DNA from: Escherichia phage Av-05
Sequence record: KM190144
DNA: 64,000 nucleotides
Reading direction: 5' to 3' (one strand)
Positions 1 through 64,000 of the stretch are shown one piece after another. Every line of letters starts with the position of its first letter. Positions within the stretch are counted from its first letter, which is position 1. The translations under genes were made by a program, and so were the position numbers. The notes below the pieces were generated by a model. The model did not search any database. It saw only the letters and a list, made by a program, of their open reading frames with translations, and was not told where the DNA came from.

Positions 1-300
1 CATGCAGATCAGACTATATCTTGTGTGTTATTACACACCCCCCTGTTTCGGCGGTTGATAATCAACCGGAGGTTTCCCTCACCGCTTGGCCCTAACGCCC
101 GTAAGCGATAGTCGTTGAACGTTCATCCCATAGGGATGCTTCGCTGCGGATTGTCTAAACATTCACACTGTTACTATACTCAACGTCATTACCGTTGACC
201 ATAAATATGTTACCATACCTACTTAGTGGTGATATGTATAAAGAGTTACCCGTCAATTAAAGGGGTTTATAGAGAGCACACGGTTCTACCCTCATCGAAA
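1..300 (-). mobile_element. Group I self-splicing intron (5' part; continues beyond window start) interrupting the terminase large-subunit gene
   Basis: Minus-strand reading gives the four conserved group I core elements in canonical order P-Q-R-S: P-like AATTGACGGG (plus 249-258), Q-like AATCCGCAGC (143-152), R-like GTTCAACGACTA (109-120), S-like AAGATATAGTC (12-22). Region is non-coding and the terminase ORF stops at 267. Boundaries approximate. Confidence 0.6.
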
Positions 301-1397
301 CCTATAAAGGTATACTGCAAACCCTGATGATCTAATTTGTTATTCTCATACTCCATGTGTCTCCACAACACCTTTGCCCCAGATGGGAAAATTGCTTCCA
401 GAGCTTTCTCCCTGAACTTCGGTTTCCATTCCTTATCAAGTTGCAAATAAATACTTTTCGCTGTATCAAAAAGTCCACCTGCACCTGTCAATTGAGGTGT
501 TGTCCTACGAAACATTATACATGCTGTCTGCGGGTCATCGACATAAGCAAGCGGCATCAATTGTAGGAGATATGATTTTCCACTATTCCCAGTGACAACT
601 ACACAATCTTCTAGTCTGGTAACAAAGAAACCTGTTTGTGTTACAAAGCAGTATTTAAACCCATCCGTAGGTATAAACTCTTTAAACTCAACTTTCTCTT
701 TATCGTTTAATGCTCTTAATGACTCGCCATTAACGTTTACATTAACAATGTACTCTGAGCCAATCTTCTTCAAAGAAGACTCATAATCGAAGCAGGAAAC
801 AACAAACTGGATAAAATCAGCAGTGGATTTGTTACTGGAAGAATACATACCGCCTTGTGCGATAATGGTATCCATGATTACATCAAGTTGATGCCTTGAG
901 CAGTTATAATAGTTCTCTGTTATCTCACCACACAACACTCGCTCTCTGATTGTTTCATCATCTAAGTCCAAACCTGCACCAGAATAATTGAATGTTGTGA
1001 TAAATTTTCCTTCCCAACCACCGCTGGAATTTTTATGTGTCTCCGCAATTTCCGAAAATGGTTGCGTTTTTGGTGGAGTATGGTAATCTTCTTTAAATAG
1101 GACAGTGTGTTCGTCAGATAACTCTTGACAAATACCATTACCTTCTATTCTTGTAAGTTTTTCGCAAGGGAGTTTAACAAACTCTAAAGGAGGGATAAAT
1201 TTAGCCTCCCCTGTGGCTTTATCATATTGCAGAATGTCCTGCCCTGACCATTCTGCTATCTTAATCCAGCCAGATGGTGTCAACACCTCGTGGTCTTTAG
1301 ACAAACACCCGGCGGCCCCGCCAATTATTAGAATTTGGGCTTTACTCTCCAAAATCATTTTTTGTTTAGGACTGGCAGGTCCAAATACTTTACTCAA
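267..1397 (-). CDS. Terminase large subunit, N-terminal ATPase exon, with intein in the Walker A loop; TTG start
   Basis: ORF track; N-terminus MSKVFGPASPKQKMILESKAQILIIGGAAG then, after the insert, SGKSYLL, which reconstitutes the P-loop GAAGSGKS typical of terminase ATPases; FIGFDEG Walker-B-like; GGAGG RBS; C-terminal nuclease domain absent and presumably in a downstream exon beyond the intron. Confidence 0.7.
   Translation of the reverse strand: MSKVFGPASPKQKMILESKAQILIIGGAAGCLSKDHEVLTPSGWIKIAEWSGQDILQYDKATGEAKFIPPLEFVKLPCEKLTRIEGNGICQELSDEHTVLFKEDYHTPPKTQPFSEIAETHKNSSGGWEGKFITTFNYSGAGLDLDDETIRERVLCGEITENYYNCSRHQLDVIMDTIIAQGGMYSSSNKSTADFIQFVVSCFDYESSLKKIGSEYIVNVNVNGESLRALNDKEKVEFKEFIPTDGFKYCFVTQTGFFVTRLEDCVVVTGNSGKSYLLQLMPLAYVDDPQTACIMFRRTTPQLTGAGGLFDTAKSIYLQLDKEWKPKFREKALEAIFPSGAKVLWRHMEYENNKLDHQGLQYTFIGFDEGRTVCSL
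585..1307 (-). mobile_element. Intein (about 241 aa) inserted in terminase P-loop
   Basis: Insert begins Cys-Leu-Ser-Lys-Asp-His-Glu-Val (block A-like CLxxDxxV), ends ...VVVTGN followed by Ser (C-terminal Asn plus nucleophile); flanks rejoin to a perfect Walker A. Penultimate His is absent, so atypical. Confidence 0.55.
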
Positions 1398-1446
1398 AAG
1401 ACCTCCATATTTTCTATTCCTACCATAGAAGGTAGTTTACCACGAA

Positions 1447-1484
1447 TAACGATAAAAATAAAGCCCTTACCCTTAAATAAGGGC
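1447..1484 (-). terminator. Rho-independent terminator after spanin genes
   Basis: Hairpin GCCCTTA/TAAGGGC (1463-1484) followed on minus strand by TTTATTTTTAT. Confidence 0.55.
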
Positions 1485-1492
1485 ATTGTCAA

Positions 1493-1786
1493 CTATTTGT
1501 CTGAAGAAAATATTGTCTTTACATACTGCTGCAACGTTCTTAATTTCATGCGATCTTCAGCAGCATTAATGTTGTTTTTCTTGATCACCTCGATGGCATC
1601 TGCGTTGCTGAGACCACGAGGCAATTTTTCAGGTTCTTTCGGTGGTATCATAGCTTCAGCGGGTGGTCTTGCTAAAAGATCGCTTATCACAACTTCTTTT
1701 GCAACAGGAACAACTCTCTCAGGTGGTGAAGTGCACCCTGTTAACATAAACAATAGAAAAGGAACCATGATAACATACTTTTTCAT
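1493..1786 (-). CDS. o-spanin (outer-membrane lipoprotein, Rz1-like)
   Basis: Signal peptide with lipobox LTGC, Pro-rich mature region, start overlaps stop of upstream i-spanin. Confidence 0.6.
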   Translation of the reverse strand: MKKYVIMVPFLLFMLTGCTSPPERVVPVAKEVVISDLLARPPAEAMIPPKEPEKLPRGLSNADAIEVIKKNNINAAEDRMKLRTLQQYVKTIFSSDK

Positions 1787-2184
1787 TTAGACCCCAAACT
1801 GTCGTTATAGATATCAACAAACTGGTTATCGAGGCAAACCTGTTTTCCTGCTTGTGTCTTGCTATAGCTTTTAATCTTTTTGTCAAGATTTTCTTTCAAT
1901 TGATTGTTGATTTCCCTCTCTTGCACTAACATGGTTGACAATTCATCTATCTTATCCTGCTGTTGCTTTTTAAAAGCGTTATTATGATCCCGAACTTGCT
2001 GGTTAATCCTCTCCCATTTAAGATCAGTGTCGCTGACACCTGCGTTGTACGACGATGTTAACTGGTCATTATACCAATGTTTTATCCCCAAGATACCACA
2101 GACGAGAACCACACCACACAAAACAACACCTATCTGTTTTATGTTCTTAGAAAAGAAAGTTAACAGCGTTTTAAACCATATCAT
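1783..2184 (-). CDS. i-spanin (Rz-like, N-terminal TM plus coiled coil)
   Basis: N-terminal hydrophobic segment IGVVLCGVVLVCGILGI, charged helical remainder; ATGA overlap with upstream gene. Confidence 0.6.
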   Translation of the reverse strand: MIWFKTLLTFFSKNIKQIGVVLCGVVLVCGILGIKHWYNDQLTSSYNAGVSDTDLKWERINQQVRDHNNAFKKQQQDKIDELSTMLVQEREINNQLKENLDKKIKSYSKTQAGKQVCLDNQFVDIYNDSLGSK

Positions 2185-3536
2185 GATATATCCCCATCAC
2201 ACTCAATAATGTTTTCAATTTTCAGTGTTGTTTTTCTGTTTTCAGAAATATTAATCTTATCAGTTATGATATCGTATTGCATCTCAGATGGATTACTTAT
2301 TGAGACATCTAAGAGAACTGCGCCAGGTTTATACGTTTCATATCCATAACCATCTGTCTTACCCTCCTTGCACAGGTATTCGTAATATTCTCTTGCCTTC
2401 TTCTCATCAACATAAAGGCTGAGAGTGCGAAAATTATTTGCTATATCTTCTTTGTAAAGCCCAACATAATGTGTATCTTTTGTTGGCATCATGAGATAGA
2501 AAACTTCAGCAGGACAAACTCCATATAGTTTTGTAAAGTATTTCCTGCCTGTTGCTTTTCTTAATCTTTGAAAGATATTAAACATATTAATTTTAGATAC
2601 ATCATTAAACGGCAACGGTTGCACAGGGGTAACATTTTTGTCTACCTGCTGGCAACAAGATTCTAATCTGTCCAGGCACTCAACCAAAGAATCAAGTGAA
2701 AACTGTTTTGTCTCATCAAAGATATCAGACAGTTTCATTCCGTACATCCCGCTAAGATGTGACTTTGCCGATTCCCAACTTTCTATCTGAAGGCTAGCAA
2801 TGGTCATGGACAGTTTCATTGTCTCTTTTTTCGAAATTGTATAGCCACGAGATTTGTATTTTTCAGATCTCAAAAGTGACATAATCGGGTATTCAGTCTT
2901 ATGATTTACAACTAAGACCCTTTGAGCGATATGTTTTAAGAAGTTGCTATCAAATTCCCACACACCATCTTTGAAGTTAAAAGCACCCATATTTATTGTA
3001 AAATCAAATTTGCTAAAGATATCTTCTGTTGTTTTGAACACATCCATAGCCACACATTGAAAGACAGGCTCTTGTCCAAAGTAAAACATCACACTCTTAT
3101 CTGTCACACCAACCTTTTTGGTTGGTAAATTATCATCTTCATCACCTAAATAATCGCATTCATTGTCATATTTTCTACCTCTAGAAAGAGGATCTGTAAA
3201 ATTTGAAAATGAGGTGTCGCCGTGATCAAGTTTATAGAAATTCCTAAATGCTATTTTTTGTTCTGAGGCCCAGCCATTTGTTTTCTCAGACAAATCATAC
3301 TTTCCTGACAAGAGTCTTTTATCCATCATGTACGCAATGAATATCTCAAGATTTTCCCAAGATGGGAAATACAAATCAAGATCGTTGACTTTACTATTAG
3401 AGAACAAAGAGGTTATTGCCCCGCCAGCTATCTTAACATTCAGCTTTGACAATAAATCATAAACACCTTTTGGTATAAAAGAGCGCAAAATGTCATACTC
3501 TCTTTGAAAATCTTCTTTTTTGAAAACATGCAACAT
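2181..3536 (-). CDS. Hypothetical 452-aa protein with nucleotidyltransferase-fold-like motif, co-transcribed with spanins
   Basis: Start at internal ATG 3536 with GGAGAG RBS; motif KIAGGAITSLFSNSKVNDLDLYF fits hG[GS]x(9-13)DhDh of Pol-beta superfamily; no lysozyme motif recognised. Confidence 0.5.
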   Translation of the reverse strand: MLHVFKKEDFQREYDILRSFIPKGVYDLLSKLNVKIAGGAITSLFSNSKVNDLDLYFPSWENLEIFIAYMMDKRLLSGKYDLSEKTNGWASEQKIAFRNFYKLDHGDTSFSNFTDPLSRGRKYDNECDYLGDEDDNLPTKKVGVTDKSVMFYFGQEPVFQCVAMDVFKTTEDIFSKFDFTINMGAFNFKDGVWEFDSNFLKHIAQRVLVVNHKTEYPIMSLLRSEKYKSRGYTISKKETMKLSMTIASLQIESWESAKSHLSGMYGMKLSDIFDETKQFSLDSLVECLDRLESCCQQVDKNVTPVQPLPFNDVSKINMFNIFQRLRKATGRKYFTKLYGVCPAEVFYLMMPTKDTHYVGLYKEDIANNFRTLSLYVDEKKAREYYEYLCKEGKTDGYGYETYKPGAVLLDVSISNPSEMQYDIITDKINISENRKTTLKIENIIECDGDIS

Positions 3537-3582
3537 CTTAACTCTCCTTGAGTACAAAACAAGATGCGTAAAGACTAGCACA

Positions 3583-3609
3583 TAAAGAAAAACCCCGCAA
3601 TAGGCGGGG
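3583..3609 (-). terminator. Rho-independent terminator at 3' end of tRNA operon
   Basis: Hairpin CCCCGC-AATAG-GCGGGG; minus strand T-run follows (plus-strand A-run 3583-3591). Confidence 0.6.
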
Positions 3610-3741
3610 TTAGGCATAGGAGAGGAGATTGATTGGATTATTATTATAGTTATTTGAGAAAAGTGGCGAAGGAACCTTTACATGTCGAGAGTGTCTTACC
3701 GTTTACTCAGCCACGACCTTCCTTAGTGTCCACTTTAATTC

Positions 3742-3817
3742 TGGTTGCGAGTATTGGGATCGAACCAATCTGGACTGGCTTATGAGACCAGCGAAGTCAC
3801 CAGACTTCAAACTCGCA
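3742..3817 (-). tRNA. tRNA-Met (anticodon CAU), CCA encoded
   Basis: Manual cloverleaf: acceptor TGCGAGT/ACTCGCA, anticodon loop CTCATAA, T-loop TTCGATC. Confidence 0.75.
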
Positions 3818-3821
3818 ATGT

Positions 3822-4052
3822 TCATTTATTACCAAGAGAAATCCTTCTAGGTGGATGACCAAAATGGATCTCATAAGAACCATCAAGTCTTCCTTTCTTT
3901 GTCCGGCAATACTTATCTACTTTCTTGTAGTCCTTCACCTCTTGAGTAGTATACCTAGAATCGGCAATAAGTAGAATAAGAGGCCACCCAACACAAAATT
4001 TTCTAACTGTCTCTATTTTTTGGATATATGCACTCTTCAATTTTCTTCGCAT
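3822..4052 (-). CDS. Small basic hypothetical protein (76 aa) between tRNA genes
   Basis: ORF track only. Confidence 0.3.
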   Translation of the reverse strand: MRRKLKSAYIQKIETVRKFCVGWPLILLIADSRYTTQEVKDYKKVDKYCRTKKGRLDGSYEIHFGHPPRRISLGNK

Positions 4053-4067
4053 GATCTATTTCCTGTT

Positions 4068-4143
4068 TGGTGTGACGGACAGGATTCGAACCTGTGACCA
4101 CCTAGTCTTCAGCAAGGCACTCTACCAACTGAGTTACCGTCAC
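4068..4143 (-). tRNA. tRNA-Phe (GAA), CCA encoded
   Basis: Acceptor GTGACGG/CCGTCAC, D-arm ACTC..GAGT, anticodon loop CTGAAGA, T-loop TTCGAAT. Confidence 0.8.
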
Positions 4144-4148
4144 ATGAT

Positions 4149-4225
4149 TGGTAGGCGATGAGGGACTCGAACCCCCAAAATTCAGGTTCTAAGCCTGACA
4201 TGTATACCAATTCCATCAATCGCCC
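4149..4225 (-). tRNA. tRNA with anticodon UAG (Leu codon family) but class I (short variable loop) architecture
   Basis: Acceptor GGGCGAT/ATCGCCT, anticodon stem TCAGG/CCTGA, loop CTTAGAA, 5-nt variable loop, T-loop TTCGAGT, discriminator A, CCA encoded. Confidence 0.6.
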
Positions 4226-4239
4226 ATCTATATTAACAG

Positions 4240-4431
4240 TTACGGTTTTCCGCGATACACAGAAATAGTTTTTCCATTGGCATTGATCACGTAGGCGGTC
4301 TGATCCTCAGACAAAAATACTTTTTGATCAACGCCGGAAATAGCTATAGACTTTTGATGAGCGCAATACCCAACAATTTTGCCACAAAAAATTTGTTCAT
4401 CATTTGGGGAGACTACTTTAACTGTTAACAT
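4240..4431 (-). CDS. Small hypothetical protein (about 64 aa)
   Basis: ORF track trimmed to internal ATG preceded by GAGGA; upstream part of track ORF overlaps tRNA-Pro. Confidence 0.3.
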   Translation of the reverse strand: MLTVKVVSPNDEQIFCGKIVGYCAHQKSIAISGVDQKVFLSEDQTAYVINANGKTISVYRGKP

Positions 4432-4473
4432 GGTATCCTCTGTACATTTCTGTTTTGATATGTATATGTTTGT

Positions 4474-4551
4474 TGGTCTGTCCGGTTGGATTTGAACCAA
4501 CGACCTGATCATCCCAAGTGACCCGCGCTACCCAAGCTGCGCTACGGACAG
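4474..4551 (-). tRNA. tRNA-Pro (UGG), CCA encoded
   Basis: Acceptor CTGTCCG/CGGACAG, D-stem GCGC, anticodon loop CTTGGGA, T-loop TTCAAAT. Confidence 0.8.
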
Positions 4552-4635
4552 AGAGATGTAGATTTTAATTGTCCCAGAATCTACAAACTGGTATCGCTGG
4601 CTAGGTGATATCTGTGACTTGATTAAGTCAAGAAT

Positions 4636-4726
4636 TGGCGGTTCCTGAAGGATTCGAACCTTCGGTGGGGAGATTCCTCCCAACGGCTTAACAGGCCGTC
4701 ACCATCGACCACTCGGTCAAAGAACC
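4636..4726 (-). tRNA. Class II (long variable arm) tRNA with anticodon GUU (Asn codons); identity ambiguous
   Basis: Acceptor GGTTCTT/AGGAACC, Ser-like D-arm ACC-GAGTGGTCGAT-GGT, anticodon stem ACGGC/GCCGT with loop CTGTTAA, 19-nt variable arm TGGGAGGAATCTCCCCACC, T-loop TTCGAAT, discriminator G, CCA encoded. Confidence 0.55.
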
Positions 4727-4735
4727 AGAATATTT

Positions 4736-4812
4736 TGGTGGATCTGGTTAGATTCGAACTAACAATCCCTCGATTAAAAGTCAAGTGCCTTAAACCATTT
4801 GGCTACAGATCC
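4736..4812 (-). tRNA. tRNA-Lys (UUU), CCA encoded
   Basis: Acceptor GGATCTG/CAGATCC, anticodon loop CTTTTAA, T-loop TTCGAAT. Confidence 0.8.
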
Positions 4813-5034
4813 TTTAAATTATCTTTAAAATAGCTAATTACTCGCACATAATTAGCTATACGCAACAGCCCTCTAGGGAGGGCACACTAATGATAGATTA
4901 CGATTACATGACCATCATGAGTGTTTGACTTACGCCAGTAAAGAGCGGACTGCTCTGGGGTATCGGTAAGATGGTTGCAGCCATCCACCGAAAAATCACA
5001 CCAAGCAACTAAACAAGCTACATTAAAGATAACT

Positions 5035-5123
5035 TGGAGGAGGCTGACAGAATCGAACTGTCACCATATCTCTACAGCGGGACTGGGTTCAAACCAGCTT
5101 GTGCACCATGCACCCCAGCCTCC
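5035..5123 (-). tRNA. tRNA-Ser (UGA), class II, CCA encoded
   Basis: Acceptor GGAGGCT/AGCCTCC, anticodon stem GCTGG/CCAGT loop TTTGAAC, long variable arm, T-loop TTCGATT. Confidence 0.65.
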
Positions 5124-5201
5124 AAAAATAGCCTCTGCCGAGAAGATACACCCAACAAAGACGGCGCTCAGGTCCGAAGAAATCTGAGCCTTGACATACA
5201 G

Positions 5202-5295
5202 TGGAGGAAGATGCCAGACTTGAACTGGCACACCCATTTCTGGGTTACTATCTCCTTAGCAGGGAGACCCCTTACCAAATTAGGGTTAATCTTCC
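5202..5295 (-). tRNA. tRNA-Ser (GCU), class II, CCA encoded
   Basis: Acceptor GGAAGAT/ATCTTCC, anticodon stem TCTCC/GGAGA loop CTGCTAA, long variable arm, T-loop TTCAAGT. Confidence 0.7.
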
Positions 5296-5316
5296 AATAC
5301 CTTAGTAATTAAAAAC

Positions 5317-5406
5317 TGGTGGAGAAGGAGAGAATCGAACTCTCAAGCCGTTTTACCAGTCAGCACATTTCCAATGTGGTTTCGTCGCCAATCGATTTGC
5401 TTCTCC
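5317..5406 (-). tRNA. tRNA-Ser (GGA) candidate, class II, CCA encoded
   Basis: Acceptor GGAGAAG/CTTCTCC, T-arm GAGAG-TTCGATT-CTCTC, anticodon loop TTGGAAA with one mismatch in stem; D-arm irregular. Confidence 0.5.
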
Positions 5407-5415
5407 GTTTTAACT

Positions 5416-5491
5416 TGGCAGGGGATGGTTGATTCGAACAACCGATCACGGGGTCAAAGCCCGTTGCATTAGGCCACTATGCTAATCCCCT
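5416..5491 (-). tRNA. tRNA-Gln (UUG), CCA encoded
   Basis: Acceptor AGGGGAT/ATCCCCT, D-stem GCAT/ATGC, anticodon stem ACGGG/CCCGT loop CTTTGAC, T-loop TTCGAAT. Confidence 0.8.
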
Positions 5492-5492
5492 T

Positions 5493-5574
5493 TGGCACGA
5501 GAGTGAGGAATCGAACCCCTTAGTCACTGGTTTTGGAGGCCAGCCTTCACCCAGTGAAGTTACGCTACTCTCAT
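5493..5574 (-). tRNA. tRNA-Trp (CCA) candidate with atypical, extended D-arm region
   Basis: Anticodon loop CTCCAAA followed by ACC as in E. coli tRNA-Trp; T-loop TTCGATT; acceptor ATGAGAG/CTCTCGT; 79 nt before CCA. Confidence 0.5.
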
Positions 5575-5597
5575 TAAAAACTATTTTCGGAATGGGT

Positions 5598-6140
5598 TTA
5601 TATATAAAACGCCAACATCACTCTTTCTCTTGAGAAAGCTCGGTCTTCAGGAACAACACTCTTCAGTTTCCAACCAACATAAATTCGCCAGTAAAATTGT
5701 TTTCCAAACAGTCTGAAAGACGGGACAAACGCGAATAAACCCCACGCATTGTCATTCCACATCAGCAAGTAGCCTTGTTGATTATCCTCCACATCAGAGC
5801 TTACATGGATGTTTCCTTTCCACTTTGTCACAGATGTAATTTCACGCCCAAGTGCGTGATAGGAGAAATTGTAGGCTTTATTTCTCCACAACCAAGCAAC
5901 TCGTTGCAGATAAACACCAAAACTCCCTATCTTGCGAACTTCTGCCCATCTCTCTATGTGTCCTTTATCACCATCTATAGGATTATCATATGTTTCCATC
6001 CACCTGAAAATATAAGGTAGATGCCCTGTCTTCTCATTATAGAACGGAACAACAAAAGGAGCCAGAATAACACAGAGAACCGACATAACTGGGTCAAGAG
6101 GTGCTAACAGAATCCACGATAAATATTTCAAGTATCTCAT
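5598..6140 (-). CDS. Hypothetical protein (180 aa, hydrophobic N-terminus) embedded in tRNA cluster
   Basis: ORF track; no recognisable motif. Confidence 0.45.
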   Translation of the reverse strand: MRYLKYLSWILLAPLDPVMSVLCVILAPFVVPFYNEKTGHLPYIFRWMETYDNPIDGDKGHIERWAEVRKIGSFGVYLQRVAWLWRNKAYNFSYHALGREITSVTKWKGNIHVSSDVEDNQQGYLLMWNDNAWGLFAFVPSFRLFGKQFYWRIYVGWKLKSVVPEDRAFSRERVMLAFYI

Positions 6141-6367
6141 GCAGGATCAAGCCTAGATATAATGTACTGGTTTAAATCTGAATATGGGAAGATACTTTCA
6201 AAGATAACCTGTTTAAATCTGAAACCGCACAAACCGAAAAGTACCTTCTGACACTCCCCAAAAGAACAATCTTTACCAACTTTTATCACAACCGTATCGG
6301 CAACCTGCACACTTTCTATCTCTTTAGGTTCATGATGCCGTACTATGATTACTTTAGAAACCATCAT
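6137..6367 (-). CDS. Hypothetical protein (76 aa)
   Basis: ORF track; 4-nt overlap with downstream ORF suggests coupling. Confidence 0.4.
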   Translation of the reverse strand: MMVSKVIIVRHHEPKEIESVQVADTVVIKVGKDCSFGECQKVLFGLCGFRFKQVIFESIFPYSDLNQYIISRLDPA

Positions 6368-6492
6368 ACTCGTCCGTATTAAAGCCTTCTACTAAAGATA
6401 GAAGATGTCTAGGGTTGGACCGCAAACTCAACCCCATGGAATTTGTTACGGTCTTCAGTTGACCCAAGCGGATTTCATTGACATCTTTTAGA

Positions 6493-6567
6493 TGGAGCAT
6501 CCAGAGGGTATCGAACCCTCGACTTCAGCTTGGAAGGCTGTAGTTTTCCCAATTAAACTATGGATGC
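6493..6567 (-). tRNA. tRNA-Gly (UCC), CCA encoded
   Basis: Acceptor GCATCCA/TGGATGC, D-stem GTTT/AAAC, anticodon loop CTTCCAA, T-loop TTCGATA. Confidence 0.75.
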
Positions 6568-6572
6568 ATATT

Positions 6573-6648
6573 TGGTGGGAGTGGTAGGCTCTGCCCCTAC
6601 GTCCTCTCGATTATCGGTCGAGCGATCTACTAACTGATCTACACTCCC
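6573..6648 (-). tRNA. tRNA-Ile (GAU)-like gene with non-canonical T-loop and C33
   Basis: Acceptor GGGAGTG/CACTCCC, D-arm GATC-AGTTAGTA-GATC, perfect anticodon stem CTCGA/TCGAG with loop CCGATAA, T-arm GTAGG-GGCAGAG-CCTAC lacks TTCGA, CCA encoded. Confidence 0.45.
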
Positions 6649-6716
6649 AAACTGTACTGGCCCAACAACCACGATTGGAGGGTATCGTCACACATCAAAG
6701 CCAGTACAGATTTAGT

Positions 6717-6806
6717 TGGTGTGCCGTGATAGAGTCGAACTACCCGAGTCCCTTTCGAGACAGGAGATTTACAGTCTCCCCCGCTACCCCTACGGTCTAA
6801 CGACAC
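6717..6806 (-). tRNA. tRNA-Tyr (GUA), class II, CCA encoded
   Basis: Acceptor GTGTCGT/ACGGCAC, anticodon stem GGAGA/TCTCC loop CTGTAAA, long variable arm, T-loop TTCGACT. Confidence 0.75.
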
Positions 6807-6807
6807 A

Positions 6808-7155
6808 TTAACCTTGTTTGAATTGAACAATATCCGTCGAGAACGGTTTAGCTGCCTTAATGGGAGCTTTTTCTGAGTTATCTTTTTCGAGTAACTCTTC
6901 GTTTTCCTCATCAAAGTAATCAGAAAGCATCTGCTCACCTTTCTCAATAACATAGCGAGCAATATTTTCTCTGATATTGTCTTTTGTATTCACATTCTTC
7001 ATCAAATCCCTAAGAACCTGATGAGCTTCAGGAATCATTGCAATCAGATTCGTTTTCAAATCTAGGATATTTTTCTCTAACTGAATTGCATTAGATTCCT
7101 CTTTCAGAGGACGACCTTTTCCTCTTCTACGTTTTGTAAGCTGCTTAGTAGCCAT
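6808..7155 (-). CDS. Hypothetical basic protein (about 116 aa; MATKQLTKRRRGKGRPLKE...)
   Basis: ORF track trimmed to ATG at 7155 downstream of a consensus promoter; the longer track ORF overlaps tRNA genes. Confidence 0.45.
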   Translation of the reverse strand: MATKQLTKRRRGKGRPLKEESNAIQLEKNILDLKTNLIAMIPEAHQVLRDLMKNVNTKDNIRENIARYVIEKGEQMLSDYFDEENEELLEKDNSEKAPIKAAKPFSTDIVQFKQG

Positions 7156-7174
7156 TTTAAAACCCCACTTAATG

Positions 7175-7203
7175 ATATTATCAAATAAAAACATATCTGT
7201 CAA
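7175..7203 (-). promoter_or_regulatory. Sigma70-like promoter (TTGACA-17-TAATAT)
   Basis: Minus strand -35 TTGACA at plus 7198-7203, 17-nt spacer, -10 TAATAT at plus 7175-7180. Confidence 0.6.
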
Positions 7204-7240
7204 GTGGTATTTTAACATATTTACCAAGAAATTGAAAGTT

Positions 7241-16330: not shown

Positions 16331-17161
16331 ATGACAAGTATTTTACACACGACAGGTATTTTACCACACTATCAGAAGGAATATTCTTTCCCTGATTTAT
16401 CTGGGGATATGTTGCAAATATACGACAAAGTGCAAGGCGAAGTGTCGGATCTACAATTTAGTTCAGACCCTGATGATGAGCAAGAGTTTGATAAACAGAT
16501 TTGTCGTGTAGAAAACGAGCTTATAGAGCTACAATCATTAGCCAAATCAACAGATATTGAAGACTTAAGGCGATATGTTGAGAATCTTGAAAATTTAGTG
16601 TTCGGGCTTTCGCAAGCTATTATAAACATTGGTGAAATTGCTAAAATTGCCTCTGACAAGTTGCCAGACAACACAGAAGATCTTGAAGAGGCGTTGCAGA
16701 ATATCTGCTATGAAGGAAGTTCTGCTCTCGGTTGTGAATGTGATCTAGGAAATGCTCTTGAAGAACGTGGGTGGAGCCTAACCCAAAAAACTTTTGTTTA
16801 TCGTATTATTGGTGGTGAGTTCCCACGACTCATACAACTTAATGCCCTTTTTGGAAACAGCCAGAGTGATAATATTGCATTAGGTATTGAAGGTTGGTTC
16901 TGTTTAAGGGGTAAAGAATTAACATTTTGTTGTGGCGATGATGTGTTAATTCTCAACGCTTCTAAACCTGGTGTTGGAATAACAACAAAATTAAATGGTA
17001 AATCCACCAGTTTTCATACCTCTGATTTGTCAGCTATTTTTATGGATATATTTGATCCTTCAGAAGATGAAATTCTCATGTATGAAATGACCAGCGGAAA
17101 AAGGTATGATATTTTGTCGTGGAGAAATATTTTCGGTAAGAAGAGAAAGTCTGTAACGTGA
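16331..17161 (+). CDS. Hypothetical protein (276 aa)
   Basis: ORF track. Confidence 0.45.
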   Translation: MTSILHTTGILPHYQKEYSFPDLSGDMLQIYDKVQGEVSDLQFSSDPDDEQEFDKQICRVENELIELQSLAKSTDIEDLRRYVENLENLVFGLSQAIINIGEIAKIASDKLPDNTEDLEEALQNICYEGSSALGCECDLGNALEERGWSLTQKTFVYRIIGGEFPRLIQLNALFGNSQSDNIALGIEGWFCLRGKELTFCCGDDVLILNASKPGVGITTKLNGKSTSFHTSDLSAIFMDIFDPSEDEILMYEMTSGKRYDILSWRNIFGKKRKSVT

Positions 17162-17415
17162 TATTTTATCATTGATATTTGTTTTCCCTGTGATATTTTT
17201 GCCACAGGGAAAGTTTCAATAACAGATATTTTCTTGATACTTTAAAGCCCTACCAGAAATTCAAATTCTGTAAATTTAGAAAACTATCACTTATAAGCGT
17301 TTCGACACAATTTTGTTATGAAATCCTTGTTTTTATATAAAAACCTGTTTTGGCATGAGTGGTAGGATCACACTCCATACTACCTTTATTCCTACAGATG
17401 AGCACCCCCATGTCC

Positions 17416-17640
17416 GAAAACTCGGTTCTCGATCGAAAATCCATTTTCCAGATCGTATTTGCTCCTTACGGAGCAAATTTTTTAGGGCTACAAATTTCAG
17501 TTCTCGATCGGTTTTTCGATTTCAAAATCGTATTTGTTTTTTCTTGCGAAAAATTTCGCACGCTCGGTTCTCGATCGAGTTTTCAAAATCGAAATCGTAT
17601 TTGCTCTATAGCGCGAAAAAATTTTTATGGGTATCGTAAT
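17416..17640. repeat. Three tandem units of about 75 bp, each with CGGTTCTCGATCG and ATCGTATTTG motifs plus a hairpin
   Basis: CGGTTCTCGATCG at about 17421, 17500, 17573; ATCGTATTTG at about 17451, 17527, 17601; the 13-mer recurs at about 27756. Confidence 0.6.
17458..17483 (+). terminator. Rho-independent terminator-like hairpin inside repeat unit A
   Basis: TTGCTCC-TTAC-GGAGCAA followed by TTTTTT. Confidence 0.5.
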
Positions 17641-18012
17641 TCTATCACACACTTAAACGCAAAGCAACATAAAAATTTTTGTTGAATGATAATCATTCTC
17701 ATTTGTAGAATGACAGACAGGGGCGGTGTCTTATCCTCCCCCGTTGACAATCGTCGCCGTAGTTTGAAGTTTATAGCCGTTCTCGGCTTATCTCTTTGTT
17801 AGACAGATATTAGCATAGTTGGTAAAGAAATCAAGCGTTAATTGCAATCTTTACGTTTCTTTACAAATTTATTTTTGACGAACTACCGGCGATCGACCTT
17901 TCAACCAGCGCCCTGGTATGTTAGCCCCGCCTTTACGCCGTGGGGATGGCGTTTCCTCTTCTGTATGTTAGGCATTATAAGCCCAATCCCTGGGCTTGTC
18001 AAACATTTTCAT

Positions 18013-18276
18013 CTATTTATTTTCTTGCCAGGTTAGGACACCTAACCAGAAATGGCAATCACCTTTCGCCCATTGTGGTATATTGCTTTCTTTCCCACCT
18101 TCTCGCGCCCAGGAATAACCGCCCGTGTAACTTTGCAATTGATAACTATCCTCGACCTTATAATCTGACAGGCTGAGAACTGTTTCTACCTTTAAGCCCG
18201 TTGCGCTCGCTACCTGGTGGATAGTTCCCCCTTGCCAGCCTAACGCGTGCATAAGGTGCAATGTGGTAGTGGTCAT
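18013..18276 (-). CDS. Hypothetical protein (87 aa)
   Basis: ORF track; GAGGA RBS 8 nt upstream of ATG. Confidence 0.4.
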   Translation of the reverse strand: MTTTTLHLMHALGWQGGTIHQVASATGLKVETVLSLSDYKVEDSYQLQSYTGGYSWAREGGKESNIPQWAKGDCHFWLGVLTWQENK

Positions 18277-18376
18277 TTTTTCTATTCCTCTGTTAGTTGG
18301 TTAGTTGTTAAAATTATATCTATAACCAGCCAGGTTAGCAAGGAAAATAAAAGAGAAAAATTTTCAAAAAATAGTA

Positions 18377-18406
18377 TTGACAGCGGGGGTAGTATAGATC
18401 TACTAT
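18377..18406 (+). promoter_or_regulatory. Sigma70-like promoter (TTGACA-18-TACTAT)
   Basis: Motif reading upstream of 18464 gene. Confidence 0.45.
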
Positions 18407-18463
18407 GTGCACATCAAGGCGATACACCGCCACCAACCAACTAACTTAAAGGGGTGAATTAAT

Positions 18464-19087
18464 ATGAAAACCATCGTTAACGCTGAGAATGTATCTTTCG
18501 ATAAGTTGAACGACGCACAAAAAGAAAAAGCCATTGACCTTATTCGTGAGCGTGAAAGAGAAAGTAATAATGATTTCTTTGCTGATAGTGTCATTGAAGA
18601 CTATAAGAATGACATTTTGCCAGAGTACGGGATCGATGACGCGGTCATCTATTGGTCAGGATTCTGGTCGCAAGGTGACGGCGCATCAATCAGCACTGAC
18701 CGCGTGGATATTGAAAAATTTTTAAGAAAAGTTAAATCTTTAACAAAATTCAGAGGTATCCGCAAACTATTTGATCTCGGTGGATATAGTCCGCTATATG
18801 CAAGCATTGAGCGGGATAATTACAGCCGCTACCACCATGAAAATACTGTTTCCGGTTACGTTGAAACTATGTATTGCGGAGATTTAACGGCAAAGCAGGA
18901 AGATTTGGCCGATCAGCTTGAAAACTTGTTGACTGAAACGATCCGCGATCTATCTTGTAAACTCTACAGAGATCTAGAATCTGCTTATGATAGCCAGTTT
19001 ACAGATGAAGCCATCACAGAATCAATCGAGGCTAATGAGTATCGCTTTGATATTGATGAGGATGGAAAAGTTTACGCTATCGCTTAA
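18464..19087 (+). CDS. Hypothetical early protein (207 aa; conserved-looking YWSGFWSQGDGA segment)
   Basis: ORF track; RBS AAAGGGGTGA. Confidence 0.55.
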   Translation: MKTIVNAENVSFDKLNDAQKEKAIDLIRERERESNNDFFADSVIEDYKNDILPEYGIDDAVIYWSGFWSQGDGASISTDRVDIEKFLRKVKSLTKFRGIRKLFDLGGYSPLYASIERDNYSRYHHENTVSGYVETMYCGDLTAKQEDLADQLENLLTETIRDLSCKLYRDLESAYDSQFTDEAITESIEANEYRFDIDEDGKVYAIA

Positions 19088-19174
19088 AAGTACTTGCATT
19101 CAGTTTTAAAATAGTATTATACTACTACAACAGGACGGGGGATCGCTCCCCGTCACATTCAGGAGATCACCAAA

Positions 19175-19387
19175 ATGGCTAATATCCGTTCCTTGTTAAA
19201 AAATGCAACTCAAGTATTATTTTCTGACCACGACCATTTCAATAAAGACATTACAGGCGTAAAGAATATCAAAGAGGTAAAAAGTGTCATGGGTATTTAT
19301 TGCAACATGAAAAAGGTAGGCACTTTCGGTAATAAAGTATTATATCAGGCAGGTGACTACAATTTTACTTTGACAATTATTTCATAA
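19175..19387 (+). CDS. Hypothetical early protein (70 aa)
   Basis: ORF track; AGGAGA RBS; preceded by promoter-like TTGCAT..TATTAT and leader hairpin. Confidence 0.5.
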   Translation: MANIRSLLKNATQVLFSDHDHFNKDITGVKNIKEVKSVMGIYCNMKKVGTFGNKVLYQAGDYNFTLTIIS

Positions 19388-19452
19388 AACCACTTGCAAA
19401 GTTATATAGCTCTGTTATACTACCAACATTGATAAACGAGAGGTAAATAAAA

Positions 19453-19809
19453 ATGGCAATCCAGGCAATCCTGTTAGAACTTACAGACTTCCGTAATACT
19501 GTAAAAAATTTAACCAAAAAACAGGTTGATAATATTATCAAGGGATACCGCGACAAGATTAAAGATCTTCCGCTTAAACGCGATCAACATGCAGCTAATA
19601 TAATGCTTGATGCTATGATTAAAAAGATGATTCAATGTGATCTCACTCTGGCTTATGAATACGCTGGCGACCTCTTTGTAACGTATAATAAGCCCGTACC
19701 AGGTATGAGCACCACGGAAGAATTGCACGCCCTAAACCTGCGGCAAGATGCTTGGGATAATATGCGCCGCGTTATGGTGTGGGTAGAAAGCGGTAAAATT
19801 TATCAATAA
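19453..19809 (+). CDS. Hypothetical early protein (118 aa)
   Basis: ORF track; RBS GAGAGGTAAAT. Confidence 0.5.
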   Translation: MAIQAILLELTDFRNTVKNLTKKQVDNIIKGYRDKIKDLPLKRDQHAANIMLDAMIKKMIQCDLTLAYEYAGDLFVTYNKPVPGMSTTEELHALNLRQDAWDNMRRVMVWVESGKIYQ

Positions 19810-19815
19810 AAATAG

Positions 19816-19843
19816 TTGTCTTTTAGTTATGCCGTGATAGAAT
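19816..19843 (+). promoter_or_regulatory. Promoter (TTGTCT-16-TAGAAT) with inverted repeat CCGTG..CACGG over the -10; copy 1 of a duplicated about 50-bp element
   Basis: Near-identical element at 24039-24084. Confidence 0.5.
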
Positions 19844-19884
19844 GCACGGCATAGATAAAAGAAACTACTTATCAGAGTTTAAAA

Positions 19885-20103
19885 ATGAAAAATATCACGG
19901 GTAAAACCGAACTATTAAAGGCGCTTTCTGTTGGTGAGTCAGCTTTATGGGTATGTGAAAAAGATCGCCTTCCATCGCGGGAGATGGCCTTATTTAAGGC
20001 TTTATCTCTGAAACTGAAAATTAAATTATCCCAAAAATTAGCGGTTGTTGCCGCACCTGGAGAAACCGCTTTCAGTGTCGTAATGGTTAAAAGGGTAGAA
20101 TAG
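19885..20103 (+). CDS. Hypothetical early protein (72 aa)
   Basis: ORF track; weak RBS. Confidence 0.4.
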   Translation: MKNITGKTELLKALSVGESALWVCEKDRLPSREMALFKALSLKLKIKLSQKLAVVAAPGETAFSVVMVKRVE

Positions 20104-20123
20104 AAAAAAAATTAAAAATTATC

Positions 20124-20152
20124 TTGACAAGCAAAACAGCAAAAATTAAACT
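20124..20152 (+). promoter_or_regulatory. Sigma70-like promoter (TTGACA-17-TAAACT)
   Basis: Motif reading. Confidence 0.5.
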
Positions 20153-20190
20153 TACACACAATTAAGCAAACAATATTAACGAGGTAAATC

Positions 20191-20562
20191 ATGAAACAGT
20201 TAACCACTCACCAAAAAACAATGATCCGCAAATATGTTTTAAATTCTCTTTCTTTTGATATTGAATCTGATCTCAAACAAGATCAGATCAAAGAATTAAA
20301 AAACCGCTTTGAATCTGAATACTGGTATGATAGCAACAAGAAACGCTATCAAAATGATAAAGTACAAGGCCTTAAAAATTGGTTGCAAGGCTTGCCGAGT
20401 GGTGTTAATATCGATTTCACTTATTACGATATTGGGCAACGCCTTAAAGATCTTGGAATCATTACCGAGACGACCAGAGAAAGCACTATTGAAAAATATA
20501 TCTCTGAGTGGTGGGATCTGGTAGCGCCGTTTTATGCTGGGCTAATCGTCAACTTAAAATAA
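20191..20562 (+). CDS. Hypothetical early protein (123 aa)
   Basis: ORF track; RBS ACGAGGTAAAT. Confidence 0.5.
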   Translation: MKQLTTHQKTMIRKYVLNSLSFDIESDLKQDQIKELKNRFESEYWYDSNKKRYQNDKVQGLKNWLQGLPSGVNIDFTYYDIGQRLKDLGIITETTRESTIEKYISEWWDLVAPFYAGLIVNLK

Positions 20563-20639
20563 TTATTGTAAACTATCTAAAACTGGTTTAAATTAAAGGG
20601 GTGAATTTAATCACCCCCAACATGAAAGAGGTTAATCAA

Positions 20640-20951
20640 ATGAATACTTATTTTTCTACTCGTTCACTTGCACGCATTGCAGCGAAAGAAACAGGCGGTA
20701 AAGTTTTGGATAATGGTAAAGATGCACCGATCGGCAAACGTTGGCAGGTTATCCCTAGTAATGTTGGTGAAGCCGTCCAAGATACAGCAAAACAACGTGC
20801 CGAGATGGAAAGTAAACCAGTTGTTACCTTGTCCATTGGTAAGCGTAGCAATGTAGCGAATCAAGCCCGTAAGGCGCTTTATTACGCCATCAATTACGCA
20901 AAAAATAATAAAACTGTTCCGGTTTATCATAAGCGTTCATTTAAGAAATAA
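20640..20951 (+). CDS. Hypothetical early protein (about 103 aa)
   Basis: Track ORF trimmed to ATG after AAAGAGGTTAAT. Confidence 0.5.
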   Translation: MNTYFSTRSLARIAAKETGGKVLDNGKDAPIGKRWQVIPSNVGEAVQDTAKQRAEMESKPVVTLSIGKRSNVANQARKALYYAINYAKNNKTVPVYHKRSFKK

Positions 20952-21020
20952 TTTTTAATTAGATAAAAAGCGCCCTAAGAAATGGGCGCTAAACAAAAAC
21001 ACTTAAAGAGGTAAATTATT

Positions 21021-21371
21021 ATGGCTAATATTGTAGAAATTTTCAAAAAAGCCGTAGAAAATAAAAACGCTGAATTGTCTTTAGTATCTCTGGATTTTAC
21101 TGATGTTTACGGTAACACTTATTTTGTTTATGAGCTTGGTTTTACTTGTCCTGAGTTAAAAACATGGGAAACGTTGCATAAATCTCGCGATCTGCAATAT
21201 GGATACGGGGATCATGTTCTTTATGTTGCAATGAGAGACCTTGCAACCATTACCGGGATGGGGTCGGACGCTGTATATATTACCCGTTGGGCACACGATA
21301 ATGATTTAAAAATCAGTGTCAACAAGCGCACCAATTGCCGCAAAAAAGATCTAAAACAGTTCATCGCCTAA
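21021..21371 (+). CDS. Hypothetical early protein (116 aa)
   Basis: ORF track; RBS AAAGAGGTAAAT. Confidence 0.5.
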
Positions 21372-21387
21372 CCATCCTGGTAGCTGT

Positions 21388-21738
21388 ATGATTCAGTTTT
21401 ATATAATCATCGCGGCGCTTGCAATTTATTCAGGATTGCATAAAAGAATATTTAGGTTGATTCTCTGGTTTTATTACGAATATAGGATCAGAATGGTTTA
21501 TCACTATATCGAGTACTCTTTTCACGGTGAGAGATACCACACAAGGAGATCCGGCCCATTAAATGACCTTGAGGGAAACGGCTTAATCTGTGAGGTCAAA
21601 AAGCGGGGCGGGAAAATTCTTTACCACAAAGAGGGCACTTTTGATTATATTGATGAGGTGATTAATTTTAGGCAACAAGCCGTAAAAGATCACGCCAGCA
21701 AAATAATCAACGGCAGCTATAAACGCAAAGCGGGGTAA
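21388..21738 (+). CDS. Hypothetical membrane-anchored protein (116 aa)
   Basis: ORF track; hydrophobic N-terminus; weak RBS. Confidence 0.4.
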   Translation: MIQFYIIIAALAIYSGLHKRIFRLILWFYYEYRIRMVYHYIEYSFHGERYHTRRSGPLNDLEGNGLICEVKKRGGKILYHKEGTFDYIDEVINFRQQAVKDHASKIINGSYKRKAG

Positions 21739-21930
21739 TATGCGGAATTTTGAAAAAATTGTTAAAGCTAATCGCCTGGAATACGGGGAAACAGACGGAA
21801 AAACGGGAACGGGTAGGCAAACGCCATAAACCTAAAAAGGTTCCGAAATTGTGGTGTCCTGATAAATACGATCACAAATTAAAACAGCGTATCGCTGAGA
21901 AACAGCGATTAAACGCAAGATAACAGACAA

Positions 21931-21953
21931 GGCCGGAACTATCCGGCCTTTTT
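21931..21953 (+). terminator. Rho-independent terminator
   Basis: GGCCGGA-ACTA-TCCGGCC followed by TTTTT. Confidence 0.6.
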
Positions 21954-22079
21954 AATGCTTGGTGGCGTTCAGAACGATTAAAACTCTTAAAGATGGCCCA
22001 ATGTACCACAAAATAAAATAGCTCGTTAGAGAGTGTTTTAGAGGCCTTAAAATCGATCCGAAAATATCTATAAAAATGC

Positions 22080-22108
22080 TTGCAATGCTTTCCCGCTATC
22101 GTTATAGT
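22080..22108 (+). promoter_or_regulatory. Sigma70-like promoter (TTGCAA-17-TATAGT)
   Basis: Motif reading. Confidence 0.5.
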
Positions 22109-22141
22109 GTTCCCAACAAGCAAGCAAACGAGGTAACGGCA

Positions 22142-22279
22142 ATGATTGAGATTCTTAAAAATCCTATTTTGTGTGGTATGGTTGTTTCTGTGTCACTTCC
22201 GATCGTGCTGTTATTCGTTAGCGAAATAGATGATTTTATCTTTAATAAAAGACTTGCCAACAAGTCAAAAACAAATTAA
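22142..22279 (+). CDS. Small membrane protein (about 45 aa)
   Basis: Track ORF trimmed to ATG after CGAGGTAACGGCA; hydrophobic core. Confidence 0.4.
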   Translation: MIEILKNPILCGMVVSVSLPIVLLFVSEIDDFIFNKRLANKSKTN

Positions 22280-22316
22280 TATAGTATCAGCATACTAACT
22301 AGCGAGGTGATTTAAT

Positions 22317-22574
22317 ATGTTTGGTTTTATTGTTCTATCTTGTTCTCTTTCTGTCACTGCTGCAAAGGTAGAATGTAACTACACTGTAAAAGAGACTTTT
22401 AATGATGAAAAGTCTTGCAATGTATACGAAAATAATTATAAACTAGGAGACGGGGAGCAGTTCGGGATCTGTGATGAATTAAAGGACGGTATGAAGAAAG
22501 GCGATAAGCGCCCGATCCTGGTCCTGAAAAATAATTTTTCTAATCATGTTGATCAATTTTTAAGAGGTGAATAA
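22317..22574 (+). CDS. Small secreted protein (85 aa, signal peptide)
   Basis: ORF track; N-terminal signal-like segment; RBS GCGAGGTGAT. Confidence 0.5.
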   Translation: MFGFIVLSCSLSVTAAKVECNYTVKETFNDEKSCNVYENNYKLGDGEQFGICDELKDGMKKGDKRPILVLKNNFSNHVDQFLRGE

Positions 22575-22575
22575 A

Positions 22576-22863
22576 ATGTTTGAAGTTTTCGCGGGTATGT
22601 GTTTTTATACAGCTTTGGCAATTCGTCAGTGTGATGATTATATCGTTGAATCATACGATGATCAGCTGACTTGCGAAATAGTCGCTAATGACTACGGCAA
22701 AAAAGATCGCTGGATTAATCCGGCTTGTATACCATCCCCAGAGGCAGAAGCCATGCCAGAAGGGGAAGAGGTGACGGATCCGGTTGTAGCGGTATCCTCC
22801 TTTTTCGTTGACAACCTGGACGCCCAAGAATTGATCAACATGTATGTAAAAAATCAAAAATAA
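22576..22863 (+). CDS. Small secreted/membrane protein (about 95 aa)
   Basis: Track ORF trimmed to ATG after AAGAGGTGAATAAA. Confidence 0.45.
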   Translation: MFEVFAGMCFYTALAIRQCDDYIVESYDDQLTCEIVANDYGKKDRWINPACIPSPEAEAMPEGEEVTDPVVAVSSFFVDNLDAQELINMYVKNQK

Positions 22864-22866
22864 CGC

Positions 22867-22894
22867 TTGACGTTGATTTGTGCCGCTTTATAAT
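22867..22894 (+). promoter_or_regulatory. Sigma70-like promoter (TTGACG-16-TATAAT) with flanking inverted repeat GCCGC..GCGGC
   Basis: Motif reading. Confidence 0.55.
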
Positions 22895-22953
22895 AGGCGG
22901 CATAGGTAAGCGAAAGCGGATCTAAATCTTAAACAAGTTGAGAGAGGTAAATC

Positions 22954-23274
22954 ATGGAACAAGCGAATAAATTTTTCTTCCTGGCTGGGATCGTGGATAA
23001 TGTGAAATGTGATTTCAAGCGTGAAAATGATAAGACGTTACTCACTTTCTGCGATATGCTTGATCATGAGAATGCCGACACGTTACGAATCGAGATCCGC
23101 ACGATAACCAATATCGACAACGTAAGCCGTTTAATTTATAAATCTCACTCTATAGCTTACAGCCTGGAAACATCAACAAGCTGCATACAACAAGGTGAGA
23201 GCTTGCCCATTCTAAATAGTGCCGATGTATTTGGCGCGGTTGTTGCAATTGTAAATGATGTTTTTTCTCGTTGA
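22954..23274 (+). CDS. Hypothetical early protein (106 aa)
   Basis: ORF track; RBS GAGAGAGGTAAAT. Confidence 0.5.
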   Translation: MEQANKFFFLAGIVDNVKCDFKRENDKTLLTFCDMLDHENADTLRIEIRTITNIDNVSRLIYKSHSIAYSLETSTSCIQQGESLPILNSADVFGAVVAIVNDVFSR

Positions 23275-23288
23275 TGGGTGTTAATATT

Positions 23289-23393
23289 ATGTTAGAGAAT
23301 ATCGTCTTTTGGTGTGGTGTCGTTCTTGCTGTTATGGTTGGCATCCTGGCGACGATGGCGAATATTGTGATCTCAAGCAACCTGACAGGATAA
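23289..23393 (+). CDS. Candidate small membrane peptide (34 aa, MLENIVFWCGVVLAVMVGILATMANIVISSNLTG)
   Basis: Not in ORF track (below length cutoff); ATG with GGGTG upstream; single predicted TM helix. Confidence 0.3.
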   Translation: MLENIVFWCGVVLAVMVGILATMANIVISSNLTG

Positions 23394-23412
23394 AAATTTT
23401 TAAAAAAGAGTA

Positions 23413-23440
23413 TTGACATACTACCGGCATATGGTATTAT
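23413..23440 (+). promoter_or_regulatory. Sigma70-like promoter with extended -10 (TTGACA-16-TGgTATTAT)
   Basis: Motif reading. Confidence 0.6.
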
Positions 23441-23491
23441 TTACCACATGAAGGGGAGAGATTGACTCTCCCCACTAACGAAAGGTAAATA

Positions 23492-23761
23492 ATGATGAAC
23501 ATTTCTAAAACTACTTTTAACTTTGCTAAAAAGCGTGGAATTGAGCTTGAGCTAATCGAAGCGGATGATCGCCTAGTCCTGGCTTTTTATGAGGCTAAAA
23601 ATGAATGTGAATGGATGTTCTCTTATAATGTTAATCATGATTGCCTAACATGGCGCGGTAATATCTATCTTTCAAACGAGGTAAAAGAGGAGTTACCCGC
23701 CACGATCACGACTGAGAAAAAACTACGCGAGGTTATTGACTTCATCTCTAAAAATATCTAA
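23492..23761 (+). CDS. Hypothetical early protein (89 aa)
   Basis: ORF track; preceded by GGGGAGAG..CTCTCCCC leader hairpin and RBS GAAAGGTAAAT. Confidence 0.5.
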   Translation: MMNISKTTFNFAKKRGIELELIEADDRLVLAFYEAKNECEWMFSYNVNHDCLTWRGNIYLSNEVKEELPATITTEKKLREVIDFISKNI

Positions 23762-23807
23762 GATTACAGGGAAAGGGGCGAAAGCCCCTGCCACAGAAGG
23801 TAATAAA

Positions 23808-24032
23808 ATGGATAAATTAACAAAGATTGAACATGAAGTTATGGATCTTGCACGGGCTAATAAGCCATTTGACAAGATTTACTCTAAGGAGAATAAAGAG
23901 ATCCTGAAAGATCTCACGCAAGGTCAAAAAGACGGCTTACGCCGCTTATATCGTGAGGCTTATGACTATTTTCGTTGGTGGGAAATAGAAGAGGCTAACG
24001 CGAAAATAGAAGGCCTGGAAAATTTAGTATAA
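23808..24032 (+). CDS. Hypothetical early protein (about 75 aa)
   Basis: Track ORF trimmed to ATG after GAAGGTAATAAA. Confidence 0.45.
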   Translation: MDKLTKIEHEVMDLARANKPFDKIYSKENKEILKDLTQGQKDGLRRLYREAYDYFRWWEIEEANAKIEGLENLV

Positions 24033-24038
24033 AAGTAG

Positions 24039-24066
24039 TTGACTTTTACTTATACCGTGATAGAAT
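24039..24066 (+). promoter_or_regulatory. Promoter (TTGACT-16-TAGAAT) with CCGTG..CTCGG inverted repeat; copy 2 of duplicated element
   Basis: Near-identical to 19816-19860. Confidence 0.5.
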
Positions 24067-24127
24067 GCTCGGTATAGATAAGAGAGACGGCACAAGCCAT
24101 TGATTAAACTTAAAGAGGTAAATTATT

Positions 24128-24529
24128 ATGAATACTTACAAAACTGTTTTTAATTTCGACAACTTCAAAGCTATCTGCGACGATCAGATCGGTAAGTGCC
24201 GTAAAGAAAAAGGATTTTATAAATCTTATAAATTGATTGCTTTGGTTGATGACGAGATCACCGAAGTGGCAACGCTCAACCTGTACCACACTAACGCTAC
24301 TAACTACGCTTGCTTGTGGATGCACTGGGCTAATATCAAAGGTTGGGATCATGGATACGCTGGCGGGAAAGCAAGCGGATACGGTTACAACAGGGAGGAG
24401 GCCGCGATCCATGTCGCAGCTAATAAACTCGGTATAACTGGCAAATGGTTTAACGGTGAACAATTCCTAGATGCAATGGCACGTCATTTTGATATGAAAG
24501 GCGCGAAGGTTATCTGCTGCAACGCGTGA
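24128..24529 (+). CDS. Hypothetical early protein (133 aa)
   Basis: ORF track; RBS AAAGAGGTAAAT. Confidence 0.5.
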   Translation: MNTYKTVFNFDNFKAICDDQIGKCRKEKGFYKSYKLIALVDDEITEVATLNLYHTNATNYACLWMHWANIKGWDHGYAGGKASGYGYNREEAAIHVAANKLGITGKWFNGEQFLDAMARHFDMKGAKVICCNA

Positions 24530-24576
24530 TCATTCAATAGCGGGGAGTATTCCCCGCTTATAGATAGGGCATAATC

Positions 24577-25035
24577 ATGATTTACGATCTTAAATATTAC
24601 GACGAATTGAGCAATGCAGCACAATTAACGGCCCGTGTAAATATTATAGCAGATCTGGAGAATCACCACAGAAAGCGCATAGCTCAGACTCTCGCCAGTT
24701 TTAAAAATAATCCCCATAAAGTGATTAATGACACGAAGCACATTCAACGCCTCAGAAACGGCGCAAAGGCGCTTTATAGTGTACGTCATTACGGGGATGA
24801 TTACCTTATACGGTTTATTCGTGATAATCGTTTGATCTTTACCCCTGGGGGTAGCTATATAACCTATAGCAACGGCTTTATGATGATTATTAAGGGTAAG
24901 GAATACATCCCCACGGCCTCACAACAAAAAGCATTGAGAGAGCTTTACATATCCGTTAATGACCGTGGGCCGTCATACCATGATTGGTTATATAGAATGC
25001 ACAACAAAATAAAAATTTTTATGATCCCCGCTTGA
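24577..25035 (+). CDS. Hypothetical early protein (152 aa)
   Basis: ORF track; leader hairpin GCGGGGAG..TCCCCGC upstream. Confidence 0.5.
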   Translation: MIYDLKYYDELSNAAQLTARVNIIADLENHHRKRIAQTLASFKNNPHKVINDTKHIQRLRNGAKALYSVRHYGDDYLIRFIRDNRLIFTPGGSYITYSNGFMMIIKGKEYIPTASQQKALRELYISVNDRGPSYHDWLYRMHNKIKIFMIPA

Positions 25036-25113
25036 CACTCACACAAAAACGCCTTATTATCTATCTCATAAGACGGGGAGCGGTTCCCCGTCACACTTAA
25101 GAGGTAAATAATC

Positions 25114-25503
25114 ATGCGTAACCTGGTTCATGTTTCCAACGTTGAAAAATTCCAATCTTTACAGGCTATCGTAAACGATACAGCACCTTTCATCGTTAAA
25201 GGTTTGATCGCAAGAATGCAACAGAAAAAACCTCAAATCTGGGCTAATTATTGCCTTGATAATGATGATCAGGCCGCCGCTTTCATGGTTGGCGAACTGC
25301 TGGGAAGTGTAGGGAACATGCTGCCGGAAAACATCGCAGAAGAGATCGCCTATCGTTATAATACGGCGATCATTTACCAGGAGGTTGTACAATTTAACCT
25401 GATGGATGACGACGAACAACAGGATCAGGAAACATTCTGGGAGTATGCCGACCGCCAAGCCGCTTTTGATGAGCGGTTAGAGATGTACTATAACGAATGG
25501 TAA
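25114..25503 (+). CDS. Hypothetical acidic early protein (129 aa)
   Basis: ORF track; leader hairpin GACGGGGAG..TCCCCGTC and RBS AAGAGGTAAAT. Confidence 0.5.
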   Translation: MRNLVHVSNVEKFQSLQAIVNDTAPFIVKGLIARMQQKKPQIWANYCLDNDDQAAAFMVGELLGSVGNMLPENIAEEIAYRYNTAIIYQEVVQFNLMDDDEQQDQETFWEYADRQAAFDERLEMYYNEW

Positions 25504-25509
25504 GAGACA

Positions 25510-25537
25510 GGCCGCCACCATGCGGCCTTTAATTTTT
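25510..25537 (+). terminator. Rho-independent terminator
   Basis: GGCCGC-CACCAT-GCGGCC followed by TTTAATTTTTT. Confidence 0.6.
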
Positions 25538-25541
25538 TCTA

Positions 25542-25569
25542 TTGACAATATCATACTAACCTTTAAAAT
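25542..25569 (+). promoter_or_regulatory. Sigma70-like promoter (TTGACA-16-TAAAAT)
   Basis: Motif reading. Confidence 0.5.
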
Positions 25570-25600
25570 GTTCTTTGTTAAGTATCTTTAAAGGTGTAAC

Positions 25601-25780
25601 ATGTTTCAATCAATCATTGATGTTCTATCAGTCGCTAACAACGTGATGAACGTTATTACAATGATTAAACTTGTTGCGTGGCTTGTTTCTGGGGATTATC
25701 GCTATATCAAATGGCGCAAGCCAACAACAAAAGATGTAGTGAAGATCTTATTTGAAGCAATGACAGAATATTATCTATAA
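25601..25780 (+). CDS. Candidate small membrane protein (about 59 aa, MFQSIIDVLSVANNVMNVITMIKLVAWLVSG...)
   Basis: Not in ORF track; ATG after AAAGGTGTAAC; lies between a promoter and the next promoter. Confidence 0.35.
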   Translation: MFQSIIDVLSVANNVMNVITMIKLVAWLVSGDYRYIKWRKPTTKDVVKILFEAMTEYYL

Positions 25781-25793
25781 CGATTATTTTTTG

Positions 25794-25822
25794 TTGACAT
25801 CTTGGGATTGCTCTTTTACTAT
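25794..25822 (+). promoter_or_regulatory. Sigma70-like promoter (TTGACA-17-TACTAT)
   Basis: Motif reading. Confidence 0.5.
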
Positions 25823-25876
25823 TAACGTGACTGGAAGGCCGTAACTGGCATGGCCTGATTTGAAAGGTGAATTAAT

Positions 25877-26077
25877 ATGAAACGTTTTACTTATGGCGTT
25901 GTTGGCGGTTCTGTTTCAAACCGGTTTTACAATACCGAGCGTGGTGCTAAAAATGCCGCTACCCGTGAACATGGCAATAGTGTGAATTTACAAGTCGGTT
26001 ACATTAGCAAAATTAGCGGTATGTTTATTCCGGTTGCTCAACGCGGTATGTATTGCATAGGCTGGATGCCAATGTAA
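25877..26077 (+). CDS. Hypothetical early protein (66 aa)
   Basis: ORF track; RBS GAAAGGTGAAT. Confidence 0.45.
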   Translation: MKRFTYGVVGGSVSNRFYNTERGAKNAATREHGNSVNLQVGYISKISGMFIPVAQRGMYCIGWMPM

Positions 26078-26092
26078 AAAGGAGTAATAAAA

Positions 26093-26284
26093 ATGGATGT
26101 ACCACAAGTTAGAAAGGTATTAGCAGCGTTACGCTATCACAATTATAGCAAGGTGAAGAATGATCCTGATTATGTTGATTCAAGCCTCGAGGAAGACACA
26201 TTGCAAGCCATAAGCTATATGCAGGAATTGCTTAAGCGTATGACAGAGAAGAATAGATCTGATTATATAGGTGAAGAGATTTAA
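26093..26284 (+). CDS. Hypothetical early protein (63 aa)
   Basis: ORF track; RBS AAAGGAG. Confidence 0.45.
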   Translation: MDVPQVRKVLAALRYHNYSKVKNDPDYVDSSLEEDTLQAISYMQELLKRMTEKNRSDYIGEEI

Positions 26285-26317
26285 TCTCTTACAACCGCAC
26301 AAAGTAAAATCGTACAA

Positions 26318-26344
26318 GGGGCGCATTAAGCGCCCTTTCTTTTT
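26318..26344 (+). terminator. Rho-independent terminator at end of early block
   Basis: GGGGCGC-ATTAA-GCGCCC followed by TTTCTTTTT. Confidence 0.6.
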
Positions 26345-26719
26345 GCCCCAGCAAGTATGATAAGTTTTATCTATCAAAACACCACACAGAACAAAAATGA
26401 ATAAAACGCGGTATCGAGCTAAACGAGGGTGGGCAATACAACGGCAAGGCTAAACACTTAAGGCCGTTACAACGCGATTTAGGCCGCTTAAAATCGATCT
26501 TTACTATAAACAACCTCCACAAAACGACCAAAACGACACAACATGACGTAAATGATAACCATTCTCAATAACATAAGAATTTTTATGCAATTTTAGTGAA
26601 TATCTATTTAAATGATAATGACTCTCAACAACAAACCAACACGACCGAAGCGATTTAATCGCCTATCACAAAATAAACCATTTGTAAAGAACAATTTAAA
26701 AGCTGCGTAGGTGGCGCGA

Positions 26720-26960
26720 CCGTAGGGAGCGACACAATAACGCAGTAGTAACCCCTCCCCCACTCCTTACAGTCGCCCGGTATCGGGGCAGCGTTATTGT
26801 GTCGCTACGCGACAACGCGTTAACAATTTTGCAAGATTTTATTAATAATTTAACTGTTATAATTCCACATAGTCGCTACGCGATTAAGCGCGATGCGCTT
26901 AACCTGCAAAGCAGGCTTCTTTGCAAAATTGTTAACCTACTGCGTTATTGTGTCCGGTAC
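26720..26960. repeat. Inverted and direct repeats built on GCGTTATTGTGTC / GTCGCTACGCGA
   Basis: AGCGACACAATAACGC (about 26729) vs GCGTTATTGTGTCGCT (about 26791), third copy at about 26941; GTCGCTACGCGA twice. Confidence 0.5.
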
Positions 26961-27837
26961 GGATTAGTTACATATGTAACTAACAACTAACGTTGCTAAA
27001 TTGTGTCCATGAATGGATGAGGAATAATATTCCTCCCAGCTATCGCTGCAATATTGTGTTGTAAAACGATTAGCTGAGAATCAGCTAACCCGTGAAACGG
27101 GCTAAATTATTCTCATTAATCCCCCGATTATTCCTCAGTAAATCACTTGTTTATCACGTTTAATCAGCCTGTTTAACAGGCCAGTAATGTGATGATCATT
27201 AACCACGATTATTGTTTGTATTATCCAGAATAAACCGCTTATCATGTTGTTATTATGTTGCCAAGTGCCTGAAATGCCAGATCAATTTGGTCACTGCGTG
27301 ATTATGATTGCGACAATAATTTGTTTGTGATTTGCATCTATTCATAACAAAATTGCTATTATGTTGCTATTCTATTGTTAAACACCCTTTTATCTTTTCC
27401 CTTGCATTTTCGTTATATTTGATTTGTTATCGTTTTCTTTCATTTTGTTTCGTTATTGAAAACAAGAATTATTATCATCTATGTGCCTTAACAGGCTGGC
27501 GGGTCTGTTAGTGGTCTGGTTGTCTGGCCTGTTATTGTTAGCTTGCTTATTGTTGTGTGGTGTATGTATCAGTTAGCTAGTACATTGTGTGGTGCGCATA
27601 ACGTGTATTATGTTAAATCAGGTGGCCCACAAGTAAGGCCGTATGTCAATAGCAATAAGTGCTGTGTGTGGTAGGACTGGCCTATCAGTGTGCCCCTTTG
27701 TTGTGTGATGCTCTCAGTGTGTGACCTGTCTGCTGTGTGCGCTGCGTCAAATCTCGAGCGGTTCTCGATCGCAATAGCTGTAAGATATTTTGTAAAGATT
27801 CGTAGTTTTTCTTGACACCCGCAATCGTCCGTCTAAC

Positions 27838-27893
27838 CCTTCAGAGATAGATCCTTCAGAGATTTATCTGGGCTTTTTACCCTTCAGAGATAG
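27838..27893. repeat. Three tandem copies of CCTTCAGAGAT(A/T)
   Basis: CCCTTCAGAGATAGAT, CCTTCAGAGATTTAT, CCCTTCAGAGATAGAT read directly. Confidence 0.55.
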
Positions 27894-28201
27894 ATACATG
27901 GCAAATTCGCACAAATTTACCACCTGCCATGCCACGTCACTAATCTCGCAAGGATATTTCTGTAAGTGAACCTGCACACAATGCAGCACGCATCTTGTTG
28001 TGTGGGGAGGGTGGGGGTAATAATCAGGAACTGGTCTGACAGTGATAACGCATTGGATAAAACTCTGCGGGGCTTGGTGATGATATTTGTGTGGGTAGAT
28101 GATGATGGATAAGAGATAAGACACTTGTCTCCGACAGGGGTGGGGTGTGGAAAAGAAATGGGCCTGTTGACCCATTGCGATATAGAAATGAAATGGTTAT
28201 C

Positions 28202-28453
28202 TCACCATTGACCAGGTAAACCAATATCAAGACCAAGCTCGTGACATTCATCCCGGTCAAGACTTTGATCCCAGTTTGTAACTGTTCTCTCTGTGTGGTG
28301 GGTGTATGATGCTCTCTGTAACTGCTTTGGCATCTTTTTTGTCTGGGATTTCCCGAAAAGAGGTGTGTTGTCATTAAGCCTTCCGGCAGCCTTTTCACCC
28401 TTTTTGACTTGTCCTCCACGGGCATTCCACTGCTCCAGTGTCCTGTAACACAT
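28202..28453 (-). CDS. Hypothetical protein (83 aa)
   Basis: ORF track; AGGAGA RBS 8 nt upstream. Confidence 0.35.
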   Translation of the reverse strand: MCYRTLEQWNARGGQVKKGEKAAGRLNDNTPLFGKSQTKKMPKQLQRASYTHHTERTVTNWDQSLDRDECHELGLDIGLPGQW

Positions 28454-28847
28454 AAAAGCATTCTCCTGTGATATCTGGTGTAAGGATGATGACAGATTGT
28501 ACCAGAGGTGTCAAGTCTGTTGACCGGAGTGTGTGGGAGGGGGTGTCGCTATAAAAAATTTTTGGAGAGCTTTCCATGACTTATTCTGTAGCTTCAGACA
28601 GGCCATAAACCCAGATGTGACGGGGCTTTCAGCTATGTTGTGTGTTGATCGCAAATAAGGATAAAATAATCAATATAAATGCAGATAAATGTTGTTTTAT
28701 TGTGTTTGTGTAACTGGTGTGTCATGTCTTGACAGGTTATGACCTGTACATATTTTGTACAATTGTGTGGTGTGCAAAGTTTGGGTGGGACTTCACCAGA
28801 CGGGGTAGGGTATGGTGGAGAGCAGGGGCATGGTTAGCCCCATATGA

Positions 28848-29171
28848 TCATGGTTGTGTGTCTGTTTGTTTGAACTGGCCCTTTGAACGTATTACATAAC
28901 CACAACCATATTTTCTCAGCCAGACCAGTTCCCATGGGCTATCACTCAGGTTCTTCCTGTTTATCTCTTTTAGTTGGGCGACCGCATCGTCCCATGATGT
29001 GACTTCGAGATAACCGATAAGACTGTCCTCCCCAAAATCTCCGTAATCAAATGTGCATCTGACCTTAGCGATAAACTCTGTCTGTGGATTTTCTGGTTTT
29101 ACAAAAGCCCAGTGAAAGATTTGTTCTGTGCAATGCTCATTAACCCATCTGATTTGTGTGGTCATAATCAC
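28848..29171 (-). CDS. Hypothetical protein (107 aa)
   Basis: ORF track. Confidence 0.45.
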   Translation of the reverse strand: MIMTTQIRWVNEHCTEQIFHWAFVKPENPQTEFIAKVRCTFDYGDFGEDSLIGYLEVTSWDDAVAQLKEINRKNLSDSPWELVWLRKYGCGYVIRSKGQFKQTDTQP

Positions 29172-29174
29172 CTC

Positions 29175-29792
29175 TTATCGTATAATCTCGCCTCGGAAAA
29201 CTGTCCCTTGCTCCTGAAGATGCCTTGTCATGTAGTCTTTAATCCGATCATCAACCCATTTAATACGTTCTGGGTTGGTGTGGCAATTAGCGTTGGCACT
29301 TTCCAACCAGTAAGCCGCTTGGTCTGTGGTAAATGGAAAATTCAATGGGCGACCCGCAGCCACGAATTGTGCTTGCATTTCCCGAAGCAAGCTATCCCTT
29401 TCTCGCCATAACCAACGCCATTCTGCATAAGCCTTCAGATTGTTTTTCAGGCCTGTTTGTTTTGAAAACTTATATCCTAAGTATTCGTCAGGGTCATTGA
29501 GCCATTTCTGGTAAGCCCTGTAAAACTCATACAATTTTTCACTCGAGACTTTTATCTTTGTTGTCTGCATTGGTGGCAGAGGCAGATATGCCCAGTGTGT
29601 TGGTTCACACACAATACGTGTATCATCGTGGTAAGCATACTGAAACACACCTTGCCCAATATGAGCACCAACAAACATCTCTTTTGTGTCTGAGCAGAAC
29701 ACCAGAACATCTACAAAATCTTGTGGTAACTTATCGGAACACATTACCCATGTATCTGTGTTTAATTCCGCAAAAAATTTATTGTCCATACT
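29175..29792 (-). CDS. Hypothetical protein (about 205 aa)
   Basis: Track ORF trimmed to MDNKFF start. Confidence 0.45.
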   Translation of the reverse strand, partial: SMDNKFFAELNTDTWVMCSDKLPQDFVDVLVFCSDTKEMFVGAHIGQGVFQYAYHDDTRIVCEPTHWAYLPLPPMQTTKIKVSSEKLYEFYRAYQKWLNDPDEYLGYKFSKQTGLKNNLKAYAEWRWLWRERDSLLREMQAQFVAAGRPLNFPFTTDQAAYWLESANANCHTNPERIKWVDDRIKDYMTRHLQEQGTVFRGEIIR

Positions 29793-30037
29793 TATACCCT
29801 TAAAAATAAGGAAAACAGACAGGCGACCCCACCGAATACCGCGACACAACTTAGAAAAATACTCCACAACCTTTTCCAGCCTTTAACAGCAGCACTTTCC
29901 GAGAGTCCGCAGAGTGCCAACATGAAATTGGAGATTCCAAGAAAGGTCAGTAGTAAATTTAATAGTATATCTGTCATCGGCATCACCCAAACCACATTAC
30001 TATCCCTAATACTACGAAAATAAACCCAAGTAGGCAA
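29792..30037 (-). CDS. Small membrane protein (81 aa)
   Basis: ORF track; two hydrophobic segments. Confidence 0.4.
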   Translation of the reverse strand: MPTWVYFRSIRDSNVVWVMPMTDILLNLLLTFLGISNFMLALCGLSESAAVKGWKRLWSIFLSCVAVFGGVACLFSLFLRV

Positions 30038-30339
30038 AAGGAGGTTATTCTCTCTTTCTTTTTAAACTCTTTTGTTGGGTTGTAATTTTCCTGTTTTAAT
30101 ACAAGATTCTCATCATACCAAGTAATCCGTTGCCCGTTAAGGTTATGATACCGCTTATGAAGCTGCACAGCTTTCTTGGCAATATCTCCTGTTGGGTATG
30201 GGTTTGAGTACATGGCCTCGCCATCATCTGAAACTACTGTTTGATTTATCGCATCGCCATCGTAGTACACTTTCCAGCAGGATTTAGTTATAACCCCGTC
30301 AACCATGTCTTCTATGTGGTATATATTGTACTTGCTCAT
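29983..30339 (-). CDS. Hypothetical protein with C-terminal TM anchor (118 aa)
   Basis: ORF track. Confidence 0.45.
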   Translation of the reverse strand: MSKYNIYHIEDMVDGVITKSCWKVYYDGDAINQTVVSDDGEAMYSNPYPTGDIAKKAVQLHKRYHNLNGQRITWYDENLVLKQENYNPTKEFKKKERITSFCLLGFIFVVLGIVMWFG

Positions 30340-30356
30340 GCGTACTCTTTTATCTC

Positions 30357-30707
30357 CTAGATTGCATCTTTCGATAACCAGCTATTAACAGGAATACTAC
30401 TGAAATCTTTGTGCCACCGATGGGGCTTGTGCCCCTCCCTATGGTCAAGGGGGCATATGTCCTCTGGCACTTTAAAATGAATGCCTTCGATATCGTAGTA
30501 GTTTCCATCTATAAGGGTGTAGACGTGCCCTTGTATCCTGCTATAGCATATCTGCGCTTGTGGGAAAATGTGTTTAAGTACTAATGCCACTTGGTAGCAC
30601 TTCCCATTCTGACCAATCCACACACTATCCACTTGTGGTGGGAAAATATCTCTGATTTTTCTTATCAGAGATGTTATATGGTTTTCTACACAACCTGCCA
30701 TACTCAT
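30357..30707 (-). CDS. Hypothetical protein (116 aa)
   Basis: ORF track. Confidence 0.45.
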   Translation of the reverse strand: MSMAGCVENHITSLIRKIRDIFPPQVDSVWIGQNGKCYQVALVLKHIFPQAQICYSRIQGHVYTLIDGNYYDIEGIHFKVPEDICPLDHREGHKPHRWHKDFSSIPVNSWLSKDAI

Positions 30708-30979
30708 CGCCTTGCTTTTAGCAGTGCCTTGAAAAATTTTCTCGCTGCTTTTTCTGCCTGTCCTTTACGAGAAAACTCGTTCTCTCTGAATCTCCATTTT
30801 CCCGTATCTTCATCCTTCCAGACTTCTGCGTTAAGGAAATCAAGAATATTATCTGGAATCAATTCAATATCCTCATCTGTAAACCAATATTTTATAACCC
30901 CGTTATAGACTTCCCGGAGGTACTCTCTACGGTCATTGCCAGAAATCATACTTTTCCCTGATAGCTGCTCCCAGTCCAA
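30704..30979 (-). CDS. Hypothetical protein (91 aa)
   Basis: ORF track; overlap-coupled. Confidence 0.4.
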   Translation of the reverse strand: MDWEQLSGKSMISGNDRREYLREVYNGVIKYWFTDEDIELIPDNILDFLNAEVWKDEDTGKWRFRENEFSRKGQAEKAARKFFKALLKARR

Positions 30980-31121
30980 TACCGATAACTAATAATATTG
31001 CCACAGTGAGCAACCAAAAGAGATAGGCATTTCCAAAGATGGTCATTGGAAACACAACAACAAACAAAACAAGCAGTACGACAGGAACCCCGACACACAA
31101 ATTCTTCAGCACTTCCTTCAT
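30933..31121 (-). CDS. Small membrane protein (62 aa)
   Basis: ORF track; hydrophobic. Confidence 0.35.
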   Translation of the reverse strand: MKEVLKNLCVGVPVVLLVLFVVVFPMTIFGNAYLFWLLTVAILLVIGIGLGAAIREKYDFWQ

Positions 31122-31123
31122 AA

Positions 31124-31444
31124 TTACAAACTATCCTCCTTCTTTGGCAATGGCATAAAACTTGGCGGTAATTCACCACCTAATGACCAACGTAGAAGGT
31201 AATTATATCCTGGGAGTCTCTTTATACCCCCTTCTCCTTTATACACCCACGGAACAAGCGTAGATTCAAATTTTCTCTTGCCTGTCTTTGACTCGTACAA
31301 TAGCCACATACCTTGGGTATTGGTTCCTGTATCCGTCCAATTTATCTGCCACTCTGATGTTCCCACTAATTCGAAATTGTCTGTTTCTTTCTTTTTCTTA
31401 AGCCATCCAAACATCACTCTATCCTCACTGATACGTAACGCCAT
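31124..31444 (-). CDS. Hypothetical protein (106 aa)
   Basis: ORF track. Confidence 0.45.
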   Translation of the reverse strand: MALRISEDRVMFGWLKKKKETDNFELVGTSEWQINWTDTGTNTQGMWLLYESKTGKRKFESTLVPWVYKGEGGIKRLPGYNYLLRWSLGGELPPSFMPLPKKEDSL

Positions 31445-31571
31445 GTTCTTTTGTAATATTCTACAGTTTCCTTCAGTTTGTCAAGAGGAACTTTAGTTTT
31501 CAACACCCACCAGTTTCCCAAGTATTCGGTAGAACATGCACTCATCCTGCCACATATGGTATACGTTGCCA

Positions 31572-31772
31572 TTACATCCTCCACGTTAGTTTCTGAGCAA
31601 TCTCTAACAGGGCATCTATCTTGTGCATATACTCTTTCCTTTTCTCACTGCCAGGAGGGAATTGGTCTCTCGTTTGCATCAAGGTTTTTATCTCTCCAGA
31701 CAGATGATTAAGGATCTCAACGCGCTCACGTTTTCGACCTAGTTGCTCAATTTCTTTATCACGACAATTCAT
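31572..31772 (-). CDS. Hypothetical protein (66 aa)
   Basis: ORF track. Confidence 0.4.
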   Translation of the reverse strand: MNCRDKEIEQLGRKRERVEILNHLSGEIKTLMQTRDQFPPGSEKRKEYMHKIDALLEIAQKLTWRM

Positions 31773-31788
31773 AATGCGCCCTACAGTG

Positions 31789-31816
31789 TTGTCAAACTAT
31801 GAAAGTATGATAATAT
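31789..31816 (+). promoter_or_regulatory. Sigma70-like promoter (TTGTCA-16-TAATAT)
   Basis: Motif reading upstream of 31852 gene. Confidence 0.5.
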
Positions 31817-31851
31817 ATGGTGCAACAACTTACAATAGCAGGAGACGATTA

Positions 31852-32058
31852 ATGACTGTGAAAATACCTAAAGGTGGCAGACCAGATAGAAATGCATGTG
31901 ACATGCGTGTAAGAGTAGGGAGAATGTGCCTAATTTATGGAATAACTTATCCACCAATGGTGCGGCTTAATGGTAAAATATGTAAGGTCATCGACATACC
32001 AAAAGATAACACAACACGCTTCTTGTGCAAGGTTAAAGATGAAGAGAAGGGTTTTTAA
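31852..32058 (+). CDS. Hypothetical protein (about 68 aa), lone plus-strand gene in minus-strand block
   Basis: Track ORF trimmed to ATG after AGGAGA. Confidence 0.45.
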   Translation: MTVKIPKGGRPDRNACDMRVRVGRMCLIYGITYPPMVRLNGKICKVIDIPKDNTTRFLCKVKDEEKGF

Positions 32059-32136
32059 CATCCCACACAAAAACCTAACAGTTTTGGATCTTAATGACAA
32101 CATTGTTATCTCCAGATACAGAGATAGCCACTGAAA

Positions 32137-32169
32137 ATAAAAAAGGCCAAGAGAAATCTTGGCCTTTTT
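32137..32169. terminator. Bidirectional rho-independent terminator
   Basis: A-run, hairpin GGCCAAGA-GAAA-TCTTGGCC, T-run; between convergent genes. Confidence 0.6.
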
Positions 32170-32495
32170 CTGGGTAAAAATACCCTTTTACTTTTGGTAG
32201 GTACTTAAAATAAATGTCTTACTATAGCACAAAGATATTTTTCAAAATGCTACAACTCGACCTTATCATCGACCTATAGATGCTTGCCTTCAGCACAACA
32301 CAAGTGTTAACGAATGTTGCGAGTTGACTACACATCGGTCTTCAGGTGCTTCTTTCGGCTATCTATTACTAGACAAAATCCGTCACCATGAACATCTGGC
32401 CTTTAAAATACAAAGCGGAGAGTTCTTATACTTACCAAACATAAATCTTTAATATAAGTATACCATACTCTCTATCATAATGCAACAGCCTATGT

Positions 32496-33215
32496 TTATT
32501 CAAAATCATCAACACCGCTATCGGTAAGGTTTTCTCTGCTCGAGGGTTTTGTTGAAAGAACTTGCTCAAGCAGAGAGGAGAATTTCTGCAAATTGCTTAC
32601 AGAAGAAGTTCCTGTTGCCATGGCAAGCATATCCACTTCTTTTTCGGTAGGTTGCGTCCAGTCTAGAAACATCTCTTTCATGTACAACGTTGATGTCCCT
32701 ATTGGTGTGGCGTGGTCAACCCTATCAGCATAGACCCAGAAAAGAACTTCTTTCTCTATACATACACACAAAGCAGCACCCAACGAGTATCCTGTAACGA
32801 GGATCTCGACATTCAGGTCATCCCAGTGAAATACAACACCCAAACACTTCATACCCACAATGTCTTCCACTGCGGGTTTTAGCTCCTCATGGGAAGAAAG
32901 GGAGTCATAGTTAATATTCTTTATGAATTTAAGAACGTCTTGGCTGTTGTAGACGCAATCACTATCTCCTTGCTTCCAGTAACCCCAAAATGAAGTCGAC
33001 AAATTCAACCAAAAACTTGCAGTTGTCCCTAATGTCTCAGCCAGTTTTTCAGCCACATCCTCTGTTACTTCTTCCATGTTATATAGGATAGTTCTTAACT
33101 TATTTACAGGTATACCAGATCTGTCGGCAAGATCATCCACACACCAACCTAATGGATCCAGATATTCGTGGATAATAACCTCACCTGGTGACGCTGGTGC
33201 TCTTTCTTTCTGCAT
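32496..33215 (-). CDS. HigA-like HTH (XRE-family antitoxin-type) domain fused to an about 170-aa C-terminal domain of unknown function
   Basis: N-terminal GEVIIHEYLDPLGWCVDDLADRSGIPVNKLRTIL...LAETLGTTASFWLNLSTSFW resembles the HigA/VapI HTH signature (...SxxFWLNLQ); start trimmed to ATG after AAGGGGAAAG. Confidence 0.55.
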   Translation of the reverse strand: MQKERAPASPGEVIIHEYLDPLGWCVDDLADRSGIPVNKLRTILYNMEEVTEDVAEKLAETLGTTASFWLNLSTSFWGYWKQGDSDCVYNSQDVLKFIKNINYDSLSSHEELKPAVEDIVGMKCLGVVFHWDDLNVEILVTGYSLGAALCVCIEKEVLFWVYADRVDHATPIGTSTLYMKEMFLDWTQPTEKEVDMLAMATGTSSVSNLQKFSSLLEQVLSTKPSSRENLTDSGVDDFE

Positions 33216-33268
33216 TCTTTCCCCTTTTTCTCTACCAGAAAACCCTGCAAAGCAGGGTTTTGTTACTA

Positions 33269-33472
33269 TCAGCATTTAGGCGAGCATTTATCGCACGGGC
33301 ATGAAATGCCGTGGAAACACAAACCTGTTCCGTCTTTCTTGACCCCTGTCCCACCACATTGGGGACAACTATCGTGTAAGCATTTTGTTTTTGTTGTCTC
33401 CTCTTCATCTTTATTAAAGAGGTTTTTCATAATCATTTTCTGTTGTTCAATCGTAAACATTTGCGTCCCCAA
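33269..33472 (-). CDS. Small Cys-rich zinc-ribbon protein (67 aa) with DnaJ-type CxxCxGxG motif
   Basis: CPQCGGTG and additional Cys pairs (CFHGISCPCDKCSPKC). Confidence 0.5.
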   Translation of the reverse strand: MGTQMFTIEQQKMIMKNLFNKDEEETTKTKCLHDSCPQCGGTGVKKDGTGLCFHGISCPCDKCSPKC

Positions 33473-33753
33473 AATCTTTCAAGTGCTTCTGCCTCTTCCA
33501 TGTTTGGGAAGATACCATAGAAACAGAACTTACCTTTAGAGAAGTACGGAATAAATACCTGCCCATCAGATGTTTGAAACATCTTGTCAAAATTTGGTAG
33601 CTTCAGGTGGGATTTTATAGCCTCTTTAATACTTTTATCCCATTGATGCTGCCATTTACAGACTTTTAGGTACTCACTAATATTGTAAGAACCTACTCTC
33701 CCCACAATACTGGAAAGAAACTTTTTATTTTTACGAATAATCTTCTTTTTCAC
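33433..33753 (-). CDS. Hypothetical protein (106 aa), paralog pair member
   Basis: N-terminus MKKKIIRKNKKFLSS resembles upstream paralog MKKKLVRRNKLFLSKS. Confidence 0.45.
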   Translation of the reverse strand: MKKKIIRKNKKFLSSIVGRVGSYNISEYLKVCKWQHQWDKSIKEAIKSHLKLPNFDKMFQTSDGQVFIPYFSKGKFCFYGIFPNMEEAEALERFWGRKCLRLNNRK

Positions 33754-34036
33754 TCAAAGACCTCGTCTCTTCAAACTGCTCTGGTGTCAATAAACTTGTT
33801 CCTACACGACTGCCATTACCACACATAATGGGCACGGCAATCATGTGGCTATCCTTTTCTGCATTACTTAAATCAAGGTACTGCCCATAACGTTTAATAA
33901 GTCGATGTTTCATTTTTGACTTAGCAAAAGCCCTCTCATTATAGAGATAATCCTCAAGGTACAAATGCATTGCGTTTGCGGATTTTAAGGATTTCGATAA
34001 GAATAATTTATTACGCCGTACCAGTTTTTTCTTCAT
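33731..34036 (-). CDS. Hypothetical protein (101 aa), paralog pair member
   Basis: ORF track; shared N-terminal motif with 33433-33753. Confidence 0.45.
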   Translation of the reverse strand: MKKKLVRRNKLFLSKSLKSANAMHLYLEDYLYNERAFAKSKMKHRLIKRYGQYLDLSNAEKDSHMIAVPIMCGNGSRVGTSLLTPEQFEETRSLSEKEDYS

Positions 34037-34229
34037 GCAACCCTCGCTTGTGCCTGTACATTGCTAAGGGCCATACAGAACTCACTATAAAGCATTTCCA
34101 TGCCCAGCCCCATGCAGTTTTTGGTGCATATACCTGCTCAAGTATTTTACTATTCTCCATCTCTGCGGTATGTACAAACCATACAGCAATATACAATGTA
34201 ACTATAATGTAGATAAAGCCATTAATCAT
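34011..34229 (-). CDS. Small membrane protein (72 aa)
   Basis: ORF track; hydrophobic N-terminal half. Confidence 0.35.
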   Translation of the reverse strand: MINGFIYIIVTLYIAVWFVHTAEMENSKILEQVYAPKTAWGWAWKCFIVSSVWPLAMYRHKRGLHEEKTGTA

Positions 34230-35283
34230 TCATCTTATCCCAGCACATTTGTTGCGCTGTCATCAAAACATCGGCAGCAAAGTTAAGATCTGTTGTCTTC
34301 GGTAAATGCGTGTTCTTGTACAGAGTGTTACGAATATAATCATCCTTCTCTTCTGCCCAAGCCAAGAGCTTCTCCAAAGACCATGCACCATTCCTGATTG
34401 CAAGAAGCTCCTGAGCATCAGGTCTTTTTACTAAGACTTTACCTTCTGCTAAGATCTCCTCAGCCATACGCATCAATCTTACCAAATGGAGGGCATGTTT
34501 GCAATCGTACCCGTACTTTTCTTCTAACTCATGCCGGACCGGATTTCTGTTTTCAACCCATGCCCAGTAGTTCTTATGCTTTTCCTTCGCTTGTTTATGG
34601 TCATCTGCCAGATATTTAACGATTAAAATTGGCTTACGTTTCTTATCCTCGTCAGAGAACTGCTCGTATGGAACTTTACGAATAGAACCATCAGAGTTAA
34701 ACAAACCAGCGTTGTCATGTGTACCAATCACACCATAGATATTATCACCCATCGGCAAAAAGACACACAACTTATTAAGGTCATCCAGCATTTTCTGGAA
34801 GTCTTTATGTTTTGTAAGATTATCATCCATCCACGAGTGTGTCAAGCGCATGAACTCTTTTTGTGTTGGTTGCTCTTTAGGTTGCGGGTTATTAATCCAT
34901 TTATTATGGCCTTTGATACGCTTAAGTTGCGCCATCGCGTACCCAGAAAATGTAAAAGCAACTTTGCTTGATAGAAGTTTTGGCGCTTGCTCGCGTAGGT
35001 ACTCGTAAACATCTGAAGTTTGCAGAATGTCACCTCTATCAACAAACATAAGCTCGATAATGTTTGGGTTCATATCAACGAACAGCTTCATATAGTTTGT
35101 TAGCTCATACAGCTTACCATCCTCTTCATCAATAAGAGTCATCTCCCTGTCAACGAAAAATGGGGTAAGAATGCTTTTAGGCTCTGCACAATAAATTCCG
35201 CGAATATCCACATCGGATGTTGGCAAGTTAGTTCCATAGGCAATACTGCCGGAGTAACAACGCATTAGTTCTAGTTTCTTCAT
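34222..35283 (-). CDS. Nucleotidyltransferase-fold (Pol-beta superfamily) protein (353 aa)
   Basis: Classic motif GSIAYGTNLPTSDVDIRGIY (GSx(9-13)DhDh) at N-terminus, helical C-terminal domain. Confidence 0.6.
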   Translation of the reverse strand: MKKLELMRCYSGSIAYGTNLPTSDVDIRGIYCAEPKSILTPFFVDREMTLIDEEDGKLYELTNYMKLFVDMNPNIIELMFVDRGDILQTSDVYEYLREQAPKLLSSKVAFTFSGYAMAQLKRIKGHNKWINNPQPKEQPTQKEFMRLTHSWMDDNLTKHKDFQKMLDDLNKLCVFLPMGDNIYGVIGTHDNAGLFNSDGSIRKVPYEQFSDEDKKRKPILIVKYLADDHKQAKEKHKNYWAWVENRNPVRHELEEKYGYDCKHALHLVRLMRMAEEILAEGKVLVKRPDAQELLAIRNGAWSLEKLLAWAEEKDDYIRNTLYKNTHLPKTTDLNFAADVLMTAQQMCWDKMND

Positions 35284-35660
35284 TGTTGTACCTTTTTGTC
35301 TTTTCTTGCATTATCCCAAAAATTAAGGATATTTTGGTAACGGATTTTGTCTTCCATATATTCAGCTTCATCACGAAGACCACATACATGGTCTATTAAG
35401 GCACATACTTCATTATGGTATTCTGTGCCACTCGTGATGTGTTTAATCATACAAGATCCTGCTTTCCATTTCGAGAGGGAGTATCTCAGATTATCATCTT
35501 TTTCTGTGGGGAAAGCATCAACAAGCACCTTTGCTCTATTCCCTTGTATCGTTTGCACTGTTCCTCGGCGCAGTTCGTTATTACCCCAATAGATAAATAC
35601 TGTATCGCCAACAAATAATCTTGTTCCGCTTGCATCCCTCATTTTATGCCCCCAACACAA
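35280..35660 (-). CDS. Hypothetical protein (126 aa)
   Basis: ORF track. Confidence 0.45.
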   Translation of the reverse strand: MCWGHKMRDASGTRLFVGDTVFIYWGNNELRRGTVQTIQGNRAKVLVDAFPTEKDDNLRYSLSKWKAGSCMIKHITSGTEYHNEVCALIDHVCGLRDEAEYMEDKIRYQNILNFWDNARKDKKVQQ

Positions 35661-35988
35661 AGAAATAATGAACTGTTACCGCTGCAAAGTAAAGCGTTTT
35701 GGAAATCAATCGTAGCCAGCAATCTCTGTTTGTATACACTTTTCCTGCTAAGATATTACTCCCTGTTACGATATTTCCCCACAGCCACACAACAAACAAG
35801 AATGCTCCGAGCAAACCACTTGTCGGTGGTGTTAATGTAGTAATCATCGCAATACCTTCGAGGGTGGCGAATATGAAGAAGTATGGAAATGCCTCCCTTA
35901 CACATTTTATTCCTTTGCCAGTAATGCAGGTATTAACTAAACCTATAAGACAAAATATCGTCCAAAGCACATACAATGTATAAACCAT
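35644..35988 (-). CDS. Membrane protein (114 aa, multiple TM)
   Basis: ORF track; hydrophobic. Confidence 0.45.
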   Translation of the reverse strand: MVYTLYVLWTIFCLIGLVNTCITGKGIKCVREAFPYFFIFATLEGIAMITTLTPPTSGLLGAFLFVVWLWGNIVTGSNILAGKVYTNRDCWLRLISKTLYFAAVTVHYFFVLGA

Positions 35989-36053
35989 AATCCACTTAAC
36001 CCCAAAAATGTTAACCTCTCCAAACCTATCAGAGAGGTTTCAAAAATAATCTA

Positions 36054-36551
36054 CTACTCACCTTTTAGCTTAAAACTTTTCAATGTTTTGATAAAGTCTT
36101 TCTCCGCTGGTGTGTAAGTGTGTACGAAACCTGTCTCTTCGCAGGTGTAGGTATCATTAACCTCCATTGCGTGTGGAGGGATAAATGCACCATCAGGAAC
36201 AGACTTATATTCCGGGTTGTAGATAAATTCCGGCAGCACAACAGCTACAGCAGTCATTGCCCCATTCAAGGCTTTCTTTTCTTCACGCCACCAAGCCACA
36301 GGGTAGGTTTGTAAAGACATTGCCTGATCAAGAAAATCTTCAAGCACGGACTGATAACCACCATTCAAAACAATAATGGTCTTATCTTCTTCTTTCCAGC
36401 ATTTCAGCCAATGGTGTGCAGTGATCTGCTCTGGTGTATATGCTTCACCACTATGCAAAACCATAAGCTCTGCAATGGCGTGTGCTGATTGGATACCTGC
36501 ATGGATACCGCAGATATACTGGTTAACAATACAATACATTCTTGTTTTCAT
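36054..36551 (-). CDS. Hypothetical protein (165 aa) with weak PTH2-type peptidyl-tRNA hydrolase-like N-terminal motif
   Basis: MYCIVNQ..GIHAGIQSAHAIAEL loosely resembles PTH2 signature (hhVVR.DL.MG.GKIAAQ.SHAA); assignment tentative. Confidence 0.35.
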   Translation of the reverse strand: MKTRMYCIVNQYICGIHAGIQSAHAIAELMVLHSGEAYTPEQITAHHWLKCWKEEDKTIIVLNGGYQSVLEDFLDQAMSLQTYPVAWWREEKKALNGAMTAVAVVLPEFIYNPEYKSVPDGAFIPPHAMEVNDTYTCEETGFVHTYTPAEKDFIKTLKSFKLKGE

Positions 36552-36766
36552 TTTTGTTTCTTCCTCAAAATTATCCGTTCAGGACTGAAAAATTCTTTCA
36601 AACACAGGAAGATGGCTAATGCGCCACCCAACCACCAAAAAGGTATCAACAGCAAAGCAGGTATTAAGTCCTCTCCTGTGATACAATCCTGTGTTTTATA
36701 GGTCATGGTAAGAAATACACCTGCTGCTACTATCCCAGCAACCACATACAAGATCAGTTCAATCAT
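36548..36766 (-). CDS. Small membrane protein (72 aa)
   Basis: ORF track; two TM segments. Confidence 0.4.
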   Translation of the reverse strand: MIELILYVVAGIVAAGVFLTMTYKTQDCITGEDLIPALLLIPFWWLGGALAIFLCLKEFFSPERIILRKKQK

Positions 36767-37079
36767 TATCCCGTTTCTCCAGAAACGCTTTCACCGCAAG
36801 AGCCGCAGCGTAAATTGCCACAAGACAAATACAAAATGTGAAAATAATAGGTAAAACCATTACCGCAAACATCATAAACAGTGGTCCTGCAACAGTAACG
36901 AATGCTGTTCCAAGCAACAATAGAAATACCACATATTTATCTGCCGTCTCATCCACCTTCTTAAGATACACACCTAAACACACAGAAGACAACAGGAATG
37001 ACAGAATGGACAGCAATAGATACCAATTATCAATAAAGATGATAATTGGACCAGCAACATTTTCTAGCCACCACATCAT
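36759..37079 (-). CDS. Membrane protein (106 aa)
   Basis: ORF track; three hydrophobic segments. Confidence 0.4.
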   Translation of the reverse strand: MMWWLENVAGPIIIFIDNWYLLLSILSFLLSSVCLGVYLKKVDETADKYVVFLLLLGTAFVTVAGPLFMMFAVMVLPIIFTFCICLVAIYAAALAVKAFLEKRDND

Positions 37080-37093
37080 ATATACTTACCTCT

Positions 37094-38338
37094 TTAGAAT
37101 AACATATCTCTGCTGATTGCTTTACGAATAGCATCAATACGGGCTACTCGCACAGCCTCACCAATCTCTTTACCCTTCTTACCTTTTTCCAGAAGGGGTT
37201 TTGTTATAGCTTTAGAATCAACTTTTGTCATAGCGTCGTAGGCTTCCAACAAAATATGACCCTGAGGATAAGGTTTATGTCTAAAATCACCACCTCTCCC
37301 TTTAGCATCACAATAACACGCATCTGCAAGTGTGTAAACCTTTATTTTCTGATCAGCTTGTCCAGCAGCTTCAAATATTTTCATGATGCTTTTTGGTTTC
37401 AAACCGTTGTTACCATCTTTGGGGGAGATGGCGTGCACTTTTGTGTGATTTTCCGCAACATATTTTGCCGTGTCACGATAGATATTATAAATCTTCAACC
37501 TTTCACACAAGGATTGGATAACATCTACACCAGCTTTTTCATGACCATGAAGATTACCATTGTCCTTATGAGTCACAGCTTTGCCAAAATCATGGCACAG
37601 CACAGCAAACTTGGTCAGTGGATCAGCTCCTAATTCATCAGCAACCCGTAACGCTAGAATTGTATGGGTGTAAGCATCCCCTTCTGGGTGATGTTCTTTA
37701 GGTTGTTGCACACCACGTAGGGCTTCCAGTTCAGGGAGTTCGCCAATACGTCCCATATTGACAGCAAAAGATCTGAAATAACCACTCTTTAAGGCTTTCA
37801 ACATTTCCTTCCATTTACGCTCGGCGCTTATTTCTGCCAAAGAGTGTCGGTTGTCATAAGCCAGTTTAAAAGTTTCTGGATGGATATGCCATTCTTCCCC
37901 AAGCTGGGCTTTAAATCTAAACAGGCGTAGAATACGTAATGGATCTTCAATAAATGCCTGTGATGTATGACGTAATGTTTTAAGTCCTAAGTCAACCTGA
38001 CCACCAAAAGGATCTATAATTTCACCACTCTCAACATCCATCGCCATGGAATTGATGGTTAGGTCTCTACGTGCCAAATCCTCTTCCAGAGTTACATCTG
38101 GACTAAAGCATACCTCAAATCCTTTATGGCCTTCACCTGTTTTTCTTTCTGTGCGTGCAAGAGCGTACTCTTCTCTTGTTTCTGGGTGAAGATAAACTGG
38201 AAAAGATGCGCCAACTTGTGTGAACCCTCTTTTCAACATCTCTTCATGCGTAGCACCAACAACCACATAATCACGGTCTGATATTTCACGACCTAACAAT
38301 TTATCTCTTACTGCGCCACCTACCAAGTATACCTTCAT
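37094..38338 (-). CDS. cca: CCA-adding enzyme (class II tRNA nucleotidyltransferase with HD phosphohydrolase domain)
   Basis: N-terminus MKVYLVGGAVRD...DRDYVVVG...RDLTINSMA matches bacterial Cca head domain; HD-type motif LCHDFGK; start at ATG overlapping upstream stop (ATGA). Confidence 0.85.
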   Translation of the reverse strand: MKVYLVGGAVRDKLLGREISDRDYVVVGATHEEMLKRGFTQVGASFPVYLHPETREEYALARTERKTGEGHKGFEVCFSPDVTLEEDLARRDLTINSMAMDVESGEIIDPFGGQVDLGLKTLRHTSQAFIEDPLRILRLFRFKAQLGEEWHIHPETFKLAYDNRHSLAEISAERKWKEMLKALKSGYFRSFAVNMGRIGELPELEALRGVQQPKEHHPEGDAYTHTILALRVADELGADPLTKFAVLCHDFGKAVTHKDNGNLHGHEKAGVDVIQSLCERLKIYNIYRDTAKYVAENHTKVHAISPKDGNNGLKPKSIMKIFEAAGQADQKIKVYTLADACYCDAKGRGGDFRHKPYPQGHILLEAYDAMTKVDSKAITKPLLEKGKKGKEIGEAVRVARIDAIRKAISRDMLF

Positions 38339-38607
38339 TTCTTCGCCCACGTATTCATATAATTAACAATATCTTTTACGGCTCTCTTTCCGTCTAGTGG
38401 ATAAACTATGTCATCGCTCATCCCACCGTGTTTTAGCATTGCTACCAGTCTAGTATATACCTCTTTTGGTCTTTTGCAAGTTCTTTTCTTCCATTTATGA
38501 CCGTCTGGGGAGTACTCCTTATCTTCAAGAGAGATATGAAGTATATCCCCTATAAACTCTTTAGCCTGTGTGCTGTAAAGTGGACGGTGGAATATGTAGA
38601 ATTTCAT
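38335..38607 (-). CDS. Hypothetical protein (about 91 aa) translationally coupled to cca
   Basis: Track ORF trimmed to ATG after AGGAGCAAGCA. Confidence 0.45.
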   Translation of the reverse strand: MKFYIFHRPLYSTQAKEFIGDILHISLEDKEYSPDGHKWKKRTCKRPKEVYTRLVAMLKHGGMSDDIVYPLDGKRAVKDIVNYMNTWAKK

Positions 38608-38696
38608 TGCTTGCTCCTTTGTTGTAATAACAATATCAGTGCAAGCCACCTGTGTCAACACATAAAGAAAAACCCGCTAAAAAGCGGGTTAATCTC

Positions 38697-38978
38697 TTAC
38701 CATGTTACAAATATGTTTATAGATGTGCCTTGTTTTGTTGGTTGATAGCTAATAATATCTACCGTGAAGCCACCACCACGAAGATCGCCAACAATATGAG
38801 GCAGGTAATCACCCATTTCCTCCGGGAACTGTAGTGACATACCCATTCCAAATAGACCTTTCTTTGCACACTGGCTGATCCCGTTTACTATCTGGTCGTA
38901 CAGTTCCACCAGAGATTTTGGGGTGTCCTTTTTCGACTTGTTCGCTATCTCTCTCATTTTGCTGGCGACATTTGCCAT
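38697..38978 (-). CDS. Hypothetical protein (93 aa)
   Basis: ORF track; strong RBS AAGAGGTAAAG. Confidence 0.5.
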   Translation of the reverse strand: MANVASKMREIANKSKKDTPKSLVELYDQIVNGISQCAKKGLFGMGMSLQFPEEMGDYLPHIVGDLRGGGFTVDIISYQPTKQGTSINIFVTW

Positions 38979-39489
38979 CTTTACCTCTTAAAAAATAGAA
39001 AGGCTTCAAATTAAGGGTGTTCTTTTTGTCCCACACATACCATGCATACCCGCTTCCATCTGTCTTACCATCATCTGTAAAAGATGGTCTTTGAGAAAGT
39101 ACAAGCAGAGATGTTGGAGGATTATCTTGCCACCACTCCCACCTTTTCATACTTTCAAGAAAACCAAGGCGTAGAAGCATGATAACGACATCAGCGTCAC
39201 GTAGAGCTTTCTCAACAAATTCCTGAGCCAGTGAGTATGGAGGGTTAGAGATTATGATGTCTGTGTGATTATACTCTGTTGCCAGATAATCAACACCTTG
39301 ACGTATTTCTCCCCAAGCACTTCCGATTGGTAGAAAATTATAAATCCTACCGGAAGCCCTGCACGGCTCCATATATTTCTTTTTCATATCTATGGGGATG
39401 ACTTCCAACAGGGCTTCAACAGCCCATACTGGGGTTTCATACGTATCGTATTCTCTCCGCTCACTCTTCCTTTTCAGGGGCGCTACCAT
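38809..39489 (-). CDS. DNA N6-adenine methyltransferase (phage Dam-like, NPPY motif); C-terminal extent uncertain
   Basis: ETPVWAVEALLEVI...IISNPPYSLAQEFVEKAL; ORF tail overlaps next gene by about 170 nt in another frame. Confidence 0.65.
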   Translation of the reverse strand: MVAPLKRKSERREYDTYETPVWAVEALLEVIPIDMKKKYMEPCRASGRIYNFLPIGSAWGEIRQGVDYLATEYNHTDIIISNPPYSLAQEFVEKALRDADVVIMLLRLGFLESMKRWEWWQDNPPTSLLVLSQRPSFTDDGKTDGSGYAWYVWDKKNTLNLKPFYFLRGKDGKCRQQNERDSEQVEKGHPKISGGTVRPDSKRDQPVCKERSIWNGYVTTVPGGNG

Positions 39490-40415
39490 CAGTTATTCAC
39501 CTTTTCCATAGCCTCTTTCAAAAGATCTTCTGAGACACCAAGAATCTGATTTAACAAAACGTCCCGCTTATGTGGTATTGTGCGTGTTTCACTTTCACCA
39601 TATCGTAGGCTATTCAGTTGCACAAGGATTCCTTTTAACTCCTCAACATTAAAACCGTCAAAATCACGTTCATTGAGTGTTAGCATATTGAAACTGAAAT
39701 TTTCACCCCCAATCGCTATATTTAGAGGCACTTCCTGTAGTTCATCTTCAGAAACAATATCTATATTTTGCAGTGCTACACTCTTCGACTTTGCAGGTTT
39801 TGTCGTTTTCGGTCCTGTTATATACTTCAGCCCTTGTTGCTCTCTTCGGATATTCTCTTTATCCAGTAAAGCGGCTTCTGTGCGTACCAAAATATCTTCT
39901 TCTGTCAGCCAAACTTCCCCACCACCTTTAATGGTTTCCATTTCTTCAGGTGTTAGCACATCTTTATAGAAATAATCGAAGACACGATCAAAGTAGTCTT
40001 TTTGGAACACAGCTTGGCGGTAAATATTGGATCCGTCTCCACCTATCCAACCCTGGTAGTTATGGAACATAAAAATTGTCAATGGTGAAACAGTTCTCCG
40101 CTCACATGCCAACCATAATACTGTTCCTGCTGAACACACTTGGCCTTCTGCATGAACAATAACCATGGCCTGACTTTCTCTGATGGCGCTAACGTATGCC
40201 ATAGCAATAGCAACATCCCCACCCAATGTATTTATAATAATGCGTACCGTATCCTCTGGGTTGGCTGCACGAATTGTTTGTAACCGCTCTTGGTGGTCTT
40301 CCAACCAATGCATCTCGTTAACGTACACGACATGATTATTGGCATAGGCACGATATGTGAAAACATTAGAAGTCTCTACACGGTTAATATCAAATCCGTT
40401 ATTCAGTTTTTGCAT
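39489..40415 (-). CDS. ClpP-like serine protease (S14 family) with C-terminal extension
   Basis: INTLGGDVAIAMAYVSAI and VHAEGQVCSAGTVLWLA correspond to ClpP INSPGG and catalytic Ser regions. Confidence 0.6.
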   Translation of the reverse strand: MQKLNNGFDINRVETSNVFTYRAYANNHVVYVNEMHWLEDHQERLQTIRAANPEDTVRIIINTLGGDVAIAMAYVSAIRESQAMVIVHAEGQVCSAGTVLWLACERRTVSPLTIFMFHNYQGWIGGDGSNIYRQAVFQKDYFDRVFDYFYKDVLTPEEMETIKGGGEVWLTEEDILVRTEAALLDKENIRREQQGLKYITGPKTTKPAKSKSVALQNIDIVSEDELQEVPLNIAIGGENFSFNMLTLNERDFDGFNVEELKGILVQLNSLRYGESETRTIPHKRDVLLNQILGVSEDLLKEAMEKVNN

Positions 40416-40896
40416 TACAAACCTCTTCGTTTTTAATGAGGATACCCCTCAGAATGTGACTATTGCTCAAAAGCCAATCTATATTTATACCGCACTCCTC
40501 GTCAACAATAACTTTGTCACTATATCTGGAGCACCGGATAACTCTACGCGCATACTCAGCCGCTATAGCTGCTTGATGTATGATTGTAAATATGTCAAGT
40601 TCATCTTTAGTAAGATGAATGAACTTAGATTTACCATTCATGCAGATGAGATGCTCTAGCAGCTCAATTCTGTTAGAGAACATCAATTCGGCATCCTTCT
40701 TAGCAGCACTTTCAGAATAAAACATACTAGCTAAGAGGCTTTTATTAACAACTCTTAAAGAATTAGCTACCGTGGTCATATATCTGTTATAAAGCTCAGT
40801 AGCCATCTCTTCAAACACGTCAGGCTCTACAACACCACAATTCTGTAACTTTACCAAGGTATCGTTTGTTAAGACACTGTAGACAGTATTTTTCAT
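40399..40896 (-). CDS. Hypothetical protein (165 aa)
   Basis: ORF track. Confidence 0.45.
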   Translation of the reverse strand: MKNTVYSVLTNDTLVKLQNCGVVEPDVFEEMATELYNRYMTTVANSLRVVNKSLLASMFYSESAAKKDAELMFSNRIELLEHLICMNGKSKFIHLTKDELDIFTIIHQAAIAAEYARRVIRCSRYSDKVIVDEECGINIDWLLSNSHILRGILIKNEEVCNAKTE

Positions 40897-40902
40897 TGTC
40901 CC

Positions 40903-41211
40903 CTACCTAGCAATTAGATATTGTATCTTTCCGTCATCTTCCTGATACCCAACATCTACAACATAGTATTCCCCAACATCAGGAATCAACAACTTATCCC
41001 CAACCTCGTACTCTTTTGCGGTATGGTATACCATTGATTCTGTAAAATATTTGTACTTATCCATATCGTTAATGTTGCATGAGATTTCCATTTCTCCGTT
41101 GTTGTTGGGTATGAGAATATCCTCACCATTCTTTTTCCCAACCACATAACCACCTACCAATGTTTTAACTAAGCACAGTGTTTTATTGAGTTTGTCTTGG
41201 AACTTTGGCAA
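40903..41211 (-). CDS. Hypothetical protein (102 aa)
   Basis: ORF track. Confidence 0.45.
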   Translation of the reverse strand: MPKFQDKLNKTLCLVKTLVGGYVVGKKNGEDILIPNNNGEMEISCNINDMDKYKYFTESMVYHTAKEYEVGDKLLIPDVGEYYVVDVGYQEDDGKIQYLIAR

Positions 41212-41728
41212 AAGAATCCTCCATTTTGTCCAGGAATGTTTCCAGGAGTTTTATTCTTTCTGGTGTGTTAAGATTAAGTGTTTTAATCCCTTTCATCTTA
41301 GCAAGATTGACAGCAGTAGCCGTGCCGCCTCTTGGATTGCCATTCTTATCTTCTTTTGCAAAGTAGAGCACAAAGGAAGATGGCTTTGGGTTGTTAATAT
41401 TCACTCCCAACACTTGATGCACATTCCTAGAATGCAACGCAAATGCTGATCTGTTTCTCAACAATGCTTGTGGGTTTGGATGCACCTTTTGCACCAACTC
41501 ATCTCGATATTCTATTTGGTCGATATATAGATGGTTAATATATTGTAAGGCATAATCCCAGTTATCGTACAAACCCACTTCTTTATCACCAAAACCTTTC
41601 CATGGTATGTAGATTTCTGCGAGTCTGTTACCATACAACATTTTGGTTTTATCGTCAAGGCCATCGAAATATCGCTGCATCCCTCTCTGGAACGCTGCAT
41701 CGGCTCCTTCTGCCTTACCGCTCCGCAA
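41183..41728 (-). CDS. DprA/Smf-like (SLOG-type Rossmann) protein, tentative
   Basis: N-terminal SGKAEGADAAFQRG resembles the GxAxGxDxxAHxGA nucleotide-binding signature. Confidence 0.35.
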   Translation of the reverse strand: MRSGKAEGADAAFQRGMQRYFDGLDDKTKMLYGNRLAEIYIPWKGFGDKEVGLYDNWDYALQYINHLYIDQIEYRDELVQKVHPNPQALLRNRSAFALHSRNVHQVLGVNINNPKPSSFVLYFAKEDKNGNPRGGTATAVNLAKMKGIKTLNLNTPERIKLLETFLDKMEDSFAKVPRQTQ

Positions 41729-41762
41729 TGTAAACCCTATTTTTTTTTCAAGGAGTTAAGCA

Positions 41763-43013
41763 ATGACAGCAACAACAGGTGTTGGTGGTTTAATTTATGG
41801 TCGTGCATTGGTTGATCAGAGGACAGGAAAGAAAATAAATTTTGATGAACTGGGCGGCGGGAATATTCCAGAAGACATAACAGATCTTATTGCATCTAAA
41901 GCCCCAATAGAAAGCCCTTCATTTACAGGAAACCCCCAAGCACCAACACCGTTGGATGATGCTATTGGAAAGGAAATAGCTAATGTAGAATATGTGAGGG
42001 GTTTAATTGCAAAATTGGCTGACTCAGCGCCTGAAACATTAGATACTCTCAATGAATTAGCGAAGGCATTAGGTGATGACCCTAACTTTGCGACAACCAT
42101 AACTAACGCTCTTGCTGGTAAACAACCATTGAGTGAAATACTGACATCTTTGTCAGGATTGATTACTGCCGGAAATAAACTAGCTTATTTCAGTGACAAA
42201 AACGTAATGGCTTTGGCAAATCTCTCCGCTGTTGGTCGAGTTATTATAGGGCAAGACTCAAAAACTGGGGTTCTTGATTATCTGGGGATAAAAACCGCCG
42301 CTACAAAAGATGTACAAAACGATATCTATGATGCCACCGATGGGGTAGTATCTTTGCCTGGTGCATTTGGTTTTGGGGCGTTTATCCCTGCCGAGAAAGA
42401 AGTTGTTTTTCAAGAGAAGAATGGGCCAGAGGAATGGGTTTCTTGGTTGAGAAGTGCACAACCTGGTCGTTACCTTGTTCGCCAAGATTTACCTTCAGGT
42501 GGTATACGTATTATTGAAGGGATCACATTTAGAGGTATGGTTGAGGTATTGTCCCTATTTCCAGCGGAGAGTGCGGAACAGGCATCTAAAAATAACAAAT
42601 ATGCTTATTTTTATGGTATAAATGGGGAGTTATACTCTTATCGCTTACTGACTATTTTTGCCAGTGGTGACTGGGTGAATATAAAAGGACAATTCTCTTC
42701 TTTACAGTCTACGGTAGACAATTCATGGGGGAGTCCTGATGTTGGAGGAATAATGTTAGGAGTGTATCTTGGCGCTTCGGACACTGATTCAAACAGAAAA
42801 CTTGTTCGTGGTCAGACTATCCCAGGATCCCGCATAGGGTGTATAACTCTTTACAGCAATGTTTCCGCAACAGGTGCATATCAAAGTACACCAGTTTCTG
42901 TTACACACAGTAATGAAACACAGAGAGGCACGTTTGTAGCCTTATCTGGCTCACCAAGCAACAGCGGTGGTACAGCCACAGGTTACATAGGTCTTTTTAT
43001 GAGGATTGCATAA
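41763..43013 (+). CDS. Tail fiber protein (416 aa)
   Basis: SPSFTGNPQAPTP...IANVEYVRG tail-fiber N-terminal signature; AGGAG RBS. Confidence 0.65.
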   Translation: MTATTGVGGLIYGRALVDQRTGKKINFDELGGGNIPEDITDLIASKAPIESPSFTGNPQAPTPLDDAIGKEIANVEYVRGLIAKLADSAPETLDTLNELAKALGDDPNFATTITNALAGKQPLSEILTSLSGLITAGNKLAYFSDKNVMALANLSAVGRVIIGQDSKTGVLDYLGIKTAATKDVQNDIYDATDGVVSLPGAFGFGAFIPAEKEVVFQEKNGPEEWVSWLRSAQPGRYLVRQDLPSGGIRIIEGITFRGMVEVLSLFPAESAEQASKNNKYAYFYGINGELYSYRLLTIFASGDWVNIKGQFSSLQSTVDNSWGSPDVGGIMLGVYLGASDTDSNRKLVRGQTIPGSRIGCITLYSNVSATGAYQSTPVSVTHSNETQRGTFVALSGSPSNSGGTATGYIGLFMRIA

Positions 43014-43582
43014 TGCTGGATATTAAAGATATTAAGTCCCCGCAGTATCTTCTTAATGGTGACGTTGATTGCCTCGTCCTTTTTGAGGGTTTCTCTGATT
43101 ATCTCCCATACACCGCTTCCAGTAACGACTGTAGCGAAACAGGAAAGGCAGTTTGGGATTCCTTACAATCTGGTAATTTTGGGGAGATTGCCCCGTATGT
43201 AGTAAACCCTCAATTTATCGAGGCATTAAAGCAACAGATGTTATCAGAAATAAAAGAGTGGAGAAAACTGGAAGAAAGCTCTACGGCTATTGTTTCTTAT
43301 AATGGTGCAAGGTATGATGTTGATAATGCAACCCTTGGTCGTATTTATCCAGTATTATTAGCACAAAAAGCATCCCCAGCCAGACAAGCTGTGGTTTGGA
43401 GAGATGTTGATAACAAACCTGTAGAGATGAGTAGCTCTGAATTTGAAAATCTTGTTGTAGCTATGTCTTCCGAGTTGGCAACTAAGAATGATTCAATATA
43501 CATCAAGCAACGAGAAATGAAAGATCAAGTGCTTTCAGCCTCTACGATTGAGGAATTACAAAGGATAAAAATTGGGTGGTAG
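43013..43582 (+). CDS. Putative tail fiber assembly/accessory protein (189 aa)
   Basis: ORF track; position between fiber genes. Confidence 0.4.
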   Translation: MLDIKDIKSPQYLLNGDVDCLVLFEGFSDYLPYTASSNDCSETGKAVWDSLQSGNFGEIAPYVVNPQFIEALKQQMLSEIKEWRKLEESSTAIVSYNGARYDVDNATLGRIYPVLLAQKASPARQAVVWRDVDNKPVEMSSSEFENLVVAMSSELATKNDSIYIKQREMKDQVLSASTIEELQRIKIGW

Positions 43583-45222
43583 CTATGGATTATAAGGATA
43601 AAGTTGTCAATGCTGAAGTCATACTTCCAGATGGGCATAGTATTGGAGGATCAGGACTCCCAAGCCAATCTTTTAAATTATACACAGAAGACACCGCGAC
43701 CATAAAACTTTCAGGTAATGGTGAAAAAGCAACACCACTTAAAGGTGTTGTTGTGGTGGCAGAAGATGAAAATAATGCTCTCCAAGCTGGAGATAATGGG
43801 TTAGCTGTTAAGGTGAGTCCTGCTGCAAATAACCTGCTGGAGTTGAAGCAAGGAGCATTATATGTAACAGCACCAGAGATAAATATTCCAATTTCTCCTA
43901 AAGAAGGAAACGCTTTAACAAATATAACCTCTGAAGGGGAAGAGGGGTTGTATGTTGCGCCTACCAAAGTGCAAGGATGGCTTTATGATTCTGCACCTGG
44001 TGTTGCAGCTTTGCCTGGCGCTTTCGGCTACGGAATGACAGATCCTGGAGCAATTTCACTTATTGCTAACAGTCTTGGCGATGTTGCACGTTCTGCCCAT
44101 AACCTACACCCAGGAAGGTATTATACTTTCACCACACGATCTGAGGAAATGACCGGAATAACAGAAATTATCTGGTTGGATAATGGCTGGGGCAACAAAA
44201 CCAGTCAGACAGCAACAAAGCTGGTTCTGTTTTTTGGAAAAGACGGTCGTATGAAGTATACAATCCGTGGCGACAATCTAAGCGATCCGGCAGTGTGGTA
44301 TGATTTGTTAACTACTAAGCAAACAGATATCTATGATCGTACAGAAGGTGTTGTCGCCATACCTGGCATGTTTGGATTCGGTAGTGATTTCGTCGGTATT
44401 GATACTGTCTATTTTAACAACAAAGCGGAGTTCCTTACTTGGGTGCATAATACTCGTTCTGGTCGTTATCTGGTGAGCCAGATATATGGTAGCGAGCCTA
44501 TCATTAACAGCAATGTTACGTTTAGCGGTATTCTTGAGGTTATCCCAACTGGTAGTGTTGGCGTTGGTTACGAGGAGAATTTACCTAACGTATGGAAAAA
44601 CCTTATTTTTTACGGCGCTAATTACGGCGATATCTGGTACACACGTTTTACCACACAACCGAATAACTTGTCTGGTTGGAGGTGCTTAGATAAGACAACG
44701 GATATAATCAATTTGCAGAACTCGCTTAATAGAAAAGCTCCATTGTACAACCCTAATTTCTCTGGTACACCAACAGTACCTACACCAAGCGATTCAGCAT
44801 CAGGAACCCAGATTGCCAACGTAGATTTTGTTAAAAAACAGGTATCTAATAACACTTACACACTGTCTGCTGGCACGGTTACTGTTTTAGATAGTGGATC
44901 ACAACCTACTATTGAGATAACTGGTCAATCACCATCACAGGTTTTAAATTTGGGAATACCAAAAGCACCTGATGGACAAACAATAAAATCTGTCAATGCT
45001 GTTGTTAAAGAAATAGACAGCGCACAACAGGTTACACTAACTTTTACAATGACAGATGATTCAAGTCAACAGGCGAGCTTTAATATCCCGTTTTCTCCTC
45101 AGCCGACTATGAAGCTGTCAGCAACATCTGGGAATTTCTCTTTCAATTATGGCGATACACCTTCAGCGGAAAAACGCAGCGGGAAGATCTGGGTCTTCTA
45201 TATATTTGAAAACAACAGTTGA
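43576..45222 (+). CDS. Tail fiber protein (548 aa); possible +1-frame C-terminal continuation to 45553
   Basis: Internal NPNFSGTPTVPTPS...IANVDFVKK repeat of the fiber signature; N-terminus MVAMDYKDKVVNAEV. Confidence 0.6.
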   Translation: MVAMDYKDKVVNAEVILPDGHSIGGSGLPSQSFKLYTEDTATIKLSGNGEKATPLKGVVVVAEDENNALQAGDNGLAVKVSPAANNLLELKQGALYVTAPEINIPISPKEGNALTNITSEGEEGLYVAPTKVQGWLYDSAPGVAALPGAFGYGMTDPGAISLIANSLGDVARSAHNLHPGRYYTFTTRSEEMTGITEIIWLDNGWGNKTSQTATKLVLFFGKDGRMKYTIRGDNLSDPAVWYDLLTTKQTDIYDRTEGVVAIPGMFGFGSDFVGIDTVYFNNKAEFLTWVHNTRSGRYLVSQIYGSEPIINSNVTFSGILEVIPTGSVGVGYEENLPNVWKNLIFYGANYGDIWYTRFTTQPNNLSGWRCLDKTTDIINLQNSLNRKAPLYNPNFSGTPTVPTPSDSASGTQIANVDFVKKQVSNNTYTLSAGTVTVLDSGSQPTIEITGQSPSQVLNLGIPKAPDGQTIKSVNAVVKEIDSAQQVTLTFTMTDDSSQQASFNIPFSPQPTMKLSATSGNFSFNYGDTPSAEKRSGKIWVFYIFENNS

Positions 45223-45553
45223 TCTGAACAGAGCACCTGCTGGCAGTACAGATGTTATGGTGGATGTTCGTTTGACAGAGATACCTTGTACGGAAGACGG
45301 TACGTATCTTGATTATGATATCTATGCAGAATACCCAAGTGTTGTCGGGTCAGGGCAACCCACAGTGGCTGTATGGCTTATTCTGCCAACAGTTCCCACG
45401 CATACCATTGATCCCAAGACGAAGATAATAACTAAACTTCTTCGCGGAGACGGTGGCTTATCAGGACTTAATGGAGTCATTCCTATTGCAGGTGCAGACG
45501 AACAAGTCCACGAGTTTAAATATTTCTTGCAATATTCTTATCTAAACAACTAA
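45149..45553 (+). CDS. ORF in +1 frame overlapping tail fiber 3' end (C-terminal extension or separate small gene)
   Basis: No RBS before in-frame ATGs; frame change coincides with GGAAAAAC at about 45167. Confidence 0.35.
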   Translation: MAIHLQRKNAAGRSGSSIYLKTTVDLNRAPAGSTDVMVDVRLTEIPCTEDGTYLDYDIYAEYPSVVGSGQPTVAVWLILPTVPTHTIDPKTKIITKLLRGDGGLSGLNGVIPIAGADEQVHEFKYFLQYSYLNN

Positions 45554-45563
45554 GGGGATAATT

Positions 45564-45821
45564 ATGGCAACAACAGGTGTGGCTGGTAAAGTATATGCAT
45601 CAAGCCTTGTTGATATTAAGACAGGTAAATCTGTTAAAGTTGGAGATATAGTTGCTGGAGGATCCGGTGGCTATGTTCTTCCAGAAGCGACAACATCTAC
45701 ATTAGGAGGTGTAAAGAAAGCAGAGTCCCAATCTGATTCTGTAGCCTCTGAGGTAGCTCAATTAGTAACAGATTTTAATGCTCTGCTTTCCAAGTTAAAA
45801 GCCGCTGGCATCATGGCGTAA
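45564..45821 (+). CDS. Short tail-fiber-like protein (85 aa)
   Basis: N-terminus MATTGVAGKVYASSLVDIKTGK parallels MTATTGVGGLIYGRALVDQRTGKK of 41763 gene. Confidence 0.5.
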   Translation: MATTGVAGKVYASSLVDIKTGKSVKVGDIVAGGSGGYVLPEATTSTLGGVKKAESQSDSVASEVAQLVTDFNALLSKLKAAGIMA

Positions 45822-45825
45822 TATA

Positions 45826-45850
45826 AAGACCCTTCGGGGTCTTTTATTTT
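45826..45850. terminator. Bidirectional rho-independent terminator
   Basis: GACCC-TTCG-GGGTC flanked by A-run and T-run. Confidence 0.6.
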
Positions 45851-46248
45851 AGGAAGCTCTGTACTCTTTTGTCCAAATTTGCATTAATATACGGCTCACG
45901 CCCATTTTTGTAGAAAGTACAAATATATTTTCCTGTGTAGGATTGTTTTCCTGAGATAATTGCGACATCATCAAAATATTGATATGCTTCTGCTTGCTCT
46001 GCAATTCTGCCTTCAAAACCTGATGACACAACAATAACGTCCGGTTTAAATGCTTCTCTGAATCTTTTATCGCAAGATAATTGCACAATACGGCTGATCG
46101 CCTCATCTTTTTCTTCTGGCGATAACCAACTTGCCTCGACAGATTTGTAATCGTCAAGATCTGGGTTGTTTTTTATATAGCTGGTAATACCCGCACCAAC
46201 AAGAGCACAAGCACATACTGCAAGCGTAACTTTCAAAATACTTTTCAT
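45844..46248 (-). CDS. Secreted or membrane-anchored moron protein (about 135 aa) on opposite strand within structural module
   Basis: Strong AAGGAGA RBS; N-terminal signal peptide MKSILKVTLAVCACALVGAG. Confidence 0.55.
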   Translation of the reverse strand: MKSILKVTLAVCACALVGAGITSYIKNNPDLDDYKSVEASWLSPEEKDEAISRIVQLSCDKRFREAFKPDVIVVSSGFEGRIAEQAEAYQYFDDVAIISGKQSYTGKYICTFYKNGREPYINANLDKRVQSFLK

Positions 46249-46374
46249 AATATTCTCCTTAGTTGCTAAGGACATTTTACACATAAGGGTTTTTCGTGTC
46301 AAGTGTTTTTAATGACAAAAATTGTATTTTGTGATAATATAGTTACTAACAAGTAACATAAAATGGAGAGTTAG

Positions 46375-46893
46375 ATGACAGACCAAGAAATTGTTGATTA
46401 CATCAGGCTCCTGCTTGGGTCAATATCCCCAGAGGCACTACCTGATGAAGTTATCACGGCATTCCTTGAGATGGAGAAAAAAAGAGCAAACTGGCCTAAT
46501 CCGTCATCCACACCGTGTGACATGTGGAGAGTAGTTTATAACACAATGGTAGCTGTATTAAGATGGTTAATTCTTCAAGAGATAAATTCTGGGGAAGCAT
46601 CTATCACAGAAAGACTGGAAAAGATAGGTGATGAGACGATACAGGTAAAAGGGGGATCTTCCTATCAGAACTGGAAAGATTTTCTGGACTGGTTGTTACA
46701 AAACCCTGATTACGTCAATAGCTGCCTGAATGGTGTCTCTGGTTTGGTTATTGTTGGTGGTGTGCGACAGGATGAGTTTTGGCGTGTTAAGAGTAATCCT
46801 AACTCAAGAAGCCCGTTTGATGTTTCCGGTATAGTTCCTCAAACAGGAGTTCCCGGTATTCCTCGGAGATACCCAAAACACAGGTATTGTTGA
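46375..46893 (+). CDS. Putative neck/head-tail joining protein (172 aa)
   Basis: ORF track; synteny upstream of sheath. Confidence 0.4.
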   Translation: MTDQEIVDYIRLLLGSISPEALPDEVITAFLEMEKKRANWPNPSSTPCDMWRVVYNTMVAVLRWLILQEINSGEASITERLEKIGDETIQVKGGSSYQNWKDFLDWLLQNPDYVNSCLNGVSGLVIVGGVRQDEFWRVKSNPNSRSPFDVSGIVPQTGVPGIPRRYPKHRYC

Positions 46894-46958
46894 CAATCGC
46901 ATTCCTAATTATTGATTTTGCTTGGATAATGTGGTAAAATACCTTAACGGGAGTTCTT

Positions 46959-47435
46959 ATGAGAACAAAATTTAAATCTCATCAAGATTTAAGTGCTGTG
47001 GAGAATTTTTATAATTCTGTACAGCAACTTGATAAAAAACAAGTCTCTTATGGTTATTATGATGATCCACACTATTCAGGACTGAATACTGCAACTCTGG
47101 CAGCTATCCATGAACAAGGCTGGAATAATCTTCCAGCCCGTACATTCATAACTAGCGCGGCTGTATCCTTTCAAAAGGATTTGGAGAAATTACAGAAGGA
47201 GTTATTCGGCACGTTAGCATCTGGAAGTAATAATCCAACCCCGATGCTGAAAAAAATTGGTAAAGCAGGTGCTGAAAAAATTAAGTTTGTGATAGACTCT
47301 GGGCTTTTCCCTCATAATACTGTATCAGATGCATGGGCAGATGTCAAAGGTTTTAGTGCGGCTATGTATCATTATGGGGATTTAAGAGATTCCACGACTT
47401 ATAAAATTTCGAACAGAAGAGGTTCAGGGGCGTAA
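46959..47435 (+). CDS. Putative neck/tail completion protein (158 aa)
   Basis: ORF track; synteny. Confidence 0.4.
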   Translation: MRTKFKSHQDLSAVENFYNSVQQLDKKQVSYGYYDDPHYSGLNTATLAAIHEQGWNNLPARTFITSAAVSFQKDLEKLQKELFGTLASGSNNPTPMLKKIGKAGAEKIKFVIDSGLFPHNTVSDAWADVKGFSAAMYHYGDLRDSTTYKISNRRGSGA

Positions 47436-47438
47436 ATT

Positions 47439-47873
47439 ATGGCGGGATACAAACTTATAGGCAAGAACAAATTGATACCCAGAGTTACCATGAAAGGTAG
47501 ACACAGGCAGTTCAAAAAGACAGACTTAGATAACCCATTTGAAAATGGTGGGTTGGATATTGAGTATGTTGAATTTGATGTACCTGAATGTGTCGTTCAA
47601 CCTATTAGTGGTAAAGCGGCGAGAGATTACACATCTCAATTAGTTCCTGAAGGTGGTAGGCAGTATGATTCCTTTACTGTGTATTCATCTGTGATGTTGA
47701 AAGGTCCAGTTGAAGGATCTGATAACATGGCTGATCAGATCCTATTAATGAACTCTCGTGGTGAGATGGAGTGGTTCACAGTTATTAAATCTGATTTGTA
47801 TCAGACCACAGGTGTCTCTAGGTTCAGAGCTTATGTGGTGGCAATACCAGAAGGAACAAACGGGGGTATTTAA
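47439..47873 (+). CDS. Putative tail completion protein (144 aa)
   Basis: ORF track; synteny. Confidence 0.4.
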   Translation: MAGYKLIGKNKLIPRVTMKGRHRQFKKTDLDNPFENGGLDIEYVEFDVPECVVQPISGKAARDYTSQLVPEGGRQYDSFTVYSSVMLKGPVEGSDNMADQILLMNSRGEMEWFTVIKSDLYQTTGVSRFRAYVVAIPEGTNGGI

Positions 47874-48403
47874 TGGCTGATTTTATCAGTACAGATGAGA
47901 TCTTCGATGCCTTGACGAAAACAATAGGTTCTTTTTGTAAAGAGGTTACTGGTCGAAAAGTCGTGCTGGCAGGGGAAGATGAAATACCTAAAGTTGATGG
48001 TGAGTTTATTTTGGTGGATCTTACTGCGGTAGATCAGCTTGACTGGCAATCTGATGATGGATTTACTGATGATGGTCGAGCGATGACAGTCCATAACTAC
48101 GAGGTGGTATATACATTGACTGCTTATCGCGGTAAAGCACCAAATGCCCTAAGTCGTATTTTACAGGCTATGAACTTACCTTTTATATACGATAAGTATT
48201 TCCCAACTAATTCCCCTTTTGCGTATTCCTCTTCTTCAACAATATCTCGGTTAAGAGTTCCTTTGAATGTTCAAAAATATGAAACTCGTGCTGTCGTGTT
48301 GCTAACATTCAATGTTTGCTTTGCAGAAACAGACACTGGAGTTTTCGAAGATTTGGAAACCCTCAATGCGCAACTTTCATATCATTTTCCGAAAGAGGAT
48401 TAA
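47873..48403 (+). CDS. Putative tail terminator/sheath stabiliser (176 aa)
   Basis: ORF track; immediately upstream of sheath gene. Confidence 0.4.
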   Translation: MADFISTDEIFDALTKTIGSFCKEVTGRKVVLAGEDEIPKVDGEFILVDLTAVDQLDWQSDDGFTDDGRAMTVHNYEVVYTLTAYRGKAPNALSRILQAMNLPFIYDKYFPTNSPFAYSSSSTISRLRVPLNVQKYETRAVVLLTFNVCFAETDTGVFEDLETLNAQLSYHFPKED

Positions 48404-48527
48404 AAGAAATATTTTGGTTATTGATAAGCACTGGCTTATTAGTGATCGTAAAGGGCTTTTTGCCCAAAGTACAGCACAAATAAGTGCTGGTCAATAACTG
48501 TACGTACAGAAATAAAAGAGGAAATCG

Positions 48528-49940
48528 ATGGCTTATAATGACAAGGTGGTTGATGTAACAGTCACACTTGGTACTCAACCAATCGACACAAAAGGGTTTG
48601 AAACCCCACTGTTCCTTGCGATCCATAATGTCTTCCCAGAAAGAGTTCGTGCTTATACCGAACTTAGTCAGTTAGTTGATGATGGATTTGCTGTTGGAAC
48701 ACCTGCATACAATTATGCATCTAAGGCATTTTCTGGAACATTCCGTCCACAATATCTGATGATTGGTCGTCAAGGCTTCACCAACACCGTTGTGGATTTT
48801 ACAGGACAAACTAACACAGATCCAGAGACACCTGTTGCATTGAATTTTGTTTCCGGTGCTTACCAGAAAAGCATTATTGTTAACGTTTCAGCTTCCTCTG
48901 AAGCAAATGCGATAGCTACATCTCTGGCAGCTGCGATTAATGCAGACACAACCCTGCAAACAGTACTTACTGCGACAGCAAGTGAAGCCAAAGTAACAAT
49001 TGCTCCAAAAGATGATGGTAAGTTTAGTGTTGGTAAGGACAGTGGCAACATGGTCATCACCAATACCTCTGATGAAACAGTTTCTTCTGTTCTCCCACAG
49101 GTTATGACTGCCAATGAAAACTGGTATTTCGTCAGTACTGAATCCCACACTAAGACATCTATTTTGAGTGCTGCTGCCTTTGCTGCTGCAAATTACAAGA
49201 TGCATGTTTACTCAACTGCTGACGAAAAATCTAAAACTGCCGATACCGATTCTATTGCAGATCAACTCAAAGCATTGCAATACGACACATCTATCGGTAT
49301 GTATGATCCTTTGGCAGACAGTGAGTATCCCGAGGGTGGGATTATCGGAGCGATGGCTTCGAATGACCCTTCCTATGGGGATTCTATCCACCTGAAAACT
49401 ATGGATGGGGTCATTGCTCCAACCTTAAGCGCAACGGAACGTATGACTATCTGGGGTAAGAATCTGAACTTCTACCGCATGATTAATGGTGTGGGATCCT
49501 TCTATGAAGGCAAATGTGCTTCCGGCAATTATGTAGATGTTGTGAGATTTGGTCACTGGCTTAAGTTCCGCACCGAAGAAAGTGTTTTCGGATATATGTC
49601 CCGCAGATCCAACATGGGGCTGTCTGTTAAAATGAGTGATGATGACCTCCCTAACCTGAAGTCTGTCATCATGAATAACCCTATCAACGTAGGTATTTCT
49701 AACGGAGCTATTTTAACAGGTTATGATGAGGTTAACAAGGTCTTCTTCGATCCTGTAATCACAATCCCTCTGCGTGGAAGCATACCCACTAACGATCTGG
49801 CAGCACGTACACTTAACAACGTGAAAGTGGAACTAGTGTACAACACACCACTACATTTTGTCAAGATCCGTATGACTGTCATGCTGGACAAAACAGGTTC
49901 AAATTCTGGCAACGCACAGACAGTAACAGCAGGAGTGTAA
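48528..49940 (+). CDS. Tail sheath protein (470 aa)
   Basis: Size and position immediately before a 157-aa tube gene, chaperone and tape measure; strong RBS AAGAGGAAA. Confidence 0.6.
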   Translation: MAYNDKVVDVTVTLGTQPIDTKGFETPLFLAIHNVFPERVRAYTELSQLVDDGFAVGTPAYNYASKAFSGTFRPQYLMIGRQGFTNTVVDFTGQTNTDPETPVALNFVSGAYQKSIIVNVSASSEANAIATSLAAAINADTTLQTVLTATASEAKVTIAPKDDGKFSVGKDSGNMVITNTSDETVSSVLPQVMTANENWYFVSTESHTKTSILSAAAFAAANYKMHVYSTADEKSKTADTDSIADQLKALQYDTSIGMYDPLADSEYPEGGIIGAMASNDPSYGDSIHLKTMDGVIAPTLSATERMTIWGKNLNFYRMINGVGSFYEGKCASGNYVDVVRFGHWLKFRTEESVFGYMSRRSNMGLSVKMSDDDLPNLKSVIMNNPINVGISNGAILTGYDEVNKVFFDPVITIPLRGSIPTNDLAARTLNNVKVELVYNTPLHFVKIRMTVMLDKTGSNSGNAQTVTAGV

Positions 49941-49943
49941 TAA

Positions 49944-50417
49944 ATGAATACAGCTATTCTAACGCCGTATGCATATGACCCTAAAAAAGTAAAACTGTAT
50001 CTGATGACTCAAAGAGTAACAGGATTCGCAGCGGACACGAAAATTGTGGTGTCCCGTAATGAAGACAATATCATTCCCCACATGGGGGTTGATGGTGAGC
50101 TATCTGCTGCACTGTCCCGTAACCAATCTGGTGTTATGACGGTTTCTCTTCAGAATACAGCATCATGGAATGGTAATTTAGCAAACTGGCAAAAACAAGC
50201 ATCCGTAACTGGTCTTATTTTCTTCCCTGTTCTTCTGGAAGGTTCTCAAGGTATGGGTTTGAGTACAATTGGATGGATTCAGAAGCAGCCTGACCTTACT
50301 TACGGAACGGAAGTTGGTCAAATGGACTGGGAAATTGGTATTCTGGATGCTTGGTTGAGTCCTGATACTCTGTCCTCTGTTGGCTTCGGCCTCGCTGGAC
50401 TTTCCGGTATCGTTTAA
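49944..50417 (+). CDS. Tail tube protein (157 aa)
   Basis: Synteny (sheath-tube-chaperone-TMP); AGGAG RBS. Confidence 0.6.
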   Translation: MNTAILTPYAYDPKKVKLYLMTQRVTGFAADTKIVVSRNEDNIIPHMGVDGELSAALSRNQSGVMTVSLQNTASWNGNLANWQKQASVTGLIFFPVLLEGSQGMGLSTIGWIQKQPDLTYGTEVGQMDWEIGILDAWLSPDTLSSVGFGLAGLSGIV

Positions 50418-50428
50418 TAATTTCGTGT

Positions 50429-50452
50429 GCCACATGGATGTGGCCTTTATAC
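50429..50452 (+). terminator. Hairpin/attenuator after tube gene
   Basis: GCCACA-TGGA-TGTGGC followed by CTTTAT. Confidence 0.4.
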
Positions 50453-50492
50453 ACGTAAGGATAATTCAACTTTTAAAGACGCAGGAGCGTGC

Positions 50493-50960
50493 ATGAAAAT
50501 TAGACAAACAACTGAAATTGACCTCGCAGGTCACAACTTTGTTATCACACATTGGTCTCCAACAAAAGCATTTAAAAATATTCCTAAGATAGGACGTTAT
50601 ATTGCTGTTCCAATGGCATCCATCTCTGGGGCACTTATGTCTGGTGGGCAGAATCTTTCTGATGCTATCCCAACAGCAGTATTATACCTGTTTGACCAGA
50701 TGGAGCAAGATAATATTGAAGAACTTTTTGCCTTAATTCTGGACGATGTATCTGTTGATGGTATGGCAGGTAAGGTAGACATTGATGATATTTTCCAAGG
50801 GAAGATGATGGACCTTATCAAACTCGTGGCAAAAGTGCTGGAGGTTAATTACGGCTGTTTTTTCACGAAAGACGGTTTCGCAAGCCTTCAGGATCTTCTG
50901 GGACGCCTGGGTCAGACCCATCAACTGAACACGATGGATCAGGCAGAGGAAGCGGAGTAA
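50493..50960 (+). CDS. Tail assembly chaperone (G-like; about 156 aa)
   Basis: Track ORF trimmed to ATG after AGGAG; position between tube and tape measure. Confidence 0.55.
   Translation: MKIRQTTEIDLAGHNFVITHWSPTKAFKNIPKIGRYIAVPMASISGALMSGGQNLSDAIPTAVLYLFDQMEQDNIEELFALILDDVSVDGMAGKVDIDDIFQGKMMDLIKLVAKVLEVNYGCFFTKDGFASLQDLLGRLGQTHQLNTMDQAEEAE
50858..50864 (+). promoter_or_regulatory. Candidate -1 programmed ribosomal frameshift slippery site TTTTTTC
   Basis: Heptamer T_TTT_TTC in the zero frame of the chaperone; the -1 frame opens at 50849 and runs to 51238. Confidence 0.55.
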
Positions 50961-50995
50961 CACCGTCCAATATTTCGAAAGTTGTCCTGAGAGCT

Positions 50996-51238
50996 ATGAA
51001 TTATGCAAGAAAAAATAGCTCATTGACTTGGTTCGATTATTTGTGGTGTCGTGCTCTGAAGAGTTTTAAAGGTGAGTCTTATTCCTCACTTGAGTCTGCT
51101 GACATGGCCTACCTGCTTAAACTGAACGAATATCTTGATATTGAAGAGTTTATCCAAGACGTACAGGAGAGAGAGGAACAAAGTGCAGCCAATGCTGCCG
51201 CCGCTGCAAATAGGTCGCGCCGAGGTAGAAGAGGTTAA
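50996..51238 (+). CDS. C-terminal extension of chaperone in -1 frame (GT-like frameshift product tail)
   Basis: -1 frame ORF open from 50849 to 51238; weak own RBS. Confidence 0.5.
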   Translation: MNYARKNSSLTWFDYLWCRALKSFKGESYSSLESADMAYLLKLNEYLDIEEFIQDVQEREEQSAANAAAAANRSRRGRRG

Positions 51239-51244
51239 TCTCAA

Positions 51245-51278
51245 GCCAGGTTCCTTCTCGGAACCTGGCTTTTTTATT
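51245..51278 (+). terminator. Rho-independent terminator/attenuator before tape measure gene
   Basis: GCCAGGTTCC-TTCTC-GGAACCTGGC followed by TTTTTTATT. Confidence 0.6.
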
Positions 51279-51289
51279 GAGGAAAATCT

Positions 51290-53671
51290 ATGGCGAATAT
51301 CATAGTAACTAAAACCGTAAATACTGTCGAGTGGTCTGTAGATCGCACCAGTTACGGTCGTGCAATGAAAGCTATAAAATCCCTGAAGAAGGAATGGGAA
51401 AAGACTAACAGAGCTTTCACTTCTAATAAAAGTAATCCGGCAGCAATTTATAAACGTTCTGCACAAGAGGCTCGTCTTGTAGCTAAAAGATTACACCAAA
51501 CTGAACGTGCAGAGCAAGCAAAATCTACGGCACATGCTATTGCAATGGCAAAAAAGGAAGCTCGTGCTCGTGAACAAATAGCTAAAGTTGAGAGCGCGAG
51601 AAGAAAGCAAGCAGTAGCCAGACTAACAAACAGAAGAACACCCGAAGAACAAAAAGAATATAATGCATTAAAATCAAAGTTGAAGCAGATGGAAAAAACA
51701 GGTTCTGGGTATGGGACAAATCCAGAAATATCTGCTGCCCGTCAAGCAAGATTGCAGCAAGAACTTGCAGCAAGGAAGTCTTCAGGATCTGCCTCTGGTA
51801 TTGTTGGGGATCCTAATAGTCGCCACGACCCAAGTCTTGTGGCTGCTCAGAACTCTGCTATGGAACGCTATCATAAATCTATCCCGAAAGAAAAAACAGC
51901 GGATGAGATTAAGGCAGAAAAAGATGCTAATAAGAAGAAAGAAAGAGAAGCGTTAAGAGCAGAAAGAATAAAGGCTGCAAAACAATCAACGATTGCTAAT
52001 GCTGCTGTAAGACTTCGTGCTAAGTATGGTGATGATTTCAGATCTAAAATTAAAGGTTATGATGATCTGGAAAAGAGATTTATGCAAAGCCAGACTATGA
52101 GAGCTTCTAATTTCCGTGCTGAATTGGCAGCAATGGAAACAGGACTCCGCAAAGCTAAGGCAAATACACTATCTCTTGATCAAGGATTGAAGAACCTTCG
52201 TAGCACATTAATTAGTGTTTCTGCTGCATACGGGGCTTTTAATGCTGCCGCAAGTGTTGTGAAAACAGGGCAATTCTTTCAAGGCATGGAAGCTACCATG
52301 TTAATGGTTTCTGATGACTCAGAAGAAGCTGCGAAAAGAATGCAGTTTGTTCGGGAGCAATCTTACAGATTGGGTTTGGATTTAAAAACCGCCGCTCAAG
52401 GTTATACCCAAATGGCTATCTCTGCTAACGGTGTTTTGAGCAAGGCGCAAAATGACGAACTGTTCAAAGGCCTCTCAGAATATGCTACTGCACTTCAGGT
52501 TGATCCTGTAAAATACCAGCGTGGTATCACTGCTATCCAACAAATGATGGGTAAAGGTCAGATCATGGCTGAGGAGTTAAAATCACAACTTTCCGAAGGT
52601 ATTCCAGGTTCTCTTAATGTATTCCTTAAAGCCACACAAGAAGCATTCAATGATTCATCTATAGACATTGCAAAATTAATGGATATGATGAAGAATGGAG
52701 AGCTAAAGGCTTCAAAAATTCTTCCTTTGGTTGCTAAGTATTATGCCGAGGCCGCAAGAAAAGGTGGTGCACTTACCAAGGCACAACAAAGCAACCGTGT
52801 TGCTATGCAGCGTTTACAACAAACGTGGATGAACTTTCAGAATCAAATATTTGAAAGTGGTTTTGGTGAAGCCTTGACAGACACGTTTAACAATCTGGCA
52901 AAAGCCTTGGATAGTAATGGGGAATTGGCACGTAACATAGGACAGATAACAAAAGGTTTTGTTGAAGGCTTTATGTGGGTATTCTACCAAATATATAATA
53001 TCTTTATAGATATTGACGGGATTTTGCAGAGATATATCCCAATTTTCAGAAGAAATGGTGATGAATTAGGGAAGGCTTGGGAATGGACAGGAATGGCTAT
53101 AGGAGCTTTGTTCTTCGCCACTTCGCTAGGTAGAGTTTTCACTATCTTATCTAAAATCGCAGGACTTTCGAAGTCTCTCAAATTTTTGAAAACACTTGGT
53201 GGTGGGGTAGCTACGCCAACCGCTCCAAGCAAAGGCCCGTGGGGGGGAGGTGGATCTGGAAAAGGATCATTTCCGTTTTTCTTAAATCCCTATGCTGCTG
53301 CAACAGTTTGGGGTTTGGATTATGCGGTCTCCACTGATAGTGAGAAAGATGATAAAAAGCGGCAGCTTGGTAATGCCTATTCCTATGGTAGTGGTGACTT
53401 CATGGCTGTGGTTGGAGGGATGTTAACAAACTGGTGGTCATCCCTGTGGGCTGGGCATATGCAGGATAAAGCTAACTATCTCCAATCCCATAATCTAATG
53501 CCTGGTGGTTCGACGGGTCAAACTGTAGCCCCTATGGTCATTCCTACCGAGCCTGTCAGTGGTGAAATAACCATTAAAATAGATGCTGGTGAATTACGCA
53601 ATATGATTGATCAGCAAATAGAGACAGCCAATATGGATAACATTAATCTTATTCTCGCTGTCCCTCAATAA
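51290..53671 (+). CDS. Tail tape measure protein (793 aa)
   Basis: Long helical Ala/Lys/Glu-rich protein with C-terminal hydrophobic/Gly-rich segment, after chaperone pair. Confidence 0.7.
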   Translation: MANIIVTKTVNTVEWSVDRTSYGRAMKAIKSLKKEWEKTNRAFTSNKSNPAAIYKRSAQEARLVAKRLHQTERAEQAKSTAHAIAMAKKEARAREQIAKVESARRKQAVARLTNRRTPEEQKEYNALKSKLKQMEKTGSGYGTNPEISAARQARLQQELAARKSSGSASGIVGDPNSRHDPSLVAAQNSAMERYHKSIPKEKTADEIKAEKDANKKKEREALRAERIKAAKQSTIANAAVRLRAKYGDDFRSKIKGYDDLEKRFMQSQTMRASNFRAELAAMETGLRKAKANTLSLDQGLKNLRSTLISVSAAYGAFNAAASVVKTGQFFQGMEATMLMVSDDSEEAAKRMQFVREQSYRLGLDLKTAAQGYTQMAISANGVLSKAQNDELFKGLSEYATALQVDPVKYQRGITAIQQMMGKGQIMAEELKSQLSEGIPGSLNVFLKATQEAFNDSSIDIAKLMDMMKNGELKASKILPLVAKYYAEAARKGGALTKAQQSNRVAMQRLQQTWMNFQNQIFESGFGEALTDTFNNLAKALDSNGELARNIGQITKGFVEGFMWVFYQIYNIFIDIDGILQRYIPIFRRNGDELGKAWEWTGMAIGALFFATSLGRVFTILSKIAGLSKSLKFLKTLGGGVATPTAPSKGPWGGGGSGKGSFPFFLNPYAAATVWGLDYAVSTDSEKDDKKRQLGNAYSYGSGDFMAVVGGMLTNWWSSLWAGHMQDKANYLQSHNLMPGGSTGQTVAPMVIPTEPVSGEITIKIDAGELRNMIDQQIETANMDNINLILAVPQ

Positions 53672-53675
53672 TTTG

Positions 53676-53700
53676 AAGGGGCTTTTGCCCCTTTTATTGT
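53676..53700 (+). terminator. Rho-independent terminator
   Basis: AAGGGGC-TTTT-GCCCCTT followed by TTATTGTTTT. Confidence 0.6.
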
Positions 53701-53751
53701 TTTAATAAAAGATTTATGATAAAATCATACAAGAACAAGTGAGGGTTTTTC

Positions 53752-54624
53752 ATGGCTTCAGTTTCTAATAACCAGTCAAAACCACAGCAAGGGAAGGCCA
53801 CGGCAAATGTTGAAAGAAAAGTAAACAATGCGCAGGATACAAGTGCTGGCGTTAAGTATACACTTTTTGCTAGTGGTCTTAATTATGGTGGTCGTAATAT
53901 TGAGTTAAAAGACAAAAATTATACAGATGATCTGGCAATAATTTTCGATGTTGTCGAGGAACACACCTATACAAGAGAAGTGGATAAAACATCTTACGCA
54001 GTTGAAGATAGGGTTAAATTCAGCGACCACGGTGTAATAAAAGATGGGAAATTCTCTTTTAGCGCAAGGGTTAGCTCATCACCACTCTCAATTATTCAGT
54101 TTAACTACATAGATAAAGATACTGATAATAAAAACCCTGCTGCATCAAAAAGACCAGAAAAAGCCCTAGAGATTCTTGAACGTCTTATAGACCAACGACA
54201 AATTGTAACTCTTGTGACAGAGGATAGAATCTTAGATAATTACATCCTCACTTCAATGGAAGCATCACGTAGTAATTCTGATGGTGCGGCATTAGTTTTT
54301 CAATTAGAGTTTACAGAGTTCCGTACATTTACATTGGGAAAGACCATCTTAGCCACCATCTATACAGACGCTAAAAAAACAGGAAAGACAAAGCAAAAAG
54401 GGGCTGTTCAATCTTCGGCTAACCAAGAAGAGTTAGATGTTACAGCTATGAGAACACGGTATATAGGGCCGGATGCTGAGAACAGGCAGAAAATGGCAGA
54501 CGCGAGAGGGTATGGCAATTTTACGAAACATGACACCAAAGTTGGCACATTATCTCCAGATGGGAAATTAAGAGATTTAGAAGGTAATATCACAGATTAT
54601 GATAGCCTAGTGGGGAAAAATTAA
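53752..54624 (+). CDS. Tail/baseplate-associated protein (290 aa)
   Basis: ORF track; synteny after TMP. Confidence 0.4.
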   Translation: MASVSNNQSKPQQGKATANVERKVNNAQDTSAGVKYTLFASGLNYGGRNIELKDKNYTDDLAIIFDVVEEHTYTREVDKTSYAVEDRVKFSDHGVIKDGKFSFSARVSSSPLSIIQFNYIDKDTDNKNPAASKRPEKALEILERLIDQRQIVTLVTEDRILDNYILTSMEASRSNSDGAALVFQLEFTEFRTFTLGKTILATIYTDAKKTGKTKQKGAVQSSANQEELDVTAMRTRYIGPDAENRQKMADARGYGNFTKHDTKVGTLSPDGKLRDLEGNITDYDSLVGKN

Positions 54625-54971
54625 TGAAAGTTACATTTTCGTGGGATATTGATGGATTTGCCGACCAAACAATGAGAGTCGTTTTGGACAGCAGGACTTA
54701 TGAAATGAGATTCCAATGGAATGAGAGAGATGAATCTTGGTTGGTATATTTTGGGGATGTTGGTTCAGAACCTACGGTGTCCTTCAAATTAACAACAATA
54801 TTCGATATACTGGAACCTTTTAAGTATATGGAAAACATTCCTAATGGTGTTTTGAGTGTTTGGTCATTCAGTTCATCTACAAAACGTGTTGGAAGGTACA
54901 ATATCGGATTTCTTGCAGATCTCCAACTTCTTTATTCATCTCCTGATGAGGAGTTAACAGGTGAGGAGTAA
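54624..54971 (+). CDS. Small baseplate-associated protein (115 aa)
   Basis: ORF track; TAATG overlap. Confidence 0.4.
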   Translation: MKVTFSWDIDGFADQTMRVVLDSRTYEMRFQWNERDESWLVYFGDVGSEPTVSFKLTTIFDILEPFKYMENIPNGVLSVWSFSSSTKRVGRYNIGFLADLQLLYSSPDEELTGEE

Positions 54972-54976
54972 TAATT

Positions 54977-55975
54977 ATGCCATCTTACAGAACAAGAACA
55001 TATAAACTAACAATAGGCAAACCAGTATATATCGGAGAAAAGCCTACAAATATTTCCGATTATACAAATAAAAACAGTAAAGATGCTTATGTTGTAAGTA
55101 ATGAGTACGGTTCTGCAAATATAGAATTTGAAGTTAAAAAAGATAACTCGAAAGACCCCAACAAAGGTTACGTAACAATTTACAATTTGAGTGATGAAAC
55201 AGTTAGCTATTTAGATGCTAACCAGAGAGAATCTATAGCCATAGTGTTGGAGGCTGGGTTTGATGGTGAAAACCAAATGTTATTCTCTGGGACAGTAGAG
55301 TTTGTTCAGGATAAATGGGATGGAAATACCCGCCAAACAAAGATGATCCTTGGTGATGCAACCACAAATATTATGACTGCTAAAACAGCAAGATCATATA
55401 AAAAAGGAACACCTTTAGATACTGTTCTTAATGATTTGATTTCCGATTTAAAATTACCTATCGGAAAAGTTGTTAAATTCGGGAATAGGACTCTTCAACA
55501 ATCAATGGCATTCACAGGGAATGCTGCTAATAATCTTGAGAGATTAGCCAGAAATACAGGTTCCACATTTAGTGTCCAGGATGGCGCTGTGTACTGGACA
55601 ACACAAGGTAAAAGATTTAAGAACGCTGTTTTTGAAATAAGCGCAGAATCTGGGATGCATGATTCTCCAACCCCACAGAATCCAGAACCTGCTAAAAGAA
55701 GACTTGAGAAAGAAAGCAAAAAGAAAAAAAGGAAACCTAAACCTGGCACGGATACAAGACCAAGTAGAGCAAGAATAAAAGAAGACGCTGGGTTGGTTGT
55801 AACCACAGAGCTTAATGGGGCAATTATTCCTGAGAGCACAATTTATTTGAAGAGTCATAAATATACAGGTTTCTATAAAGTAGTATATTTGACACACAAA
55901 GGGCAACTTGAAGGTGGAGATTGGATTTCCGAAATTGGCCTTGCTGAAGCCCGTGGTGGTGTTGTGGAGGAATAA
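54977..55975 (+). CDS. Baseplate hub-like protein (332 aa)
   Basis: Synteny before spike protein; GAGGAG RBS. Confidence 0.45.
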   Translation: MPSYRTRTYKLTIGKPVYIGEKPTNISDYTNKNSKDAYVVSNEYGSANIEFEVKKDNSKDPNKGYVTIYNLSDETVSYLDANQRESIAIVLEAGFDGENQMLFSGTVEFVQDKWDGNTRQTKMILGDATTNIMTAKTARSYKKGTPLDTVLNDLISDLKLPIGKVVKFGNRTLQQSMAFTGNAANNLERLARNTGSTFSVQDGAVYWTTQGKRFKNAVFEISAESGMHDSPTPQNPEPAKRRLEKESKKKKRKPKPGTDTRPSRARIKEDAGLVVTTELNGAIIPESTIYLKSHKYTGFYKVVYLTHKGQLEGGDWISEIGLAEARGGVVEE

Positions 55976-56676
55976 TGGCAGCAATTCAAAGAATGGACGC
56001 AGCATTGAATCAGTGGTTTGCGAGACAAGCCAGAGACATCCATACAGGATTAAGGGCGAAGGTTGTTGAGGTTGATTATAGCATACCCTCAGCAACTGTA
56101 CAACCTTTAGCATCCACCAATTTCGATGACGGAACAGTAGATGCATATCCTGCTGTTTTCGATGTGCCGCTTTCGATGCCAAGCGCAAACGGCGGTAAGG
56201 CAAGACTTACATTGCCTGTTAAACCCGGTGATATTGTCGGGTTATCTTTTTCAGAGAGAAATGAGTCAGATGCTAATGACTTAACGACACACGGTTTATT
56301 TCCTGGGTGGTCAATCATTGGTGTTCACAGTGATGGGAATGCAATGGTTATCGACCCAAACAATGTGGAATTATGGAACGATCAAGTTCATTTCTCTCTT
56401 GCCCCTGAAGGAGATTTTGTATTAAAAGGCCCAGTGGGAACATTTACTGTTGATAAAGATGGCAAAATGTCTTTTACCAACGGGTCTGCGACATTGACAG
56501 CGAAGCCTGATGGGAATATAGAGATGAATGGGGCGAAGGTGACACCAGATGGGAATATTGTGACAGCTAGAGGTGTGAATTTAAATGATTTCTACGACTG
56601 GTTTGCAAGGCACACACACCACTATGTTTGGACAGACCCATCTGGTGAAAGTGACACAAATGTCCCTAACAAATAA
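55975..56676 (+). CDS. Baseplate central spike protein (gpV/gp45-like, 233 aa)
   Basis: OB-fold-like N-terminus, Gly-rich beta-helix-like repeats and C-terminal ARHTHH His cluster typical of spike tips. Confidence 0.55.
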   Translation: MAAIQRMDAALNQWFARQARDIHTGLRAKVVEVDYSIPSATVQPLASTNFDDGTVDAYPAVFDVPLSMPSANGGKARLTLPVKPGDIVGLSFSERNESDANDLTTHGLFPGWSIIGVHSDGNAMVIDPNNVELWNDQVHFSLAPEGDFVLKGPVGTFTVDKDGKMSFTNGSATLTAKPDGNIEMNGAKVTPDGNIVTARGVNLNDFYDWFARHTHHYVWTDPSGESDTNVPNK

Positions 56677-56685
56677 GGAGTCTAA

Positions 56686-57213
56686 ATGGCAACTCTCTAT
56701 TCTGATTTATTAATGGATCCTGTTACTGGGGATCTCGATGTCTCAGAAGGTCTTAAACTGATAGAATCAAACCAAGTTAGTCTTCGTCAACGTTTATGGC
56801 TAAGGTTTAATGTCTGGCAAGGAGACTGGTATTTCGATGAGACATTCGGATTCCCATATCGAACATATATTAGCAAGAAGGTTATGAAGACTGTACTTGA
56901 TAATAAGATAAAAGAGGTGACGAGGCAGGAACCGGACGTTTTGGAAATAACTTATTTTCATTCCACAATGGATTCAGGAACAAGAAGCTATCAAGCATAT
57001 TTTGAAGTGACAACCAAAGAACAAGAGGTTGTTAGGATTGCCTTTATAGGGCAGGATGAGTATTATTATCCAGAAGCTGATGCAGGGACAACAATCCTTT
57101 GCGATGATGATGGCTGGATACTTTGGGCTAACAAACTCTATTATCTCATCAATTTCCGTTTGCCTCGTACAGGCGACGCAACTTGGTGGAATAAGTGGGC
57201 AACTAATGAATAA
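56686..57213 (+). CDS. Baseplate wedge protein (gp25/gpW-like, 175 aa)
   Basis: Synteny between spike and baseplate J-like gene. Confidence 0.45.
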   Translation: MATLYSDLLMDPVTGDLDVSEGLKLIESNQVSLRQRLWLRFNVWQGDWYFDETFGFPYRTYISKKVMKTVLDNKIKEVTRQEPDVLEITYFHSTMDSGTRSYQAYFEVTTKEQEVVRIAFIGQDEYYYPEADAGTTILCDDDGWILWANKLYYLINFRLPRTGDATWWNKWATNE

Positions 57214-57216
57214 TGG

Positions 57217-57243
57217 AAAGGGGCATAAGCCCCTTTATTTGTG
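57217..57243 (+). terminator. Rho-independent terminator-like hairpin
   Basis: AAAGGGGC-ATAA-GCCCCTTT followed by ATTTGTGTTT. Confidence 0.5.
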
Positions 57244-57318
57244 TTTACTATTTATAATTAAGACATATTGTGGTAAAATAACCACATCTTATAATAATTT
57301 ACAAGAGGAGGCATAATC

Positions 57319-57633
57319 GTGGCTGCTCAATTTGGATTAAATGACTACGGTTTTTCAATTCCGTCCCTTGATGACTTGATAACAGATACCAAGCAATCCC
57401 TTATTAGAGCTTTTGGTGAAAACTTTAACACCCAAACTAACTCCGTTGTTGATAAGATCACTACTATTTTCAACGAAAGGGAATATCAATTAATTCTTTT
57501 GGCTGCATCTATTTATGCAGCACAAACGTTAGCAGGGGCAGAAGGTATATATCTTGACGAGATTCTTGGTCGTCGTGGGATATTCCGTAGAGGAAAAACC
57601 AAAGGGTCCGGTACTGGTTCAAATGGTAATTAA
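57319..57633 (+). CDS. Baseplate J-like protein, N-terminal segment (GTG start); frame breaks relative to downstream segment
   Basis: AGGAGG RBS; ends ...LDEILGRRGIFRRGKTKGSGTG then stop. Confidence 0.45.
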   Translation: MAAQFGLNDYGFSIPSLDDLITDTKQSLIRAFGENFNTQTNSVVDKITTIFNEREYQLILLAASIYAAQTLAGAEGIYLDEILGRRGIFRRGKTKGSGTGSNGN

Positions 57634-58813
57634 TAACACAGTGCCGTATAATATGATTTATGATGCCGCAACATACAGTATTGACGGTGGGAATTTTGTG
57701 TTAACAGAAGATACTGCCGTTGCTGGTAATATCATAGCGCAGCAAATAACCAATCAGGATTGGGTTCTTGGTAACTACACCATCCAGATAGTTAACCAGA
57801 ATGATGGGACAACAAAGACACTGAACCTATCTCTGAAAAACAAAACCCCAAACAGCACCGAATTAAACTCTTTTATGATGGCTATGAAAGAGTTTATAGT
57901 CGATAATACAACTTATCTGAACGAAGATAAGATCTTTATCGAATCTTCTTCAGGAAGTATGTTTATAGGTTATGATCAAAATAAGAAAATGATTGGTCTT
58001 AATGCTCCTGTTGACTTTAGAACATCACCCCTGCTTGGTCAAAGAACAATAACCATGGATGTTATTGCTGTTGAAGCAGGAGAAATATCTAGAGAAGCAG
58101 AGACAGTTACCAACATAAGCCCGACACCAAGTGGTTTTGTTAGCTTGACGAACAGGGAAGCATTTAGTGATGGTACAGATGTTGAGACGGATACAGAATA
58201 TAAGCTGAGGGCTTCGAGCACCACATCAACAGGTGCTGCCGCAACACGGCCAGCTATTGTTTCTGCTGTTTTAAATGTGCCTGGTGTAAGTAAGGTTAAA
58301 ATTTTCTCCAACAATACTGGTGTGACAAACGAGTACGGTGTTCCAGCGTATAAGTTTGAGACAGTAGTCTATGGTGGGGCCACAGAAGATATCAGTAAGG
58401 CACTTTATAATACCATAGCACTCTCTAATGCTACTTATGGTGATGTATTCTATGATGTGACTACAGAAGATGACCAAGTAGAAAGAATTTATCATAGCAA
58501 GGCAAAAGTAAGGCAACTTGAAATTCGTGTCAGATATAAAGGTAAATTACTATCCCTTACAGAACAGAACACGATCAGGGATTCCCTTAAAGCTGTTGTT
58601 GATCCTCTTAACATTGCAGATACGTTGTACAATATCCAACTTGTTTCTGCTGTGGGGTCATCCATCTCATCAGGTAGATTTACTCAACTTTTAGTAGATG
58701 TCAAAAACAAAGGTGAACCAGACAGTACGTATACTAATGATGATATTGTTGCTACTATGACAGAAGTTTTCGCTGTAGAGTTAAATGACATAACTTTCCA
58801 GCAAGTTCTTTAA
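57554..58813 (+). CDS. Baseplate J-like protein, C-terminal segment (+1 frame)
   Basis: 419-aa ORF in +1 frame overlapping upstream segment; no own RBS; frame change at GGAAAAACC (about 57590). Confidence 0.5.
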   Translation: MTRFLVVVGYSVEEKPKGPVLVQMVINNTVPYNMIYDAATYSIDGGNFVLTEDTAVAGNIIAQQITNQDWVLGNYTIQIVNQNDGTTKTLNLSLKNKTPNSTELNSFMMAMKEFIVDNTTYLNEDKIFIESSSGSMFIGYDQNKKMIGLNAPVDFRTSPLLGQRTITMDVIAVEAGEISREAETVTNISPTPSGFVSLTNREAFSDGTDVETDTEYKLRASSTTSTGAAATRPAIVSAVLNVPGVSKVKIFSNNTGVTNEYGVPAYKFETVVYGGATEDISKALYNTIALSNATYGDVFYDVTTEDDQVERIYHSKAKVRQLEIRVRYKGKLLSLTEQNTIRDSLKAVVDPLNIADTLYNIQLVSAVGSSISSGRFTQLLVDVKNKGEPDSTYTNDDIVATMTEVFAVELNDITFQQVL

Positions 58814-58823
58814 GGATGTTATT

Positions 58824-59501
58824 ATGGCAGACTATTTAAAAGATGTAAATCATATACACACACTGCCAGATTTCGTTGAGGGAGGTATTGACTATCTCCC
58901 TGGTGATTTTCTGAAAGAGAAAAAGAATCTTGTAAAATTTCTGACAATATACCTTGAAAGATTGAAAGCTGTTGATGAGATGCTTGTAAAGCTATCAGAA
59001 GGTAGATTATTAAGGAATGCCGCAGGGCTGAATCTTGATGAGATAGGTAATCAGGTTGGTATTGAGAGAAACGGGCTTGATGATGCCACCTATAGGGCAA
59101 TAATAATGATCTTGGCTGCTGGATCTGCAAGACACGGTACAAGACCAGAGTTTATTGAAACATTAAATCAACTGTTTGGTGTTGGAAATTTTACAACTTA
59201 CAAAGGGGATAATTACCGTTTTGACGTAAACGTATCGAAAAGCTGTTTCGACTTAGCAGCAGCGATAGATGAGATACTTGACCTATTACCGTTACCAACG
59301 CATCTTAGACTAACAGAGTCTGTGGGTTTGGCGTTTGGTTTTAAGAATGACAAACATGCACTTGGATTCGGATCTGTGACAGAGAAATCAAGAACTGGTG
59401 ATGGTGGTTTAGCCCATCTAGTTTACGTACCGGATCCACCAAGAACATCGGATGACATCCTTATTTATGTTGACAATATTTCTGTAGATGCTACAGAGTA
59501 G
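58824..59501 (+). CDS. Baseplate wedge protein (gpI/gp48-like, 225 aa)
   Basis: Synteny after baseplate J. Confidence 0.4.
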   Translation: MADYLKDVNHIHTLPDFVEGGIDYLPGDFLKEKKNLVKFLTIYLERLKAVDEMLVKLSEGRLLRNAAGLNLDEIGNQVGIERNGLDDATYRAIIMILAAGSARHGTRPEFIETLNQLFGVGNFTTYKGDNYRFDVNVSKSCFDLAAAIDEILDLLPLPTHLRLTESVGLAFGFKNDKHALGFGSVTEKSRTGDGGLAHLVYVPDPPRTSDDILIYVDNISVDATE

Positions 59502-59513
59502 AGGAGACCACAT

Positions 59514-61577
59514 ATGACAGAGGCTATTTTCACAGCCAGAAGAGAAGATGACTCTGTAGCTGTTAGCTTTGACTATGAAACAATATCAAACACAGCTATT
59601 GCTGGAAGAGATTATACACCCAAAGTAGGTACGGCAACAATTCCTAAAGGGGAAAAGTCTGTACAGATACCTGTGGAGATAAAACAACATCCTAAAAACT
59701 CATTACCAAGAGAATTTACCTTGAAAATGAGTAATCCGTCTTTTGGTGCAAGGCTAGACAGGCTGGCTTCCAGATGTGTTATTAGCACCAAGGAGGATAT
59801 GTCTGAGTTGGGGTGGGGAACAAAAGAAGAGAAAATGTTTCTACCTAAATATTGGACAATTGATTCTCAGCCCACAGAAAGTTGCTCTATAATATCTAAT
59901 GGTAATATACTTACAGCTTATATGACTAATAGAACTGTAAGCGGTTTAGCAGGGGTTATTTGGAGCACAAAAGATAAGTATGATCATAAAGGGATCTCTT
60001 TTCAAGATCACACAGATCTTCGAAACGCTAAACTGTGGTTCGATATAGAGTTGGGCGACGGAATGCCTGATTTTAATAATGAGAAATTGACCCCGACATT
60101 AACTCTTAAACTTTTAGATGGGGCGACCCATTATATCCCTCTGTACGCTTATGCTGAAAATATCGGTGAGGATTATAAAAGAGCCACAATCAAACTTGAT
60201 TTTTCAAATTTAAAATCCGGCCCTGATGTGAACGTGCCAGTGGATACCTCTCAAGTGGATCAGTTTTTCTTTTCTATGATATCTGAGAAGTATGCAGAAG
60301 GAGAAGATGTTGTCCCTAAAGAAAATCAGAACCTTATGTTGAAAATAACTCTTAAAGAGCCTGATACAGGCTATACAATGATGAGAGTTAATAATTTGAC
60401 AATTCCTGCACATGATGTGCGTATGTGTACATCCTATGATGATATGTATAACCTGACACCTGAACGAGTGGTGGACAACTGCTTGAAACTTGGGTACAGG
60501 GATATGATAAACCACTATAATGGTATGTCGCATTATTACGAGTTCTCTTGGGAAAGCTCCGCATGGAAACTGAACAAAGATGTCCCTGTCAATAATGCAA
60601 CCCTACAATGGATGAATAACTATTTCGCACTGACACGAGCAAATGGTTATAAGGTTATCAATTCTATTAGTTTTGAGTTGATGAGTACTGTATGTCCGGC
60701 AGAATGGGTGCAGCATGATTGGAATGATGCATTAGCTGAAACAGGATACACACCACCAAGTTGGGTATTATCTCCTAATATTAATGAGGGTATGCAATAT
60801 ATCCAAAGTGTGATAAATAAAATAGCAGCCACATGCGAACAAGCTAACCAGGTTGTTATCATTCAGATAGGGGAGCCTTGGTGGTGGTATAATACTGCTA
60901 CAAATTTACCTTGTGTGTATGATTATACTACAAAAGCGCGTTTTAATGAAGAGACTGGATTGTATGCTCAAGACATGGGGACAATTTATGACTTTAAGAC
61001 CGGAACACCCTATGATGAGTATGTAGATTTTCTAAGACAGTGCTTAGGGGAGCGAGTGGTAAAATTCGGTGCTGATCTTAAAAAATCTTATCCTAATGCA
61101 AAAATAACACTTTTACCGTTTTTACCATCCATTATTGGTAATGGTATTATGGAAAAGATAAATTTCCCTAGTGGTAGTTATACACCTGAGAATTTTGATC
61201 TCTATTGCTCCGAGTGCTATGACTGGTTACTCCAAGGGAAAATGGAAAAATCATTCCAAGCCATCACCATTCCGCGAGATGTCTTAAAATTTAAAGAAGA
61301 TAAGATACATTATCTGGCAGGATTTGTTCCAGACGAAGGGCTAGCACCATTATACGGATTTGACCCTAATTCTAATTATAGAGAATATCTTTGGAAAATG
61401 ATTATAGGGAACATTGTCCTTAATGAGTTTAAGTTTCCAGGTATTTATCAATACATATGGGCGTATCCACAAGTAATGCATGATTCTATAACAGTGCACA
61501 ACTCTCAATCCGCAGTCTTTCATATGGGGCATACAGCATTGAAAGGGTATTTAAAAGATACCCCACCAGAAGTTTAA
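59514..61577 (+). CDS. Tail fiber/tailspike-like structural protein (687 aa)
   Basis: Large ORF between baseplate genes and fiber; GAGGAG RBS. Confidence 0.45.
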   Translation: MTEAIFTARREDDSVAVSFDYETISNTAIAGRDYTPKVGTATIPKGEKSVQIPVEIKQHPKNSLPREFTLKMSNPSFGARLDRLASRCVISTKEDMSELGWGTKEEKMFLPKYWTIDSQPTESCSIISNGNILTAYMTNRTVSGLAGVIWSTKDKYDHKGISFQDHTDLRNAKLWFDIELGDGMPDFNNEKLTPTLTLKLLDGATHYIPLYAYAENIGEDYKRATIKLDFSNLKSGPDVNVPVDTSQVDQFFFSMISEKYAEGEDVVPKENQNLMLKITLKEPDTGYTMMRVNNLTIPAHDVRMCTSYDDMYNLTPERVVDNCLKLGYRDMINHYNGMSHYYEFSWESSAWKLNKDVPVNNATLQWMNNYFALTRANGYKVINSISFELMSTVCPAEWVQHDWNDALAETGYTPPSWVLSPNINEGMQYIQSVINKIAATCEQANQVVIIQIGEPWWWYNTATNLPCVYDYTTKARFNEETGLYAQDMGTIYDFKTGTPYDEYVDFLRQCLGERVVKFGADLKKSYPNAKITLLPFLPSIIGNGIMEKINFPSGSYTPENFDLYCSECYDWLLQGKMEKSFQAITIPRDVLKFKEDKIHYLAGFVPDEGLAPLYGFDPNSNYREYLWKMIIGNIVLNEFKFPGIYQYIWAYPQVMHDSITVHNSQSAVFHMGHTALKGYLKDTPPEV

Positions 61578-61592
61578 GAAGGAGATACTTTT

Positions 61593-62663
61593 ATGGCTAT
61601 ACCAAGTATACCAATCGAGATTTGGGCAGCGGGAGATGTAATTCTCCCTAATACTCACGGGGAGAACAAAATAAGACCTATTGACGACCTTTGGTTAAAA
61701 GGTTGGGATATGGGAGAAAAACCAGCTTGTGAAGAGTTTAACTATGTTCTTCATATGATGACAAGTTGGATAAAATATGTTACAGGGGATCAAATTCCTG
61801 AATTAGATACAAGATTTTTAAGAAGAAGTGAAAATCTGTCTGATTTAGCGGATAAGGAAACATCCAGAGTCAACCTTGATGTGTGGAGCAGATCAGAGGC
61901 CGACAACCGTTACGTGAATGTAACGGGAGATACAATGACAGGAGCTTTGTCATTGCCGAGATTGAATTTTCAACCTTCTGAGACAGATACTGCGTATATC
62001 ACAACTACAAATCCGGCTTCTGACTGGACGTACTGGGATTTTGTTCTTGGAGATAATCCAGGAACAGCAGGGACAAACGGTGTAGATTCTATACGTTTCC
62101 GATTCTCTCCTTCAGGTAACTCTGGGATGTTCACTATGATGGAGCTTAATGCTATTAGCTCCTCAGCGGCTTTGTGTAAAGTAACAGGAAATGTTGTTGC
62201 CACAGGCACTGTACAAGGAACAAATGTTAATGGCACAAATGCAACATTCACCACAACAAGAACATCCTCTTTGACGGCTACAGGGCAAATTCAAGGTCAA
62301 ACTGTTGTAGCAACAAGCTCATTAACAACACCATATGCAAGGGTTAATGGGGAAGCGAATGTAAATTCACTGGTTGTAAATAATAACTCTGCAAGGGTTG
62401 CGGGGAGAAATATCGTAAGATCTGTTAATGGTGTAGGTGCTGACGGGAATGGTAATGTTAACTTACCAACAGGAAGTGTTCAGCAAATAAGACTTGGTAA
62501 TCGTTTCTCTGCGGGGGTTGTTGAGTCTACGTTTTATCCTGGACATGTAATGACTGGCTGGGCATTTGGTAATAAAAAGGAATTGAGAGGTGGTACGTAT
62601 TACACTGCTCCTTTGCAATATCTTGTGAATGGTCAATGGGTAACAGTAACAAATTTAAACTAA
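61593..62663 (+). CDS. Tail fiber protein (356 aa)
   Basis: Thr/Gly/Asn/Val-rich beta-repeat segments (GTNVNGTNATFTTTRTSSLTATGQIQGQTVVATSSLTT). Confidence 0.6.
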   Translation: MAIPSIPIEIWAAGDVILPNTHGENKIRPIDDLWLKGWDMGEKPACEEFNYVLHMMTSWIKYVTGDQIPELDTRFLRRSENLSDLADKETSRVNLDVWSRSEADNRYVNVTGDTMTGALSLPRLNFQPSETDTAYITTTNPASDWTYWDFVLGDNPGTAGTNGVDSIRFRFSPSGNSGMFTMMELNAISSSAALCKVTGNVVATGTVQGTNVNGTNATFTTTRTSSLTATGQIQGQTVVATSSLTTPYARVNGEANVNSLVVNNNSARVAGRNIVRSVNGVGADGNGNVNLPTGSVQQIRLGNRFSAGVVESTFYPGHVMTGWAFGNKKELRGGTYYTAPLQYLVNGQWVTVTNLN

Positions 62664-62666
62664 GGG

Positions 62667-63218
62667 GTGCATATGTACAAAATCTATGGTAATTTTCAGC
62701 CTTACACACCTGAAAGAACAGAGTATAATTCGGCCTTCATAGACACAGGGGCAGGTTTCCTTAAAGACAGTGATGGTAGAGATTGGTATGAATTATCAAA
62801 AGAACTAGCTGATAACAAAGCGGAAAACCAAAAATTTTTGCTTCTGACTTCGGATGATATAGTCCTCTGTGTCTCACAAGACCCAACCGCTTATTTTCCT
62901 TATGGAATGAAAATAGTAGTTATTGAGAATCTTACTGTAAACTTAGACCCTAAACTCGGGCATATAAAATTTACAGATGGAGAATTTTTTGATTATAACA
63001 AAGAAGCGGTAGAACAAGCTCAATCAATTATAGAAACAGAAATGATGTGGGCTTCTAATCAAATCTCTACCTTGGAGGATATGATCTCTATGGGATTGGG
63101 TACAGAGAGTAGAAAAAAATATCTGGAAAAATTAAAAGAGTATCGCATAAAACTGTTTTCGTTAGACCCTGAAGAAGATATGAATATTTCTTTACCAGAC
63201 AGACCTTCTAAAAAATAA
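62667..63218 (+). CDS. Tail fiber assembly chaperone (Tfa/gpU-like, 183 aa)
   Basis: Position after fiber gene; C-terminal segment ...LEKLKEYRIKLFSLDPEE resembles Tfa C-termini. Confidence 0.5.
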   Translation: MHMYKIYGNFQPYTPERTEYNSAFIDTGAGFLKDSDGRDWYELSKELADNKAENQKFLLLTSDDIVLCVSQDPTAYFPYGMKIVVIENLTVNLDPKLGHIKFTDGEFFDYNKEAVEQAQSIIETEMMWASNQISTLEDMISMGLGTESRKKYLEKLKEYRIKLFSLDPEEDMNISLPDRPSKK

Positions 63219-63229
63219 GGAGACAAGGA

Positions 63230-63544
63230 ATGTCTATTGACCTATTTGCTATCTTAAAAGCCGTATGGGGTGTATTGACGTTTTTCTTAGTTGGTGTTCT
63301 GAAGTTAACATACTCAGACTATAAAAAGACACAGCAACGTCTTGATGAACTTGATAGGGACATCATAAGAATTAAGGCAGAGATGGTCACTAAAGAGAAA
63401 CTTGATGAGATTCTTGATAAAAAACTGAAAGCTGTCCGCGATGATGTTTCAGATTTTAGAAAAGACTTAAAAGAGGATGTGAGCAGTTTGAGAGTTGATC
63501 TTATAGACCAGCTTAAAATTCTTATAGAGAGTCAAATGAAATGA
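63230..63544 (+). CDS. Membrane-anchored coiled-coil protein (104 aa)
   Basis: N-terminal TM LFAILKAVWGVLTFFLVGVL then charged helical region. Confidence 0.45.
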   Translation: MSIDLFAILKAVWGVLTFFLVGVLKLTYSDYKKTQQRLDELDRDIIRIKAEMVTKEKLDEILDKKLKAVRDDVSDFRKDLKEDVSSLRVDLIDQLKILIESQMK

Positions 63545-64000
63545 TAAGTTCTGCACTGTACTTTATATGCTTTGCAGTGCTACTTCTTGATAATGACAAA
63601 GGGATCCGAGCCATGTCAGTATTTGGCATGGTTCATATCGTGGCAGAGAATATACTGTACTGGTGGTTCTGTTCCCATATCTACGCATTTGACTTGTCAC
63701 TCTACCTAACCTTTTGTTGGTTCTTGGATATATCTCTGATTTTCTTTACTGCATGTGCTTTGACAGGATGGAGAAAAAAGCTAATGCTTACACTATCTCT
63801 TCCTGTTCTGTTTTGCCAAATTTTAGTTATGCAGTTCCCATTTATTTTACCAATCGCATTAGGCTTCACGATAAATTCATCATATCCAACATTTATGGAA
63901 GTTCTTTTATTATGCGCAGCATACAAAAGCGGCACAATAAAAGAATTGCTTGAGACTTCTGTTGTTGTTGGTTTCATAATTATAGCCAGAATTGTTCCTG
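63541..64000 (+). CDS. Multi-pass membrane protein (partial; runs off window end)
   Basis: Hand-translated open frame from ATG 63541 with no stop to 64000 (MISSALYFICFAVLLL...); absent from ORF track, presumably because it is incomplete. Confidence 0.45.
   Translation, partial: MISSALYFICFAVLLLDNDKGIRAMSVFGMVHIVAENILYWWFCSHIYAFDLSLYLTFCWFLDISLIFFTACALTGWRKKLMLTLSLPVLFCQILVMQFPFILPIALGFTINSSYPTFMEVLLLCAAYKSGTIKELLETSVVVGFIIIARIVP

Follow-up and report, generated by a model that had tools for sequence, protein, structure and literature searches.

A putative non-structural operon of Escherichia phage Av-05 encoding a ClpP-like peptidase, a small methyltransferase with a probably overprinted tail and a truncated DprA-like protein

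Introduction

Phage-encoded peptidases of the ClpP fold are plausible prohead proteases, and a gene for such an enzyme lying apart from the capsid genes raises the question of which process it serves. This situation is found in Escherichia phage Av-05 (KM190144), of which a stretch of 64,000 nucleotides, hereafter called the window, was analyzed. The original prediction, made without database searches, described positions 38697-41728 as an accessory cluster of a Dam-like methyltransferase (MTase), a ClpP-like protease with a C-terminal extension, a DprA/SLOG-like protein and unknowns, and the overlap of about 170 nt between the MTase gene and its neighbor as suggestive of a frameshift or a mis-called end.

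Our data suggest that the region is the promoter-distal part of a conserved early/middle non-structural operon of the Vequintavirinae (rV5-like coliphages). The reading that combines this operon identity with a peptidase not belonging to the head, a gamma-class MTase, a dual-coding overlap and a breakpoint at the DprA-like gene is the best explanation as a whole, and we hold it with good confidence. The cluster is already annotated in public records, and a search of the literature on these genes yielded annotations only. New details are that the MTase tail and the last gene (p93) really appear to share 170 bases in two frames, and that the operon's first gene is cut by the breakpoint, which is itself probably an assembly error.

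Results

Gene content and conservation of the operon

All open reading frames named in the original prediction are present on the minus strand, and its gene calls and broad domain assignments were borne out by profile searches and predicted folds. Because the reading frames matched PHROG families with E-values from 1e-33 to 7e-128 and each of them has orthologues in the same order in at least five Vequintavirinae genera, they are real genes rather than chance reading frames. The order (PhoH, DprA-like, p102, p165, ClpP-like, MTase, p93, terminator) is kept in the phages TH18, SalP219, rV5, FENT2, VIK251, Hena1, CR9 and phiTE, as well as in six metagenomic contigs and one more distant relative. 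The arm of the genome that houses the operon is devoted to nucleotide metabolism and RNA repair.

The boundaries of the unit are given by coupled and overlapping gene junctions and by a putative intrinsic terminator (38671-38690, minus strand), which was detected by a consensus scan and inspection of the sequence. It consists of an 8-bp stem with five G-C pairs followed by a T-run, lies 6 nt past the stop codon of p93 and closes the operon. Behind it, the scan disclosed a promoter-like site (38658-38630; TTGACA-17-TATTGT with an extended TG).

Two conserved proteins are encoded upstream of the ClpP-like gene. p102 (40903-41211, minus strand) matched PHROG 5456 over its full length (2.5e-41) but no Pfam, NCBIfam or PADLOC family, and its position is identical in all Vequintavirinae examined. 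The gene of p165 (40399-40896, minus strand; PHROG 7224, 1.2e-70) overlaps the start of the ClpP-like gene by 17 nt and is syntenic in Seuna-, Mydo-, Henuna-, Certre- and Avunavirus-type relatives, whereas in rV5 PhoH and the ClpP-like gene are separated by just one small ORF.

The DprA-like gene and the breakpoint at 41739/41740

The assignment of a DprA/SLOG-like protein was supported by PHROG 768 (1.3e-43), but it had escaped the original prediction that the gene lacks its 5'-end. The ORF (41183-41728, minus strand; 181 aa, Rossmann type) begins with TTG and matches the profile only from position 36, while aligned full-length orthologues comprise 200-214 aa. About 33 N-terminal codons are missing, including those of the conserved YTGVGSR strand. 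Upstream, the nearest in-frame stop is located at 41758-41756, and the TTG at 41728 is the only start codon before it.

Homology of the gene to its relatives begins at 41739, and in three-way and four-way alignments as well as in megablast searches the matches end or begin at 41739/41740. To the left, the body of the DprA-like gene corresponds to TH18 position 107833. To the right, a poly-T stretch, a ribosome-binding site and a tail-fibre gene correspond to TH18 position 58383 in inverted orientation. The DprA-like gene is thus truncated at a breakpoint, and the odd neighborhood is the product of a rearrangement or of an assembly junction. The statement that the cluster lies away from head genes holds within the window, but the tail-fibre gene (41763 onwards) is its direct neighbor only through this breakpoint.

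We favor, with some reservation, an artefact of assembling short reads over a real inversion. Av-05 has reportedly been assembled de novo from 36-nt reads, and its genome is approximately 13 kb shorter than that of TH18, whereas an inversion by itself leaves the genome length unchanged. The junction was found in no other genome or contig compared, its 26-mer was absent from the IMG/VR and JGI metagenome contigs, and in five near-identical independent contigs PhoH adjoins a full-length DprA-like gene. A genuine inversion of some 49 kb (the counterpart of TH18 58384-107833), which would have split the DprA-like gene and parted head from tail genes, is somewhat less probable but a serious competitor. 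As a single inversion predicts, the window first matches TH18 66148-107833 collinearly and continues with 58383-36230 in inverted orientation; the second junction expected of such an event lies outside the window. The ribosome-binding site and start codon of the tail-fibre gene are intact, and the two sides of the breakpoint have no repeat longer than 4 nt in common, so that a repeat-driven misassembly fits poorly. On the other hand, the inversion would interrupt the late operon and disable a gene that most of the sampled Vequintavirinae genera have conserved.

A minimal methyltransferase

The MTase gene (38809-39489, minus strand; 226 aa) starts within the sequence TGATG that contains the stop codon of the ClpP-like gene, suggesting translational coupling of the two. 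Its catalytic core (residues 1-170; 38980-39489), delimited by alignments and a structural model, carries motif X (YETP, residues 17-20), motif I (EPCRASG, 41-47) and motif IV (NPPY, 82-85; 39235-39246). Most of residues 21-170 were modeled with a pLDDT above 90. The best structural matches were type I HsdM subunits (E = 1e-5), followed by Dim1/KsgA/Erm and TrmN/TrmM; PacII was also among the best. Neither the alignment nor the model revealed a target-recognition domain. As no curated family threshold was reached, the call is based on motifs and fold; the motif order X-I-IV and the HsdM matches point to a minimal gamma-class (HsdM-like) NPPY amino-methyltransferase devoid of a target-recognition domain. 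Hence, of the predicted Dam-like MTase the methyltransferase stood, whereas membership in the Dam family did not: Pfam Dam (E = 0.024) and TIGR01712 (E = 0.025) both remained far below threshold.

The enzyme may methylate adenine in the phage DNA with relaxed specificity and in this way protect it against restriction, an interpretation that we regard as slightly favored. Modification of RNA (m6A in tRNA or rRNA) within a translation and RNA-repair island, instead of DNA for anti-restriction, is a less probable though by no means negligible function. It would agree with the structural neighbors TrmN/TrmM (tRNA m6A37), Dim1/KsgA and Erm, with the annotation of one relative as TrmN6, with the lack of a DNA target-recognition domain, with the presence of two larger DNA adenine MTases elsewhere in rV5, and with a CCA-adding enzyme, a PTH2-like hydrolase, an RlaP-type nucleotidyltransferase and 14 tRNA genes that are transcribed in the same direction. 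However, the top structural matches are DNA MTases (type I HsdM, PacII), distant homologues carry PF02384 (N6_Mtase), PF07669 (Eco57I) and PF05175, and in unrelated phages a DNA adenine MTase adjoins a ClpP-like gene.

Domains and possible mode of action of the ClpP-like peptidase

The ClpP-like gene (39489-40415, minus strand) encodes a predicted serine peptidase of 308 aa, which matched Pfam PF00574 with 41.3 bits (cut-off 20.2; E = 2e-10) and PHROG 5410 at 6.6e-128. Its AlphaFold model (mean pLDDT 78) gave ClpP structures as top Foldseek matches (E = 4e-9; TM about 0.7 on the target). The protein, which is 100% identical to the one labeled 'ATP-dependent protease' in the Av-05 record, is a member of a non-structural phage family that bears this name in the databases.

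The ClpP domain comprises residues ca. 25-195 (39831-40343, minus strand), with a handle helix at 128-150 according to the predicted secondary structure. Ser95 (40131-40133), His118 (40062-40064) and the oxyanion glycines Gly65-Gly66 are present; the Ser and the His, which do not vary among 30 homologues, coincide in the alignment with the active-site pair of E. coli ClpP. At the third catalytic position the protein has Glu167, where many relatives have Gln; therefore a classical Ser-His-Asp triad was not confirmed. Together, model and alignments suggest a ClpP fold in which Ser95, His118 and the oxyanion glycines are intact. The predicted C-terminal extension turned out to be real, consisting of a linker (residues 203-224; predicted to be disordered, pLDDT below 50) and a folded domain (residues 225-308; 39492-39743, minus strand) composed of a beta-hairpin and two long helices. 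The latter was modeled with a pLDDT mostly of 82-91, falling to 58 around residues 271-280, and its residues F255, E259 and L260 are nearly invariant. Only about six out of 6,829 representative homologues gave full-length matches, the domain being confined to Vequintavirinae-like phages; relatedness to the C-terminal extension of the ICP1 homologue was not detectable.

We also compared the docking site for AAA+ partners. The E. coli residues Y60, Y62, F82, I90, M92, F112 and L114, which we take from the ADEP/ClpX literature to form this pocket, correspond to R58, I60, E80, H88, E90, T108 and S110 in a MAFFT alignment at 23% identity. Throughout the family, R58, E80, H88 and E90 do not vary, and the hydrophobic pocket for ClpX/ClpA docking thus appears to be missing. 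As the pocket residues are replaced by conserved charged or polar ones, the peptidase may form a self-compartmentalizing ring that works without ClpX or ClpA, which we consider reasonably probable. Its C-terminal domain would recruit a partner or substrate of phage or host origin.

The database name rather implies that the protein, as the proteolytic component of an ATP-dependent protease, takes over ClpX or ClpA from the host. Although the handle helix that a two-ring chamber requires is part of the fold, and axial loops could be formed by a conserved stretch near the N-terminus (N6, F8, Y21, P22), this is unlikely in view of the seven substituted IGF-loop/ADEP-binding positions and because an AAA+ unfoldase is absent beside the gene in the phage.

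The overlap of the MTase gene and p93

The last gene of the operon encodes p93 (38697-38978, minus strand; 93 aa) and is preceded by the Shine-Dalgarno sequence AAGAGG, 5 nt ahead of the ATG. PHROG 12158 (94 aa) covers residues 6-93 and PHROG 15143 residues 45-93. The protein is conserved over its full length, gp124 of rV5 included, yet the annotations of relatives either shorten it (39-49 aa) or omit it. Substitutions are most frequent at codon position 3, followed by positions 1 and 2, which suggests purifying selection.

The overlap amounts to exactly 170 nt (38809-38978, minus strand), confirming the predicted size, with the MTase tail in frame 0 and the N-terminal half of p93 in frame +1. 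The tail (38809-38979, minus strand; residues 171-226 and the stop codon) is read in the +2 frame of p93 codons 1-56. Within the overlap, the MTase frame contains no stop codon in four genera, although 4.3-5.6 are expected (P = 0.0009-0.005 per lineage) under a null model whose genome-wide calibration gave an observed/expected ratio of 0.99. In these genera p93 is only 36-71% identical, and the MTase frame has its stop at one common codon (TGA) in at least three of the four. The fraction of T at third positions falls to 0.11-0.14 only inside the overlap, compared to 0.38-0.51 in the remainder of p93 and a genome-wide value of 0.37, and T occurs at none of the 12-19 risky codon junctions. By contrast, rV5 with its short MTase exhibited third-position T values of 0.29/0.30 and T at five of 13 risky junctions, and the two short-MTase controls, rV5 being one of them, behaved as the null model predicts. 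Due to the purifying selection on p93 and the depletion of stops in the MTase frame, we conclude that the last 56 MTase codons are probably overprinted on the first 56 of p93 and that both frames are maintained by selection.

A frameshift or mis-called end, as suspected in the original prediction, is contradicted by this selection signature and by the occurrence of the same 226-aa ORF in at least six independent assemblies and in four further genera. We deem it improbable, too, that the overlap reflects neutral read-through once a stop codon had been lost, yielding a functionless tail, even though the MTase of rV5, CR9, phiTE and L040, with 170-179 aa, terminates at the following gene or ahead of it, and open runs of 60-82 codons occur by chance in this frame elsewhere in the window. 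The tail is predicted to be disordered (pLDDT 43-60), and its amino-acid identity between genera equals that of a non-coding frame; any function must therefore depend on composition or length. Being disordered and rich in charges, it might help an enzyme without recognition domain to hold nucleic acid.

Location of the peptidase gene relative to the head genes

The ClpP-like protein is probably not the prohead or capsid-maturation protease, in accordance with the original prediction, which had set it apart from the capsid genes. TH18, the closest relative, possesses a Peptidase_S78_2/XkdF protease (PF14550, E = 1.1e-15) between its portal and major capsid genes, and the ClpP-like gp122 of rV5 was absent from the virion mass-spectrometry file. 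A total of 713 phage records contain homologues. Those of the ten other phage groups sampled have genes of replication, nucleotide metabolism or, in the case of T5-like phages, lysis as neighbors, and PhoH adjoins the homologue in the Vequintavirinae, ICP1, vB_CoeS_P1, J2-1, V22 and Barba18A. PHROG-based annotators sometimes name the homologues as a capsid-related protease.

It is very improbable that the protein acts as an additional head-maturation protease or as a fusion of protease and scaffold, directed into the prohead by its helical C-terminal domain. In favor of such a role, the best matches beyond its own PHROG families are of the head-maturation type (PHROG 1684, 1.9e-21; NCBIfam Clp_rel_HeadMat, 2.1e-14, vs. 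only about 3e-8 for cellular ClpP), homologues in J2-1 and in Klebsiella phages are labeled 'head maturation protease', and absence of gp122 from mature virions is compatible with a prohead protease, since these usually leave the capsid. However, the NCBIfam score of 53.8 stays far below the family cut-off of 120, the gene lies in a head module in none of roughly a dozen sampled lineages, the XkdF/S78 enzyme already occupies the place between portal and capsid genes of relatives, and the T4-like and T5-like phages carrying homologues have well-known head proteases of their own.

Comparison with known systems

The closest known arrangement is the gp120-gp124 cluster of rV5, with its orthologous counterpart in PVP-SE1, which comprises PhoH, small ORF(s), a ClpP-like protein, a small MTase and a 94-aa ORF in the same order. 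In Table S3 of the rV5 paper (2013), gp122 is listed as 'ClpP (ATP-dependent) protease subunit', and the phiTE record cites PVP-SE1 orthologues. Unlike the window, where the DprA-like gene is truncated, rV5 lacks this gene and p165 at this position. Its ClpP-like protein has 349 instead of 308 aa, and its MTase (177 aa) stops at the start of gp124 (ATGA), leaving no dual-coding region.

With bacterial ClpP (MEROPS S14, PF00574), the phage peptidase shares the fold with the handle helix, the catalytic Ser and His and the oxyanion Gly-Gly. It differs by an identity of only about 20%, by Glu or Gln in place of Asp as the third triad residue, by conserved charged or polar residues in the otherwise hydrophobic AAA+ docking pocket and by an additional C-terminal domain of approximately 85 aa; NCBIfam ClpP models yielded 17-33 bits against cut-offs of 228-347. 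Outside its own family, the closest named ones are ClpP-related head-maturation proteases (NF045542, PHROG 1684, 94 and 53), which likewise have a ClpP-type peptidase domain and often C-terminal extensions. The sub-cut-off score and the location outside the head module, where XkdF/S78_2 fills the slot, separate the Av-05 protein from them.

Like gamma-class N6-adenine MTases (HsdM, Eco57I-like; PF02384, PF07669), the MTase has motifs X (YxTP), I (EPxxGxG) and IV (NPPY), but with its core of ca. 165 aa it lacks the N-terminal helical domain, the target-recognition domain and an HsdS partner, and no Pfam family reached threshold. Small phage Dam-type MTases (PF05869, TIGR01712) are also stand-alone N6-adenine MTases of about 170 aa; only the NPPY segment aligns with them, however (14-15 bits vs. 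cut-offs of 28 and 97).

Full-length phage orthologues of the DprA-like protein resemble DprA/Smf (PF02481, SLOG) in the GSR and SGxAxGxDxxA motifs of the Rossmann domain, and PHROG 768 is named DprA-like. They consist of a single domain of about 210 aa, the SAM and winged-helix domains of DprA being absent, and the match to PF02481 is sub-threshold (E = 0.0098). The copy in the window is, in addition, devoid of the first strand and helix.

In lambda Rz/Rz1 and the overprinted genes of phiX174, two proteins are encoded in different frames of one DNA stretch. The overlap described here is missing in rV5-type and CR9/phiTE-type relatives and therefore probably originated inside a single phage subfamily. 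As in lambda and phiX174, one frame is well conserved while the other is compositionally simple, but unlike there, the C-terminal extension of an enzyme is overprinted on the N-terminal half of the gene that follows.

Organization of the operon

Between positions 38697 and 41728 the minus strand contains six closely spaced ORFs, each of which matched a PHROG family (E values from 1e-33 to 7e-128). Therefore, none of the six is a chance ORF and the gene cluster of the original prediction is real. From upstream to downstream, it comprises a DprA-like ORF (41183..41728; 181 aa, TTG start), the genes of two small conserved proteins of 102 aa (p102, 40903..41211) and 165 aa (p165, 40399..40896), a ClpP-like ORF (39489..40415; 308 aa), the gene of an NPPY methyltransferase (MTase, 38809..39489; 226 aa) and that of a third small conserved protein (p93, 38697..38978; 93 aa), all on the minus strand. 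The ClpP-like stop codon and the MTase start codon have one base in common (TGATG), and p93 is preceded by the Shine-Dalgarno sequence AAGAGG, 5 nt before its ATG. Six bases past the p93 stop codon there is a strong intrinsic terminator (38690-38671, minus strand). The terminator and the gene junctions therefore identify the predicted cluster as the distal part of one transcription unit. By its sequence features this unit can be described as a group of non-structural genes transcribed together and coupled in translation. They encode a predicted ClpP-fold peptidase, a predicted MTase of minimal size and adenine type whose tail is overprinted, and three small conserved proteins without an assigned function.

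The closest records in the phage collection, all belonging to the Vequintavirinae, were those of vB_EcoM_TH18 (TH18) and three marmot phages, which showed 92-94% nucleotide identity. Relatives of Av-05 exhibited the gene order RNR, (endolysin), PhoH, DprA-like (200-214 aa), p102, p165, ClpP-like and MTase, with a CCA-adding enzyme further on. This order was found in TH18, SalP219, FENT2, VIK251, Hena1, CR9 and one more distant relative as well as in five independent contigs of metagenomic or genomic origin that encode ClpP-like proteins 94-98% identical to that of the window. In phiTE and rV5 the core of the operon is kept and the DprA-like gene is missing at this position. Parts of it were already listed for rV5 in 2013 (Table S3 of the rV5 paper), namely gp120 as PhoH, gp122 as 'ClpP (ATP-dependent) protease subunit', gp123 (177 aa) and gp124 (94 aa). 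A PADLOC search matched no defence or anti-defence family, apart from one sub-threshold NPPY match.

Directly after the terminator, a promoter-like sequence (TTGACA-17-TATTGT with an extended TG) is located at 38658-38630 on the minus strand. The ORF at 38335-38661 (minus strand) has a GTG start and 108 codons; its true start is probably Met19 (MKFYIF...), PHROG 7526 covers its residues 19-108, and relatives call a protein of 90 aa. A run of RNA- and translation-related genes (34222-38350, minus strand) lies directly downstream of the operon. It contains a CCA-adding tRNA nucleotidyltransferase with an HD domain (37094..38350), a PTH2-like hydrolase (36054..36551; Pfam E = 0.0016, sub-threshold), DUF7205 (35280..35660) and an RlaP-type nucleotidyltransferase (34222..35283), the last of which has 353 aa in the window and in TH18 and is called with 699-700 aa in metagenomic relatives.

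The ClpP-like protein

Residues 39-143 of the ClpP-like protein matched the Pfam family CLP_protease (PF00574) with 41.3 bits at a cut-off of 20.2, while the scores with the NCBIfam equivalog and subfamily models of ClpP were far under their cut-offs. In the AlphaFold model (mean pLDDT 78), the ClpP domain with its handle helix was placed with confidence at residues ~25-195; pLDDT values are 87-94 across most of 31-190 and fall to 64 at 121-130. A disordered linker (203-224) is followed by a separate C-terminal domain (225-308) composed of a beta-hairpin and two long helices. In a Foldseek search of the PDB all top 50 matches were ClpP (E ~1e-8, TM ~0.7 on the target). Thus, both the ClpP fold and the C-terminal extension that had been proposed were recovered. 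Ser95, His118 and Gly65-Gly66 were invariant in 30 homologues; their counterparts in the alignment with E. coli ClpP are the catalytic Ser, the catalytic His and the oxyanion loop. The position of the triad Asp is occupied by Glu167 in the window protein and by Glu or Gln across the family, in a segment where the alignment is weak. From alignment and model, the protein appears as a catalytically equipped ClpP-fold peptidase.

ATP dependence of ClpP is based on a hydrophobic pocket into which the IGF/LGF loops of ClpX or ClpA dock. The residues that we take to form this pocket for the IGF loops in E. coli (Y60, Y62, F82, I90, M92, F112 and L114) align with R58, I60, E80, H88, E90, T108 and S110. 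Since R58, E80, H88 and E90 are invariant in the family and the hydrophobic pocket is not preserved, the label 'ATP-dependent protease' of the Av-05 database entry, which is 100% identical to the window protein, is unsupported. We infer an active peptidase that would be independent of AAA+ partners.

A function as head protease was considered as well. The protein scored 53.8 bits with the NCBIfam model NF045542 (Clp_rel_HeadMat), under the cut-off of 120. In all relatives its gene resides in the nucleotide-metabolism arm, outside the head module, and in TH18 the slot between the portal and scaffold genes is filled by a Peptidase_S78_2 protein of the XkdF type (PF14550, E = 1.1e-15). Furthermore, the virion mass-spectrometry file of rV5 has no entry for gp122, the counterpart in that phage. 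By this setting the protein would not be the head protease, in agreement with the original prediction, which had placed it apart from capsid genes.

A tblastn search with the ClpP domain detected homologues in 713 phage records. An exhaustive search yielded 1,797 representative proteins at E <= 1e-10, only about six of which also contained the C-terminal domain. A profile search of a 5.8-billion-protein index with the alignment of the ClpP-like protein gave nothing outside the Vequintavirinae family, whereas the exhaustive search went further than this family. In every lineage sampled, the homologue is encoded amid replication or nucleotide-metabolism genes, or beside lysis genes (T5-like phages), and never in the head module. 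The neighbourhoods are RNR, lysozyme, PhoH, two other genes, ClpP-like and ligase in ICP1; PhoH, two other genes and ClpP-like in vB_CoeS_P1; and endolysin, PhoH, HNH, ClpP-like and MTase in J2-1. According to the literature, PhoH and Clp are neighbours in V22, and adenine methylase, CLP_protease and PhoH in Barba18A. In nt-1 the gene lies between frd and uvsX, in PaP1 downstream of tRNA genes and upstream of the genes for dCMP deaminase and DNA ligase, in pf16 between primase and RuvC, which is followed by RNR, in AD45-P2 separated from RNR by one gene, and in T5-like phages between dNMP kinase and holin.

In ICP1, vB_CoeS_P1 and J2-1, PhoH and the ClpP-like gene are at most two genes apart (2196-4894 in ICP1_2006_C), and the recurrence of this adjacency is notable. 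The genes between them share no homology with the DprA-like gene, p102 or p165; the 210-aa gene of ICP1 was tried as a DprA-like homologue and dismissed (hhalign probability 0.2%). Nor is the C-terminal extension of the ICP1 protein homologous to that of the window.

The methyltransferase

With all curated families the MTase scored under threshold, including PF05869 (Dam; E = 0.024, 14.8 bits versus 28.1), TIGR01712 (E = 0.025, 14.1 bits versus 97) and EcoRI_methylase (E = 0.012). A PDB sequence profile search with the MTase alignment gave chance matches only. The motifs YETP (17-20), EPCRASG (41-47) and NPPY (82-85) occur in the order X, I, IV and were conserved in 30 homologues. The model displayed a class I SAM-MTase core (pLDDT > 90), whose folded part stops at about residue 170; short family members have 166-180 aa. 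Type I HsdM subunits were the best structural matches, followed by Dim1/KsgA/Erm and TrmN/TrmM. A target-recognition domain is absent, and there is no HsdS-like gene nearby. Thus, motifs, modelled core and structural matches point to an amino-MTase of the gamma class that is minimal in size (~165 residues) and lacks a target-recognition domain. On these grounds we assign the protein to the gamma-class (HsdM/Eco57I-like) N6-adenine amino-MTases, outside the Dam family. Of the Dam-like MTase in the original prediction, the adenine type was retained; membership in Dam was not, given the sub-threshold scores and the gamma-class motif order.

The substrate is more likely to be DNA than RNA, although the latter would suit the nearby genes for tRNAs, a CCA-adding enzyme, a PTH2-like hydrolase and an RlaP-type nucleotidyltransferase.

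The overlap of the MTase gene and p93

The MTase gene overlaps p93 by about 170 nt, which had originally been attributed to a frameshift or a mis-called end. Most MTase homologues have a length of either 166-186 or 219-227 aa. The MTase of rV5 (177 aa) ends where the 94-aa gene starts (ATGA), whereas in Av-05-like phages, Seunavirus, Mydovirus and Henunavirus the MTase runs 146-170 nt into the p93 gene. The p93 protein is conserved from end to end, including that of rV5. Within the overlap, window and SalP219 differ at 27, 14 and 5 sites at p93 codon positions 3, 1 and 2, respectively, a pattern of purifying selection on the p93 protein. Identity in the overlap was 0.71 in the p93 frame and 0.40 in the MTase-tail frame, the same as in the non-coding frame (0.40), and the MTase tail is predicted by the model to be disordered.

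Whether the tail frame is held open was judged by calculating the number of stop codons expected for each p93 protein at the codon usage of the phage, a null model whose genome-wide ratio of observed to expected stops was 0.99. In each of four genera the 56 codons of the tail frame contained no stop, where 4.3-5.6 were expected (P(open) = 0.0009-0.005 each). The rV5 control disclosed five stops, with 5.5 expected. Furthermore, the frequency of T at the third position was 0.11-0.14 inside the overlap compared with 0.38-0.51 over the remainder of p93 and 0.37 across the genome; the corresponding values for the short-MTase controls were 0.29 and 0.30 in rV5 and 0.40 and 0.39 in a second lineage. 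In the four lineages with a 170-nt overlap, the MTase frame closes at one and the same TGA, which is formed by a T-ending codon (Gly, Ser, Leu or Arg) and a conserved Asp codon of p93.

Because the tail frame is held open, a frameshift or a mis-called end is rejected. The overlap appears to be real dual coding with both frames held by selection, a conclusion that is statistically well supported. The annotation fault is the reverse one: in the annotated relatives examined that have a long MTase, p93 is called at 39-49 aa or omitted.

Two further candidates were discarded. The p93 codon Met55, whose ATG overlaps the MTase stop in ATGGGTGA, had suggested termination-reinitiation as the cause of the conserved stop position, but VIK251 and Hena1 have no Met there. 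Just ahead of the p93 start, the MTase frame contains the canonical slippery heptamer U UUU UUA (38995-38989, minus strand), at which a -1 slip would lead to a TAA two codons on and to a short MTase of about 170 aa. As the heptamer is missing from SalP219-type sequences, it was taken to be fortuitous and a programmed -1 frameshift was dismissed.

A breakpoint in the DprA-like gene

The DprA-like ORF matched PHROG 768 ('DprA-like', 1.3e-43). Pfam PF02481 gave E = 0.0098 on a full-length relative and no match on the window copy, and a PDB profile search with the DprA-like alignment gave chance matches only. Full-length relatives possess both the GSR strand and the SGxAxGxD loop of the DprA Rossmann domain. 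The window ORF begins at the loop (SG-K-A-E-G-A-D) and is devoid of the GSR strand and helix 1. By these motifs the DprA/SLOG-like character that had been proposed would apply to the full-length relatives, and to the window copy only in part. PHROG 768 aligns to the latter from profile position 36 onward only, and alignments with TH18, two metagenomic contigs and SalP219 begin sharply at 41739. In place of the first ~33 codons (MRYYTGVGSRETP...RLAG), the window has a poly-T run followed by a ribosome-binding site and the tail-fibre gene on the opposite strand. Without the first Rossmann strand and helix, the Av-05 ORF as written probably has no function, whichever way the junction arose.

The window is collinear with positions 66148-107833 of TH18 and then, inverted, with 58383-36230, as expected from a 49-kb inversion or a false join at 41739/41740. 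The junction was not found in any other genome or contig compared, and its 26-mer had zero matches in IMG/VR and JGI metagenome contigs. The published Av-05 genome (120,938 bp) was assembled de novo from 36-nt reads (PMC4463512) and is about 13 kb shorter than that of TH18. We regard an assembly artefact as the somewhat likelier explanation, with a real rearrangement as a serious competitor. The reference genome of Av-05, the type of its genus, very probably contains a mis-join or an unreported inversion.

The breakpoint explains the odd neighbourhood of the operon. In TH18 a small ORF and the genes for major capsid protein, a scaffold-like ORF, protease, portal and large terminase are located upstream of the tail-fibre gene. 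Of head-related sequences the window contains just the start of the large terminase (its N-terminal part, near 267-700). Judging from collinearity, the other head genes should be situated immediately past the left end of the window. In the ORF at 267-1397 (minus strand), residues ~235-375 alone match the large-terminase N-terminus, and the in-frame upstream part is weakly similar to PHROG 32482 (named PhoH-like, 1.4e-17). The TH18 terminase gene is split into several pieces by an HNH homing endonuclease, and the first 320 bases of the window have no TH18 match.

Other genes of the window

ARAGORN detected 14 tRNA genes at 4068-9659 on the minus strand (Phe, Leu, Pro, Asn, Lys, three Ser, Gln, Gly, Tyr, Cys, Thr and Met); the genome announcement gives just nine for the whole genome (PMC4463512). 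According to the same announcement, Av-05 and phage RB69 are 97% identical (PMC4463512). In contrast, the nearest relatives of all parts of the window were Vequintavirinae at 92-94% identity. A 259-aa protein (32496-33275, minus strand) matched PHROG 1381 ('plasmid antitoxin with HTH domain', 3e-95) and, weakly, the Pfam family HTH_3. At 10571-13159 (minus strand), the gene of a nicotinamide phosphoribosyltransferase (571 aa, PHROG 448, 1e-194) adjoins that of a ribose-phosphate pyrophosphokinase (269 aa, PHROG 619, 6e-92), presumably resembling NAD+ salvage pairs of the type proposed against NAD-depleting defence systems.

Discussion

The operon may be expressed together with nucleotide-metabolism genes. 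Its peptidase would be a self-compartmentalised, unfoldase-independent enzyme, whose C-terminal domain might choose partners or substrates. The MTase may modify phage DNA at low specificity, and its disordered, charge-rich tail could make up for the missing recognition domain. A wider reading is that a large family of non-structural phage peptidases, exemplified by those of Vequintavirinae, ICP1, vB_CoeS_P1, J2-1, V22 and Barba18A, has lost the ClpX/ClpA pocket and is encoded repeatedly beside a PhoH-like ATPase and often an adenine MTase. PhoH and the ClpP-like protein could then work as one ATP-driven module, specific to phages, for proteolysis or RNA-protein quality control, and the coupled MTase of one subfamily would have gained a selected overprinted tail. 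We consider this reading as a whole improbable.

The observation on which the original prediction was based was confirmed, and its interpretation was in part supported. What is new are the probable flaw in the Av-05 reference, the corrected family assignments and the well-supported dual-coding overlap. Since the mis-join or inversion truncates a conserved gene and parts head from tail genes, comparative studies should take heed of it. For the ClpP-like family, 'ATP-dependent protease' and 'head maturation protease' are both weakly founded names, and 'Dam' denotes the wrong class of MTase. The MTase/p93 pair is a statistically well-supported case of a recently evolved dual-coding region with natural controls in rV5-type genomes and is usable for studies of overprinting.

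The window adds one more case of a non-head ClpP-like peptidase beside PhoH, as encoded by many lytic phages; the literature on such proteins yielded genome annotations and no functional study. The cluster as originally reported has little significance of itself. It is known at the annotation level in GenBank and PHROGs, is ordinary for the Vequintavirinae and does not go beyond known kinds.

What the first reader, a model, noticed from the sequence alone, without database searches (positions are those of the whole stretch)
45149..57633. Two structural genes broken by a +1 frame change at the same GGAAAAAC motif
The tail fiber (frame change near 45167, GCGGAAAAACGC) and the baseplate J-like gene (near 57590, AGGAAAAACCAAA) both continue in the +1 frame without an RBS. 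The shared A5 tract suggests a homopolymer sequencing error, programmed +1 frameshifting or transcriptional slippage, or true pseudogenisation.
Basis: seen in the sequence. Interest (0 to 1): 0.45.

Follow-up and report, generated by a model that had tools for sequence, protein, structure and literature searches.

The report
Single-base insertion errors splitting phage genes
Two tail genes of Escherichia phage Av-05 look broken only because this one database record carries an extra G in each; every related phage has the genes intact, so this is almost certainly a sequence error, not biology.

Summary
The window is Escherichia phage Av-05 (KM190144). Both +1 frame breaks are really in the sequence. 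Each comes from one extra G, not from the A5 tract.

- **Tail fibre:** CG[G]AAAAACG at 45168/45169. Relatives read CGAAAAACG, with the same A5.
- **Baseplate J gene:** ACTG[G]TTC at 57616/57617, 18 nt downstream of the end of GGAAAAAC. That motif is unchanged in relatives whose gene is intact.

Twelve fetched relative loci (about eleven independent sequences) carry one 497-aa baseplate ORF. Three contigs plus phage TH18/18-1-2 carry one full-length tail-fibre ORF. Deleting one G restores gapless colinearity, and the downstream differences are mostly synonymous.

I found two more small genes broken the same way. One is at 21797/21798, in the identical 10-mer CGGAAAAACG. The other is at 32049 (AAG[G]GTTTTT).

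The record was assembled de novo from 36-nt Illumina reads in Geneious. It is 13–17 kb shorter than its relatives. It also has a junction at 41739/41740 that truncates a gene.

The best explanation is context-dependent single-G insertion artefacts in the deposited consensus. Programmed +1 frameshifting or transcriptional slippage is not supported: the arrangement is not conserved, site 2 has no shift-prone codon, and A5 is too short. Interest is low. The record needs correcting.

The parts
43585..45168 (+). Tail-fibre gene, part upstream of the extra base (frame 1). The record annotates it as a 545-aa 'tail fiber protein' that runs on to a stop at 45222.
   Evidence: P0034. It is colinear with the 649–651-aa single ORFs of L017–L019 and the 593-aa ORF of TH18/18-1-2.
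45168..45169 (+). GG, one G of which is extra (CG[G]AAAAACG). This is the actual tail-fibre frame break.
   Evidence: L017, L018 and L003/L004 (the last two are two records of one near-identical phage) all read GCG-AAAAACGC with A5 unchanged.
45170..45553 (+). Tail-fibre gene, C-terminal 127 codons in frame 2 (KNAAGRSGSS…YLNN*).
   Evidence: (96% amino-acid identity to the TH18 C-terminus).
57319..57616 (+). Baseplate_J / baseplate-wedge gene, first 99 codons (frame 1). The record annotates it as the 104-aa 'putative baseplate component' AII27639.1.
   Evidence: 100% identity to TH18 over 106 aa.
57592..57599 (+). It is not the break point and is conserved in relatives with an intact gene.
57616..57617 (+). 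GG, one G of which is extra (ACTG[G]TTC). This is the actual baseplate frame break.
   Evidence: Twelve fetched loci (L001/L004, which are one near-identical phage, and L007–L016) plus PVP-SE1 have a single G.
57618..58813 (+). Baseplate_J gene, remaining 398 codons in frame 2. The Pfam Baseplate_J match lies here.
   Evidence: PF04865, E = 8.2e-13; PHROG 6 spans residues 6–495 of the corrected protein.
21740..21923 (+). Small gene (60 aa in relatives, phrog_8176) broken by an extra G at 21797/21798, in the same 10-mer CGGAAAAACG as the tail-fibre break.
   Evidence: TH18, L021 and L022 all lack the G.
31852..32134 (+). Small gene (93 aa in TH18, phrog_13562) broken by an extra G in the run at 32049–32051 (AAG[G]GTTTTTAAC).
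41739..41740 (.). Junction in the record. To the left is a gene lacking its first 33 codons. To the right are the RBS and start of the first tail-fibre gene. Gene order and orientation differ here from TH18 and PVP-SE1.

Best explanation
The window is part of the GenBank/RefSeq record of Escherichia phage Av-05 (Vequintavirinae, Avunavirus). The two 'broken' structural genes are ordinary single genes: a ~655-aa tail fibre and a 497-aa Baseplate_J-type wedge protein. In this record each carries one spurious extra G that doubles an existing G, at 45168/45169 and at 57616/57617. At least two further small genes carry the same lesion, at 21797/21798 and 32049.

The most likely origin is a context-dependent single-base insertion in the consensus. 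The genome was assembled de novo from 36-nt Illumina GAIIx reads with Geneious. I infer that minority insertion columns next to A/T runs were carried into the consensus. In the real phage both genes would then be translated conventionally in one frame.

What is shown: the lesion is private to this record, its position is known exactly, and removing one base restores the ORFs. What is inferred: that the lesion is technical rather than a real mutation.
For: 1. **Source.** The 104-aa fragment is exactly AII27639.1 of phage Av-05, from a 120,938-bp contig.
2. **Private lesion.** The baseplate gene is one 497-aa ORF in ten contigs from different samples, in 18-1-2/TH18 and in PVP-SE1. All have one G where Av-05 has GG. 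The tail fibre is one ORF of 649–651 aa in three contigs and 593 aa in TH18, all without the extra G.
3. **No decay.** Removing one G gives a gapless 1494-nt alignment with six relatives. Downstream differences are 16–43 synonymous against 2–6 non-synonymous codons. The corrected proteins match Baseplate_J/PHROG 6 and tail-fibre PHROGs across the break.
4. **Repeated signature.** Four gene-breaking differences in 64 kb are all +1 insertions of a G next to a G on the same strand, and three lie directly 5' of an A5 or T5 run. Two are in the identical 10-mer CGGAAAAACG. TH18 has exactly two CGAAAAACG in the homologous 100 kb, and both are the affected sites. The 21797 insertion is absent from three independent relatives.
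5. **Record quality.** Reads were 36 nt and the Geneious de novo assembly was reported as a single contig. The read number and coverage stated in the paper are inconsistent with each other, by my arithmetic. The genome is 13–17 kb shorter than its relatives. A junction at 41739/41740 truncates a gene and contradicts the order conserved in TH18 and PVP-SE1.
6. **Essential function.** The rV5 homologue (gp36) was detected in virions (PMC3606486). Av-05 is a plaque-propagated lytic phage, so a true null in this gene is unlikely.
Against: - No reads are available, so a real mutation in the sequenced stock cannot be excluded directly.
- Illumina chemistry is not known for fixed indel errors at high coverage. 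The proposed route (consensus calling in Geneious) is therefore an inference, not something shown.
- The strict context of two sites (CGAAAAACG to CGGAAAAACG) could also reflect a real sequence-specific process.
- Only about four such lesions occur in 64 kb, so the record is not riddled with errors.
Confidence: 0.86

Rival explanations
1. These are real frameshift mutations, fixed or in the majority in the sequenced Av-05 lysate. On this view the genes are very recent pseudogenes, or defective genomes were carried along by complementation at high multiplicity.
For: The sequence as deposited has the breaks. The absence of decay downstream is also what a very recent mutation would give.
Against: Four independent frameshifts would be needed, two of them in virion genes whose homologue is a virion component, in a plaque-purified lytic phage. 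All four are the same kind of change (G doubling, same strand) and two share an identical 10-mer. That pattern fits a systematic technical cause better than independent mutations. No other sequence in the databases shares any of them.
Confidence: 0.08
2. Programmed +1 ribosomal frameshifting, or transcriptional slippage, at or near GGAAAAAC restores the full-length tail fibre and baseplate proteins. This would resemble the +1 frameshifts in the structural genes of Listeria phage PSA, or prfB.
For: Both breaks are +1. A shared GGAAAAAC lies in both overlap zones, and a third gene (21740–21923) is broken at the same 10-mer as the tail fibre. The downstream frames are under purifying selection. 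A tRNA-Lys on AAA could in principle slip at GAA AAA C (my own knowledge, not tested).
Against: - The arrangement is not conserved. Every relative, down to about 98% local identity, encodes the proteins in one frame.
- In the baseplate gene, frame 1 stays identical to relatives for 8 codons beyond the A5 tract. The break at ACU GGU has no re-pairing option for the P-site tRNA, and no stop or rare codon follows (codon reasoning is inference).
- A5 is well below the 7–9 nt runs known to give efficient transcriptional slippage (established knowledge).
- One relative has GGAAAGAC at the motif, so the run is not under selection.
Confidence: 0.03
3. The genes are truly split, and the downstream ORFs are expressed independently from internal starts (TTG 57554 or ATG 57623; ATG 45149), giving two-piece proteins.
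For: An AGAAGG lies 8 nt upstream of TTG 57554 (read directly).
Against: The same internal sequence is present in relatives where it is simply coding. No split versions of either gene were found among the homologues fetched. There is no convincing RBS before ATG 45149. The Baseplate_J family profile spans the break.
Confidence: 0.02

Closest known systems
Single-base indel artefacts in deposited phage genomes (frameshifted CDS that annotators fix or flag)
   Same: The lesion is private to one record. One base restores a conserved full-length ORF. There is no downstream decay. Several genes are affected by the same kind of change, and the assembly is old, short-read and low in quality.
   Different: The platform was Illumina, not 454 or Ion Torrent. 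The inserted base is a G beside an A/T run rather than a change in the length of the long homopolymer. The exact technical route is not established.
Programmed +1 translational frameshifting in phage structural genes (Listeria phage PSA cps/tsh) and in prfB
   Same: A +1 frame change inside virion structural genes, with a long ORF continuing downstream.
   Different: Known cases are conserved among relatives. They also have a defined shift codon with a stop or slow codon in the A site, and stimulators such as an SD-like sequence or a downstream structure. Here the arrangement is absent from all relatives, and no shift-prone codon exists at the baseplate site.
Transcriptional slippage on homopolymeric A/T runs (e.g. 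Thermus dnaX, IS elements, Shigella mxiE)
   Same: An A-run lies near the frame change at the tail-fibre site.
   Different: The run is only 5 nt and has the same length in relatives with an intact frame. The baseplate break is not at an A-run.
Baseplate_J (PF04865) / PHROG 6 baseplate wedge subunit; PVP-SE1 gp047, rV5 gp36
   Same: The corrected 497-aa protein matches the family end to end and sits in the conserved position, between the sheath-initiator-like gene and the DUF2612 baseplate gene.
   Different: Nothing beyond the extra G in this record.

Membership tests
Sequence or assembly insertion artefact | The lesion is found only in this record and is absent from close relatives. | tested here: met
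   Twelve fetched loci for the baseplate gene (about eleven independent sequences), four for the tail fibre (three independent) and three relatives for the 21797 site all lack the extra G. Exact-pattern scans for the GG versions found nothing.
Sequence or assembly insertion artefact | Removing one base restores a full-length colinear ORF with no further lesions. | tested here: met
Sequence or assembly insertion artefact | Reads or resequencing show the base is absent from the real genome. | not testable with these tools
   No reads are available. The paper gives only the platform and the assembler.
Programmed +1 ribosomal frameshift (prfB / phage PSA type) | The frame arrangement is conserved among related genomes. 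| tested here: not met
   All relatives encode each protein in one frame.
Programmed +1 ribosomal frameshift (prfB / phage PSA type) | A shift-prone P-site codon whose tRNA can re-pair in +1, followed by a stop or slowly decoded A-site codon. | tested here: not met
   Read directly from the sequence. The baseplate site is ACU GGU UCA, with no re-pairing and a common Gly codon. The tail-fibre site is GCG GAA AAA CGC, where only a weak Lys-tRNA slip is conceivable and no stop or rare codon follows.
Programmed +1 ribosomal frameshift (prfB / phage PSA type) | A trans-frame protein product is detected. | not testable with these tools
   This needs virion mass spectrometry of Av-05.
Transcriptional slippage | A homopolymer run of about 7–9 nt or more at the frame change. 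| tested here: not met
   The run is A5 at site 1, with the same length in relatives. There is no run at the site 2 break.
Baseplate_J (PF04865) | A Pfam match above the gathering threshold. | tested here: met
   48.7 bits against a cut-off of 21.1, E = 8.2e-13, residues 239–334 of the corrected protein. PHROG 6, E = 1.1e-48.

The most novel reading that the evidence does not exclude
The extra G is real and sequence-specific. On this reading, CGAAAAACG became CGGAAAAACG at both copies of that 9-mer (tail fibre and the small gene at 21740–21923) through a motif-directed mutational or editing process. Alternatively, CGGAAAAACG acts as a lineage-specific +1 recoding signal that Av-05 uses in several genes.
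Probability: 0.03. Interest if true: 0.6.

Novelty: not a real feature. Interest (0 to 1): 0.07.

Why it matters
The main value is curation. Av-05 is the exemplar genome of the genus Avunavirus and a RefSeq record. Its annotation currently lists four fragment CDSs where there should be two virion genes, and at least two further small genes are split. The record also probably contains a mis-join and lacks 13–17 kb.

Anyone using it for taxonomy, host-range (tail-fibre) comparisons or gene-family building inherits these errors. If the breaks were real and decoded, this would be a rare case of multiple +1 recoding events in a coliphage. The evidence here makes that very unlikely.

Tried and rejected
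- **Shared motif as the break site.** Alignment with relatives puts the baseplate break 18 nt past the end of the motif (25 nt from its start), and the motif is conserved in intact genes.
- **A-run length error (A5 versus A4).** Relatives also have A5.
- **IMG/VR scans.** Five scans looked for either allele at all four sites or for tail-fibre relatives, and none found anything. The GTDB genome scan and the complete E. coli genome search also found nothing.
- **Exact-protein look-ups.** Four neighbouring window proteins used to fetch more relatives were not on record.
- **Logan protein P0003 (105 aa).** It clusters with the truncated baseplate fragment, but it ends differently (…GSGTVLLITI) on a 2.1-kb contig that folds back on itself at that point. 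It is an unrelated assembly artefact, not a second occurrence of the Av-05 break.
- **Strand and base bias of all single-base insertions versus TH18.** G accounts for 7 of 25 (my tally from the list). This is suggestive but not significant alone. Only the gene-breaking subset (4 of 4 are G) and the shared 10-mer are striking.
Full report
**What the window is.** The 104-aa product of 57319–57633 is exactly AII27639.1/YP_009111170.1, 'putative baseplate component' of Escherichia phage Av-05, on a 120,938-bp contig. Neighbouring proteins are also exact Av-05 entries. Av-05 belongs to the Vequintavirinae (rV5/PVP-SE1-like). The nearest records are the near-identical Escherichia phages 18-1-2, 19-1-2, 24-2-1 and vB_EcoM_TH18, at about 94% identity over the structural region, followed by PVP-SE1-like phages at about 75%.

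**Checking the observation.**
- ORF listing and translation confirm both breaks.
- The tail-fibre gene runs in frame 1 to a stop at 45222 and its C-terminal part continues in frame 2 to 45553.
- The baseplate gene runs in frame 1 from 57319 to a stop at 57633 and continues in frame 2 to 58813.
- GGAAAAAC is present at 45168 and at 57592.
- So the sequence facts are right, and both shifts are +1.

**Where the breaks really are.**
- *Tail fibre.* Alignment with relatives locates the extra base exactly. Av-05 reads TCAGCGGAAAAACGC where 18-1-2/TH18 and two metagenomic or SRA-derived contigs read TCAGCG-AAAAACGC. The A-run is A5 in all of them, and the extra base is a G. The relative's protein, …PSAKNAAGRSGSS…, equals Av-05 frame 1 up to SA and frame 2 from KNAAGR.
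- *Baseplate.* Av-05 frame 1 reads RRGKTKGSGT, identical to relatives, through and beyond the A5 tract. The extra base is a G in GGTACTGGTTCAAATGG, against GGTACT-GTTCAAATGG in twelve fetched loci and in PVP-SE1.
- The GGAAAAAC motif in this gene is therefore not the break. It is present unchanged in relatives with an intact gene, and one relative has GGAAAGAC.
- The 'same motif' link between the two structural genes is thus not a property of the breaks.

**The genes are single genes everywhere else.**
- Ten contigs from different samples, fetched through the neighbouring DUF2612 baseplate protein, all have one 497-aa ORF at this position. So do 18-1-2/TH18 and PVP-SE1 gp047, annotated 'baseplate wedge subunit'.
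- A search with the repaired tail fibre found full-length single proteins of 650, 649 and 651 aa (80–84% identity, 100% coverage) and the 593-aa TH18 protein. Their contigs show one ORF in the same gene context.
- With one G removed, the Av-05 baseplate gene is 1494 nt and aligns without gaps to six relatives. Downstream of the break there are 16–43 synonymous against 2–6 non-synonymous codon differences.
- The repaired protein matches Pfam Baseplate_J above threshold, and PHROG 6 over residues 6–495. The repaired tail fibre matches tail-fibre PHROGs.
- The rV5 homologue gp36 was detected in virions (PMC3606486).

**More breaks of the same kind.** I compared the whole window with TH18 by blastn and tblastn. 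In large conserved genes only these two frame breaks appear, but two annotated small genes are also broken in Av-05.
- *Gene at 21740–21923.* It is 60 aa in TH18, belongs to phrog_8176 and is followed by a terminator hairpin. An extra G sits at 21797/21798 in GACGGAAAAACGGG, against GAC-GAAAAACGGG. All nine substitutions downstream are synonymous in the TH18 frame (my reading of the alignment). Two independent metagenome contigs also lack the G.
- *Gene at 31852–32134.* It is 93 aa in TH18 and belongs to phrog_13562. An extra G sits in AAG[G]GTTTTTAAC at 32049.
- *Shared signature.* All four gene-breaking differences are +1 insertions of a G next to an existing G, on the same strand. Three lie directly 5' of an A5 or T5 run.
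- *The shared 10-mer.* The tail-fibre site and the 21797 site share the identical 10-mer CGGAAAAACG. TH18 contains exactly two copies of CGAAAAACG in the homologous 100 kb, and those two are the affected sites. Av-05 has none left. This is far from random placement and points to a context-dependent process.

**Quality of the record.**
- The genome announcement (PMC4463512) reports Illumina GAIIx 36-base reads assembled de novo with Geneious R7 into one contig. It gives 54.6 million reads yet '~100x' coverage, which do not agree by my arithmetic. It also claims 97% identity to RB69, alongside the PVP-SE1-like gene content it describes.
- The genome is 13–17 kb shorter than relatives of 134–138 kb.
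- Window 1–41739 is colinear with TH18 66148–107833, but 41740–64000 matches TH18 58383–36230 inverted.
- At that junction a gene (the TH18 peg170 homologue) loses its first 33 codons and abuts the RBS of the first tail-fibre gene.
- Both TH18 and PVP-SE1 instead have major capsid protein, a hypothetical gene, then tail fibre.
- This looks like a mis-join, or at least a draft-level assembly.

**Most likely explanation.**
- The extra Gs are artefacts of the deposited consensus. In the real phage both genes are read conventionally in one frame.
- I infer, but cannot show, that read-level insertion errors beside A/T runs were carried into the consensus during gapped de novo assembly. This would explain three things: all the lesions are insertions, they are the same base, and they recur in the same context.

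**Rival explanations.**
- *Real mutations.* They would require four independent frameshifts, including two in virion genes, in a plaque-propagated lytic phage.
- *Programmed +1 frameshifting or transcriptional slippage.* It is contradicted by the lack of conservation in relatives up to about 98% identical locally. There is also no shift-prone codon at ACU GGU in the baseplate gene, and the A5 run is short and of unchanged length.
- *Independent expression of the downstream ORFs.* It has no support beyond a chance SD-like AGAAGG before TTG 57554, which is equally present inside the intact genes of relatives.

**Verdict.** The 'sequencing error' reading is supported in a modified form, as an extra G rather than an A-run miscall. 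This is not a biological feature. Its practical value is as a correction to a RefSeq exemplar genome.

Noticed in passing
window 41739/41740 (context 41183–41765): Rearrangement junction relative to TH18 and PVP-SE1. A minus-strand gene (homologue of TH18 peg170, MRYYTGVGSRETPPEV…) lacks its first 33 codons and abuts the RBS of the tail-fibre gene at 41763. Window 1–41739 and 41740–64000 are in opposite relative orientation compared with TH18. This is a probable mis-join in the Av-05 assembly.
   Followed up: partly
window 21740–21923 and 31852–32134: Two further small conserved genes (phrog_8176 and phrog_13562) are split by single extra Gs at 21797/21798 and 32049. The first is in the same 10-mer CGGAAAAACG as the tail-fibre break.
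   Followed up: yes
window 267–1397 (minus strand): The terminase large-subunit ORF carries an intein-like insertion inside the Walker A region (…IIGGAAG|CLSKDHEVLTPSGW … VVVTGN|SGKSYLL…). It is about 73 aa shorter than the corresponding TH18 piece. TH18 annotates the terminase in three pieces with an HNH endonuclease gene between them.
   Followed up: partly
window 18385 and 10534: There are two more extra Gs relative to relatives in apparently non-coding DNA. At 18385 a G4 run becomes G5 inside a promoter-like TTGACAGC[G]GGGGTAGTAT, and the extra G is absent from TH18 and L021. At 10534 the sequence reads GAT[G]AAAAACCCC, between the homologues of TH18 peg106 and peg107.
   Followed up: partly
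window 44383–44917 and tail-fibre homologues P0038–P0045: The tail fibre is mosaic. Its N-terminal ~62–65% is 89–94% identical to 534–547-aa proteins that have a different C-terminus. The middle segment has no blastn match in TH18 (the whole upstream part of the protein is only 65% identical). Residues ~240–560 resemble lambdoid prophage tail fibres at ~50% identity. This is typical module exchange.
   Followed up: no
L006 (Logan SRR14663239 contig, 2115 bp) 1703–1763: This contig folds back on itself (an inverted repeat join) just after the GSGT codons of the baseplate gene, giving a 105-aa truncated product. It is an unrelated assembly artefact that happens to cluster with the Av-05 fragment.
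   Followed up: partly
window 23685–24029 versus TH18 (L005 9227–9765): Here Av-05 has one 115-aa ORF where TH18 annotates two (peg132 and peg133), because TH18 has one more A in an A-run (window 23805). So frame differences are not all on the Av-05 side.
   Followed up: no
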